This document shows, in pieces, positions 1-64,000 of a stretch of 64,000 bases of DNA. Location of the stretch: the NCBI GenBank assembly GCA_002269645.1, contig NIVC01002246.1, forward strand, positions 1 to 64,000, given 5' to 3'. Numbering within the stretch: the stretch's first letter is position 1; each line of letters opens with the position of its first letter. The notes under the pieces were generated by a model. That model searched no databases. It was not told where the DNA came from and saw nothing but the letters and a program-made list of their open reading frames with translations. Both the position numbers and the translations under genes were made by a program. The DNA is from Macrostomum lignano (lineage: Eukaryota).

Positions 1-39
1 CGCCTGGAGTGGGTCAGTTTTTAGGGAGAATAGTATCTG

Positions 40-435
40 CTATGAGAGCTCATACGCTATGACTCCTATGAGATTCACCATATCGCGGTGGGAACTCACT
101 CAAATGCCATGAGATCTCACCATACGCGGTGGGAACTCATTAAATGCAATGAGATCTCACCATACGCGGTGGGAACTCAGTCAAATGCTATGAGATCTTA
201 TCATACGCTATGGTATCTTCTTCATTTCATTACATTAGATCTTACCTGATGTCATGAGATCTCAGCCTGTGCCGAGATCTCAACCATATAACAATATATT
301 GGTTTGCGTCCGACACGAATACCGTAAGATCCTTAGAAAAGAAATGGAATCACCCATGCCATGAGATCCCATCATAAGCTACGAGATCTTATTCTATGCC
401 ACAGAATCAGGGACCCAATTCCATAGAGATCTCTC
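40..435. repeat. Degenerate intronic tandem repeat (catacgcggtgggaactca / atgagatctc motifs)
   Basis: Recurrent gagatctc and catacgcggtgggaactca units downstream of the WRAP53 exon-3 donor. Confidence 0.6.
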
Positions 436-454
436 ACCCTATGCAGAATCTCAC

Positions 455-3400
455 CTGCAGCTCGTCCAGATGATTATAAGGCGCATACTGCGCCCTCTGC
501 TGGCCAGTGAAGGCGTCCACAGTCGGACAGGATTGTCTCTGGAGCAAGCGGCGAAACAGCAGGTGTCGCGGATCGGCCGAATTCATGCTGGGATACCTGC
601 GATTGTTGGCGCATTGGCGGATAAAGGGGGCTCGATGGTGTTGTAAGCAGTCAAAGTTTTCAGAGGCAATTTTCTGGGAAAGCGATTCTCTGAGGGGGGG
701 GGCGATTCTCTGAGGGGGGGCGATTCTCTGGGGGGGGGGCGATTCTCTGAGGGGGGGGCGATTCTCTGAGGGGGGGGGGCGATTCTCTGAGGGGGAGGGG
801 GCGATTCTCTGAGGGGGGGGGGCGATTCTCTGAGGGGGAGGGGGCGATTCTCTGAGGGGGAGGGGGCGATTCTCTGAGGGGGAGGGGCGATTCTCTGAGG
901 GGGGGGCGATTCTTTGCAGGGCGATTCTCTGAGAGGGCGAGAATCTGAGGGGAGGGCGATTCTTAAGAGGTGATTTTCTGAAGGTGGGGGCGATTCTTCG
1001 AAAAATATTCAAGATTCAATTTATTGAGAAGGCGATTCTTTTAGAGGCGATTATTAAACGATTATTTCAGGGGTAATTCTTCCGTTGCAGATTTGTCAAA
1101 CCTACCAGCACATATCGTAGATCAGATCAGACTCGGGCATGTTCAGCACAGGCTGCCAGCCACCTTCAGCAGCTTCGGATTCGTTCAATCGCGGCATATT
1201 AAACAGTCGAAGCTGATTATCTGCCGAATTTGTCAACAGGCAGAGCCCATCGGGAGAGAATTTACAGCCACGAAAGTAGTTGCTATCGCGAACCAGAGTG
1301 AATGCTGACAGCTCGGCTGGGGGCCGCGAGCTGCTGGGTTCAACGAGTTGTATAGAGCGCGGAGCTCGTCCGCTGCTGATACACCGACTGTGGCAGCGTC
1401 ATCCGCCCCTGCAGTCCTCTGGGCGGCGTCATCCGCCCTGCAGTCCTCTGGGCGGCGTCATCCGCCCCTGCAGTCCTCTGGGCGGCGTCATCCGCCCCTG
1501 CAGTCCTCTGGGCGGCGTCATCCGCCCCTGCAGTCCTCTGGGCGGCGTCATCCGCCCCCAAAGTCCTCTGGGCGGCGTCATCCGCCCCTGCAGTCCTCTG
1601 GGCGGCGTCATCCGCCCTGCAGTCCTCTGGCGGCGTCATCCGCCCCAAAGTCCTCTGGGCGGCGTCATCCGCCCCTAAAGTCCTCTGGGCGGCGTCATCC
1701 GCCCCCAAAGTCCTCTGGGCGGCGTCATCCGCCTCCAAAGTCCTCTGGCGGCGTCATCCGCCCCAAAGTCCTCTGGCGGCGTCATCCGCCCCTGCAGTCA
1801 TCTGGGCGGCGTCATCCGCCCCCAAAGTCCTCTGGGCGGCGTCATCCGCCCCGAAGCCAGCTGTTCTTCAACCGCCGCGGCATCCAAAGACGCGAACGCC
1901 TCCAATGACACGGCAGCCGCAGCGGCTACTGTTGAATCAATTCTGGCGAGTTTCACCGACGGGGTTGACGGATCTTGGGCGTCGGCGGCGGCCCAGTCCC
2001 AGCTGAGCTCCCAGTCTCTGGGGAATTCAGTGTGTGCGAGAAACCATTTTAAAGGTGGGGATGGGAGATTCTTGGGTTGGGATGGGAGATTCTTGAGGTT
2101 GGGGATGGGAGATTCTTGAGGTGAGATGAGAGATTCTTGAGGTGGGGTTGGAGATTCTTGGGGTTGGGATGGGAGATTCTTGAGGTGGGGTTGGAGATTC
2201 TTGGGTGAGATGGAAGATTCTTGGGGTGTGGTGGGAAATTCTTGGAGTGTGGTGGGAAGATTCTTGAGGTTGGGAATGGGAGATTCTTGAGGTTGGGGAT
2301 GGGAGATTCTTAGGGTGTGGTGGGAGATTCTTGAGGTTGGGGATGGGAGATTCTTAGGGTGTGGTGGGAGATTCTTGAGGTTGGGAATGGGAGATTCTTG
2401 AGGTTGGGGATGGGAGATTCTTAGGTTGGGAATGGGAGATTCTTGAGGTTGGGGATGGGAGATTCTTGAGGTTGGGGATGGGAGATTCTTAGGGTGTGGT
2501 GGGAGATTCTTGAGGTTGGGAATGGGAGATTCTTGAGGTTGGGGATGGGAGATTCTTAGGGTGTGGTGGGAGATTCTTGAGGTTGGGAATGGGAGATTCT
2601 TGAGGTTGGGGATGGGAGATTCTTGAGGTTGGGAATGGGAGATTCTTGAGGTTGGGGATGGGAGATTCTTGAGGTTGGGAATGGGAGATTCTTGAGGTTG
2701 GGAATGGGAGATTCTTGAGGTTGGGAATGGGAGATTCTTGAGGTTGGGGATGGGAGATTCTTGAGGTTGGGAATGGGAGATTCTTGAGGTTGGGGATGGG
2801 AGATTCTTGAGGTTGGGAATAGGAGATTCTTGAGGTTGGGAATGGGAGATTCTTGAGGTTGGGAATGGGAGATTCTTGAGGTTGGGGATGGGAGATTCTT
2901 GAGGTTGGGAATGGGAGATTCTTGAGATTGGGGATGGGAGATTCTTAGGGTGTGGTGGGAGATTCTTGAGGTTGGGAATGGGAGATTCTTGAGGTTGGGG
3001 ATGGGAGATTCTTGAGGTTGGGAATGGGAGATTCTTGAGGTTGGGGATGGGAGATTCTTGAGGTTGGGAATGGGAGATTCTTGAGGTTGGGGATGGGAGA
3101 TTCTATAGGTGGGGTTGGAGATTCTTGGGGTTGGGATGGAGATTCTTGAGGTTGGGGATGGGAGATTCTTGAGGTTGGGAATGGGAGATTCTTGAGGTTG
3201 GGGATGGGAGATTCTTGAGGTTGGGAATGGGAGATTCTTGAGGTTGGGATGGAGATTCTTGAGGTTGGGAATAGGAGATTCTTGAGGTTGGGGATGGAGA
3301 TTCTTGAGGTGGGGTTGGAGATTCTTGGGGTTGGGATGGGAGATTCTTGGGTTGGGATGGGAGATTCTTGAGGTTGGGGATGGGAGATTCTTGAGGTGGG

Positions 3401-4032
3401 ATTGGAGATTCTTGAGGTGAGATGAGAGATTCTTGAGGTGGGGTTGGAGATTCTTGGGTGAGATGGAAGATTCTTGGGGTGTGGTGGGAGATTCTTGAGG
3501 TTGGGGATGGGAGATTCTTGAGTTGGGGTTGGAGATTCTTGAGGTGAGATGAGAGATTCTTGAGGTGGGGTTGGAGATTCTTGGGGTGAGATGGAAGATT
3601 CTTGGGGTGTGGTGGGAGATTCTTGGAGTGAGATGGGAGCTTCTTGGGGTGTGGTGGGAGATTCTTGGAGTGAGATGGGAGCTTCTTGGGGTGTGTGGTG
3701 GGAGATTCTTGGAGTGAGATGGGAGCTTTTTGGGGTGTGGTGGGAGATTCCTGCGGTGAGATAAGAGATTCTTGGGTTGGGATGGGAGATTCTTGGGGTT
3801 GGGGATGGGAGATTCTTGGGGTTGGGGATGGGAGATTCTTGGGGTGTGGTGGAGATTCTTGAGGTGAGATGGGCTTGATTCTCTGCGCTAGAAGCCATTA
3901 ATGAGCCCTCAAAACAATCCAGAGACCAGCTCACTTTTCACTAAGTTGGCTAGACTCCTGTCTACTTCTAATAGAAGCAATTGGAGCAGCAGCAGTCCCT
4001 TCAGCACCGTGATCAACGTTCATCAGCTGCAT
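455..4032 (-). CDS. WRAP53: WRAP53/TCAB1 (telomerase Cajal body protein 1, WD40), 5' three exons; gene continues off the left edge
   Basis: Exons 4032-3935, 2017-1106 and 596-455 have GT-AG junctions and compatible phases (AA|A, TG|G). Translation gives NYFRGCKFSPDGLCLLTNSADNQLRLFNMP...ESDLIYDMCW|YPSMNSADP..CCFAACSRDNPVRLW.DAFTGQQRAQYAPYNHLDELQ, matching TCAB1 ([22 protein letters not shown]...[20 protein letters not shown]). Several single-base frameshifts; the start codon is uncertain. Confidence 0.9.
665..1050. repeat. Intronic minisatellite, unit gcgattctctgag(g)n, about 20 bp
   Basis: Direct tandem copies fill WRAP53 intron 597-1105. Confidence 0.9.
1395..1855 (-). repeat. 30-bp minisatellite inside WRAP53 exon 2, encoding (A/L)GADDAAQRT
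   Basis: Unit gtcctctgggcggcgtcatccgcccctgca, about 15 copies, flanked on both sides by open coding sequence. Confidence 0.8.
2055..3870. repeat. Intronic minisatellite, 22-23 bp (gggagattcttgaggttggg[a/g]at)
   Basis: Fills WRAP53 intron 2018-3934. The 329-aa ORF in this region is a by-product of the repeat. Confidence 0.95.
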
Positions 4033-5635
4033 TTTGGACGACAGACCCGAGGGCCATCGGCGGAACTACTCGAATCTTCTCTTCCTCTAGTAGCAGCAAG
4101 GCCGCCAATTCTCGCAACCTTCGGTACGGCCAGGTAATGCGAAACAAATATGGGCGATTTCGATCGCTCTTCATCATCCGGGATTTCCGCCGCGGCAGCC
4201 CCCTCCTGAGGCGGACTTTTATCGGCCTGCGAGTTGCAACAAACAATTGCGTTTTTTACGTAGTTTGAATGCCGCCAGGCTACTATGAGGAGGCGATGTG
4301 GCTAATAAAAAGGATTGTCTCATTTAAGCTTGTCTGATGTTTGCAAGCGTTTTCAGCATATTTGTGATTAACCCTAGCAATGCCCCCCAGTCGGTGTCTA
4401 ACTCTTAGCAATACCCAGTCAGTGTCTAACCCTTAGCAATACCCCTCAGTCAGTGTCTAGCCTTAGCAATACCTCTCATTCAGCGTCTAACCCTAGCTCT
4501 GTCACCTTAAATATACCTGGAAACGCAGATAAAAAAGCAAGCAAAGACCGGCACTAAGCAAACATATTCCTGTAAACATGAAGCAGGCAACTTGCAAGTA
4601 TTAACTATATATTAATTAATAACGTTTTTATATTTAGATGCTTATAGTACTATTAAGATTTTTCCCAAAAACTATAATTGTTGGTTGAAGCACAAGGATT
4701 TGGTAGATTAACAGAATTAATTGTATCGTATAAGGTTCGTATCTATTATAGAAGTGTTTCACTGTTGAAAATATTATAATTTGATATAGGACTACTAGCC
4801 ATCTACACGCTTGTGTTACAAATACACAAGGGTTACACGCATGTTAAATGCAATTATAGCAATGAAGTTACTCTTCAGAAGAACAGTTTGGAAAAGGAAA
4901 GTTTTTTTAATAATATTTCAGAGAGTTTTTGCCGCCCATGCAAAGTTTATTTCGGAAAGAAAATGAATCATAGGAACAATTAAGTATTCTATCCACTAAT
5001 GCCAATTTGAAGCATTTAACGATCAATCTTGTTATCCTAATAAGATAACTATCTCATCTAATCATACCACATTTACCTGGCCAATTATGCCATAAATTTA
5101 CTTGGCCAATTCTATTACCTTTACCTGACCAATTATCAATTATCTCACATTTGCCTAATCAATTTCTATTACCTGACCAATTATATATCTCACCTTACCT
5201 ACCTAACCATTATCTAATTTACCAATTATCCTAAATGCACCTAACCAGTTATGTCACATATATCAGACGAATTAGTCCACACATTTCTGAATAATCGTCC
5301 AATTATTGATCATGAATGTGAGTGCTGATCCCACATCCCCCGATTACAAAGCAAATATTATTAGGCAAAATTATCGGTGATTCATAAACAAATATTAGGG
5401 GATATTGGAGCACTTTAAACTCAAAAAATGCGACGATTGCATAAAAAAGCAGGAAGAAATAAAACAAATAAACCGGGGTACTGATACTGATAACAAACTC
5501 AAAGCAAATTTCCAAGAGATGACAAATTCAAATTATTAGGTACTTAACACGGAACAGATGGTTAATGAGCAACCTGTGACCTCACTGGCCAATGGATACT
5601 GAAGGTCAATTATTGTCCAAATATAGCCTTTTCCA

Positions 5636-8600
5636 TCATTCTTCAGCACCAACAGACCGAACTGTATATAGAGGCCAGTCCTCTTCATCCTCATCAATAC
5701 CAACAATTAGGAAGCGTTTAATCGCATTGATGTCGCCGTTCGCTCCATTCTCCTCAGCCTGCTCAGACTCGAACTGACACCTGCAAGCCAGAGCGGGCAG
5801 AGCTGACAGCTGCAGAGCTTCAGGCATCGCTTGAAACAGTTCAACATCGGCGTCAGCAACCGCCGAGCCTTCGTCAATCAGTACAACACCCGCCGATTTG
5901 CCGTGCTCATCGATAGATTCAATTTGAGTCCGACGCAATTGCATACTACTGTCGTCAGTAGCATCAGTAGCAGGCGAACGCATCAGAGCTCGGTGCTTTA
6001 CTACTACAACGCTGAAATCAAGTCTGGCACCATCTTCCCGCTCACCAGCGGCTTTAGCCAGAGCCTCGGCTAAGCAACCAGTTCGAGCTTCCACCGCGGC
6101 TGAATCTTCCCGTCTGACGTAAAACACTGCATCATCATAGCTTTCATCGTTTTCATTGACCCTAGGAGCAATGCAACCAACGATTGTATCGCCAACGGAT
6201 AGTCTGAGCTTGCCTCTGTCACCGTCAGCATCTTCCGGCAATATTTGATCTTCATCTTCAACGATCGTTTCATCCAAGTCGTCGCCAGCCTCCGCTATAG
6301 CTTCATCATTCTTTGCTTCAGTCTCAGTAGTAGTTTTCAATTCAACTTCAGCTTCTCCAGCCTCTTCAGCGGCTTCATCGTCACCTCCAGCATCCTTGCC
6401 GGCATCGTCAGTTTCAATCAGCTGCATCAAGAAGTCATTCTCAGTCTGGTCTAAGTTGACAATAAAATCTTGTGCAGCTGTCTCAGCCGAATCGCTTGGC
6501 AGCTCAAGAGACACCAGCAGAGGCTTGTCCGACGCGTCCGTTCGTTCGACAAGCGCCGCGCCAGCGTCCGGTTTGAATCGGCCACCCTCAACAGGGCAGC
6601 GCAGTTGGCAGCGAATAGCAAAGGCGGGAACTCGAAACTCGGCTCGGCCGGCCGGCAACGGACGAAGCTGCAGCTCGGCCGGGGTGGCCGCCGATTCCAC
6701 GTTGCCATAGTCGACAAACAGCACGGAGACGGGGTTGAGGGACAGCACCCGGGCTCTGTACCAAGCCTCTTCGTACACGCCGATGCAGCCGTCACCTTCG
6801 GCGAGATCTTCAATGCCAAGGCCAGCGACGGTGGCGGAATCCGCGGCCGCGGCCTCCAAGGCCTCCTGCATGCCAGCGAGAGCCTCCTGGTCCGAGTCGC
6901 GCTGAAGCCACAGCATGGCGCTGCAACGATCTTCGGTCAGGTCGGCAACTACAACTACGGCGTCGAAAGCGGCCAAAGAGCCGTCGGAGGCGACCTCGAA
7001 ATCCGGTATGACGTCGCGTTCAACGGCGTCAGTGATGGTTTCGATGATAGTCGGGTCTTCGAATTTCACAATACCGCTGCTGCTAACCGATACGCGAACG
7101 CTAGGAGTGACTTCTGGTTCCGCTTCCGGTTCAGCTTCGGCTTCGTTGACTGTTTCTTCTGTCAGTCCGACAAGCAGTTCGCCAGCGTCCGGCTTGAATC
7201 GACGCTGGGCGTCCTTCGGCGGCGCCGGCAGGGTGGCGGGGTGGGCCAGTGCTGGCTGGCTGAAGGTGGCGTCCGGAGGCAGGCGGCGCACCTGAGCGGC
7301 GATTTCGGAGAGTTTTTGGAAGCGATTAGTTGAGAAATATTTGTTGAGTGATTTTTTTCGAAGAGAGCGTTTTCTCTGAAGCTGCGAATGCTTGTAGATT
7401 TCCCGAGGATTCCCCAAGATTTTTTTCAAGAATTTCCTGAGAGAATTCCCCTAGAGTTCGCCAAGAGATTTTTTACTAGGATTCCCCTAAATTTTCCTAG
7501 GATTCCCTAAGAGATTTCCACTAGGATTCCCACCGATTTCCTCTTGAATTCCCCAGGAGATTTCACGTAAGATTTTGCGAGAGATTCCCACAGATTTCCC
7601 TGTGGAAAGATTTTCCCTAGGATTCCCCGGCAGATTTCCCCTAGGATTCCCCGGCAGATTTCCCCTAGGATTTCCCGGGAGATTTCCCCTAGGATTTCTT
7701 GGGAGATTTCCCCTAGGATTTCCCGGGAGATTTCCCCTAGGATTTCCCGGGAGATTTCCCCTAGGATTTCCCCTAGGATTTCCCGGGAGATTTCCCCTAG
7801 GATTCCCCGGAAGATTTCCCCTAGGATTCCCCAGGAGATTTCCCCTAGGATTCCCCAAGAGATTTCCCTAGGATTCCCTCTAGATTTCTTCAGGAGATTC
7901 CCCAAGGATTCCCCAGGAGATTTCCCCTAGAATTCCCCAGAACGCACCTGTTGAAAAGTGCCGCGCAAGCTTTTAGTCTCCGCATTGCCATAGTCGATAT
8001 AGAGCAGATCAACGGTGCCAGCCTGTTCGTCGGTGGACAGCACGCGAGCGCGGTACCAGCCCTCCAGGTAGTAGCCAATGCACACGTCTCCGGCAATCAG
8101 TTCGCCGGTGGAGAAACCGGTGGAAGACTCGGCGGCCGGTTCCAACAGTTCCGACAGTTGCAGCAGGTCCTCCTGACGGTCGGAGCGCTGCAGCCAGACC
8201 GTCAGGGAGCCGGAGCCGTCCTCAGCCGGTTTAGACACAGAGATCACAGCGTCGAATGGGCCAGCGTCGACTATGTTCTGCGGAAGTTGGTGATAGTGAT
8301 AAGATATCAATAAGTATTACTTCTTCGATTAATCAGTTACTGCTTGAATGGTGATTGATTGATTGATTGATCGCTGAGTTCTGAATTGTGATTGATTGAT
8401 CGCTGAGTGTCTGAATTGTGATTGATTGATCGCTGAGTGTCTGAGTTGTGATTGATTGATCGCTGAGTGTCTGAATGGTGATTGATTGATCGCTGAGTGT
8501 CTGAATGGTGATTGATTGATCGCTGAGTGTCTGAATGGTGATTGATTGATCGCTGAGTGTCTGAATGGTGACTGATTGATCGCTGAGTGTCTGAATGGTG

Positions 8601-9603
8601 ACTGATTTATTGATTGATTGATCGCTGAGTGTCTGAATGGTGATTGATTGATCGCTGAGTGTCTGAATGGTGACTGATTTATTGATTGATTGATCGCTGA
8701 GTGTCTGAATAGTGATTAATTGATCGCTGAGTGTTTAAATGGTGATTGATTGATCATCTGTCTTAATGGTGATTGATTGATCGATCGCTGTGTAAAAAAT
8801 CGGTAGATAACTGCACATTCTCCCCACACAGGTCACTGACCTCGGCTGGCGATAATTTCACTCGATGGCGCGGCAGTGACAGCTTAGCGGCCAGTTTCGG
8901 CAGGCGGCCAAGCACGTCAATGTCGTTGATTGACAGTCGAACGCCGACTGGACCGGCGGCAACAACGGCGGCGGCTGCTGCGGCCGGGTCCTCGTCGCCT
9001 TGGCCAGCCACAGGCGGCACAGCAATCTCGGCAGTCACGCCAGGCCGGTTGAGCAGTTTGCGGAAGCTGGCCAAGGCGCCGGGCCCGTAGTCGGCGTGGT
9101 CGCAGCCGGCCAGCGAGCATTCGATTGCGAAAGCCGGCAGCTCCGTCAGCTGCGCGCCGTTTGGTTGCTTGGCAACAAACTCGGCCGGGACAACGGCGGC
9201 ATTGCCGTAGTCAATGAAACGAACTAAACAGGCCGAATGCCTGGGCCAATCAAGTGCCACGGCCCGGTACCACTCACCGTCGTCTGGGTGCATCGCCAGC
9301 AAGCAGGCGGATAGGCAGGCTGGCTCCGCCGGCTCAGACTTGATGGCAACCGACTTCAGAGAGAGGGCCTAGCAGGGTTTGGGTTGGATAGATTGATGGA
9401 TAGACAGATAGATAGACAGACAGATAGATAGATAAATAGATAGATTGACAGATAGATAGATAGATGGATTGATGGATAGACAGATAAATAGATAGATAGA
9501 TATAGATAGACAGATAGATAGATAGACAGATAGATAGATAGATAGATAGATATAAATAGACAGATAGATAGAAAGATGGATAGATAGGTGATTAGAGAGA
9601 TAA

Positions 9604-9637
<34 letters not shown>

Positions 9638-9699
9638 GGATAGATAGATAGATAGACAGATAGATAGAAAGATGGATAGATAGGTGATTAGAGAGATAA

Positions 9700-9740
<41 letters not shown>

Positions 9741-9851
9741 CAGATGGATAGAAAGATGGATAGATAGATAGATAGACAGATAGATAGATAGACAGACAGA
9801 TAGACAGATAGATAGATAGGTGATTAGATAGATAGGTGATTAGAGAGATAA

Positions 9852-9896
<45 letters not shown>

Positions 9897-10166
9897 CAGA
9901 TGGATAGATGGGTAATTAGATAGATAAGATAAATAGACAGATAAATACAGAGATACAGACAGACAAAAACACAGACAGCTCACCAGTTTCTCCAGCTTAG
10001 CCAGATCAGCTTCCGGAACCACAAAGAAGCAGTTAAGATTCTCAATATGCACAATGCGAATACCAATTTTAGTGCCATTGGGCGGCACAATGGCTTTAGG
10101 ATAGGCGTCAGCAGCTGAGTGAGCGCTGCTGTTGCCATTCACTAATGGAGCGTGCGAGCTGGCCAT
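5636..10166 (-). CDS. Multi-extended-Tudor domain protein (TDRD/Tudor-like), 898 aa, 4 exons
   Basis: Exons 10166-9984, 9368-8841, 8277-7948 and 7291-5636, all phase-0 GT-AG, 2697 nt in total. Three Tudor cores (GEWYRA..FIDYGN; EGWYRA..YIDYGN; EAWYRA..FVDYGN) plus a fourth degenerate one (LRRTQ..LIDEG). The ortholog cannot be named from memory. Confidence 0.9.
7400..7940. repeat. Intronic minisatellite, about 24 bp (ccctaggatttcccgggagatttc)
   Basis: Tandem copies in Tudor intron 3. Confidence 0.9.
8345..8785. repeat. Intronic minisatellite, 30 bp (attgattgatcgctgagtgtctgaatggtg)
   Basis: Tandem copies in Tudor intron 2. Confidence 0.9.
9390..9965. repeat. (GATA)n microsatellite
   Basis: Long gata/gaca tract in Tudor intron 1. 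Confidence 0.95.
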
Positions 10167-10532
10167 TTGATACGCCTCACTGCTGGCAGCAAATATTGAA
10201 CAGGTAATGCAAATTGTAGCTGGTTGCTATGCCGCTCTGCAGCACTTTGCGATTCCCTTAATAAGTAGTAGGTTTTGTCTAGTCTAGTAACTACGAGTAA
10301 TTTGAAAAAAATAAACAATATTAAAGGCATTCAGAAATCACTAGATTTTTATAACAACCAATAGTTCATTGCGTACTTTTAAAAAATGTGTATTTCAAAT
10401 GTCGCGTTATGAACTCTGGCAAAAAATGAATGATTCAATTATGGGGACACGAAATTAAAATTAATCTATAGATAGCAAAATACATTCATAGTCATAAAAG
10501 TAGTCCAGTCAGGATAACGATGACAAAACTAA

Positions 10533-10958
10533 TTAGGATTTTGGATTGCTAATTGCGGCATAGAAGCAACCCAGCGTGATGCAGCCAATGCAGGCCACTT
10601 GGGCGCCAACTCGCAACTGGATGAGGTACATCTGCAGCGGCAGCTTCCTACTGCGCACCCGCATTAGGTAGTAGGCCACTAGCCCAGTCCACAGGCCAAC
10701 ACCGGCGGCGCCAAATTTGTTATCCTTAAGTCGACTCAACCACACAGCATCTTCACTGTCAGCATAGGAAGAGCTGTCTGCATTGCTGCTACTATTAGTA
10801 GCATCACTGCGTTTGGCGTCAATTGAACGACGAGCTTCAGATAATTTCTTAGCCTCGTCTGGCGTCATTAAACCTCGCTTTGGTTTCTCCTGGTCTGAGG
10901 ATGCTTGGGCTCGACTTTGCACCTGCAAGCCTAATAGTCTGCTCAGCTTTAACTGCAT
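10533..10958 (-). CDS. HIGD1: HIG1 domain family protein (HIGD1A-like), 141 aa, single coding exon
   Basis: C-terminal LKDNKFGAAGVGLWTGLVAYYLMRVRSRKLPLQMYLIQLRVGAQVACIGCITLG matches the HIG_1_N pattern (two TM helices, IxxRVxAQ). A splice acceptor lies 14 nt upstream of the ATG. Confidence 0.85.
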   Translation of the reverse strand: MQLKLSRLLGLQVQSRAQASSDQEKPKRGLMTPDEAKKLSEARRSIDAKRSDATNSSSNADSSSYADSEDAVWLSRLKDNKFGAAGVGLWTGLVAYYLMRVRSRKLPLQMYLIQLRVGAQVACIGCITLGCFYAAISNPKS

Positions 10959-11377
10959 TGTTTACTCTGCTTCTGCGGTGCAAGGTACTGTATGTACTTT
11001 TATTAGTTAATGATCTGCAATGTAATTTAAAATAGAAAATGAATTAGTTTACAGGTTAAAATATAGGCAGTTTTGCAGTTTTAAGTCACCCAAAAATACA
11101 GATGTAGTGCTAATTAGATGACGAGGCATTTAAGCCTAATGTTGTACTTTCGTAGTAACGAAGACGAATGCAAGATGCCAAGTTAGGAAGAGATCGTAGA
11201 TGCATGCAGCGCGTATATTTTCCGCAGCGAAGTAGCTGGCTGCTATACTTAAAATATGAATAAGGCTTCACCCATAAACCATAGAACTTAAGTTCATACA
11301 CAACACCCCCACATTTTAGCAATTAACCTGGAGAGAAATAAATGACTGTTTTCTATTTTGTCTAACGATCAAATAAA

Positions 11378-14300
11378 TCAGGAATAGGTCAGCCGATCAG
11401 GGGCTTTTCGGAGCCTCTGACTTCGACGAGAAACTTGGTACTCGGGACTTTGATCGCTGGTTGTCTCCACTTCAGCAGGAGTCGTAGTTTCCATTTCCTT
11501 ATCATTGCTGCTGCCAACATTGGCAGGTCCAGGCGAGGTAATCTCTTGTGAGTTCTCTGTAGTCCTTGGCGTTGCATCAGATGCATGGACAACCCGTCCT
11601 TTGCTGTCCAAGTAGGTATTTGATCCATGAAGTCCTTGGATTTCTTCTGGGACCTTGTCTGACTTTCCTTCTACGTTGATGTAGACAGGAATTGGGGTAG
11701 TTAGCGGTTTGTCCCATTCTGTAAAGGTTGCAGTGAGGCGCGTTCTTGGGCGTTGCATAAACAGTTGTGCAGCAGGAATCGCTCCTTCGGAATTCGGTGT
11801 AGTGTTCTTCGAAAGGCAGAATGATATCAACACCTTCTCACATTCGGAACCTATGTCATTACTGTTCTGCTTCAGAGTCACTTTTAACTCTTGGATAGCT
11901 CTCTCCACAATCCCATTTGACTGGTGATGACCAGGTGGTGTTAGGACATGGTTAATTAGATTCATCTTAAGAAATTCTGCGAACTCTTTTGATCGAAAAT
12001 TAGTTCCATTGACAGTCACAATGCACGTTGGAAGTCCCATGTACTTAAATGTTCGTCTGCATGCTGGAATAAGAGAGTTGGCTGTGAGATTTGACAGCTG
12101 ATGTACATCAATCCACCGAGAGAAGGAGTCGATGAGAACCAAGAAGTGTTTCTCCTTGAAATATGCTATGTCCAGATGAACACGTTCGAAGAAGAACTTT
12201 GCATCTTCCCATGAATGCAGATTTGCATTTGTTCGCTTTCTCGAATTTAGTTGGCAGGAATCGCAGAGGCCGGCTGCGCGGATCCAACATGCGCCGCCAG
12301 CCCACCCCGTCCACTGAGGATTTGGATCTGCCGGGTGGCGCCGGAGACCATGAGGCCCAATGTCAGCGGGCCCCAGCCGTACCAAGGTGGTCTCGTGCCC
12401 AGCGTCCAGGAGGACCTGCGGCGTCGCAGAGGGCTTGCGTGGGCGGCTTTCCGCTCAGTGCGCATCGTGCTCCAAAGCGACGCCCTGCCAGACCAGCTGA
12501 GAACCAGACTGTTCCAGGCGGTGGTGGAAACGGTGCTCTTCTACAACGCCGAGACCTGGACCATGACGGATGTGCTGGAGCGCCAGCTGGACGCGGCGCA
12601 CTCCAGCCTGCTGCGCGCTGCCTTCAGCGTGCACCGTCACGCCGAACACGTCACCAACCAGGCTCTCTACCAGCGGGCCAAGCTGAGCCCTCCCAGCGTG
12701 ACCCTGCGACAGCGCCGCCTAAAGCTGGCGGGCCACGTCATTCGCGCCGAGTCCTACTGCCCGGAGCCGCTGCAGGAGGTCTTGCTGTACACGCAGCAGG
12801 GCCCGTTCCGGCGGGGGCAGGCGCGGACCCGGAGGTTCGTCGACTGTCTGACAGAAGACGCCAGGGCGCCTGATCAGATCAATGGCGCTACCTTCATCAG
12901 AGACTGCGCAGCTAAGCGTGCTTTTTGACAATGTCCCCCCCTTTCCTGACCACTTGTGGCCGGTGGCCATTGTATTTATTGTATTGTATTGTATTGGCAG
13001 GAAGGACACCTTTGAACGAAGCTATTGATCTGGGCGTCAATGTAAGGCCACCAGAAGTACTCTCGAGCTAGTCTGATCATGCGCACAATGCCCGGATGAT
13101 TCTCGTGAAGAATTTGAAGAATTTCTCTGCGCATGGACTTTGGAGGCACGATTCGGATCCCTTTGAACAGAATCCCGTTTTGAATGGAGTATTCCGCCTT
13201 GGATTTGGTGTACGGAAGCAGCTGTTTAGAAATGTAGCTTGGCCAACCTTGAGTAACAAACTTCTTGATAATATCAATTTCAGGGTCTCTGGTGTTGGCG
13301 ACACGCCGAAGAATTGTCCCAGAAGAAGAAAATTCTACGAGAGAGTTTACCTCCAGCAGATTGACATCAAAATTTGAAAACGAAGTAGAAGCGTTTGTTG
13401 AAGGAATTCTGGACAGAGTATCTGCTGCGAGCATGGTGTCTCCTTTTGAGTAAGTGACAGTGTAGTCATAGGATCTGAGCAGCAATGCCCATCTCTGGAG
13501 TCTCGCAGAAACTCGGTCAGGAACTTTCGTTGTAGAGAAGATGTACTGCAAAGGTCTGTGATCAGAGATGATTGTAAAATGACGGCCTGCCAGAAATTGA
13601 TGAAAATATTTTACACCCTCGATAATTGCAAGAGCCTCCCGCTCAATGTTGGCGTAGTTGGCCTCAGCCTTGGTCAAAACTCTGCTTCCCAGCCATACAA
13701 CTTCTTTTTGGTTCGTGTCGTGGGACAGCACAAATCCGACTCCACTCTGAGAAGCGTCGCAGGTTAGAAACAACGGCCTTTTTATATCATAAGAAACGAT
13801 TCGACCTTCCGTTACAGCAGCTTTCAGTTGGGAGAACGCACTTGAGTGAACGACAGTCCATTTCCACTGAACCCCTTTCTTTAGGAGGTAATAGAGCGGC
13901 TTGGCGATCATAGAGAAGTTCCGACAAAAATCCCGTAGTGTCTTAAGGTGCATATAGCACTTCTCAATTGATCCCGGTCTTTTGGCTCTGACAAGTTGGA
14001 TAGAGCTTCCACTCTTGCAGGATCAGGCAAAAGTTTCCCATCTCGGAGGAGAAATCCCAGAAATGTGACTTCTTTCTTGCACTCCTGAGTCTTACGCTCA
14101 TTGATCTTGAATCCATGCTTTTTCAGTTTTTCCTTGACTTGCACCAGGATCTGTCGATGCTGCTCCACTGTTTCAGTGCCTAGAATGATGTCGTCCTGAT
14201 AAGAAGCAGTGCCTGGTATTCCTTTGAGCAAGATATCCATAACTTCCTGAAATATCAGTGGTGCTGCCGATATCCCAAATTGTAACTTGCGGAAGGCAAA

Positions 14301-15115
14301 ATGTCCTACGTGGGTGGAAATACACGTAAGATCCTGACTTTCTGGCGTTAGGGAATCTGCAAGAATGCGTCTTCGAGGTCAAGCACTGAATACACTTTCG
14401 AATTTGGGATCTTTTGAAGGATTTCTTTCAAAGTTGGCAGTCGATATCGATCTCGGTCTATCAGTCTGTTGAGAGTGACTGAATAGTCTCCACACAGTCT
14501 AATGGGTCTCTTTGATCCTTCTGGTTTCAACACAGGAACAATAGGGCACGATACCTTAGGCGAGTGAACTGGGTAGATGATACCTGCACTTTCCAGTCTT
14601 TTCAGCTCCAGTTCAACCAAAGTTTTAATTGAGAACGGAAGGGATCTGGCAGGAAAGCACATTCCATCGGTAGAGGCCCCGTCCTTCAGGCGAAAGCTGG
14701 CCTGGAATCTTGAATTTTCATCACACTGCACTGGATGGCACAGAAATTCGTCTACCGTCAATAGGTTGAAGGCACGAATAAAATTTATTCCCAAAATGGC
14801 TTGACTGGATGGGTCCCCGACATATGTCTCCGCATGCTGTTTTGCCGTTTCTCAGCTCAATCTTGACGTCCTTAGCCATGCCTCGTACGGAAACTGAAGC
14901 TCCCCCGAAAACTTTGAGTGATCGAATGTCCGCGTCAACCATGTGCAATCCGGCTTGCTCTACGATGGTTACTGGCAAAATTGTTACCTGACTACCAGAG
15001 TCGACGCACATATGGACTGTGGAATCACCGATCGTGCAGACTATTTTCCAGAGTTCGTCGCATGGAGTAGCCTTGATCACCGAGTACACAGCTGAATCAG
15101 CTGAATCATTTTTAT
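11378..15115 (-). mobile_element. Ty3/Gypsy LTR retrotransposon pol relic (protease-RT-RNaseH-integrase), frameshifted, no gag or LTRs seen
   Basis: Protease VDSGSQVT, RT RLCGDYS/LDLEDAFLQ/YQDDI, RNase H CDAS..EREALA..SDHRPL, integrase H..HPG..CPSC and DSFSRWI..VNGTNF..NGIVERAIQ, and the tail RRSQRLRKAPDRL, all in Gypsy domain order. Confidence 0.92.
12261..12993 (+). mobile_element. 5'-truncated RTE-clade LINE inserted in the Gypsy integrase
   Basis: RT C-terminus DLRRRRGLAWAAF..RLFQAVVETVLFYNAETWT..RRLKLAGHVIR; (ttgta)n tail; 10-bp TSD ttggcaggaa at 12251-12260 and 12994-13003. Confidence 0.9.
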
Positions 15116-15645
15116 CTGACTATCTTTTATAATAATTAAAAACTCAATTCAATAGTGTTCTACTATAATTACAGCTATGCCTATAGTTATGGGAAAATTT
15201 GGAGTAGCACTTTTTTGAGCGAAATTTGGTTACAGATTGCAGCTATAGAGATCTTGCCAATTGGTAGCTACGGTTATAGATTACGGAGATTTGGAGCACT
15301 ATATATAATTTACTATAACAAAAAAAATTAAATATAAAATTGAAATCAGGTAGAGTTGCTCACTTTGCAAATAAGTTGCTCACTTTGACTCACAAATGTT
15401 GATAATTTGTTTTTTATAAAAAAACAAGCTGTTGAAACCTGCGGATTTTGAACCCGGGGAATTCCAATACCCGGAACTACTTTTGCATGTATTCTGAAGT
15501 CTAAGGCCATACACAAACAAAAACTTGTTAATAGTTAGTAGGATGGAGCACATTCGTGTAAAATTAGGGTTTGAGACATTGTTGGCTGGGGTACTGCGCA
15601 GAATGTCAGGCAATGTCTGTCTGACTCTAAAACATACGACGTATA

Positions 15646-16083
15646 TTGCTAAACTCTGGTCTCTCCTTGACTCTCCTTAAGTCCCTTGGATCCTTTAAAA
15701 TTTCTATTGTCTCTTTGTTTCCTCTCATCTCTCTCGTCCCTCGTCTCTCCTCTCTCCCCTCTTCTCTCGTATCTTCCCTCATCTCTCTTCTCTTTCATCT
15801 CTCTTATCTCATCTCTTGTCTCTTTTCTCTCTCCTCTCCTCTCTCCTCTCTACTTTTTCGTTTTCTCTCTCCTCTTCTCTCTCCTCTCTCCTCTCACCCC
15901 CTCTTCTCTCTTATCTTCCTTCTTTCTATTCTTTTCTCTCTTCTCGTAACTCTCTCCTCTACTCTCTCATCTCTCCCCTCTTCTCTTGTCTCTTCCCTCA
16001 CCTCTATTCTCTCGTCTTTGCTCTCTCATCTTTCCTTTCTCTTCTTTTATCTTTTCTCTCTTATCTCTTCTCATTTCTCTCTG

Positions 16084-16170
<87 letters not shown>

Positions 16171-16690
16171 GTTATCTCTCCTCCTCTCTCTACTCTCTCC
16201 CCTCTCCACCTCTTTCCTCTGTACTCTTTTCTTTCCCCTCTTTTGACTCCTCACTTTCCTTTCTCCTTTCTTCTTTTCTCTTTTCTTCCCTTTTCTATAC
16301 TCTGTCTCCCTCTCTTCTCTCACTCCACTCTCCTCTCTCCGTTATCTCTCATCTCTCATCACTCCTTCCACCTCTCTCATCTCTACAACCTTAGAGATGT
16401 AGAGATGTATCTTTATCTCTTCTCTCTTCCCTTTACTCTCTCATCTCTTCTTTCACCTGTTTCCTCTCTGCTCTCCTCTCTGCTGTCTCCTCTCTCCTCT
16501 CATCTGCAGCTCTCTGCTCTCTCATCTCTACTCTCTCCTCTTGCTTTTCCTTTCTCCCCTCTTCCCCCCTCTCTCTCATCGTCCTCACCCCCTCATCTCT
16601 CCTATTATCTTTTATCTTTTCTTTTATCCCCTCTGTCGCCTCTTCTCTCTTAGAATCGTCTATTCCTTCTTCTTTCCACTCTCATCTGCC
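15646..16690. repeat. CT-rich low-complexity tract with a (CT)n core
   Basis: Near-pure pyrimidine tract with a perfect (ct)n run at about 16087-16165. Confidence 0.95.
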
Positions 16691-17302
16691 CCTCAGCTAT
16701 GAGCTGGATTCTTTATCTGGCCTTTAAGGTAAAAGTCTACCCATCCCTGCTTGGAAAGCCAGTTTGTGGGACGTAGTACTCTCATGGTTGTTCTCATGCT
16801 TTGATCATGTCATCTTTCTTGCCAATTTGCAGCCCTGAAAGGAATTTGTGTATCTTTAGCTCCACTGCAGTCTGCATCAGTCTAACAACCAAGGAAATAC
16901 GCATTTCCTAGGAGGCCATTTAATATTTACACAGTACCTTTTAAAGAAACCTAAAATTTCCATGGTGTGCCTAATTTAGTAGGGTTGTATTGCATTGCAT
17001 CGCATCGCCTTTTCATAATCTTTCGCTTTTACAAACCATGCTGGATAGTGGATTCCCTCGATTTGCCAATTGCCAATTGCCATCCAGTGTTAAACTGCTG
17101 CAGAGTTTGCCAATACAGAGGGGAGGGCAGTGGTTAGAATTTCTCACTAAACTGTTATGGCTAAACGTAGCCTCTCCACTCTCGGGGTGCAGAGAAGGCT
17201 ATAAATAAAGTTATTCCAAAACACTGTACATTTGCTATGTACATTCAGTCCTATCGCCTGACCCATCGTCTGGCTCTGGGGGAATGAGTGAGTGAGTGGC
17301 AC

Positions 17303-17927
17303 AAACAACAGAAAAAGCAGACAAACTTCACATGCTTACAGTTTCTTTTTCGGTTGAGTTACAGAGTTGAAACTTTACATTTAGATAGAGAATTGGTCAA
17401 TGAAGAATTGTGTCAAGTTTGAAGTCAATCGCTTTACGTGGAGCAAACTTATGGCAGCTGAAAGTTAGTCAATTTTGAAACCCTTTTACATATCTGGGCC
17501 CAGATCGGGAAAGACAGGCAGGCAGGCGGAGGTTGGGGTGGCTGCCTCGCTGAAAAAAACAGCCTAACTTTAAAAGTGCACAGCGCCGTTCAGGATTCAT
17601 TTTGAGACTTGAAATTTTACACGATTGTGCCAAAATTTAAGATAAGAGTTTAAGATTATCTGTGTCAAATTTGAAGAGAATCAGTAGAAGTGGAGCAGTG
17701 CTATGGAGGATTTAGTGAAAAAATCGCGCATTTTGAGCAGTTTTTTGCACTTTTAGGTAGGAAGACTCAAATTTAGGAAATTAAAAGGTAGCCTAAGACA
17801 TTCTCCGTAGTGAGTTTAAGGTGGGTGTAAAGTTTGGTGTCATTTGGTTGAGCGGTTTGGGAGTCCATAGCGATCAAAATTGTCCACAGACACACAAACA
17901 GAGTTTTGATTTTTATATGTAGAGATA
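17303..17927 (+). mobile_element. Possible non-autonomous Helentron-associated (HINE/DINE-1-like) element
   Basis: 5' aacaacagaaaaagcagacaaac and a 3' end ..ggttgagcggtttgggagtccatagc..acagacacacaaacag..tttttatatgtagagat resemble DINE-1/HINE termini. Based on recall only. Confidence 0.4.
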
Positions 17928-18308
17928 AAATTATCTTTTTGTAAAAAATGTTATTTTTATTTAAATTTTTCTATTTTTGGCTAAATAAATGGATACATTG
18001 CCAGCTATCTTATATAAAATGCATTTATATTTGTTGTACCAAACTAAAACTATTAGGGGAGGGCCTATACTAAAATCTCTATAATCTAAATATACTAAAT
18101 CTTTAATATTTGTTTGTATGTTTGCTTGCTTGTTACTAAATTTGAAGTTTTTGCTTATTGCTTGATCTTGGTTTACTTTGGCTTTATATTTTTGCTTTTC
18201 ACTTTGGAAATAAGTTGTTTTTGTTAGGCTTAATTTTGTTAATTTTTAATAGGCCTATAGCTACAATAAAATTTGGAATACATAGATTTGATTATCTAAA
18301 ACTGTGGT

Positions 18309-19213
18309 GGCTCATTCCATATAAGCATGGTCGTAACATGATAGGTTATTTTTACTTATAAAATGAAATCTAATAATAGAATATACTAAACCAATATTTT
18401 AAATGAAAGATTATTTTGTCTAGAATATATTTATAGAGTTTCATATAGATATCATCATTAGTATAGATGCTATTAAACCTTAAATGACACTTATGGTCGT
18501 AACGACAGGATTTTTGACATATAGAAACTAAAAAGTAAAAGTCTTATAACATTTTTCATTTTTGATATTTTGCAATACATTTTTAAAATTTGACTAAGAA
18601 CATCTTTAGAAATCATACTCTTTTATTAGAATATATAAACTCAAAAGGCAACAAAGATACAAAAGAAAAGGCAGCCTTATGGTCGTAACATTATGGTCGT
18701 AACATATTTTTTTCTGTCAATTCAATAACTTTGAGGTACTAATACATTAAAAATATAATAGATTATTTGGTTACTAATACTTTTATCTGATGATGCAAGT
18801 ACTATACTTTTATCTATAGTTTGTTTCAACCTTCAAAAGCTTTCTATTTGTTTTTAAAAGGTACAAAATCTTAATGATGTCTTTTGCTTCGAAAAATGTC
18901 CAAATTTTTACAAAAATGACTTTTTGCCAATTGATAACATACTAATCCAACATTTTACTATTCCTTCATTCTTAGATTGTATATATTGCACAATATAAAC
19001 ATTTGGTAAAAAAATAGGCTAATTAGGCAATGGCAAGCAAAAATATTGACTTTTTTCTATTTTCCAAATATGTCCATCTGGCAATCTTCCTCTTTCGTTC
19101 GTTTAATTATTTCCGGAATTATTTCGCCCTCTATTCAAGGGTGGTGGGGGGTGGGGGTTGGAATTAAACGAACGAAAGAGGAAAATCGCCGTCCATCTTA
19201 TATGGAATGAGCC
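18309..19213. mobile_element. Non-autonomous TIR DNA transposon (MITE) with a 4-bp TSD
   Basis: Perfect 17-bp TIR ggctcattccatataag (18309-18325) / cttatatggaatgagcc (19197-19213); tggt on both flanks; internal ttatggtcgtaac repeats. Confidence 0.8.
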
Positions 19214-20304
19214 TGGTATAGAATTGCAGCTATAGAGATGGCATGATAAAATTCAGTATGGCTAGGCCTATGCCCTACGGCTACAAAGATACAAAGGTGT
19301 GACAGTAGAACAAGAACAGTAGAAGTAGAACACTACAATTCAAGATGTTGCATTGCCCCTTCAGTTTTTTACTGCCTCCCCTTATCCTGAAACCTCTGGA
19401 CATGCCCCTATATTCATGTTAACTTTAGCCCCTACCACCCAATCATACAATTTACACAATATTTATAGTGACTACACAGCTATAGGGCTTCCTTTCCTAT
19501 CTTTATCATTGGCTGGATAGAAAAGTTTTTGATTTTCTATCAATAATATATTACTATTAGGTCCTTAGAATAGAATAGAATATTGTTCATTAGCTAAAAA
19601 TTTGGCTTAAGTTAAGTATGCCTAATATGTTTTAACGATCCCATATTCCCATAGTAAAAAAATAATTCGAACATGAAACAACAAATATGCAACTTCAGCA
19701 ACAAATATTGCATGATTTTATTTGAAAATATTGAATAATTCACTTAGGCCTATTAAACATAAAACAAGTTATTGCAATAAAAAGCAAAGCCATACTATAT
19801 TGACTACATCAACATTAAAGAAATAAACATAAAGCTTCTTTTTGTTATGGATTCAGTGAAATTTTATAAGGAAAGACAACATTCAAGTTTTATAGTTGCA
19901 CGATGAGCAATGTGAGGGTTCCCCGACAGATATTCGCGTCAGATATTTTCTCCTTCAAACGGATAATTCAAACAAAAAATGAATTTATGTTTCGGGATCT
20001 TAAAGAAAAAAATATTAGTACGAATACAAAGTGTGTCAAAACGAATTTTATCACACATTCCTTACAAAAAAATTCTCACGCCAAAGAACTTATGAAGTAA
20101 CGGTAGCAATGAATTTTTTGTCAGTTTCTGACGCATGTCTCAACTTTGCAATGACACCTTAGACACATGTCCTACTTTTGTATTTCCTGGGATATCTGCT
20201 TCCAAAGTGTGCTTTCCGTGAGTCATTCATCATCCGTACCAAGACCAACCAAAACTTTGACTTATCGCTCCGTCTCTATGCTTCAATCATTTGCTCTGAA
20301 ACTT

Positions 20305-23300
20305 CCCAGTGAAAAATGATTCATGGATTCCACGTGGGTTCCACGTGGCCATGTGGAATTTAAATGTTTCTTTATTTTTTGCAAATTATTAACTTAAAGA
20401 TGACATAATGGTATGCAAAGTATTTTTTATGCATTATTTTTTTATTTTTACTGTCCTAATGTTGATGTGGATTTTACAAGGAATTCATGAGAAATAAGCG
20501 TATATTGATTCAACATGGAATCCACTTCGATAAAAAACTGTGATACACCATATTCAGACATTTTTAGGAAATTACTATAATTAATTATTACATTTATATG
20601 TTTTTAAGTTAAAATTAATATCTTAAAGCTAAATTATAATCGGCAAAAAAGACACTGTTTGTTAAAATAGACAAAATAGAAGTGAACAATAAAAAACGCT
20701 TCGTGCTTTTTAAAATTAAATTAATTTTATTTTATATTCGTCAATGTTTTGGTTCAAGGCCTTGAAAGATAAATTGCCTTGTTTATGGCTATTTAAGCAC
20801 CTTAAAAATTTTAGTAGACCTAGCCTATAGGCAATAACTTATCAGGCCATAGCCTCCATGAGATTAGAAATTAGATAAATCAGTATTTTATCATAGATAG
20901 GCCTAATACTTTTGGTAAAATCCATGATAAATTTATTTAGGCCTAGGCCTCCAATTTCTAGAAATCCCATGGCCATGTCCATAGATTGGCTACTCATTTT
21001 TTTAACTTAAATAGACCTTTAGAAGTTCATAATTTCCTCTTAGTCCTACCTATTATTAGTCCTATCTATTTATATGTATGCTTATTAGGCGTATTTTAAG
21101 CTAGGCCTGCTATAACTATCAATTTAGGTCCTTCTATTTTAATTAAGGTTAGGACTAGCTTGACTTTGTGAATTGTGACTAGTCAATCTAGTTAATATGT
21201 TAAAAATCAATTAATTTATGATTTTCTTCAAAAAAGTCTGTTAGCATCTTTTGGACTTGTTGCATTTTTAAAAACAATATTATTAATTATAATAAATAAT
21301 TCTTTGCAATTACACTTGCAACTTGCTTTTGGCATAGCTAGCCTAGCAGATCCCTAAGGTTGCTATTAAAAATAAAGAATGATTATTGTAAATTTGATCT
21401 GATTTAGGCCAAGTCCAGAATTTAATTTTAAGCCATAAGGCATAGCTATTTAGGCTTAGGTTAGGCCTAATGTTTAATTATACTATTTTTTTTATTAGAG
21501 GCAGGGGGGTTGTGTGCACCCTGGCGCACTTTAAGCGACATAGGCATACAACTGGCAAGAGGCATTGCTGCCTATTCCGCCGACTCCCCTAAGCAGGCAC
21601 ACAAGTGTGCGGATATGTATGCAAGCACACTCATACAGGAATGTACAGCGGCCCTAGCTTTATTTATCGTTAGGCATGTATACTTCACTGTGCCTTGGGG
21701 GGTTGGCTCTCAAGGCCATTAATTGCATGAGCAGAGAGCCAAGCTGAGATTCCAATTCAGCTCCAAATTAATATGACTGTACTTGGATTCAAGCTTGGGT
21801 CGCTGGCACACCAGAGCAGCTGCGTTACTACTTGGCTACGGCCCCCCTTTTAATCATACTAGGCCAGCAAATATGAAAAACATGCATTGCTTTGCCTAAA
21901 TACTTTATAGTCTAAAATCAATTTTAAAATAAAAAATTAAATTTATAGAAACATATATTAATTATTTTTATACTTATTATTTTAATTTTATTAATTTTAT
22001 TTTATTGATTGACTTAGGTAGGGTTTTCTTTTTTGCTAGAGACAAGGTGCAAAATCATACCCTATGCTCACTTTTAGGGTTTTATGATTTTAAGGCTTAG
22101 AATGTAGTTTCTTTTTTTTCTTATATAAAGGCAATGCAAATAAGGCTTCAACATAAAAATAGGTAATGAGATCGCACCTAAACTGTATCAACTTTTTAAT
22201 TTCAGTTTTCAAGGTACAATTTTAAGATTTAGGGTGCACTTGACTTACTTGACTTAGCTGCAGGGGGCTCTGTGCATCTGGAAACAGCGAGGAGGCATTG
22301 CTGCCCATTTCGCTAACCCCTGGCGAAGGCATATGCACACTTTGCGCTAAAAAAATAAACCTAAGACTTAGGCCTAGTTAATTTTAAAATAAACTTTATT
22401 AAGTATTCATCCTTAAATTAGTTTTATGAATTATATTAATATTATCTATCAATCTTAATTGGCAACAATTATTTTTCTATTTCATTTCAGCCTAACATTA
22501 CATGGCCCATCCTTAAACTTGGATGTCACCTTGGTCTTGCCTTTGAAGAAGCATGCAAAGCTACTTGGAATTGGAATTTAATATCTCGAATGCTACCTTT
22601 TGTGAAGTAATGGTAAGTTTTAGTTATAAACTGATTTTTTTCTGTCATCAAAATCTGTTATAAGATCAAAATCTATAAAAATCTATTACAAAATCTGTTA
22701 TCAATCTGTTATAAAATTCTGTAATTTAACCCCTTTCTTTTCTAAGGTTGCTCACCTGACCTGAAGAAGCAGCATTCTGGCAATTGGCAGCAGCATGTTT
22801 CTGACTGTTCTAATTCTGGTGCATTATATTATTGTTAATTAATTAATGCTATTGACAATGTCAATTTCAAATTATATATTATATCATATGCGCAGCGCAA
22901 CTTTAAAGATATCAATATCTACATCAGTGTGTTTATTCTTTGTGTGCTAGTGACTCACTACTGTACATAAATACACCTTACTTATTGATACATCCTTTTT
23001 GAATATATTTTTGTGCAGAAATATTTTTGGCTATAGCTAATGTTTTATCTGTGTTTCAGTTTCTTTTATATGGTATTGAGATCTGGGGTTTGTATGAAAT
23101 TTTGAGATCTGGTATTATTTTGAGATTTAGGATGCAACAATTTATTATGGCAACCAGTATAATGGCTGCTTACTCAATGACAATGTGGATTCTATGTGAA
23201 ATACATAATTACTTCCATGTGGATCTTCCATGTGGAATCCATATCTTGATTCCACATGGATGGACGGAGACAAATGCACATATGGATTTCATATGAAAAA

Positions 23301-23334
23301 TCCACATGGAATCCATATCATTTTTTTCACTGGG
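20305..23334. mobile_element. Non-autonomous CMC/EnSpm-like DNA transposon, 3.0 kb
   Basis: TIR cccagtgaaaaatgat / atcatttttttcactggg; 2-bp TSD tt inferred from the intact satellite unit; subterminal atggattccac/atggaatccac repeats at both ends. CCC termini with a 2-bp TSD fit animal EnSpm. Confidence 0.8.
21486..21847 (-). mobile_element. tRNA-derived SINE, copy 1
   Basis: Reverse-strand homolog of 50035-50400; tRNA-like head with A/B boxes, A-rich tail, imperfect 12-bp TSD tttaattatact / tttaatcatact. Confidence 0.8.
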
Positions 23335-23879
23335 TTCTACCACTTCTTGACGCATGTCTCAGCTTTGCAGTGACACCTTAGACACATGTCCTACTTTTGT
23401 ATTTCCCGGGATATCTGCTTCCAAAGTGTGCTTTCCGTGAGTCATTCATCATTCGTACCAAGACCAACCAAAACTTTGACTTATTGCTCCGTCTCTATGC
23501 TTCAATCATTTGCTCTGAAACTTCTACCACTTCTTGACGCATGTCTCAGCTTTGCAGTGACACCTTAGACACATGTCTGACTTTTGTATTTCCCGGGATA
23601 TCTGCTTCCAAAGTGTGCTTTCCGTGAGTCATTCATCATTCGTACCAAGACCAACCAAAACTTTGACTTATTGCTCCGTCTCTATGCTTCAATCATTTGC
23701 TCTGAAACTTCTACCACTTCTTGACGCATAAAAGTCGCTTTGCTTCATGACAACAGCGTCTTCGATTCCGCTAGCCACCGCAGCCAAATAGCCGTATACA
23801 ACCTAATATGTAACAGCATACGTGTATGGTTACAAGAATGTGAAACGTACTTAGGGAATTTACTCAGATTACACAAAAT

Positions 23880-25145
23880 TACGCTCACGGAGTAATCCAA
23901 CCAACTAGATCCATCAAGAGTTGCTAGTTGATCAAGTTACTATTGTGCCGTGAATATCTCGGAGAGTGACAAAATTAGGCTCCGGCTGTGTCGACTGCTG
24001 ATTCTGAAACTGTTGCTGCTGCCGTTCTGTCTGCTGCTGTTGCTGTTGTGGGGGCTGGTCATGTTGCTGATTCTGAGACTGTTGCTGCCAGGCAAATATG
24101 GGTGTGAGTAATCACGTTTCAGTCCTTCCTGCATGCGAATCAATTCTATAAAAACATCTTTGTGCAGTTTCTCCTTCCTCCGAGAGCTTTTCAATACCCT
24201 TTTAAGGACATTTCTTGATTTGCAGGAGTCAAAATTCATCGCGAGAACATGCATCATATGTTTCTTTTCAAGCATGAGTTTCCGATGGGCTTCTGTAACA
24301 CCTTTGCAAGAGTCGATTTTCCTTTTTAACAAAATTTCTTCTGCTTGAGTCGTTCTCCTAAACGTTGGCGATTCAGCTTCTTTGTGGTTATAAGTTCCCT
24401 CTGCATAAACCTTCCAAACCCATCTTTCTGAACACGTGGGTTGTTCTTTCATAATAAAAGTAAATTTGCGAAGGCACCCTTTAATTTTACACGCAGCCTT
24501 AACGGTCCAAAAATTGCTTTCCGCCTTCCGAGATCGAAGAGATTTAACGTGACAGTAACCTCTCATGCGTAGACAGCAAGTCGAGATTCTACGCAGTGCT
24601 TTACAGAGGGCTTCGTTTAGGTTGGATTTCGAAAAGGAAAATTTACGCGTATTTTCTAGCTGCTTGAGGTCAACGGCTTTAATTTCTGCGGGTTCAAAAT
24701 ATATTTCTTGGGTATCTGTTTCTTGATCCAAAACTAAAAGGCTCTCTTTAGGAGGTGGTGTCTGGTGTCTCGACTCGTGCATATTATCTTCTTCTTCAAT
24801 GCAAACTACCGTCCCAGAGCCTCCAGTTGAGGATGATGAGTTTTCAGTATCTGATGGAGCCCCTGACGACTGTAAGGGTACATGTACATGTACTGGTGTT
24901 GGAGGTGAACTGGGTGGACTGGGTGCTTGATTGGAATCCCGTCGAATCCAATTCCACATAAGCAATCGATTGCGAACTGTGTTGCGTAGATTGAGTCTCG
25001 CTGACAATAATAAATAAATTGCTCCTGGCGAACGATAGTCTGTTGGAATGCCATGTTTTTTAACAGCCTCCAAAACGGCGGAACTAATCTGGAAAGTAAC
25101 CAACAAACGCACAGAATAAAATGCGCGTTTCTTTAAGTCTACCAT
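23880..25145 (-). pseudogene. Internally deleted NOF-like (MULE) transposase with a Q-rich tract and a possible Ulp1-like remnant
   Basis: WTVKAACKIKGCLRKFTF..YNH..DVFIELIRMQE..YLPG stops where NOF-type proteins continue with YIQ, as seen in element 2. It is followed in other frames by a poly-Q tract and QLATLDGSSWLD. Confidence 0.65.
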
Positions 25146-25765
25146 CGATCCTACATGTGGTAGACGTAGAGGCTACCCATACGGCAGTCGATATGTTATT
25201 TAACTTACCTCTTTCTTCGATGGGTAACAAGAACACGCAATAAACAATGTAAAAAGCAAGACTATAAGCTTCATACTGAAGTAGAGAATATATACTATTT
25301 TCCAATAATTAGTTTTTATAAATTCACCACATTTACGCAGACATTGACAAACCAAAAAGGACAGAATTTTTTTGACAAACGCGTGAACGATTCTGAAATT
25401 GAAAAACTTGACATTAACTTTGCATCCATATCCAAAGATATGCAAAATACTGCTGCTGAATTTGCTATAAGAGGTGTGTACAGTTTCTTGCATTCCTAGA
25501 GTAATTTGCTTAAACGAGGACAGTTGGAATGTACAGCAACTTCTGTGTACAGTTGTCAGTTGCAGAGAAACAAACAGCATTGATTATAGGAATAGCGCAA
25601 ATTAGATGAGTGATGACTCAACATACTTAAGGTACCGATCAATGATAGCTAAAAAGTGCATTAGGAATTGACAAAACTTGCCAGTTGCAAAAATAAAGCA
25701 TTAAAGACGTAGTATGAAGTCAAAGCCAGCAGTCAATTGTTCTGACTGAAACTGCAAAGTGCATA

Positions 25766-26570
25766 GAAAGCACACTTTGGAAGCAGATATCCCGGGAAAT
25801 ACAAAAGTAGGACATGTGTCTAAGGTGTCACTGCAAAGCTGAGACATGCGTCAAGAAGTGGTAGAAGTTTCAGAGCAAATGATTGAAGCATAGAGACGGA
25901 GCAATAAGTCAAAGTTTTGGTTGGTCTTGGTACGAATGATGAATGACTCACAGAAAGCACACTTTGGAAGCAGATATCCCGGGAAATACAAAAGTCAGAC
26001 ATGTGTCTAAGGTGTCACTGCAAAGCTGAGACATGCGTCAAGAAGTGGTAGAAGTTTCAGAGCAAATGATTGAAGCATAGAGACGGAGCGATAAGTCAAA
26101 GTTTTGGTTGGTCTTGGTACGAATGATGAATGACTCACGGAAAGCACACTTTGGAAGCAGATATCCCGGGAAATACAAAAGTCAGACATGTGTCTAAGGT
26201 GTCACTGCAAAGCTGAGACATGCGTCAAGAAGTGGTAGAAGTTTCAGAGCAAATGATTGAAGCATAGAGACGGAGCGATAAGTCAAAGTTTTGGTTGGTC
26301 TTGGTACGGATGATGAATGACTCACGGAAAGCACACTTTGGAAGCAGATATCCCGGGAAATACAAAAGTAGGACATGTGTCTAAGGTGTCACTGCAAAGC
26401 TGAGACATGCGTCAAGAAGTGGTAGAAGTTTCAGAGCAAATGATTGAAGCATAGAGACGGAGCGATAAGTCAAAGTTTTGGTTGGTCTTGGTACGGATGA
26501 TGAATGACTCACGGAAAGCACACTTTGGAAGCAGATATCCCAGGAAATACAAAAGTAGGACATGTGTCTA
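25766..26570 (-). repeat. Right arm 187-bp tandem array (about 4 units)
   Basis: The period is visible from the near-identical 60-aa ORFs at 25820, 26007, 26194 and 26381. Reverse complement of the left arm. Confidence 0.92.
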
Positions 26571-26857
26571 AGGTGTCATTGCAAAGTTGAGACATGCGTC
26601 AGAAACTGACAAAAAATTCATTGCTACCGTTACTTCATAAGTTCTTTGGCGTGAGAATTTTTTTGTAAGGAATGTGTGATAAAATTCGTTTTGACACACT
26701 TTGTATTCGTGTAATATTTTTTTCTTTAAGACATAAAATTTTTGTCTACAAAATTTTAAAGCTGAATACGGCGTCAGAGTAAGTAATGCATCCCGAAACA
26801 TAAATTCATTTTTTGTTTGAATTATCCGTTTGAAGGAGAAAATATCTGTCGCGAAAA

Positions 26858-27241
26858 AAAAATAATATAATAATTTTCGGATTGCAAGAGACGGAGGAGC
26901 TTGAGAACTTGCTACGAGATGGACTGAAGATCACCCCATCAACAGTGCCAATTATCGCCACCAAACGACTTGGCCGTGAGCAACCTTTTAGCAACCGGCC
27001 GAGGCCCCTGGTTGTTCGCCTTGCAAACGAAAGTGACAAAGCAGCTTTCTTCGGCAACCTAAAAAACCTGCGGGAAACTGGTTCTGCCTATCAAAGAGTC
27101 AGAATAGAGAACGACCTAACAGAGAAGGAACGTACGTACAAGCAGAAGGTCATCAAAGAGCTGAAAAAACGGAAAGAAGATGGTGAGAAAAACATTCGAA
27201 TTGCATATAAGAAGGGAGTCCCCTTCATCAAAGCTTTTTGA
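26858..27241 (+). CDS. LINE ORF1, C-terminal fragment
   Basis: NIIIFGLQE..KRLGRE..RPRPLVVRL..RIENDLTEKER, typical of CR1/L2/RTE-X ORF1 ends. Open up to the 5' truncation point. Confidence 0.8.
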   Translation, partial: KNNIIIFGLQETEELENLLRDGLKITPSTVPIIATKRLGREQPFSNRPRPLVVRLANESDKAAFFGNLKNLRETGSAYQRVRIENDLTEKERTYKQKVIKELKKRKEDGEKNIRIAYKKGVPFIKAF

Positions 27242-30200
27242 ACTTCATTGACTTCCGACCTTTTTGATACTAGATGTATTAATAAATCTACTGATGCTAA
27301 TAGGACTAAAAAGAAGCGGATTCAGTACACTAGAGATTATCTTATCTTGATTAATAATAGTATCACTCATAGGAACATAAAAATATCTCAAAATACTAAA
27401 TCAAAACTCTCTGAACTCAATATTAAAAAGATTAAACAAAATTTCACAATTAGCAGTTGGAATATTACAGGACTTTATACTATAAAAGACTCAGTGATGA
27501 TTCCCAAGCTTGAATTGTTAGAAGCTAAACCAATTTTTAAGCATGATATTTTCTGCCTTCAAGAAACTTGGATAATTGACACAAAAAGCAATGATAGGCT
27601 TCTCAGCACTGACAAATTGCGTGACAACTACACAATTTTCCAAAAGTCTGCAAACAAAAAAGGAAGCAGTTCTACTGGTAGGGCATCTGGCGGCCTACTG
27701 ACTGCTTATAAAAAATCACTAGAAACACATTTCAATGTGACTGAGTCATTCAATAATTACAACAATTTTTTGACATTAAACTTTAAAAACAAAAAGGACA
27801 AAAGCAAAAATTTCACTGTTATCAACTCTTACATACCACCAACATCTTCAAAATACTATGAAGAAGAGTCTTGGGAACAGTTAGCACTAATACTTGATGC
27901 ACATCATTCTGAAGAAAACATAATCCTGGTGGGAGATTTTAATGCACATACTTACAATACTGATCATATAGATTTGCATAGAATAAGCACTTTAAAGGCA
28001 AAAAATATCTCACTCTATAGGCAAAGCCAAGACAAAAAAACCTGTAAAAGTGGTAGATTATTAAACCAAATCACAAACTCATATAACTTGCATATAATCA
28101 ATGGTAGATCCCTATCTGATGCAACTGGAACACTTACCTTTATCTCCAAAACTGGTTCATCTGTAATTGACCTCTGTTTTGTCTCTAGCAACTTACTTGA
28201 GCACTTTGAAGACTTTAAAGTAAGAAACCATACTTACCTTAGTGACCACAATCAAATTATACTCTCATTATCATGTAAATTCACAGCAGAGATTACAGAA
28301 ACAAAACAAGCAACCAATAACCAAAGAACAAAATTCCGGATATTAAGAAAACTAGATAAACCCACCCCACAACAAGAAAAACATATCAATTGCTTCTCAG
28401 ATGATCTAAAGGATCTGGAGAATAAAATCCCAAATCTCGACATGCAAAACCCAGCTTTCATCCATAATTTAAGCAAGAAAGTTCAGCAAATCCAAAGTAA
28501 AATCACAGTAGAAACAAAAAACCCTCTCTGTTCAGCATTGCCACAATTTCTTAAAGACCTGAGAAATGCCACCAGGCATGCCAGCAGAAGATATAAGATG
28601 TTCCCCACAAGTAGCAACCTCGCATCCAAAATACAGCTTAAAAAAACATATGAAAAAAGCTTGATTTCTTGGAAACATGAATCAATACTGTGTGCAGAAA
28701 ACATGATCAACCAGGCTTATATTCAAAATGATACAAGACAGCTTTGGCAATTACTGAAACCACATAACCGCCCCAATAACAATGCAGCAATTGACGAAAA
28801 ATTTGTCATACACTTTCAAAATCTTGTAACTGAACAAGACAGCAGCATTAGACTAGCATACAATCTTCACCTTGACAACCCTATTCTGACTAATTTAGAG
28901 GATTTCAATGCCCCATTCACCAAAGAAGAAGTTATAAAACATATTAAAAAGCTCAAAACCGACAAAGCACCTGGGCATGATAAAGTATATGTAGAAACAC
29001 TCAAATACCTTGAAAACGAACTTACTGACCTCCTATGCTCACTTTTCAACGAAGCACTCAAACAAGGAACCTTTCCAACTAGTTGGATTACAAATACTCT
29101 TCATCCGATTTATAAAAACAAAGGCAGCAGTGCCGACCCCAACAATTACAGAGGAATCTGCATTCAACCAATTTTTGGCAAGCTCTTTTGCCAAATTATT
29201 AAATCCAGACTTGAAAACCTAGCATACGCTAACAATCTTATATCAAAATACCAATACGGTTTCAAGCCCAATCACAGCACAATCGACCAATGTTTTAATC
29301 TTTACAACATTATAAACCAGTCCATCTACAACAAAAATGAACTCTTTATCGGTTTTGTTGACTATGAAAAAGCCTTCGATAGCTTAAATCAACCGACCCT
29401 TTGGCACAAAACGGATAACCAAGGTATTAAAGGTCAAATGACAGAACTTATCAAGAACATGCATAAAAATGCCTGTTTCATTCTAAAGAAAGATGATGAT
29501 GATGATGAAACCCAGCCAATCCCAATATCTAAAGGTGTTCTTCAAGGTAACCCTCTCTCTACCATCCTTTTTGAACTATATATTGACGACATTGTTGAAT
29601 ATCTTGAACTCTCTAGCGCTAGGCGCTCTCTTACGAGATCTGCTTTCCCACTCATCCTGCTCTTTGCGGACGATCAAGCCATTCTAGCTAAAAACAAAGA
29701 TGAACTTCAAGACACATTTACAACTATGGAAAATTACTGCAAGCAAAACTACTTGAAAGTTAATGCAAGCAAAACAAAGTTTATGCAGGGCAGTACCAGA
29801 CAAAAAAATGACACAGAAAGTTTTGCTACAAAAATAATCTACGACAACCAAGAAATAGAGGAAGTAAATGAATTTAAATACCTGGGAATTATTTTTGAAC
29901 CAAAAAACAGCTTTAAAAAATGTATTGAACATCAAACTAAGCAGGGTTATTCAGCTATGTTTTCCCTACTCCACAAGGTAAAAAATACGTCCCTGGACAT
30001 CACACTCATTCGCAGACTATTCGACGCGCTTGTCACCCCCGTTATCACGTACGGCTGTGAGCTCTGGGGCCCTCTGGCTACCATTTCTGAAACAAAAGCT
30101 ATTGATAACATTCAGCTGAAATTCTACAAATATCTCCTCAATCTACCAAAATTTGCTAGCAACAGTGTGATATCATCAGAACTTGAGCTTACTCCAATCT

Positions 30201-30832
30201 CCCAACGAATTGCTAAAACCTATCTTACCTACTGGCTGAAGATTAGACATCAAAAACTTTGCCAAACGACACTAGAAATTTTCTACTCAAACACCAGCCA
30301 AAAAAATCCATGGAAAACAAATATACTAAAGAAACTGGAAAGTATAGACTTAAAAGCACTAACTGAAGATAAACTTTCCCAAAGCTTTAATAACGAGAAA
30401 TACCTAGTGAAAAAGCACCTCAAGATACACAGAGAAAGAGAACTTAGCCAAAAGCTAGAGAATCAGCAACATATTAAACTCTATAAAAACGCCTATCTCT
30501 ACAAAAAAATCTGCAGGCCTGACCTTTCAGATTACTTTCCATGCACTTTTAGAAACAAAAAATTCCTAACAACCCTCCTAAAACTGAAATGCGAAATTAC
30601 ACCCAACATTTTCTCTCATGAACCATGTAGATTGTGTGGAGCGAGAAATGGTTCCGATATCCTACACTACTTGACCGAATGTCCACAAACCGAAAAGTTC
30701 AGAAAAAAATACTTCTGTCAGTACCTCCTAAATGACAAGCAAGTACACAAGTTAGGATATGCTACAAATGAAAAAAGAGTCAGAAAAGAGCTCACTGGTG
30801 TAGCTAAAATATATGAAGTCATGAATAGCTAA
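27242..30832 (+). CDS. LINE ORF2: APE endonuclease + reverse transcriptase + C-terminal CCHC
   Basis: SWNITGL, CLQETW, GDFNAH, IDL, SDH (APE); KAPGHD, NYRGICI, QYGFK, DYEKAFD, QGNPLS, LFADD, FKYLG (RT); LFDALVTPVITYGCELWG and CRLCG..HYLTEC. Uninterrupted for about 1196 codons. Confidence 0.95.
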   Translation, partial: TSLTSDLFDTRCINKSTDANRTKKKRIQYTRDYLILINNSITHRNIKISQNTKSKLSELNIKKIKQNFTISSWNITGLYTIKDSVMIPKLELLEAKPIFKHDIFCLQETWIIDTKSNDRLLSTDKLRDNYTIFQKSANKKGSSSTGRASGGLLTAYKKSLETHFNVTESFNNYNNFLTLNFKNKKDKSKNFTVINSYIPPTSSKYYEEESWEQLALILDAHHSEENIILVGDFNAHTYNTDHIDLHRISTLKAKNISLYRQSQDKKTCKSGRLLNQITNSYNLHIINGRSLSDATGTLTFISKTGSSVIDLCFVSSNLLEHFEDFKVRNHTYLSDHNQIILSLSCKFTAEITETKQATNNQRTKFRILRKLDKPTPQQEKHINCFSDDLKDLENKIPNLDMQNPAFIHNLSKKVQQIQSKITVETKNPLCSALPQFLKDLRNATRHASRRYKMFPTSSNLASKIQLKKTYEKSLISWKHESILCAENMINQAYIQNDTRQLWQLLKPHNRPNNNAAIDEKFVIHFQNLVTEQDSSIRLAYNLHLDNPILTNLEDFNAPFTKEEVIKHIKKLKTDKAPGHDKVYVETLKYLENELTDLLCSLFNEALKQGTFPTSWITNTLHPIYKNKGSSADPNNYRGICIQPIFGKLFCQIIKSRLENLAYANNLISKYQYGFKPNHSTIDQCFNLYNIINQSIYNKNELFIGFVDYEKAFDSLNQPTLWHKTDNQGIKGQMTELIKNMHKNACFILKKDDDDDETQPIPISKGVLQGNPLSTILFELYIDDIVEYLELSSARRSLTRSAFPLILLFADDQAILAKNKDELQDTFTTMENYCKQNYLKVNASKTKFMQGSTRQKNDTESFATKIIYDNQEIEEVNEFKYLGIIFEPKNSFKKCIEHQTKQGYSAMFSLLHKVKNTSLDITLIRRLFDALVTPVITYGCELWGPLATISETKAIDNIQLKFYKYLLNLPKFASNSVISSELELTPISQRIAKTYLTYWLKIRHQKLCQTTLEIFYSNTSQKNPWKTNILKKLESIDLKALTEDKLSQSFNNEKYLVKKHLKIHRERELSQKLENQQHIKLYKNAYLYKKICRPDLSDYFPCTFRNKKFLTTLLKLKCEITPNIFSHEPCRLCGARNGSDILHYLTECPQTEKFRKKYFCQYLLNDKQVHKLGYATNEKRVRKELTGVAKIYEVMNS

Positions 30833-33710
30833 AACAGTTATGCAAACTGAAACAGACATATCAGCAGTGAAATAAATCCGCCTTTCCCATTTTTAATTTC
30901 CTACTTAATTAGCACTTAATTAGTATTTAATTAGTTTCCTATCTAATACCTATTTAAATCGTCGTCATTCGCTTAACGTAAAGTCCCTTCGAAGTTCGTT
31001 TTTGTTCATTTTTCTTTCGTTTTTACTTTTACTAACTGCAATACTTTTTTTAACTCCTTGCTTTTTCTTTCGCTTCGTTAGTCGTCCAAGTATCGTTAAT
31101 AACTTTTCCGCGTTCTTTCAAATACCATTTTGCAAAACTCGTACTACTCATAATTAAATAACTAGTGCTAAAATATTGTCTCCTATTCCTGAAGCAATCT
31201 TAAATACATAGAAATATATTGGCCAAACAGGCTTCTTGCCTGAGCCAACTTACTACTACTACTACTACTAAAGAATATCTGTCGGGGAACCCTCACATCG
31301 ATGAGCACGGGAGTCGCGCGCGCGCGCGCTGTGTAAAGCTCTGTTCGTTCGTTTGAATTGAATTAATAAAACTGGTAAATTAGTTTTATTTATCAATTGC
31401 TCTGTTTAATATATCCTTTGTTGTTTATCCTGCTAGAAAAAAAACGAGAAAAACTATTTTTTTATTTGCCCGAAAGATTTACTACTTGTTTTAACTAAGA
31501 ACTGGTAGCAAATTTAAAGTTTGTTCTGTTCCAGGAAACAGTTAAAAGTATCGAATCTGGACACGGTATCTGCATGGTCTGGGTATATTAGGCAGACAGT
31601 TATGCTTGCTTTAGACCCAGATAAAGGCCTAACGTAATTAATTAAAAGAATTTATAAGTTGCTTAAGCTTAAGTAAAACTGAGAAAATTTTTATTACTCT
31701 ATTGAGTCTATTGCTTTTTTATTTTTACATCTTGTAATAAGTGTATTTGTCTGTTTATGATCATTTTGGACTTAAGGCCAAGGGCTTAGCTTAGGACAGG
31801 TGTACAGCATAGGCCTAGTCATAGCTCATAGACCCATTATGGCCTGGGACAAATTTAGCCTAGGGCAAAGCAAAGTATGGCTAGGCCTAGGCAGGGCAGT
31901 GCAGAGCAAGTGCAGGTTAGGCCTACTCTTTAGGTCAGGTTAGGCCTGGGGCAGGGCAAGGGCAGGTAGGGCTACTGGCTAGGTAAGGGACAGGGTGGGT
32001 AGTTGGTAGAGAGTAGCAAAAGTGGTTGACTGACTTGCCATTGTCAAGTAGGTGTCTAGTATATACTCGTTTTTTGGGCAAAATTTTAGATGTATACCAA
32101 GTATACCAAATATTGAAAATGTGACTTTGTCATATATGCTAAATTTTCAGTTGCACTGCAACAATCAAGGACCTTTATACATTTTGCCAATTATACCAAT
32201 CAAGGTTCATTTTTTTATTATTACATTGTTTTCTATATAGATGTTTACATATAAATTATAAAATAACAAAATAAATTTCATGTCTATAGTATAACTCCTT
32301 TATGACAACTTGCCATCACAAAAGTTCCTATACCTAAATTCTTTAAAGTAACACTATCACATTCAATTACTATATTTATTTTTTATTATACTCAGGTTAT
32401 CCACACTCTAGATTATATAATATATCCCCATAAACAATTTTATAAAGATTTCTATTTCATAAACTAAAGAGTGCCTGAATTTAGTTGTGCACAGTTGGCA
32501 TGCATGATTCTGAAGAAAATAGTAAGTGTGCACACATGGTATGCACTTTATAGAATCACATGGAAAAGTTAGTTTTAATGGAAAAAAAGATATAAAATAT
32601 TTATTTTTAGTGTAAATTTTTACTTTCCAGCTTTTAAGCTTCTTAATAATGTATTGAAACAAAAGTTTGTGCAATTTTCATATTGATATCAAATTTCCAT
32701 TGTAAATAGTAGTTTAAGACAATAAAGATAAATAATCAACCAAATTATCAACCAAAAAGGGTTTTTTATGCAATGCAAAAAGGTCATTTATTGTTGCAAC
32801 ACTAGCCTAGACTTTTAGAATGGGGGCATATACTAATTTTTTTCAGGCATAGATTTCTAACTCTTCAATTTTTGTTTAGGTGTGCAACTAGTATGATCCA
32901 GACTAGGCTATGGCTAGTCACCTCATAATAACTACCATTTTCTTTAAAATGTTCTGTTACAAAAACTGGAAAAAACTTGCACCTATCTTCAAATAGCTTT
33001 GTATGATTGTATACCACTTTTTGTATGCCAAATACAACTTTTTAAGATTCAAGCATGCCAGTCACTATGAAAGACTAATCCATGCCAGAAAATTTTGGCA
33101 TATAGGATACTTTCCTGATTATGGCTGACATGCTAGAGGAGCTAAGCCATGTTGTCCATTTGTTGGCCAATATTGCAATATGGCCATAGTCTAGATCATG
33201 TTGAATGCCTACCAGAATGCCTTTTAACAAAATTTACAAATTCATGCCTATGCCAAACCCCAAAGTTTATATGCTAATAGACTGGGATTGTAAGAAAATT
33301 TGGACCATGGAAGAGGCTAGCAAAGGTCTAATATAATTTATTCAAATGGAATAAAAATAGTGAATAATTTTTATATTATTAATGGATATCTAGATCTAAA
33401 AAAACCACAAATAATCATATATGCTATATATGTAGACTTAGACTGGCATGCTGTGAGTCTATAACATGCATAATATAAGGCAATTTCCAATTATGCGTGT
33501 TGACAACTATACATTTTTTCATTTACACACCAAGCTCACTAAGGTTTTAGAATATATGCTAGAAAATTCTAGCATGCACTATCATACATGCGCAACCTCC
33601 AAAATTCTGTCGGCCATGCGACTTAGTTTTAACAAAAATGCGACATAGTTTTTGGCCAAAAATGCAACTTACATGTAAAAAAAACCTCATGCAAAATTAA
33701 CGCAACTTTA

Positions 33711-33772
33711 GGTAAACGGCAGGAGTAACTATGACTGTCTTATTAAGTCAAAATGCCTCGTCAGCTACTTAG
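33711..33772 (+). other. Isolated 28S rRNA-like fragment spanning the R2/I-PpoI target site
   Basis: 51/62 identities by hand to the recalled conserved 28S segment GGTAAACGGCGGGAGTAACTATGACTCTCTTAAGGTAGCCAAATGCCTCGTCATCTAATTAG. No further rDNA on either side. Confidence 0.7.
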
Positions 33773-34898
33773 CACTACTACTTTGGTATTTTTTCGGGTG
33801 GGCATTTTGCGACTTCCTTGGTTGGCCACAACATCAGTCGGCCGGATCGGCCGACTCGGCCGACTGTTGCGCATGTATGTGCACTATGTCTTTTAGAATA
33901 TAAGAATATAGATCTCATTGAAAATGACTAAATGATTGAATTGGACCTTGGGATAAAAATTCTGACTTTTTCTAGGCATTTATTGCAGATTTTGTCAGTT
34001 TTGGTTAATCAAGGCATTGGGACAGAAAGTTTTTTTATATTTTGGGGCTTATGTGCCATGATTCTAACTAATAAATAGTTCATTTAAATTAAACTAAACT
34101 AATAACTTTAGATAGATTTACTTTTCTTGGAATAAATAATCATCTTTTTTAACACGGAAAACATTTGTTGTTTTGTTAAACCCAAATAATAAACTGAAAG
34201 GAAAAGTTCAAGAGTTTAATTGTTTTAGATTAGTAATACTTTGTTTGGTGGCATTATTCAAGTTGGCCTATGTGGATGTCTAGTCATTTTGGTTATGGAA
34301 GTAAAATATGCTTTAGATTGCTTAGTGCTTTAAAATGATTATATTAAATGCTTTTTGAAATTTTCCTCACTTAGCATTTACGAGTATTAAATATATCCCT
34401 TTAAGCTATAGAGTATAGAAACTAATAGACACTTTTATAACACTCATAACTGATCAATGAAAATTCATCAATTTTCACTCATTAGAACTGGTGCAAATTC
34501 AAATAAAATTAATTTTCCAAATGAAACTATACTCTGAGGCCTTTGGCTAAGACTCCACAGCAGTTAGGAACCTTGTTAACTAGGTTGATATAAATATAAA
34601 AAAACTTTTTTAACTCTATTTTGTTTCTCTATTTTCTATGCCAATATGCATTAGCAATACATGTCTTATAATAATTTTAAATTTTATTATCTTTGTATTG
34701 AAAACTAATTTATAACTAAGTCAGAGGCAGTTTGAAAATATACCAGCTGTACTACAAACTTGAAACTTGAACATTAATTGATATTTTGCTATCTATTTGA
34801 ATTTTCTACTTTGATATTACTGCTACTCTACTATCAGTAATATGCACGAAATCTAACTTCAATTATTTATTTCACATGTTAGCTTTCAGATTTGTGTG

Positions 34899-36496
34899 AT
34901 GGCTGGCAGCAGCAGCGACACTAGAGTAGACATCAAGGTTGTGTTGCTAGGCAAAGAGTATGTTGGCAAGACTGCCTTAGTTGAAAGATTTCTACATGAA
35001 CGATTTGTTACTGGGCACACCTATCAGAGCACCATTGGGGCAGCCTATGGTTCTAGGCGAATTAATACCAGCAATAATTTGCCTGTAGTGTTGGGCATCT
35101 GGGACACGGCGGGCTCTGAGCGGTACGAGTCTATGGCCAGAATCTACTATCGAGGCGCTGGGGCGGCCGTCATCTGCTACGACATCACGGATGCTGTTAG
35201 CCTTGAACGGGCCAAATTCTGGACTAGGGAGTTGCAAAAATACGAGGATCGTTGCAAACTGTACTTTTGCGGATGTAAACGCGACTTAGCTGAGGCTGAC
35301 CCAACCTGCAGGCAGGTGGGCGAGGAGGAAGTTGTCGTATTTGCTGAAAGTGAGGCTTTTCACGCATTTTTCATGACACTTTGTGCTCCAGTATCTGAGT
35401 GTGTTCCCGATTTTATTCTATATAAGTGTGCTCAACCTCAATCCGAGTGTGCTCAACCTCAATCCTAGTGTACTCAACCTCAAATCTGAGTGTGCTCAAC
35501 ATCAAATCTGAGTGTGCTCAACTTCAGAGTGTGATCAACCTCACTCTGATTGTGCTCAACCCCATTTGAGTGTGCTCAACCTGAATCCGAGTGTTCTCAA
35601 CCTCAATCTCAGTGTAGTCAACCTCAATTTGAATGTGCTGAAACTCAATCTGAGTGTGCTCAACCTCAATCTTAGCGTGCTCAACCTCAATCTTAGCGTG
35701 CTCAACCCCAATTTGAGTGTGCTCAACCTGAATCCGAGTGTTCTCAACCTCAATCTCAGTGTGCTCAACCTTAAATCTAAGTGTGCTCAACCTCAAATCT
35801 AAGTGTGCTCAACCTCAATCTCAGTGTGCTCAACCTCAAATCTAAGTGTGCTCAACCTCAATCTCAGTGTGCTCAACCTCAAATCTAAGTGTGCTCAACC
35901 TCAATCTCAGTGTGCTCAACCTCAAATCTAAGTGTGCTCAACCTCAATCTCAGTGTGCTCAACCTGAATCCGAGTGTTCTCAACCTCAATCTCAGTGTGC
36001 TCAACCTCAAATCTAAGTGTGCTCAACCTCAATCTCAGTGTGCTCAACCTCGAATCTAAGTGTGCTTAACCCCAATTTGAGTGTGCTCAACCTGAATCCG
36101 AGTGTTCTCAACCTCAATCTCAGTGTGCTCAACCTCAATCCTAGTGTACTCAACCTCAAATCTGAGTGTGCTCAATCTCCCATCTGGGTGTGCTCAAACT
36201 AAATCTGAGAGTGCTCAACCTCGCCGCTTTTCACCATCCATAAAGGCATCGGCGGTCGAGCATTCGAAACGTCGAGCAAAACAGGGGAGAACATCGACCG
36301 GCTGTTCCGTCAGATCGCGGATGATTTCTCCGCCGAGCCGAGCTTATTGAGCAACACCTTCGGCGGCAGCGTCGGGACTGCAGGACCGGCCAACTCGGGT
36401 CACTCGTTCTCCTTGCACCGAGGCGGCGGTAGCAACAGAATTGGCGGAGCCCGAGGCGGAACCGGCGGGTCTTCCAGATGCCCCTGTTCGAACTGA
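34899..36496 (+). CDS. RAB24: Ras-related protein Rab-24, 233 aa, 2 exons
   Basis: Exons 34899-35349 and 36246-36496 (phase 1, A|GC). KVVLLGKEYVGKTALVERF, YQSTIGAAY, WDTAGSERYE, CGCKRDL, FETSSKTG; C-terminal CPCSN. Confidence 0.93.
35390..36225. repeat. Intronic minisatellite, about 21 bp (gtgtgctcaacctcaatctca)
   Basis: Fills the RAB24 intron. Confidence 0.92.
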
Positions 36497-36649
36497 TGCC
36501 GATCGTGTTGAGATATTGGTCGCTCTCTGCAAAGTAGATTACTCTCATGTCCTGAGCCTTTCCTAATGTCTGCTGATATTTTCCAACATCAACGTGCATA
36601 ATAAATAAATCAATTGTTTGTTTGCTTTTTAACTGTGGTTAAAATTTTT

Positions 36650-37440
36650 TGACGCCAACTCTCCCAAATCTCAAAAGTTTGGCGCCAAATCATCTAAATC
36701 CCAAGAGATTATCGCCAAATCTCCCATATCCCATAGTTATGACGCCAAGTCTCCCAAATTCCAAAATCTTGGCGCCAACTCTCCCAAATCCCAAAAGTTA
36801 GGCGCCAAATCTCCCAAATGCTAAAATTTTGGCGCTAACTCTCCCAAATCTCAAAAGTTTGGCGCCAAATCATCTAAATCCCAAGAGATTATCGCCAAAT
36901 CTCCCATATCCCATAGTTATGACGCCAAGTCTCCCAAATTCCAAAATCTTGGCGCCAACTCTCCCAAATCCCAAAAGTTAGGCGCCAAATCTCCCAAATG
37001 CTAAAATTTTGGCGCTAACTCTCCCAAATCTCAAAAGTTTGGCGCCAAATCATCTAAATCCCAAGAGATTATCGCCAAATCTCCCATATCCCATAGTTAT
37101 GACGCCAAGTCTCCCAAATTCCAAAATCTTGGCGCCAACTCTCCCAAATCCCAAAAGTTTAGCGCCCAATCTCCTAAATCCTAAAAGTTTAGCGCCGAAT
37201 CTCCTAAATCCCAAAATTTTGGCGCCAAATCTCCCAAATCTTGAAAGTTTGGCGCCAAATCTCCCAGTCCTAAATGTTTGGCGCCAAGTCTCCCAAATCT
37301 CAAAAGTTTGGCGCCAAGTCTCCTCAATCCCAAAAGTTTGGCGCAAAATCTTCTAAGTCCCGAAATTTTGGCGCCAAAATCTCCCAAATCCCAAATCCAC
37401 ATACCAAATTTCGGCACAATATATTAGTCTTTTGGCGCCA
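36650..37440. repeat. 30-bp minisatellite with a 180-bp higher-order period, core ggcgccaa
   Basis: The 60-nt lines at 36661, 36841 and 37021 are identical, giving a 6x30 higher-order repeat. Confidence 0.9.
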
Positions 37441-38159
37441 CTGCGTCGACAGACCTCATTCGAGCTTTGTTATACTTATAGGATTCAGAGTGTGGCTTCT
37501 ACCCTACCTTAAGCTTTCCCATTCATTCACTACATTGCAGACTTGACATTCAATAAGTGTCAATTGCAATATTCTGCTGTTGAGAATAAACTGCTCATAT
37601 TTGTTTAATGCCCATTGAATTTTATGATCTTCTATCTGTAAGTCTTACTATTTAAGTAGTTTAATTTTTTAAAAATTTTCCACGGATTTGCACTGCAAGA
37701 TTCGGTAGTCTGTTGCACACTGCATGTTCCTTGTATTTTTAATTTCGAAAGACGCTAATTTTGATCGATTACTATTTTGTTATAAGCTGTACTACTAAAT
37801 TTGAATCATGCTACTTACAAAAAGTAGTCACATTTGCGCGCTGTCAAAAGTGTGCTGTTATGTGGTGCTAGACACGAGCTTCATTTTCGTAATTAACTCC
37901 TAAATTAGCTCGTGAATGCTAGTTATTGATTTTTAATTGAACACTGGCTTGCTTTAAAGGTATTGCTTGTGTACAGTTATAGATTGCTACTTGTTGAAAC
38001 AAAAATTAAGAGTTCTTATTCTGATTTGACTCCAATTGGCCCAAATGATTTTGATGTGCCTTGCAATTTATTTTTTTATTCCTCATCTTGCAGAAGACTG
38101 TGCTGTATTAGAGAGGCGCGATAAAGGGAGACAGCGAGACTGGATGGAGAGGGTGACAC

Positions 38160-38572
<413 letters not shown>

Positions 38573-39344
38573 AAACTGGAGAAAGTGAGGCTGGAGGGAG
38601 AGGATGAGGCTGAGGGGAGAGTGTGAGGCTGATAGGAGAGGGTGATACTGCAGAGAGAGGGTGAGGCTGGAGTGAGAAGATGAATCAGGCTAAGATATGT
38701 GGCGGGATTAATCCATGAGACAGTCAAAATCAGTTGAGACAGTCGTGTGACAATTGAGACACTGTGGAGACGCGGAGTCTCCTAAAGCAAAGCTTTTCCC
38801 ATTTTCCATCTCTGTCAAGCACGGACCGGAATTGCCAATGCCAAGTGCCTGGAAGATCCTGCATGCCAGGGAATTGGCAGCAGTGAAGTGAAGCTGCAGC
38901 CTACAGCTGACTGAGTTATTGCAGGCAGACAGTGGGGAAACATCCTGGAGACGCGGGACTCAAGCGTGCAAGGTTGAAGGCTTCAGCTATTTACAGAGTG
39001 AAGCTGCTACAACAATGGCGTGTAACTGAGTGCTTTGAAAATTAGAGGCCTAACTATGTAAGCTGAGTGAGTCTATGTATATAATGGGGAGCTTTGGTTT
39101 GCCATAAGGAGGCGCTCTTGACAAAGCCAAGTCCCGCGAAAAGTCCGCTGCACGCTGCGCGCAGGGATTTAGAAATAATAAATTATTCATTCGAGTAGTC
39201 TGCTGCTATACAGTTTCCCCGCAGTTGGTTCATTTTAAATTCTAAACTGCCCGCGCGATGACGCAAAACTTTTGGTAGTTTGGGCTTAAATAATGGCGTC
39301 GCATGCGGAACTGAGCGCAGTTTAAACGGAGCGAACCAGAGACC

Positions 39345-40622
39345 ATGCGAGCCCCCGACATGCCAGCTGCAGAGGAGCAGCGGCCAGAGCTCTCCTACTC
39401 ACTGGAGGCCAGCTGCTGCGCCAGAACGAATCTGCACAGAAGGCCAAAGAAGACCAAATTGGGGTCTGCCGCTGCCGCTGCTGCTCGACGGCCCGCCACA
39501 GCCACTGCTGCTCAAACGGTCAAGCAGATGCCGAGTTCAGCAACGCAGGTGTCCAAGCCGCCTCCGAAGCAGCAGCAGCAGACGCAGCATCCGCGAGTGC
39601 TGAAACCGCGTCAGGCGCTGCTGCGACTGGAGCGTCGTCTGTCGCGCCGTCCAGATCCCGAGGCGGACGCCTTCGCCACTCCGTGGGCACTCCGGCAGCG
39701 AGCGCGAGCTCTGGACTCCCTCCTGGCGCCGTCGTCCTTCAGCGCAGCTGGGAGCCGCGCCTCATCGGCAGGCAGCTGTCAGCTGTACGGCGTCTGGGAG
39801 CGCGTGCCGATGGGGTCAGCGACGTCTGCAGCTGTCGAAGAACCGGCAACGACATCCGCAATCTCTTCGATGGCTGCCGTTTCAGTTTCAGTTGCTTCGA
39901 CAGCGACTCGGTGTCGAACTGCCGTTGCAAGAACAACGCCAGCCGCTTCTGCTGCAGTCTGTCGCAGCGTCGCTGAAGGCCCAGCGCCGGCTGCTGAAGG
40001 CAGTCGCAACCAACGCGAATGTCGGCCGGCAACAAGTTGCCATCCCAACCGCCGAGGCAGGCCGGTGATCGCTTTGGTCGACTTTGTTGCGTCCGCTGCG
40101 GTCCGAGTGAAGAACTTCAGCTTCCCTGCTGAGTCACCTCCAGCAGCTGCAACCTCTGCCTCGACGCGACCACAGGAGCAACAGCAGCAGCACCCCCTGG
40201 GATTTACTCCCAGCCTGCTGGGTAATCAGCAGGCCCTATCCGGCGCCGCGTCTTTGTCGCGGGGGGGAGGCAACGCCCGTTCTTCGGGCGGCGAAGAGCG
40301 CCGGGAATCGGTCACCGCTCCTGGCTCAGGGGCGGTGGATGTGGCTCGGTCCGGCCCTCTGTGCTCAGCCTTTGTCGCTGGCTCTGTCAGCGGTAGGGGT
40401 TTGGTACCTGGTCCGGTTATTCCGAGCTCGGTCCGCAGTCAACAACAACAACAGCAGCAGCAGACTTCGCTGCGCCCAGTACGTCGACCGGCGAGCTTCG
40501 ACCGATGCTGGGTGTCCGCGCCCGCTGCCGCCGCGGATTCTGGAGAGACGCCGTCTTCTTCAAGGTTGCCGCGCCACCAGAGACTGGCAGCGACTCTGGC
40601 GATCAACAGTTTGAAATCTTAG
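39345..40622 (+). CDS. Intronless low-complexity (Ala/Ser/Gln/Pro-rich) hypothetical protein, 425 aa
   Basis: 1278-nt ATG-to-stop ORF in a GC-rich block with a composition like the neighbouring exons. No recognisable domain. Confidence 0.55.
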   Translation: MRAPDMPAAEEQRPELSYSLEASCCARTNLHRRPKKTKLGSAAAAAARRPATATAAQTVKQMPSSATQVSKPPPKQQQQTQHPRVLKPRQALLRLERRLSRRPDPEADAFATPWALRQRARALDSLLAPSSFSAAGSRASSAGSCQLYGVWERVPMGSATSAAVEEPATTSAISSMAAVSVSVASTATRCRTAVARTTPAASAAVCRSVAEGPAPAAEGSRNQRECRPATSCHPNRRGRPVIALVDFVASAAVRVKNFSFPAESPPAAATSASTRPQEQQQQHPLGFTPSLLGNQQALSGAASLSRGGGNARSSGGEERRESVTAPGSGAVDVARSGPLCSAFVAGSVSGRGLVPGPVIPSSVRSQQQQQQQQTSLRPVRRPASFDRCWVSAPAAAADSGETPSSSRLPRHQRLAATLAINSLKS

Positions 40623-41199
40623 GACTTTCGGTTTTAAATCAATCATGCATCGATCCGGTTAATTGAGCTGCGGCAACATCATCTTGCATGAACAGTCTCG
40701 TTCAAATCACCTGTCGAATTGTTGATTGTTGAAGTTTGATGTCGACGTGATGGAAACTTGGAAAGTAATATTCACGATTTTCTTTCCTAGAAGAGGCAGG
40801 AAATCAACCTTCCTCGTGAAGTTGAAGATTAAAAAAAGAAGCTGCATAACTCCAGTACTCGATCGGTACTGATCGACTTTGTAGATGCTCGCGGAAATGA
40901 GTAAACACTCGCCCAACCCTGTTCCTGCTATTTGCTATACATGTACTTTGCAAACTGCATACATGCAGTAAGTACACCTGCTCTACGCACGGTAGTTTTC
41001 CACGCATTGTCATGCATTATCATTATACATTTTAATGCTAAAACCGAGTGTTCGTGAAAAGTTCGCATGCTATCGAGATTTTTTAAAAGTTAAAATGCGT
41101 ACATTCAGAGCCTCTCATGCGGCGCCAAAATGACGACGACTCCGATTCTTAAAATAATGTAGACATTAGACATGTAGGGGGGGGAGGCTGCACAAGCGC

Positions 41200-41940
41200 C
41201 AATTTTCATAAGCGCTAACTCACCTACTTTCACAAGCGCTAAACTTCATAACCGCTAACTCACTTCATAAAAGCTACAAATTCGCCACCTACTTTCACAA
41301 GCGCTAAAATTCACAACCGCTAAAACACAAATGTCGCCTACTTTCACAAACGCTAAACTTCATAACCGCTAACTCACTTCATAAAAGCTACAAATTCGCC
41401 ACCTACTTTCACAAGCGCTAAAATTCACAACCGCTAAAACACAAATGTCGCCTACTTTCACAAGCGCTAAACTTCATAAAAGCTACAAATTCGCCACCTA
41501 CTTTCACAAGCGCTAAAATTCACAACCGCTAAAAGACAAATGTCGCCTACTTTCACAAGCGCTAAACTTCATAATAGCTACAAATTCGCCACCTACTTTC
41601 ACAAACGCTAAATTTCACAAGCACTAAACTTCAGAATAGCGTAACCACCTACTTTGACAAGCGCTAAACTTCAGAATAGCGTAACCACCTACTTTGACAA
41701 GCGCTAAACTTCAGAATAGCGTAACCACCTACTTTGAGAAGCGCTAAACTTCACAAGCGCTAAACTTCGGAATAGCGAAACCACCTATTTTCCTACGATT
41801 TTAAAGGTTAGCGTTTGTGAAGTTTAGCGCTTGTGATAGTAGGCGGCAAATTTTAAGCTATTATGAAGTTTAGCGCTTGTGAAATTTAGCGTTTGTGAAA
41901 GTCAATGTCGTTAGCGGTTATGTTGCGCTTGTGAAAGCGA
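41200..41940. repeat. Tandem array (tttcacaagcgctaaac..) with an inverted copy; small foldback-like MITE
   Basis: Direct units at 41200-41790, and reverse-complement units (gtttagcgcttgtgaa) at 41805-41935. Confidence 0.7.
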
Positions 41941-43228
41941 CCCGTAGGGAAGGGGGGTTGCTGCGCCGAAACAGAGCAGCGCAGTCACACAAAATTCCAG
42001 AACACGGCCTAACTTCTTGTTGTGCACCTTCTCAAGCAAGAATCAAGTCGCCAGCCCTCTGGGACTTTTTCCCTTCGTTCGTGTATTCAGTGCACCCCTG
42101 TGCGCCAATCAGCACTGCGCCTCGGTGCAGCCTTGCCAAGCCTCCAAATTTCATCAGCACGTCGACCACGTGTCTGCATCAGGTCGGACTTCGTTGTTCA
42201 ACTGGTATTTCACCCAGACGGAGCTTCTGAAGTCTGGATCTTCAACAGGTGGCACCTGGTGACTATGGACACGCTGTTGCAAACTTCTCGAGTTTCGCTG
42301 ATCAAGCCTCAACTGTTGGACATCTTCAGCCAGTCTCTCAAGCATTCAGTCGTCACTCCGACGCCGTCGGCACCTTCAACAGACGACACCAAGCGACTAT
42401 ATGGACATCCTGTTGCAACTATGTCGGATTTTTCTTATCAAGCTTCAATAATGGGCAAACCTCAACTGCTAGACATCGACAGCTAGTCTTTCAAGTATAT
42501 TTCAAGCGTATCACAAAGTGATTTGTTAGAAAAATATTAAAGCCAGAAGATAATTGAGCATATTTTTTGTTGAATGAAAATTCAATGAAATTATGTATTA
42601 AAGCCCATGCTAAATATAAAAAGTTTATTTAATTAAGGTATCACTGAGAATATTTGTACGTACATAGTTGAGAAATTTGTTGAAACGATTCAAAACAAGA
42701 AGCGCGTATGTCATACTATGCCCTTATTATAAACCTTTTTTAGAAACTAAAGAAGCAGATATAACAACTTGCATTTTTAATATATGACACAATACAATAA
42801 AAGTAAACAAAATTATGCTGCCTACCAAAGTCAGACATTTGGAATGAGAATATTTAAAATAAAATATTACTACTTATTGGATAATAAGTAAAAGTGTACC
42901 TGACGATTAGTTAGGAACATTTCCAGTTGATTATTAAAATCATTATGTGGAGATTTTAGTTTTTTTTGTATTTGTGAAATTTTAAGACAAAGTACACGTT
43001 CAACCCAGCTAATTAAGCCAATTTTTACACGCCTAATTAAAAAATTATGAAACACACAATAAAACCGATATTATTTAAGTAATTTTATTTGACGCTGAAT
43101 AAATAAATGATAAATGAGTAGTATCGATATCAAATGGGAAAGCTAGCACACTTTAAAAAAGTTGTACATGCCACACAACTGTCGCTTGAGTTTCACTTTA
43201 TTAATTAGACTAATTTAGTAATTGTGCT

Positions 43229-46200
43229 TCACTTCTTGCCCTTGAGGAAGGCTTTGCCTTCTTTAGCGGTGGCCTTCATTGTGCCGGCGCGCTTTGTGGC
43301 CGGCTTCTTGGCCACAGGGGCTGGGCGGGCCTTGCGAGTGCGCAGCTTGCGCTCGCCAGAGGTGCCCACATCCTGCAGTGGAAATTATTCTTATTTAGAA
43401 ATGGTTACTAAGCCAGGCTGTTGGCTGAAACCAGGCACTGAACTTACATGACCCAAGTAGGCCTTGGCCTCGTCAGCAACCTTCTGGACAGTGGAAGACC
43501 GCTTGATTTTGGTCTTCTTAATCACATTGGTCACTGCTCTGGTGTCGCCAAGCGTAGACTTCTCCTTGCCCAGAATTTGCTTGGCTTGCTGTTGAAATGT
43601 GCAAAAGGTTGTTGGGTCATGCCTTATTAATTATATTCATAAATGCTTACTAAGCTGTTTATATAATTATTTGTATGATGATTCTATTCCAGAAAAATGT
43701 TGCCTTAGTGTTTTAGATGCAACTCAGTACTTTCTATATTAGGGTTTTGTTTAGAATCTTTCAGGCTATTTTGCCTGCTTTGCAGACAACTGACATTTTT
43801 GCTGCTCACAAAGCATGGAGCACACTCGTGCTTTGTCCATTATTTAATTCCACAACATAGCATTTTTACCCAAGGCACCAATCAATTTAATGCACTTTTG
43901 AGCGGCCATTAGTTCACTCTTCATTTGATTTGATTGGGTAGGTGAACTGATTGGTCACTTGGGCAGAGATTATAATGTACGGTACGTTGATTCTATGTGG
44001 CAAGGCACCATTAAATTGAAAATCAGATATAAGATAATAGGCAAGTCTTTAACTCATTTATAAATTTTAATTGGATTAATAAAGCCATAGCAGTATGCCT
44101 GCTCTTATCAATTAAAAAATCTACTAGTGAAGTTGCTAAATGGTTTAATAATGGCTGGTTTAACGCGCCATTGTGTCTGGGTAAGAGGTCTTTACAATGA
44201 CTTGGGCTAATATTAGCATGCAGCAATTTAAAATTTTAATACTTAATAGGTCATAACATATTTTGACTTCAAGTTACTACAACCTACTAAATATATGCAT
44301 AGTTAAATGTATGACTAATTGCAATTTGTCAATAAAAGAGATATAACAATAAATAGAAAATAAACAAATCTAGAAAATAAAAAATGCAATACTTCCTTTT
44401 TAACTGTTTATTATTTGCAACTAGCACCAGTGCAAGTTGTCAGTAGTAGCAACTCAGTTAATACTATTTTAGTTGTTAGCAATAGCTACTATATGTAGCA
44501 TGCAACAATGTAGTGAGGTAGAAATTTTTAGCCACAATAGTATAACCACACAAATAGGCATGTTGCCTTCCCATTCTCTAGATATTCTGTTTACCTAAGT
44601 GTATTGCCTTATCTCCCATTTAAAAATTCTTTCTACCTAGACATTTTACTTATGCCCCAGGCATTTTTGCTATCCCTTACTAAGATTCCTTTGACTATTA
44701 GACATTCTGCCTTCTTACTCAATTCCCTATTAGGTGTCTTACTCTCCTTGCTAGCATTCTCCATTAGATAAAAACTTTAGGATAGTGCACTTCTTTTCTA
44801 GGCAACTATGGTTTATCACATAGCCTATTTTCTTCCTCTCTTCCCTAAACTGAATGTAACTGAGTTAAACAATGTCTTGCCACTTGGACACTAAAGCTAC
44901 TAGAATATTAATTGAACTTACTCTTTATAGTAAATATATACAAGAAATTTTCTATTTTAAACTCCTCCAAGAAATCCCATAATTCCCCATAACAATTGTG
45001 GGATTTATAAGTCATAAACTCTCCCTAGAGCCACACTCTAGATCATGTAGTATATGCCCAAAAATTTGGGGATGCATTGTCCTTGCATGCCAAAAGTAGG
45101 CATGCACAGTTAGCATGCATCACTCCTAAGAAAATAGTATGCCTGCACACCTGGTGTGCACTTTAAAGAATCATGCAAAAGAGTTAGTATTAAGAAGAAA
45201 ATATAAGAAACGTTCATTTTTAAGTGTAAATTTCAAGCTTTCTAGGTTTCAAAGCTTATAATAAGGCATTTAAACAAATCTTTGCATATAACAATTTCTG
45301 GTATAAATAGTATTGCTAAAAAGCATAAAAATCAACCAAGTTATCTGCCAAAAAGGTTGTCTTACATAATTCAAAAAGGTCATCTATTTTCACAACATAA
45401 AAAGGTCATTTATTGTTGCAACATTGGCATAATTTTGGGAATGGGCATGCACTTAATTTTTTGGCATGCATTGGTAATTATTTAATTTTTGTTCATGCAT
45501 GCACCCAGCATGATTTGGACTATGGCTATGCCAATTTTTTAAAGAATTTTTTTTAATAAATATAATAGTTTTTATTAAACTCTTAAATGCCTGTTCTTTG
45601 CTAAAAACTAAAATTCTTTGTTTTAATTTTATTTTTCTCATTGTGTGAATATTTTTGCAAATATAATTTTTGTTTAAATCTACACATAAATTTAGTAGAA
45701 ATAGAATCAATTTTCAGCGGAGGAAAGACCAACCTTGTGCACTGCAGTTTAGTAAGGAAGTTTGTAGCAAATAAGAGTTCTAAGCAAATATATATAAAGC
45801 AGTTTTCCCAAGTTGATTTATTTTCTCAAGTAAAGTGAAAAAATTGGAAGCATACACAATATATACTACTGAGAAGTGGAGGTGCTAAGTAGAAATCAGT
45901 ATCTCAGTAACGCCTAGAACTGGAAATATATTAACATAAAGTATATATTGCATATAACAGTAGACTATATACACCACTTAGGCTAGAATAATAGTAAACA
46001 TTACTAGAATAATAGTAAAATGCTATTAGAATAACAGTAGAATGCGACTTGTAAGGATTAGGCTCTAACTAATATTCAAAACAATTCTTAAACTAATACT
46101 TAGACCTATGCTTAGATAAATATTCAGATAAATACTTAGACCCCAGGATGGAATTTTTGTACAAAATCTTGGATGCATTCTGTATGCGCTAACAAAAACT

Positions 46201-49200
46201 TGCGCACTTGCATGCATATTTCTAGCAAACTTGCGCAACTTTAAAAAGCTTACATGTGTGCAGCTTAATATTCTAAAAAATCTTGCATAATTTCATTTAA
46301 ATTTTGAATATTGCACTTGTTACAGTAAAACAAAGTTATTACAAATTAAAAAACAAAGCTACTAGAAACTACATTAAACTAAAAAAGAATAATATTATAT
46401 ATTATTAAAGATTTATTTAAACTTTAATAGGACATTGTAAAAAAGTTGCTAAGAAATTCAAGAAGCAAAAAATTGTGCATTCAGCAGGTAAAACACTTGC
46501 GCAAAGAAATTGCGTGCAACTTTTTGTTCCAAACTTGTCATGCAAAGATTCCATCCTGGCTTAGAACTATACTAAAAACTTTTCTCATAATTATTTTAGG
46601 AATAGGATAATAAATTTATAATAGAATAGTCTTGGTGGCAGCTTTTTAGGATATTTAGGCCTATAGGGTGAGAAGTAGCACTCCTAGTGCAACTTTGGTA
46701 GCATTGGTACAATTTCTAAAAGAGGTTAATATTTTCTATTTTAGTTTTTAATTATTTTCAAAGAGATTTTGTTGGTTGATATTAAATACAGGGGCCTTTT
46801 CATATTACCAATTCCAGAACCAGAATTGGTTCGGAATTCCAAGAAAAACAGCAGTATAACTATTAAACTCTATTAATATTTGACTGCTTTAACAGCCTCA
46901 CTTTGCACAATTTTTTCACTTTCTTCTTGGCAATTGTCATTCAATAATAAAAACTTTATAGCAGGTATCTCGCTCTAGTTATGGAGACAAAAAGTTTTAC
47001 TTCACAAATTGGTTCTGGTTCTGGAACCAGAACAAGCAATAAGAAAAGGCCCAAGATTAAATTAGCCCTGAACTTGGCTATTTTATTGTATGCCAACTGT
47101 TTATACTTTATATTGAAATGACCCACATTGGAATTCCAACTCCAACTCCAAATTCATGAAAAGATAAAAAAAAATTCAAATCCTACAAAAGCTAACTGTA
47201 TGTCTAAATCTGTGATAATCAGATGATAAAAAACAACTGTTTTCTACATTTTTGTAACTTTTCAGTCATATTCATTCATTCATCTTGTTGCTATTGATCT
47301 TCAGTTTAAAATAGATGATATAAATTTAATAATTTCTGTATATTTATAGACTCTATTAAAATGTTTGAAGACCTGGCCTGCACTCAAAACTGAAAACTAA
47401 TTTAGAGTTAAAGTGAAAATAAAAAATAACAAAAGAAATTTACATTTATTTGCAATTTCTGCAAGATTCATGTATCCAACTTGGAGTTATTGACCTCTAG
47501 TTTGAAATGAACATTTAAATGCATACATTTAGTACATTTTCAATATGAAACCAAGTTTAAAAATCTAGTCTGCACTCAAAACTGAAAACTAATTTGGAGT
47601 TGAAGTGAAAATCAAAAATAACAAAAGAAATCTACATTTCTGTGCAATTTCTGCAAGATTCATGCATCCAACTAGGAGTTATTGACCTCTAGTTTGAAAT
47701 GAATGTTTAAATGCATAAATTTTAGTGCATTAACAGTATGAAACTAAAAGTTTGAAAATCTGGTCTGCACTTACAACTGAAAACTAATTTGGAGTTAAAG
47801 TGAAAATTAAAAATAATAAAATAAATCTACAAATAGTTTTCTACAGATTTGTGCGTCTTCTCCACAATGAATGAAAGTGGCAGGAATATGAAATTGAAGT
47901 CTCCAGTTACAGACTTAATTCTCTAGAGTATTCTAAGTATTGGGAGAAAATACTTCCATACAACCTTGACCATTACATTGTGCAGTCAGATATACATTTT
48001 TAAAAGTCACTGTTTGTACAGTGTGTGGGTTTCTAATTTCCCACATTACTGACATCCACTGTAATTTGGTTTCTACTAAAGTTTACCACAAGCCCACTTT
48101 CACGAACTTTATGCTTAATTTTGGAGCTGTGTGTCCCAGACAGTGGAAAGTTGGCCTTGATTCGTTGTTTGTTGCACAGGGCCTACATGGTTTGCAGCTC
48201 CTGGACCAATCTCAACATTGAAGTTAACAATCTCACCAAAATTCTGAGAATGAATCAATTTCCCAAGAATGTCATTTGCAGTGAAATCAATAGATTTATC
48301 TCTAATAAAATGACAAACAAACTGAGTTTTGCTTCTGATAAGGATGTGTTAAAAACTTGCCTGACCATGGTCTTGCCTTTCTATGGCAACTGCTCTAACC
48401 TGTTGAAGAAGAAAATTGAGAAAAGCTTCCGTAAATTCTTTAACACACCTATTAAGATTGTTTTCCGCACTGCTAAGGTCAGCCAATATGTTAGTAGACT
48501 GAAATCCCATGTTCCTCTTGCTCTGGCAGCAGGTGTTGTGTATAAGTTCTCTTGTTCTGTTGACCAGAACATTACCTATATAGGTAAAACTAAAAGGCAC
48601 CTGTACACCAGAGTCAGAGAGCATTGGTTAAAAAGGTCGGCTATCCAAGACCAAGACCACCTGCTCTGTTGCAACAGTTGTTGCAAAATTGAGCAAACTC
48701 AGCAGTTTAAAATTATTGATCAGTGTAGAACTGATTTTAGGCTCAACATACTTGAATCCATGTACATTAAAGACCAAAAAACCTAATCTGAATATTCAAC
48801 TCTCCCATAGTGGTGCAGGCCATTTGCTCAAGGTTTTCTAAGTAAAGGCACTAGTCTGAACAATGTACTTGCAATCTATGCTTAACATTTTTTGGAAAAT
48901 TCTGCCCATGACATGCCCTTTGGACTGTACAGTTAACATTTGTTCACTTATAAAGTTGTTGTGTGAGTTAAAAATACACCAGACCCTGAAGATGGTCATT
49001 GTTGGACCGAAACACATTGGAAGAAAGAATTTATTATAATCTATGTTGATTTTAACTTTTGTAGTCATCAAATTGTGTTAAAAGTTAATATGAATTAAAT
49101 ACTATTTGAACAAATTGCAGGACTAGTTACAGCAAGTCTTGCTGCAAAACCCACCATGATTTGCATGTAGCTGGAGAAGTAGTTCCAGTTGTTGGGGGAA

Positions 49201-52200
49201 AATCTGCCACAAACTCAGAACAATAAACAATGCAAAAAATTGAATGCGGATTTAAACTGCCACCCTTTAGTTTAAAGCTTCTATGTCACAATGCCAGAAA
49301 AGCCTTAGAATTGCTGCAACATCTGCAAAGATGCCAATGGTTGCACAAATGACACAATTGATGATTCAAAGGGTAGCAAAGGCAGCGCAGATGACACTGG
49401 CATTGATCATAGTGAAATCAGCACCAATAGCAGCAAAGGCAATGCAGATGGCACTGCCAATGGTAGCAAGGGCTGCGGAGATCGCACAGAGACAGAGGCT
49501 AATGAAAGTAGCACAGATGACACTCAGGCAAGTGAAAGCAACACAAAAATGACAAAAATCCATTGCCATCAAAAACTGGCAATCAAGTTTTTAACAAAAA
49601 CTTCTCCATGTAGATTTGTCTCTTTTTAATGCTAAAAACTTCAAACAAGTCAGAACAAAAAATCGGCACAGGCAGAATTGCATGTTAGTGGGTTCGGATC
49701 ATTTATCAGTGCTACAATTTGGAGAACGTGTACTACTTGCCCTTTTGAACTACAAGGAAGCCTTTGATAGTGCTACTTTAGAGAAGACCCTAAAAGGGTA
49801 CATTCAAACAGTGACTGCTTGTCTGTTTCAATTCACAATGTTTTGTGAGGAGCAACTCAGAACTCTGCTCAAGTGCATGGGAAAAAGTCATGTGCTGCAT
49901 TTTGATGCCACCAATGGTATTGTAAAAAAAGTGCACTACATAAAAGGCCAGCCATTTTTCTACTCATTGACGCTTGAGTCTGCACGAATCACTTGCAGTC
50001 AACATTGCTAATGCTGTCCTAACGTCACATAACAGGGGGGGCCATAGCCCAGCAGTAGCGCAGCTGCTCTGGTGTGCCAGCGACCCAGGCTCGATTCCAA
50101 GTGCAGCCACATTAATTTGGGGCTGAATTGGAATTTAGGCTTGGCTCGCTTGTGCAATTAACGGCCTTGAGAACCAACCCCCCAAGGCGCATTGAAGTGT
50201 ACATGCCTAACAATTGATAAAAGTTAGGGCCGCTGTACACTCCTGTGTAAGTGTGTGCCTGTGTAACGTATCCGCGCGCTTGTATGCCTGCTCAGGGGAG
50301 TCGGCGGAATGGGCAGTAATGCCTCTCGCCGGTTGTGTGCCAATGTCGCCTAAAGTGCGCCAGGGTGCACACAACCCCCCTGCCTCTAATTAAAAAAAAT
50401 GTCACATAACACAGAAAATGTGCACAATTTCTTGTTGCAAGTTTTCTATGCTATAAACAGGCTCCATGCTTGATCAATTCCCCATATTGGGATTGTCCTT
50501 ACTGATTTTTCCTGGGCACTTATTTTTGCTGTTTGTGGTAGCTTTTGCCAAATGGACATTAGTGATTTACTTCAGCATTATTTTGAACATTTTGAAAACT
50601 TGGGCAATTCTGTCAAGTCAATGCCTTTCTTGTGTACGAATCATGTCATTGCAACAGTATGTTAAACATTAAAAAAGCTAAAATTTGCAAGCATCGATAC
50701 TTGAATGAGACATTTTTTCATCTGTGTTTTAGTACTGTTAATATACAGCAAGTCATATACTGCTATTGTAAGCTCAGCTGAACTAGCTGTTAAACTATTT
50801 AGTTTACAATGTTCAGTCCCACATGTGCTGAGATTGCCAGCTGAATGAGTTGCTCTCTGGCAAACAATTGATGTTCCAGAAGACTCTAATCCAAGGGATG
50901 CCAACAAGGTGTCTAGCAAGTTTTGTTCAAGGAAACTGTAATTAATGCTTCTAGCATTCATAAAAAATTGCCATTTTTGCCAAGTTTGTTGGCAGGGTTT
51001 GCCAAGATGCCACGGATGGCCCAATCACGAATCTGCAGTATTCTAAAATGTTGACTGCGCTCCTTGTTGATAAGTGGCTTCCTCTAGCTCCTATTTGAGG
51101 TCATTTTGTGATTGAGAACCAAAGCCATTTTGAGTTAAGGAAATCATGGTATTCAAATGTGACAGCTGAAAATTACTTTGGGAGTATTAAGTATGATGTG
51201 CTACATGGCAGGAAAGGACTTTGTGCACCAGACTTCGTGATTGCATTTTTAGAGTGGACTAGACAACATCTAGAAATTAACAAATTCACTGCGCAATTGG
51301 GTGAGCTCATCTATTTGAAAGTGTGGTAAAAATTATGTGCAGGCTTCAGTATAGCTAAGTCTATAATACATAAGAAACAAATCTTTAATTTCCTTTAGAA
51401 TTATCATATTTAAATATTTAAATATGACCCTATATTTAAAATTGATTCCATGTAGGTAAAGTGTGACCTTTGTGACATGTGGTACCACGCTTTCTGCATC
51501 GGCTTGTCCCCTCGACAGTTTGATGCAGTGAAGAAGTTGAACTGCTTCTTTGTGTGCAATATCTGCCTGTTTCTCTATAGGCACGAGTGCAAAGAGTAAT
51601 GGTTTGGACTAAGAATTTTGAATTATGATTATTTTGTGATGATGTTTGCTAAACTTTTCAATGATGTGATTTTTTGAGCTTGTGATGGTTGTTGCTAAAC
51701 TTTTCGATGATATGATTTTTCGAGCTTATGACTTTTCGAGCTTGTGATGGTGGCTGCTAAATCAGTTTTTGACAATGTGATTTTTTGAGCTTGTGATGGT
51801 GGTTGCTAAACTTTTTGACAATATGATTTTTTGAGCTTATGATGGCGACCCCAGAAAACAACTACTAAATTTGCACTATGAATTAGCATTTGTACCTCAG
51901 CAAATCTAAAAGTACATGCATTTAAAAACACAAACGACCATCTGTCGCATTTTTGGATTCTCCTGGTATCGTGTCGCGCAACAGTGGTGTCAAGTGGTGT
52001 GTCGCATCGCGTGACACTGGAAACCTGGTGTCATCATGCGTCGCGTCGCGGCCTGGACCTGTAGCCAAAACCTTGCAAACTGTGCTTCATTGTAATATGT
52101 TCACGGTTGTTTCTTGGTATTTAAATGTTTCAAACATGTTTGATAATAACTAGTTCTTGAATTGTTCTTTTTTTTTCTGATGGTAAAGTAACTAATACTT

Positions 52201-54691
52201 CAAATATAATTTTTTGAAATTTACTTTTTAGTTACAATGTGTGCGCTGTTTTTCTAAGTGTTGTACCTTTGTTGTTTTACTGTTTATTGTTTTTAAATTT
52301 CTTTTTGTTTTCCGCAAAATTGAAAAGAATACTCTCGTCCCTCGCCCTATGGTCTCGGTGTCGGGAGTAAATGGCAGAACAGGAATTGTCAATTGCAATG
52401 TGGCTGCTGTGGCGTCCTCCCCCCTAGTCATTCGGTCAACAGACATCAGTATTGCGTCGCGCGTCGCCGCCCCCTAGTCAACAAAATTTGGTGTCACGTT
52501 GCACTTTTGAGGGCACAATTTTGGCACCCATTTCGCACATCTGCGGGTTTTTGAAACTTATTCCAATAGGGATTTAAAAAACATCCATTTCAAACTAGAG
52601 GTCAATAACTCCTAGATAGATGCATTAATCTTGCAGAAATTGCACAGAAATGTAGATTTCTTTTGTTATTTTTGATTTTCACTTCAACTCCAAATTAGTT
52701 TTCAGTTTTGAATGCAAACTAGATTTTTAAACTTTTTCTTTCATATGTAACAGGGGGATTCTTCCTTCTTAATAATATCCCACTGCTGTTACCAAAAGCT
52801 GTCCCAGGGCTCTTAATTATTCTCTTTCTAGTCTTACTTGCTGCCACCAAGTTGTCAAAGTGCTAAACTAATCTTTTAAGTTGGTAGCCGCCACCAGGAT
52901 TATCCTATTAATAAATTATGAGTTTATCAATCTTAGAATAATCAGAGAATTGTTTCTTGGAATTGATCTGAGTATATATCTTAGTATTTAGTCTGAGTAT
53001 TTTAGTCTGAGTATTTAGTCTAAGTACATGTATTTAGTCTGAGTATTATTCTTGGAAACTATTAGCCCTTAAAGATTTTATTCCTCTTATTCTGGTAGCG
53101 TTTATTCTGATTCCGGTAGCGTTTACTGCACTTTTGGCCTGAGTGGTCTATTGGCTATACTGGTATATGTATTCTATGTACTTTGCAAGTCCTTGGGCGT
53201 TACCGAGATCAGAGGGTCACAGCCTCCGTTATTCTTACACGTATTATATCAGATCTACTTTGCAACTTCTTACTACTCAACACTTTCCTTCTCAGTAGTA
53301 TATACAGTACACAATTCTGTCTACTTCACTCTTACTTCTTAAAAGGAATTAACACAGAAAACACTTCTTCAATTCTTATTTTCTCGGAGCTCTTACTATT
53401 AGCTATCAACTATTTTATTATTGAACCGCAATGCGCGAGGTTGGTCTCTCCTCTGCCAAAAATGCTTCTATTTATACTAAAATTTGCTACAGTTTTAAAC
53501 AAAAATTTGTTAGTGCAAAATATTATAGAAAATATGAGTATTAAAACAAAATGTTTCTTAGTTTTGGCGTGAATTCAAATTGACTAAACGGTGAATATTT
53601 TATAAAGAAATTGGGAGGGGCCCTGCATACATACTAAAAATGCACTAAAATTTATGCATTTAAACATTCATTTCAAACTAGAGGTCAATAACTCCAAGTT
53701 GGATGCATGAATCTTGCAGAAATTGCAAATAAATGTAAATTTCTTTTGTTATTTTTTATTTTCACTTTAACTCTAAATTAGTTTTCAGTTTTGAGTGCAG
53801 GCTAGGTCTTTAAACATTTTAATAGAGTCTATAAATGTAAAGAAATTGTTGAATTTATACAATCTATTTTAAACTAAAGATCAATAACAACAAAATGGAT
53901 GAATGAATTGGACTAAAAAGTCACAAAAATATAGAAAACAGTTGTTTTTTTTTATCATCTGATTATCACAGATTTAGACATACGGTTTGCTTTTGTAGGA
54001 TCTGAAAATTAGTTTTTGTTTTCAAAAATTTGGAGTTGGAGTTGGAGTTTGAATGCGGGCCATATATTGAACCTAAAAATTCTATATGCTAAGTATATGC
54101 CAAGATTGTTAGCAAGAGCAAAAATATGCCAGAATTTTCTAGCATATAGGTCACCTTCTGGACTATGGATGCTAATGATAGGAGGGCCTAGGCTTACAAT
54201 ACAAACAATCTTTTTAGGCCTACAATTCAATTCTTTTTAATGATCATTGATATGTCCTATGCAAATAGAGAACATAATATAATATAAATAAACTAATGAA
54301 ATTTATAATATACTAATAAAGGTGGCCTGTATGTCAAAGTTTTCTAGCATGCATGCATTTGCTATTGCCTCAGCTTAGCTTACTTTGCCTGGCCCTGGTG
54401 TAGGCCCATAGATAAAGTAGGCCTAGCACCTAGGCCTATAAAATTAAAAAGCTGCTTTTTTGACAAAAAATTTCCTATAGCTATGTAACACGGTTTTTTC
54501 TGTGTGCCTAGGCCTAGAGTAATATATATTTATGTGATTGGCATTGGCATCAATGTTTCCCCATGTCTATAATTATATGGCCACACCATGTTGCACCAAG
54601 CCCAACTCATGTATTGATTTGAAAACACACCCACCTTAGCTGTCGCAGCCATAGTTGAATCTCGTGCGATTGATGGTTTGCTGTCGGCCAT
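43229..54691 (-). CDS. Unrecognised 113-aa basic protein with three RxxT-helix repeats, 3 coding exons
   Basis: Exons 54691-54635 (MADSKPSIARDSTMAATAK), 43588-43448 and 43372-43229, all phase-0 GT-AG. Joining exon 1 to exon 2 completes the same motif that is seen twice downstream. Confidence 0.75.
46143..46559. mobile_element. hAT-like MITE
   Basis: TIR ccaggatggaat / attccatcctgg; 8-bp TSD cttagacc / cttagaac (7/8). Confidence 0.7.
46792..47052. mobile_element. PIF/Harbinger-like MITE
   Basis: TIR gggccttttcatatt / aataagaaaaggccc with subterminal ccagaaccagaa inverted motifs; flanks cag/aag are an imperfect 3-bp TSD. Confidence 0.55.
48021..49070 (+). mobile_element. 5'-truncated Penelope-like retroelement (RT thumb + GIY-YIG endonuclease)
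   Basis: STKVYHKPTFT..LIRCLLHRAY..N.FP; GVVYKFSCS..TYIGKTKRHLYTRVREH; LNILESMYIK. Frameshifts at about 48160 and 48780. Confidence 0.9.
48975..49025 (+). ncRNA. Hammerhead ribozyme-like motif in the Penelope 3' region (probably degenerate)
   Basis: CTGAAGA (48986-48992), stem II ggtc/gacc, GAAAC (49009-49013). Stems I and III are weak. Confidence 0.5.
49283..51600 (+). pseudogene. Disrupted NOF-like MULE DDE transposase
   Basis: GYIQTV..FQF.MFCEEQ, LHFDATNGIV (D1), TDFSWALI (D2), NVTAENYFGSIK (E). Stops, frameshifts and a SINE insertion. Confidence 0.78.
50035..50400 (+). mobile_element. tRNA-derived SINE, copy 2
   Basis: A-box-like tagcccagcagtag, B-box-like ggctcgattcc, tail ctctaattaaaaaaaa; exact 11-bp TSD gtcacataaca at 50024-50034 and 50401-50411. 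Confidence 0.88.
52746..53631 (-). mobile_element. Solo-LTR-like insertion in the right arm of Foldback element 2
   Basis: 886-bp block with TGT..ACA termini (tgtatgcaggg ... ccctgttaca on the minus strand) interrupting the arm unit at tttcata|ctg. The duplication is only ta or cata, so the TSD is ambiguous. Confidence 0.6.
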
Positions 54692-55599
54692 TTTATAACT
54701 TTTACTGAAGATAGACTTAAAATTTTTAACTAAGAATAAGATATAAAATAAGCCACACGATACTTGTTTGATCGGATGGATCGTGGTCGTCGCGAGGCGC
54801 GATCGCGAACGTTAAAGAATGATAATTCGGAATTTTGTAATGTAATTTTAGAGTGAAATAATTTCTTTTACACGATTAAAATTTCATATAGTAAAAAAAT
54901 AAGAAAACATAATGTTGATACTTATACCTATTTGTGCATAAACATATAAAATAAATAAAAAGTTTTGTTTTACATACGTATATTTCAATATTAGTATTCT
55001 TGAAACTGCACAAATTGAAGTCGAGTCGGCATGATGCGCAATTGCAAGTGCAATTATTACTAAACTCGTTTCTCAAGAAGCTGCAATAAACTAATCAAGT
55101 GAACTATACGTTTACTATAATACCCTCTAATTTCATTTTCCATGGAAAAGAAAGTCCCGATATGGTGCATTTATCAATTGCCGAGGCAATTCCGAGGCTA
55201 CAGTAGTTACATTTTAACCTATACATGTAAAACAATGATGCGCTAGGAAAGGAACTAAGCAAAAGTTTTTTACACAGTGTCAGTAATCTGGCAGTGACAT
55301 CTATTTAGTCAACCCGGATCGTTAGACTGGTGACTGGACAAATTATTCCAACCAGCAGCAATTTGGATCAACAATTATACTAGCTGTACGTATGTGGCAT
55401 CTGCACCACTCTGGTCACCACAGGCTTAACAGCTGGGCCCCCACATCCTACGTACTATACTAAAAATTCCAAACTAAATCCAAAAAAGCCCCTAGCATGG
55501 TTGTCCTGCTGGCTCAGATCAGGCGCGGTGTGGGCAACCACCGGAGGCCGATCACTGGCCCCTGCTATACAAGCTGCTATACAAGTTATGCTGCTCTGT

Positions 55600-56070
55600 A
55601 GATCCACCCTCGATCAGTTACGCCAGTGCATGCATGCTATCTAGGAGGCTTGGGTGTTAAGGGCAAACCTCGAAGCTCTCTACAGTTATAGAGTCCATGG
55701 CAAGCTTGCCGCGCACAACTACATGTATGATCGCGCTCCACACTCTACACTGTGCCCGTATACTTCTTATGCTGGGCCGGGGTTGGCCTTCCAAAAATTG
55801 CGGGCCTTTACAAAACTGTCGCTTATTCTGCACGACCTCTCAGCTCTAAGACTCGAGGAGTGCAGTGGCGGGGGGCTCAACATCGTCACAGACTAAATCC
55901 TCACGGAATAGAGGCATTGTCTCTCGGGCTTCGGAGAATTCACACGTCCTCATCAAGGGAGAAGCGGTGTGGAGCTACCCCCAGCACACTGCACTCAACT
56001 CCCAGTGTTTTCTCAGAGCGAGGTGCTTGCCATTAGGATCCTGTGTGGCAGAGCTGCGCAGAAGGCGGCT
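55600..56070 (+). pseudogene. Degenerate 3' fragment of an I/R1/Loa-type LINE ORF2
   Basis: LRANLEALYSYRVHGKLAAH..STLCP resembles the LxRxxLxxxTGHxxLxxH..CP C-terminal region. Confidence 0.4.
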
Positions 56071-56454
56071 CAGCGGTCGAAATTAAAATTTATTTTTTAC
56101 TTCAACCGCCATGCAACTGCAGCCAATCAGCCCCCCTAGCTTCTGTAGAACGACAAAAGCTCCAAAATCTGCTCTGGCCTGCAACGCCCAGCTCAATGGG
56201 CTCGCGCTGCTAGGCTCAGGTAGAGCGCAAGTGGATCCCGGGCACCAGACCCGCTGGCCAAGGCTGACTCCGTCGGTGTGCTTCTGGGGCGGAGCCCATG
56301 GGCACCGACAGGCGCGTCGCCACCGGGGGGACAGAGGGGACATACCCCCCCCCCAGTAAAAGCTACGGGGGACATGCAAATGCTTAGTCCCCCCCACCCC
56401 ACCTTGTGACCCGTTAGTAATCAATAATTTTTCTTCCAAAAAATGAGTACCTGT

Positions 56455-56820
56455 GGGCGCTAAAAGGAATGCCTGCGGCGCCAAAATGTGCTTGCGGCGC
56501 CAAAATGAGTGCCTGCGGCGCCAAAATGAGTGCCTGCGGCGCCAAAATGAGTGCCTGTGGCGCCAAAATGTGCTTGCGGCGCCAAAATGAGTGCCTGCGG
56601 CGCCAAAATGAGTGCCTGCGGCGCCAAAATGTGCTTGCAGCGCCAAAATGAGTGCCTGCGGCGCCAAAATGAGTGCCTGCGGCGCCAAAATGAGTGCCTG
56701 CGGCGCCAAAATGTGCTTGCGGCGCCAAAATGAGTGCCTGCGGCGCCAAAATGAGTGCCTGCGGCGCCAAAATGTGCTTGCAGCGCCAAAATGAGTGCCT
56801 GCGGCGCCAAAATGAGCGCA
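56455..56820. repeat. Minisatellite, 19-21 bp (gcggcgccaaaatgagtgcct)
   Basis: About 17 tandem copies, preceded by a MITE-like start caggcgcgtcgcc..gggggg at about 56310. Confidence 0.9.
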
Positions 56821-56929
56821 AGGACCACTAGAAGTAACTTCTGACAACACGATTCTCAAAAAATGGAAATATAGGAATCTAGTCATATATCACAATTTAG
56901 TCAAAGCCAACATGTTGAATTATTGGCTT

Positions 56930-57580
56930 TGTCCCCAAGGACGCCCCCAAGTGATGCCCCTCGGCATTGATCACCCGTCTCGGTGATCAACTCCCCGGCC
57001 GCGTTAGACACTGGTCTGACTCTCCGAGCATCTCTACGGATGTGGCACGACACTCGGAATAGCATGCAATGCCTACTGCCGTCACTTGTCCCTCCCCCCT
57101 CCTGCGGAGAGCCAGCTCCTTAGGCTCAACCGCAGGGACCTTAGAACAGTCCGCATGGCCCTGTCTCCGGGCATGGCTGCTTCTCTCGTCACCATTTCCT
57201 TCAGGTCCAGTTATCTGAGGAGCGAATGGCCTTTTTGTTGCTCAGGCAGTGAAAGCGATGAGCACTTTATCTTCCACTGCTAGGGGCCAGGCTCACTCAC
57301 CTCGGGCCAACCCTGGTTCTCTCCGACGTTTCAGGCCCGAGAGCATACCGCTGCTCGCCTGCAGTACCCCGGTAGCTCAGGAGTCAAGGGATATACGGCA
57401 CGATCTGAGTTCTTCCCCCTCGCTGGTGAGGAGGACTGCACTGCGCGGGCGAGATCCCGACGGGTCCCCCACCTGAGGAACATCGCTTCGAAGAAAGCCG
57501 TAAGTCGCCAGGGGCTAGAGGAATGGGCGGTCTCCTCCGCCTCCTCGCTACCATCCGCTGGTCGATGCCCACTGCAGCTA
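56930..57580 (+). pseudogene. 3' fragment of an I/R1/Loa-type LINE ORF2
   Basis: SQLLRLNRRDLRTVRMAL / SGHGCFSRHHF / PFCCSGSESDEHFIFHC across frameshifts, giving the TGH..H..CxxC..E..H..C pattern. Confidence 0.65.
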
Positions 57581-57883
57581 CATGTAAGTCCAGTAGGTAA
57601 AAACTTGCATTTTAGATATGCATATTTTTAGTGCAATCCGCAAAAAAGCACAAGAATTGATTAGAGTTTATCTATTTAGCTCTCATATATTGTTCCGATT
57701 TTGTACTGTAATAAAATGCATGCAGTAAGCGCAAAGGTCACACGTGAATTTACTTGCAATTTAAGTGCAATATACGCTTTTCGAGCTACCGGTATATGCA
57801 GTACTAAATGTATAGATCTGTAGTTTTTGTTCAGAAAATAAAATATGGCGACTAACGTACTAATTCATCCATTGATCAACTAA

Positions 57884-60800
57884 TCAATTATAGTCTTCAT
57901 CTTCGGAGCTGCTGGTCAGTAACTCGACCACAGCTCGTCTGCGCAGTGCGCTCGATTGTTGCTGCTCCTGGGCCCGGCGGGAGGCCTTCTTCTGTTGCTC
58001 CTCCCAGTGCCGTTGAGCCGCCTCCTGCCATTCGCGCTCTCTGAATGCGTCCTGCGATGGCGGGTCAGCGATCGGGTTGGGGATTAGCAGAGGGTGTCTG
58101 TTGGATGAGGCTGGGTTGGGGATTAGCAGAGGGTGTCTTTTGGATGAGGCTGGGTTGGGGTAGCAGAGGGTGTCTGTTGGATGAGGCTGGGTTGGGGATT
58201 AGCAGAGGGTGTCTGTTGGATGAGGCTGGGGTTAGGTGTAGCAGAGGGTGTCTGTTGGATGAGGCTGGGGTTAGGTGTAGCAGAGGGTGTCTGTTGGATG
58301 AGACTGGGGGTAGCAGAGGGTGTCTGTTGGATGAGGCTGGGGTTGGGGGTAGCAGAGGGGTCTATTGGATGAGGCTGGGGTTGGAGGTAGCAGAGGGTGT
58401 CTGTTGGATGAGGCTGGGGTTGGGTGCAGCAGAGGGTGTCTGTTGGATGAGGCTGGGGTTATGGACAGCAGAGGACATCGGACAGCAGTCCAGAACCTAG
58501 TTACAACCATAGTTACCTCCTCTTTCCTCCTGTGCACCAGGAACGCCACCTGAGACAGCAGGGTGTCCATTTTGGCTTCATCTTTAGCATCTTCGGCAGC
58601 TTGCAGGGTGAGCGACCGGTTCATTGGGAAGAAGTCCAGACGGTCTTTTTTGTACTGTTTGATAAAGGTGGACATTTAATTAAATGGGAAGAAGAATGAA
58701 GACAAAAACAAAGCCTATATTAATGTCTGTTCAACAGTGGGTTTTCAGATCTTTACTGTATTGATTAGCCATATATACATGTACTCGTAGTTCAAAAGGG
58801 GGTACTGATATCTTAGGCTATGGATAACTGGCTTTCACGAGTAACATAGGTTGTACAAGGTCAAAATCTACTTTTTTTCCAATTTTTACTGACTTTTTGA
58901 AGCCTCCCCAAGGGGGGCGAAATTGCTAGTCCTATATACTAAAAATGAGTCAGTTACAATAGACACGGCTCTACTCACGAGCTTCCACACGTACAGCTCG
59001 ATAGCTGTGTAGTCATTAAACCGAGTCTCGTTCAGGTGCAAAAAGAAAAACAAATAAGCCCACTGATTGTGCTCTTCCACAATGTGCTTCTTGAATCCCT
59101 GCAGAGACGTTTTGAGAGGTTTTTGTGCGATTGTATAAATCAACTTCAATCAATAAGTCGAGTTTATCCAGCACCGCTCCAATAAACAGAGTTATTGAAC
59201 AGAGTTATTATAAACACCCCAATCTCAACCCGGATTTTCCCAAGAGTCACTCCAATCACCCTGAAGTTTCCCGAGAGAGTCACTCCAATCACCCTGAAGT
59301 TTCCCGAGAGTCACTCCAATCACCCTGAAGTTTCCCGAGAGAGTCACTCCAATCACCCTGAAGTTTCCCACGAGAGTCACTCCAATCACCCTGAAGTTTC
59401 CCGAGAGAGTCACTCCAATCACCCTGAAGTTTCCCCAAAAGTCACTCCAATCACCCTGAAGTTTCCCACGAGAGTCACTCCAATCACCCTGAAGTTTCCT
59501 GAGAGAGTCACTCCAATCACCCTGAAGTTTCCCAAGAGTCAACCCAATCACCTTGACTCTCACCCCATTCACCCCAGTTGGGGTGAATTGGAGATTCACC
59601 CCAAATACCATGAAGCTTCCCAAGAGAGTCACTCTAATCACCCTGAAGTTGAGATTCACTCCAATTAACATGAAGTTGAGATTCACTCCAACTACCATGA
59701 AGATGAGATTCACTCCAATCACCCTGAAGTTTGCCAGTTAGAGTCACTCCCAATCACTCTGAAGTTTGTTAGGAGTCACTCCAATCACCCTAAAATTTGC
59801 CAAGAGTCACTCCAATCAGCGTGAAGTTTCCCCAAAAGTCACCCCAATCACCCTGAAGTTTCCCCAAAAGTCACTCCAATCACCCTGAAGTTTCCCAAAA
59901 AGTTACTCCAATCACCCTGAAGTTTCCCCAAAAGTCACTCCAATCACCCTGAAGTTTCCCCAAAATTCACTCCAATCACCCTGAAGTTTCCCCAAAAGTC
60001 ACTCCAATCAGTCTGAAGTTTGTTAAGAGTCACTCCAATCACCCTGAAGATTCCCCAAAAATCACTCCAATCACCCTGAAGTTTCCCCAAAAGTCACTCC
60101 AATCACCCTGAAGTTTCCCCAAAAGTCACTCTAATCACCCTGAAGTTTCCCCAAAAGTCACTCCAATCACCCTGAAGTTTCCCCAAAAGTCACTCCAATC
60201 ACCCTGAAGTTTCCCCAAAAGTCACTCCAATCACCCTGAAGTTTCCCCAAAAGTCACTCCAATCACCCTGAAGTTTCCCCAAAAGTCACTCCAATCACCC
60301 TGAAGATTCCCAGGAGTTACGTTGCTCCAGCGTCACTCCAATCTCAGAATGAGAAATTGTAAGTGTGGGCCTCTGTACATTGGACGTATACGATCAGTAT
60401 GTACTGTACATCCGTAAATGCTATAAAAAACTCACCCCGCCATAGTGCTCAAAATCGTAAGAATTCTTCGAGCAGATGAAGCACACTGAGCTCATGTCTT
60501 TGTCGATCCGCCATTTGGCATCTCGCAATTCGCTGAAAGTGTCCACAATAATGCCGAAGACGATGTTCAGCCCAATTGTGGTGATGATGATGAAAAATGA
60601 AATATCGAACGCAGTTTTAGCCAGATGGTAGTTGAAGCTGCGGTTTCTGGGCACGTCGAAGTACTGAAGTTTTTGCAAGGGTTCGTCGCCGGTAATTACT
60701 GACAGCTTATATACTATATAGCTACGAAGTATATAATGGCTTTTCAATGCCATTGAAAATCTTCAGATAGCAAAATTGAAATTTAGCTCAAAACACTTCT

Positions 60801-63778
60801 CGATCTATTAAATACACAAACGAAGACGCAAAAACTTTAATTTTGAAACAGTAAAACAAAATTGAAGAATATTAACAAAATTATGCTTATTAAGCTCGAT
60901 GTTTTAATTACCTCACAGAAATTTTTAAAAATAAAAAAGCAGTAAAACAAAAAGTAAATTTTAAGACTGTTGAAAACCTTAAAACCAAGAGTCCAAAATC
61001 TTAACAAAATGATACGCAAAGCTCGAAGTTTAGATTACCTCCACTTCCTACAAATAAAAATGTGTGAAATATTTTAATTGCTATCAGCGAATTAATTACT
61101 TCAAAAAATAATTATCAATCCAAGATACGTGAAACTTACATCGTACATTCCGAATATTAGACCTCTGCGAATCACCGTAATAGTGCACTGGAACATGTCG
61201 CTGCAGTAGTTGCCTTTCTCTTCGTCGAATATTTCTCTATAGTAGGCGAAACAGATCAGAGCGTAGATGTAGAATATGGCCAACGAGTAGATCATGACCC
61301 ACACCAAGGACAAGCCTGCGGAGTGGAGCGTGAGGAGAGGCGATTGAGTGACCAATAATGATCACTCATTTGAGTGATTAATCAGGAAAAGCTACAGAGT
61401 GACCAACCACACAAACTACAGAGTGACCAACCACCCAAACTTCAGAGTGACCACAGAGTGACGAATCACCCAAACTACAGAGTGACCACAGAGTGACCAA
61501 TCACCCAAACTACAGAGTGACCAATCACCCAAACTACAGAGTGACCAATCACCCAAACTACAGAGTGACCAATCACCCAAACTACAGAGTGACCAACCAC
61601 CCAGCTCACCATTTCTCGTGACAGCCTGGAAGACTCGCTTGAGCATCTGGTTGTGGTTGGCGATATGCAGCAAGTGAAAGGCGAAGAAGTAGCCGTGCAG
61701 CGGGGTGCCCAGCAGCGAGAAGGCCAGGAACATGATGTAATAAAAAGTTCCAAAGCTGAACACAGAAGTTTGCAAATTGCCTTGGATTTTGCTCAGCACA
61801 GCCACGGATGCCTTGGTCTCTATGCTGAGAATTCTGCTGTTTGTGCGGCCGGGAGAAATGTGGAGTGGGATTTTAGGATTGACTGCGAATTGAATTGTTG
61901 ATTAAAGATGAGTTAAGAGGCGCCAAAATGAGTTAAGAGGCGACAAAAATGAGTTAAGAGGCGCCAAGATGAGTTAAGAGGCGCCAAAATGAGTCAGAGG
62001 CGCCAAAATAAGTCAAGAGGCGCCAAAATGAGTTAAGAGGCACCAAAATGAGTTAAGAGGCACCAAAATGAGTTAAGAGGCGACAAAAATGGGTTAAGAG
62101 GCGCCAAAATGAGTTAAGAGGCGCCAAAATGAGTTAAGAGGCGCCAAAATAAGTCAAGAGGCGCCAAAATGAGTTAAGAGGCGACAAAAATGAGTTAAGA
62201 GGCGACAAAAATGAGTTAAGAGGCGCCAAGATGAGTTAAGAGGCGCCAAAATGAGTCAGAGGCGCCAAAATAAGTCAAGAGGCGCCAAAATGAGTTAAGA
62301 GGCACCAAAATGAGTTAAGAGGCACCAAAATGAGTTAAAAGGCGACAAAAATGAGTTAAGAGGCGCCAAAATGAGTTAAGAGGCGCCAAAATGAGTCAGA
62401 GGCGCCAAAATAAGTCAAGAGGCGCCAAAATGAGTTAAGAGGCGACAAAAATGAGTTAAGAGGCGCCAAAATGAGTTAAGAGGCGCCAAAATGAGTTAAG
62501 AGGCGCCAAAATGAGTCAGAGGCGCCAAAATAAGTCAAGAGGCGCCAAAATGAGTTAAGAGGCACCAAAATGAGTTAAGAGGCGCCAAAATAAGTTAAGA
62601 GGCGCCAAAAAGAGTTAAGAGGCGCCAATATGAGTTAAGAGGCGCCAAAAAGAGTTAAGAGGCGCCAAAATGAGTTAAGAGGCGCCAAAAAGAGTTAAGA
62701 GGCGCCAAAATGAGTTAAGAGGCGCCAAAAACAGTTAAGAGGCGCCAAAAAGAGTTAAGAGGCGCCTAAATGAGTTAAGAGGCGCCAAAAAGAGTTAAGA
62801 GGCGCCAAAATGAGTTAAGAGGCGCCAATATGAGTTAAGAGGCGCCAAAATGAGTTAAGAGGCGCCAAAAAGAGTTAAGAGGCGCCTAAATGAGTTAAGA
62901 GGCGCCAAAATGAGTTAAGAGGCGCCAAAATGAGTTAAGAGGCGCCTAAATGAGTTAAGAGGCGCCAAAATGAGTTAAGAGGCGCCAAAATGAGTTAAGA
63001 GGCGCCAAAATGAGTTAAGAGGCGCCAAAATGAGTCAGAGGCGCCAAAATCAGTCAAGAGGCGCCAAAATCAGTTAAGAGGCGCCAAAATAAGTTAAGAG
63101 GCGCCAAAATAAGTTAAGAGGCGCCAAAAATGAATTTAAAAGGCACCTAAAAAGAATTTAAAAGGCGCCAAAATGAATCAAGAGGCGCCAAAAATGAATT
63201 ACGGGGGGCGAAATTCGAGCAATGGGGCGGCAAAAAAGTGCAAAATTATTGTGTAAATGTGAAAGCTACGTTAGCCATAAATTAGAAATCAAAGTACATT
63301 ATTTTATAACAACTTATAGGCATACTCCTGAGGAAATACATACAAATTAGCCAATAAGAAATAACTTTTTGCATAATCATGGCGTATTTTTTGTAAAAAT
63401 TCCACTCGCACTACTCACCACCAGTAGGCGTTGACTTTTTCTCGAGTTGGCACGTACGGCTTATTGCAGAGAAAATAGCTGATAAGCACAAACAGGCTGA
63501 ATATGTTGTGCGCAATGCCCAGCACAAGCACCGCAGTGCTGTAGGGCTTCGGCCTGATGGGTATCGGGTTGCCCGCGTCGTTTGAAGCCTTCCACGTCGC
63601 TAGCACGATGCAGCAGATGATGAGGCTGAGCAGGATGCAGGCCATGTTGAATGCCTTCCAGCCGTGCACGAAGAATGCGCCAACTCGACTGCTGAGCACT
63701 CGTTTCTGCCACTGAATGTCGTTGATGATCTCCTTGAGCCAGTCGCAGAAGTCGCGCAGCTTGTTGGCTGCTGAGGAG
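57884..63778 (-). CDS. IP3R/RyR-family Ca2+ release channel-like gene, last 7 exons (TM region, pore, C2H2 finger, tail); continues off the right edge
   Basis: Exons 63778-63419, 61836-61610, 61315-61140, 60663-60436, 59098-58979, 58654-58517 and 58051-57884, with consistent phases. Motifs YFFAFHLLHI, FDISFFIIITTIGLNIVFGIIVDTFSELRD, CFICS..F..HIVEEHNQWAYLFF, LDFFP. The 60663 acceptor is the least certain. Confidence 0.9.
58070..58480. repeat. Intronic minisatellite, 30 bp (gcagagggtgtctgttggatgaggctgggg)
   Basis: Tandem copies in the last intron of the channel gene. Confidence 0.92.
59220..60330. repeat. Intronic minisatellite, about 31 bp (agtcactccaatcaccctgaagtttcccca)
   Basis: Tandem copies. 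Confidence 0.93.
61385..61605. repeat. Intronic minisatellite, 24 bp (cagagtgaccaatcacccaaacta)
   Basis: Tandem copies. Confidence 0.9.
61915..63195. repeat. Intronic minisatellite, 20 bp (gagttaagaggcgccaaaat)
   Basis: About 60 tandem copies. Confidence 0.95.
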
Positions 63779-64000
63779 CTGGAAACGGTTGATGAAGGAT
63801 GGTGGTGAGGCTGGAAACGGTTGATGAAGGATGGTGGTGAGGCTGGAAACGGTTGATGAAGGATGGTGGTGAGGCTGGAAACGGTTGATGAAGGATGGTG
63901 GTGAGGCTGGGAACGGTTGATGAACGATGGTGGTGAGGCTGGGAACGGTTGATGAAGGATGGTGGTGAGGCTGGAAACGGTTGATGAAGGATGGTGGTGA
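63779..64000. repeat. Intronic minisatellite, 32 bp (ggaaacggttgatgaaggatggtggtgaggct)
   Basis: Abuts the exon acceptor and runs off the window. Confidence 0.92.

What the first reader, a model, noticed from the sequence alone, without database searches (positions are those of the whole stretch)
43229..54691. Hidden 113-aa basic protein made of three RxxT-helix repeats, split by an 11-kb TE-filled intron
Seen: the ORF track misses this gene. Two small exons (43588-43448, 43372-43229) lack a start, and a 57-nt ATG exon 11 kb upstream (54691-54635, AAG|gtgggt) joins in phase and completes a third copy of the motif. The repeats are IARDSTMAATAKQAKQIL, IKRSSTVQKVADEAKAYL and TKRAGTMKATAKEGKAFL, separated by K/R-rich linkers. 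A candidate 5'-UTR intron (about 54706-54762) and a CpG-rich patch lie just upstream. Established: [I/L]xRxx[S/T] is the CaMKII/PKD phosphorylation consensus. Inference: a small, highly basic, disordered protein with three phospho-switchable amphipathic helices that could bind nucleic acid, chromatin or cytoskeleton. I do not recognise the family.
Basis: partly seen in the sequence, partly recalled or inferred. Interest (0 to 1): 0.78.

Follow-up and report, generated by a model that had tools for sequence, protein, structure and literature searches.

The report
Conserved small basic repeat-protein gene
This is a real three-exon flatworm (Macrostomum lignano) gene for a 113-residue, very basic, mostly disordered protein from an old, unnamed and unstudied animal protein family, and transposon insertions have swollen its first intron to 11 kb.

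Summary
Exons 54691-54635, 43588-43448 and 43372-43229 (minus strand) join in phase through GT..AG sites into a 113-aa ORF. The window is Macrostomum lignano contig NIVC01002246.1. The full protein differs by one residue from UniProt A0A1I8G187, predicted from another genomic copy.

Support for the junction:
- A paralogue has the same 3-exon structure.
- An intron-less contig from a related species reads across the junction.
- dN/dS is 0.07-0.14.
- Coral, sea-star and nemertean orthologues have a 57-nt first coding exon ending T-A-K, then a phase-0 intron.

Intron 1 is about 2 kb in another copy. Here it holds a 6.9-kb inverted-repeat element with an 8-bp target duplication, plus a Penelope-like fragment.

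The three repeats are real (25-37 bits against a motif model from other phyla; best shuffle 8). They define an unnamed family found from sponges to echinoderms, with no Pfam, PDB or fold match. UniProt's "H15 domain" label is not supported.

Function is untested. The best guess is a nuclear, chromatin-binding disordered protein. The phospho-switch idea is plausible but unproven.

The parts
54635..54691 (-). Coding exon 1 (57 nt, 19 codons, MADSKPSIARDSTMAATAK). It ends in phase 0 inside repeat 1, before donor GTGGGT.
   Evidence: The same 57-nt first coding exon occurs in coral, sea star and nemertean.
54692..54704 (-). Short 5' leader (TAAAAGTTATAAA) between the upstream AG and the ATG.
54705..54763 (-). 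Candidate 5'-UTR intron. Alternatively it is the end of an outron: acceptor CTTCAG at 54710-54705, weak donor GTATCG at 54763-54758.
   Evidence: The acceptor fits the M. lignano trans-splice motif [T/C]TNCAG (PMC8629364). Unresolved.
54760..54830 (-). CpG-rich patch: 11 CpG in 71 nt, o/e 2.8. Possibly a core promoter.
   Evidence: Conserved in copy L006.
43589..54634 (-). Intron 1, 11,046 nt, phase 0, at an ancient position. It is about 2.0 kb in copy L006.
47118..54063 (.). 6,946-bp inserted element with terminal inverted repeats (47118-47547 vs 54063-53630, about 90% identical). The L006 copy lacks it. No transposase was recognised.
47110..47117 (.). Left 8-bp target-site duplication, ATATTGAA.
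   Evidence: A single copy sits at the L006 empty site.
54064..54071 (.). Right 8-bp target-site duplication, ATATTGAA.
48121..48786 (+). ORF fragment with a GIY-YIG endonuclease domain. It looks like the 3' part of a Penelope-like retroelement, nested in the TIR element.
   Evidence: PF01541 E=2e-4, 21.9 bits, just under the gathering score of 22.6. Translation.
47378..47831 (.). 192-bp subterminal tandem repeat of the inserted element.
43448..43588 (-). Coding exon 2 (141 nt): end of repeat 1, motif B (LGDTRAVT), basic linker, repeat 2.
43373..43447 (-). Intron 2 (75 nt, GTAAGT..CAG).
43229..43372 (-). Coding exon 3 (144 nt including stop TGA at 43231-43229): Arg-rich motif, Pro/Lys linker, repeat 3.
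43568..43588 (-). Second half of repeat 1 (QAKQILG). The first half is 54679-54635 (KPSIARDSTMAATAK).
   Evidence: 30.9 bits.
43529..43552 (-). Motif B, LGDTRAVT. Arg36 is invariant in the family alignment.
43451..43516 (-). Repeat 2, KTKIKRSSTVQKVADEAKAYLG (degenerate copy).
   Evidence: 24.9 bits.
43322..43357 (-). Arg-rich motif GERKLRTRKARP. Its family counterpart is EGR[RK][TL]R[SK][QR]..P.
43241..43306 (-). Repeat 3, KPATKRAGTMKATAKEGKAFLK (canonical copy).
   Evidence: 37.2 bits.
43197..43202 (-). AATAAA polyadenylation signal, 27 nt after the stop codon.

Best explanation
SHOWN:
- A functional-looking three-exon gene on the minus strand of M. lignano contig NIVC01002246.1 encodes a 12-kDa, pI 10.8, Cys/Trp-free protein.
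- It is the compact flatworm version of an ancient, unnamed metazoan family. The family is built from a 21-residue helical motif (motif A: K-P-x-L-[KA]-[RK]-x-x-T-M-x-x-T-A-K-E-G-K-x-hydrophobic-L). Motif A alternates with a G-D-T-R-x-x-T / R-x-x-R-rich motif and with Lys/Pro-rich linkers.
- In coral, sea star and nemertean, each motif A is split by a phase-0 intron right after T-A-K, so the family grew by exon duplication. The flatworm keeps only the first of these introns.
- That intron is about 2 kb in one genomic copy. In this copy it has grown to 11 kb through insertion of a 6.9-kb TIR element carrying a Penelope-like fragment, plus other repeats. This is why the transcript-based GenBank model here starts inside exon 2.

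INFERRED (about 0.35-0.4):
- The protein is nuclear and binds chromatin multivalently.
- The basic linkers and the Arg-rich GERKLRTRKARP segment would contact DNA and possibly the nucleosome acidic patch.
- The three short, Thr-capped amphipathic helices would form on binding a partner.
- Phosphorylation of the invariant Thr, in a hydrophobic-x-[RK]-x-x-T-M context, would tune helix formation or binding.
For: Gene:
- Exact in-phase exons and canonical splice sites.
- One-residue difference from UniProt A0A1I8G187.
- Paralogue with identical exon phases.
- Intron-less homologous contig reading across the junction.
- dN/dS of 0.07 (dS 1.45) and 0.135.
- Conservation confined to ATG..GT in exon 1.
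- AATAAA 27 nt after the stop.
- The Mlig_3_7 models are RNA-seq derived (PMC5730564), so exons 2-3 at this locus and the whole paralogue have transcript support.

Family:
- An exhaustive HMMER search found 61 cluster representatives at E<=1e-3, the best non-flatworm hit at 1.9e-23 over the full length.
- Named hits come from sponges, corals, echinoderms, a hemichordate, molluscs, an annelid, a nemertean, a brachiopod, rotifers, a tardigrade, horseshoe crabs, cestodes, a trematode and a monogenean.
- Motif consensus from 188 units. Three significant copies in the window protein.
- Shared intron position.

Intron growth.

Chromatin inference:
- Net charge +21 and K/R/P/A-rich linkers.
- Orthologues in horseshoe crabs, a brachiopod and cestodes replace the third motif A by AT-hook-type sequences (RRGRPRK, GRGRPKK, GRPPKK). 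These include one weak Pfam AT_hook hit.
- Many orthologues carry acidic tails, as HMG proteins do.
- hhalign places GERKLRTRKA on the HMGN2 core QRRSARLSAK, though not significantly.
- Arg-anchor motifs of this type bind the acidic patch in HMGN and Dsup, and phosphorylation weakens that binding (PMC12487698).
- The C-terminus of the acidic subfamily resembles the NLS-bearing C-terminus of parathymosin: score 30.9 against at most 18.7 in 200 shuffles.

Disorder with helices.
Against: - No RNA read for the 54635/43588 junction of this copy was available. The GenBank model at this locus is 5'-partial, so this copy might be mis-spliced or start inside the intron.
- No localisation, binding or phosphorylation data exist for any family member.
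- The window protein itself has no AT-hook and no acidic tail.
- The HMGN similarity is not significant (probability 0.5%).
- The AlphaFold models have low confidence.
Confidence: 0.45

Rival explanations
1. It is a linker-histone (H1/H5-type) protein, as UniProt's automatic name 'H15 domain-containing protein' for both M. lignano paralogues implies.
For: The UniProt/UniRef names for A0A1I8G187 and for the Mlig027316 product. The composition is Lys/Ala/Pro-rich. The first, shallow model has three helices within residues 14-64.
Against: No Pfam Linker_histone hit for the protein or for any of 24 family members, even at E<=10. hhalign of the family profile against human H1.0 gives probability 0.07%. 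No PDB sequence hit to any H1 or H5. AlphaFold gives isolated helices, pTM 0.23, no beta-hairpin wing and no compact domain. Foldseek finds nothing. The family's repeat and intron logic is unlike H1.
Confidence: 0.04
2. It is a non-nuclear, phospho-regulated disordered adaptor. The repeated hydrophobic-x-[RK]-x-x-T-M helices would be docking or substrate sites for a basophilic kinase, calmodulin, a phosphatase or a cytoskeletal partner. Basic charge would then be incidental.
For: The conserved hydrophobic(-5)/[RK](-3)/T(0)/M(+1) pattern matches CAMK-group and PKD consensus sites (established knowledge; consensus). The motifs are amphipathic helices. No DNA-binding domain is detectable.
Against: AT-hook-type motifs and NLS-like basic clusters in orthologues point to the nucleus. 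Thr is chosen over Ser in 96% of units, and a second Thr at +7 is 95% conserved. Both are unusual for a mere kinase site.
Confidence: 0.2
3. It is an RNA-binding, nucleolar or ribosome-associated small basic protein.
For: Extreme basicity and disorder. Automatic 'nucleolin-like' names on several orthologues.
Against: The 'nucleolin-like' names come from composition, since no RRM or GAR domain is found. All the Foldseek matches have E>2 on a low-confidence model. No Rfam or snoRNA link exists at the locus.
Confidence: 0.12
4. This particular copy is a decaying duplicate. The 11-kb TE-laden intron prevents proper joining of exon 1, so only 5'-truncated, non-productive transcripts are made. The 2-kb-intron copy and the paralogue supply the protein. 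This is compatible with the family assignment above.
For: The GenBank transcript-based model at this exact locus is 5'-partial and starts 18 nt inside exon 2. The intron is about 8-10 times the mean M. lignano intron length of 1.1-1.4 kb. The genome is a neopolyploid with redundant copies.
Against: All three exons, all splice sites, the ATG and the upstream region are intact. They differ from the L006 copy by only 1 synonymous and 1 non-synonymous change. The L006 model in GenBank is also 5'-partial despite its short intron, so partiality looks like an annotation artefact. An 11-kb intron is not by itself a barrier to splicing.
Confidence: 0.15

Closest known systems
HMGN proteins and the HMGN-like motif of tardigrade Dsup (nucleosome acidic-patch binders)
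   Same: Both are small, intrinsically disordered, very basic proteins. Both have an Arg-rich segment followed by a Pro/Lys-rich stretch: family EGRRTRSQSKPAPPKP and window GERKLRTRKARPAPVAKKP, against HMGN2 RRSARLSAKPAPPKP. Ser/Thr residues lie inside or beside the motif. Many orthologues have acidic tails.
   Different: The similarity is not statistically significant (hhalign probability 0.5%). There is no Pfam HMG14_17 hit. The Arg spacing differs (RR-T-R or R-K-L-R against RR-SA-R). The family's defining helical T-M-x-x-T-A-K-E-G repeat has no HMGN counterpart. HMGN is vertebrate-only, whereas this family's named hits are all invertebrates.
Linker histone H1/H5 (H15 domain), the automatic UniProt label
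   Same: Lys/Ala/Pro-rich, basic, presumably nuclear.
   Different: No winged-helix globular domain shows up by Pfam, hhalign, PDB sequence search, AlphaFold or Foldseek.
HMGA / AT-hook proteins
   Same: Horseshoe-crab, brachiopod and cestode orthologues end in RGRP-type AT-hook sequences exactly where other members have the third motif A. One weak Pfam AT_hook hit was found.
   Different: The window protein has no R-G-R-P core. The AT-hook is an accessory of some lineages and not the family's defining feature.
Parathymosin / prothymosin alpha (acidic nuclear disordered proteins)
   Same: The acidic echinoderm, hemichordate and cnidarian subfamily ends ..LKR-x(14)-KRQKT-x-NG. This aligns with parathymosin's C-terminus ..ALKR..KRQKTENG, which from my own recollection carries the nuclear localisation signal. 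hhalign probability is 52-55%, and the score is well above 200 shuffles.
   Different: Parathymosin lacks the T-M-x-x-T core. Prothymosin alpha gives no signal. There is no Pfam Prothymosin hit. The flatworm protein is basic, not acidic.

Membership tests
Unnamed metazoan 'T-M-x-x-T-A-K-E-G repeat' family (no Pfam entry) | Two or more copies of motif A, K-P-x-L-[KA]-[RK]-x-x-T-M-x-x-T-A-K-E-G-K-x-hydrophobic-L | tested here: met
   Three copies at 30.9, 24.9 and 37.2 bits against an HMM built from 179 units of other phyla. The maximum over 2000 shuffles is 8.2 bits.
Unnamed metazoan 'T-M-x-x-T-A-K-E-G repeat' family (no Pfam entry) | Collinear full-length homology of the core module (A, G-D-T-R, linker, A, Arg-rich, Pro/Lys, A) | tested here: met
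   Full-length hits at E=1.9e-23 to 1e-15 to mollusc, annelid and other proteins. T17 and R36 are invariant in the 24-sequence alignment A3.
Unnamed metazoan 'T-M-x-x-T-A-K-E-G repeat' family (no Pfam entry) | Phase-0 intron inside motif A directly after T-A-K, with a 57-nt first coding exon | tested here: met
   The window's exon 1 is 57 nt and ends ..TAK|GT. The same holds in Pocillopora, Patiria and Tubulanus. The later motif-A introns are lost in the flatworm.
Linker histone H1/H5 (H15) | Winged-helix globular domain (Pfam PF00538 / PROSITE PS51504) | tested here: not met
   No Pfam hit at E<=10. hhalign against H1.0 gives probability 0.07%. No PDB hit. AlphaFold gives pTM 0.23 and no beta wing. 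PROSITE itself could not be run.
HMGN | Invariant RRSARLSA nucleosome-binding core (Pfam PF01101) | tested here: not met
   The window has GERKLRTRKARP. hhalign aligns it to the HMGN2 core at probability 0.5%. No Pfam hit.
HMGN | Binding to the nucleosome acidic patch through Arg anchors | not testable with these tools
   This needs nucleosome binding assays or cryo-EM. The mechanism is described in PMC12487698.
HMGA / AT-hook | R-G-R-P core flanked by basic residues | tested here: not met
   Absent from the window protein. Present only in some orthologues.
   No Pfam family at E<=10.
LEM / HeH helix-extension-helix domains | About 40-residue two-helix domain matching Pfam LEM or the emerin LEM sequence | tested here: not met
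   hhalign against emerin gives probability 0.1%. No Pfam LEM or SAP hit. No Foldseek hit.
Class II (TIR) DNA transposon, for the 47118-54063 insert | Terminal inverted repeats, target-site duplication and an empty site in a homologous copy | tested here: met
   TIRs of about 434 bp at about 90% identity. 8-bp TSD ATATTGAA, and a single ATATTGAA in L006. The right flank diverges after the TSD, so the empty site is clean on one side only.
Class II (TIR) DNA transposon, for the 47118-54063 insert | Transposase ORF | tested here: not met
   No transposase domain in any ORF of 70 aa or more. The element is probably non-autonomous or decayed.
Penelope-like retroelement (fragment 48121-48786) | GIY-YIG endonuclease downstream of a reverse transcriptase | tested here: inconclusive
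   GIY-YIG at E=2e-4, 21.9 bits, against a gathering score of 22.6. No RT domain is present.

The most novel reading that the evidence does not exclude
The gene represents a pan-metazoan family of multivalent chromatin-binding disordered proteins that has not been recognised as a family. The family predates the cnidarian-bilaterian split, grew by exon duplication, and is missing from named vertebrate, insect and nematode hits. In this reading its members combine Thr-capped, phospho-tunable helices with an HMGN/Dsup-like arginine-anchor motif. That would make it part of the 'untapped realm' of acidic-patch binders proposed in PMC12487698. It might also be the invertebrate stock from which the parathymosin C-terminus derives.
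Probability: 0.2. Interest if true: 0.7.

Novelty: new variant of a known kind. Interest (0 to 1): 0.45.

Why it matters
For genome annotation, the finding repairs a 5'-partial GenBank model (Mlig008810.g1). It also shows how a TE-inflated first intron hides a 57-nt ATG exon in a model flatworm that supports transgenesis and RNAi.

For biology, the protein is the minimal, 113-residue version of an ancient animal family. That family has no Pfam entry, no solved structure and no studied member, yet it is under strong purifying selection. Its repeat and intron architecture has been kept from corals to sea stars.

If the chromatin-binding inference is right, invertebrates would have a counterpart to the vertebrate-only HMGN-type architectural proteins, in an organism where it can be tested directly. 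If the inference is wrong, this is still a clean example of a conserved short helical motif with two invariant threonines whose partner is unknown.

Tried and rejected
- Pfam on the protein, on 10 full-length homologues and on all 24 members of alignment A3: nothing relevant.
- PDB sequence search with the protein and with a profile: nothing.
- Two AlphaFold2 models (4 and 24 sequences) and Foldseek against PDB: low confidence and no match.
- H1.0, HMGN2 and emerin-LEM comparisons by hhalign: none significant.
- Prothymosin alpha: no signal. Parathymosin: borderline, kept only as a lead.
- Text and supplement searches for Mlig008810, Mlig027316 and A0A1I8G187 in M. lignano papers: no occurrence.
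- Alignment of the 5' leader with the related-species contig, to test the 5'-UTR intron: too diverged to decide.
- Rfam on the whole window, looking for an intron-hosted RNA: no hit.
- SL-donated ATG joined to exon 2. I considered this because the M. lignano spliced leader ends in ATG and exon 2 starts in phase 0. Exon 2's acceptor CAACAG does not fit the [T/C]TNCAG trans-splice motif, so I rank it unlikely. It was not tested.
- Sperm nuclear basic protein: rejected as the main reading, because the family is slow-evolving and many orthologues are acidic.

Full report
**Source and locus.** Homology searches identify the window as Macrostomum lignano. Window 33229-53570 is 100% identical to GenBank contig NIVC01002246.1 of assembly GCA_002269645.1, Mlig_3_7. 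GenBank annotates this locus as 'BOX15_Mlig008810g1, partial'.

**The observation.** 54691-54635 is 57 nt, runs from the ATG to AAG, and has donor GTGGGT. 43588-43448 is 141 nt, after acceptor TTCAACAG, with donor GTAAGT. 43372-43229 is 144 nt, after CACTGCAG, and ends in TGA. Together they give a 342-nt ORF of 113 codons. An AATAAA follows the stop by 27 nt. Exon 1 is the only match to the N-terminal 19 residues in the window (E=3e-7).

**Independent support for the distant exon.**
- UniProt A0A1I8G187 (113 aa), predicted from another genomic copy, is identical apart from T52A.
- That other copy (L006, NIVC01000522.1) has the same three exons, but intron 1 is only about 2.0 kb.
- Paralogue Mlig027316 (112 aa, 75% identical, four near-identical loci) has exons of 54/141/144 nt in the same phases, within 1.2 kb.
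- In an alignment with the paralogue, conservation starts at the ATG and stops at the GT donor.
- A 1258-nt Logan contig (run SRR24204641) encodes an 82%-identical 114-aa protein with no introns and reads straight across the junction. I do not know whether that run is an RNA or a DNA library.
- dN/dS is 0.07 against that contig (dS 1.45) and 0.135 against the paralogue.
- The coral Pocillopora, the sea star Patiria and the nemertean Tubulanus all have a first coding exon of exactly 57 nt ending ..T-M-x-x-T-A-K, followed by a phase-0 GT intron.

The Mlig_3_7 gene models are derived from RNA-seq assemblies (PMC5730564). So exons 2-3 here and the complete paralogue have transcript support. I could not reach reads for the junction of this specific copy.

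**The intron.** Intron 1 is 11,046 nt, against a reported mean of 1.1-1.4 kb for the species.
- Comparison with L006 shows collinear remnants of a roughly 2-kb ancestral intron at window 43589-44259, 46728-46792, 47052-47117 and 54260-54634.
- Homology to L006 stops at 47117. There a 6,946-bp element begins, running 47118-54063. It has terminal inverted repeats of about 434 bp at about 90% identity, 47 of 60 identical bases at the tips, a 192-bp subterminal tandem repeat, and an 8-bp target-site duplication ATATTGAA on both sides. L006 has a single ATATTGAA.
- The sequence to the right of that site differs between the copies, so the empty site is clean on one side only.
- Inside the element, ORF 48121-48786 carries a marginal GIY-YIG domain (E=2e-4). 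It looks like the 3' end of a Penelope-like element. No transposase was found.
- Other dispersed repeats lie at 45041-45630 and 50036-50398.
- A third copy (L007) shares parts of the insert, lacks 45932-50534, and has its own 5.8-kb insertion.

'TE-filled intron' is therefore correct, and the intron differs greatly among the copies of this neopolyploid genome.

**Upstream features.** The CpG patch is real but small: 11 CpG in 71 nt, o/e 2.8, against 0.34 in the intron and 0.68 across the window. The proposed 5'-UTR intron (54763-54705) has a poor donor, CAA|GTATCG, whereas the species' motif is GT[G/A]AG. Its acceptor CTTCAG matches the published SL trans-splice acceptor motif [T/C]TNCAG. Roughly 30-39% of M. 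lignano genes are trans-spliced. An outron is therefore at least as likely as a cis intron. The related-species leader is too diverged to decide.

**The protein and its family.** The product is 12.1 kDa with pI 10.8. It has 22 Lys and 8 Arg against 9 acidic residues, and no Cys or Trp. Pfam, PDB sequence search and Foldseek find nothing.

An exhaustive HMMER search of 1.84 billion representatives found 61 clusters at E<=1e-3. The best non-flatworm hits, at 1.9e-23 and below, align over the full length. Named members come from sponges, corals and anemones, echinoderms, a hemichordate, molluscs, an annelid, a nemertean, a brachiopod, rotifers, a tardigrade, horseshoe crabs, cestodes, a trematode and a monogenean. 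Their names are only compositional guesses such as 'nucleolin-like', 'caldesmon-like' or 'CHZ1-like'. No named hit is from a vertebrate, insect or nematode.

From 188 units the repeat consensus is K-P-x-L-K-R-D-G-T-M-x-x-T-A-K-E-G-K-x-F-L. Thr is 96% at the first Thr position (Ser 4%), Met 86%, the second Thr 95%, Glu 85% and Leu 79%. Motif A is usually followed by G-D-T-R-x-x-T or A-K-T-R-G-Q-Q-K. An Arg-rich E-G-R-[RK]-[TL]-R-[SK]-[QR]..P-P-x-K-P segment precedes the last motif A.

The window protein is the bare core module: A1-B-linker-A2-Arg-rich-linker-A3. Each of its three A copies scores 25-37 bits against a model built only from other phyla, where the shuffle maximum is 8.2 bits.

In coral, sea star and nemertean, every motif A is interrupted at the same point by a phase-0 intron. 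The repeats therefore arose by exon duplication, and the flatworm's 11-kb intron sits at the oldest of these positions. The glass-sponge gene is intron-less.

**Structure.** With 4 or 24 aligned sequences, AlphaFold2 gives pLDDT 61-67 and pTM 0.36-0.23. Helices lie on the three A motifs (13-26, 49-64, 98-110) and on motif B (35-43), with no tertiary packing. This fits a disordered chain with short, Thr-capped helices that are moderately amphipathic (hydrophobic moment 0.23-0.80).

**What it is not.**
- UniProt's automatic 'H15 domain-containing protein' label is not supported. There is no Linker_histone hit at E<=10 in any of 24 members. hhalign against H1.0 gives 0.07%. No winged-helix fold is predicted.
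- No LEA, LEM, SAP or HMG14_17 hit was found.

**Likely function (inference).** Five observations point to a nuclear, chromatin-associated role.
- The protein has extreme basicity and Lys/Pro/Ala linkers.
- Horseshoe-crab, brachiopod and cestode orthologues carry AT-hook-type sequences (RRGRPRK, GRGRPKK, GRPPKK) exactly where others have the third motif A.
- Many orthologues have acidic tails.
- The Arg-rich segment is what hhalign places on the HMGN2 RRSARLSA core, though without significance. Such Arg-anchor motifs bind the nucleosome acidic patch in HMGN and Dsup and are weakened by phosphorylation (PMC12487698).
- The C-terminus of the acidic subfamily resembles parathymosin's C-terminal ALKR..KRQKTENG segment, which I recall as bearing the nuclear localisation signal. 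The score is 30.9 against at most 18.7 in 200 shuffles.

The hydrophobic-x-[RK]-x-x-T-M context fits basophilic CAMK-group and PKD sites (established knowledge). The second Thr, in T-A-K-E, fits a CK2-type S/T-x-x-E site. Both are untested. The near-exclusive use of Thr suggests helix capping or a pThr-specific reader in addition.

I put about 0.9 on the gene and family statements, and 0.35-0.4 on chromatin binding. The phospho-switch idea I can only call plausible but unproven.

**Novelty and score.** The sequence is already catalogued, in full in UniProt and as a partial model in GenBank, so the gene is not new as an object. New here are three things:
- The GenBank model at this locus is repaired.
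- The H15 label is shown to be unsupported.
- An unnamed, ancient, intron-phased repeat family with no characterised member is recognised.

This is of moderate interest. It is useful for flatworm annotation and is a testable lead for invertebrate chromatin biology, but it is not a surprising mechanism on present evidence.

Noticed in passing
window 43229-43570 and 33229-53570: The window is GenBank contig NIVC01002246.1 (Mlig_3_7). The deposited model for this gene (Mlig008810.g1) is 5'-partial and starts 18 nt inside exon 2. The sister copy's model (g2, on NIVC01000522.1) is also partial, although its intron is only 2 kb.
   Followed up: yes
L009, L010, L011 (Patiria, Tubulanus, Pocillopora orthologues): Every motif A of the orthologues is split by a phase-0 intron right after T-A-[KQAE]. 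All three have a 57-nt first coding exon. This is a textbook exon-duplication repeat architecture conserved since before the cnidarian-bilaterian split. The glass-sponge gene (L012) is intron-less.
   Followed up: partly
proteins P0034, P0036, P0043, P0051, P0057, P0062, P0099, P0103: In horseshoe crabs, a brachiopod and cestodes, the third motif A is replaced by an AT-hook-like RGRP / GRPPKK sequence.
   Followed up: partly
alignment A4 (acidic echinoderm/cnidarian subfamily), C-terminus: The C-terminal ..LKR..KRQKTxNG segment resembles the C-terminus of human parathymosin. hhalign probability is about 53%, with a score well above shuffles. Prothymosin alpha shows no such similarity.
   Followed up: partly
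window 27248-30832 (+): An intact-looking 1194-aa ORF of a non-LTR retrotransposon, with an AP-endonuclease domain and a reverse transcriptase (RVT_1 E=1.5e-30).
   Followed up: no
window 11378-13953 (-): LTR-retrotransposon pol fragments: RNase H, integrase zinc-binding domain and integrase core.
   Followed up: no
window 5636-7429 (-): A 597-aa ORF with a Tudor domain (E=1.7e-12). It partly overlaps a 24-nt minisatellite at 7396-7938.
   Followed up: no
window 34896-35468 (+) and 35425-37395: A Ras/Rab-type small GTPase exon (Ras E=3e-33), annotated as a 227-aa gene in GenBank. It is directly followed by two long minisatellites: 21 nt x 38 copies and 30 nt x 25 copies.
   Followed up: no
window 23335-23729 and 25766-26601: Two arrays of the same 187-bp repeat in opposite orientation flank a 401-aa ORF (23940-25145, minus strand) that has no Pfam match. 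This is possibly another TIR-type element with tandem-repeat ends.
   Followed up: no
window 2056-3865: A G-rich 23-nt minisatellite with 82 copies gives an extreme GC skew of 0.74. The window holds many further minisatellites and simple repeats: (GATA)n at 9387-9955, (CT)n at 15722-16199, (GA)n at 38162-38568, 32-nt repeats at 59235-60311, and 20-nt repeats at 61908-63193.
   Followed up: no
window 39345-40622 (+): A 425-aa ATG ORF, annotated as a gene in GenBank, with no Pfam domain. It lies 2.6 kb downstream of the studied gene on the opposite strand.
   Followed up: no
window 43589-54634: CpG is strongly depleted in the intron (o/e 0.34), compared with the whole window (0.68) and the promoter patch (2.8).
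   Followed up: no
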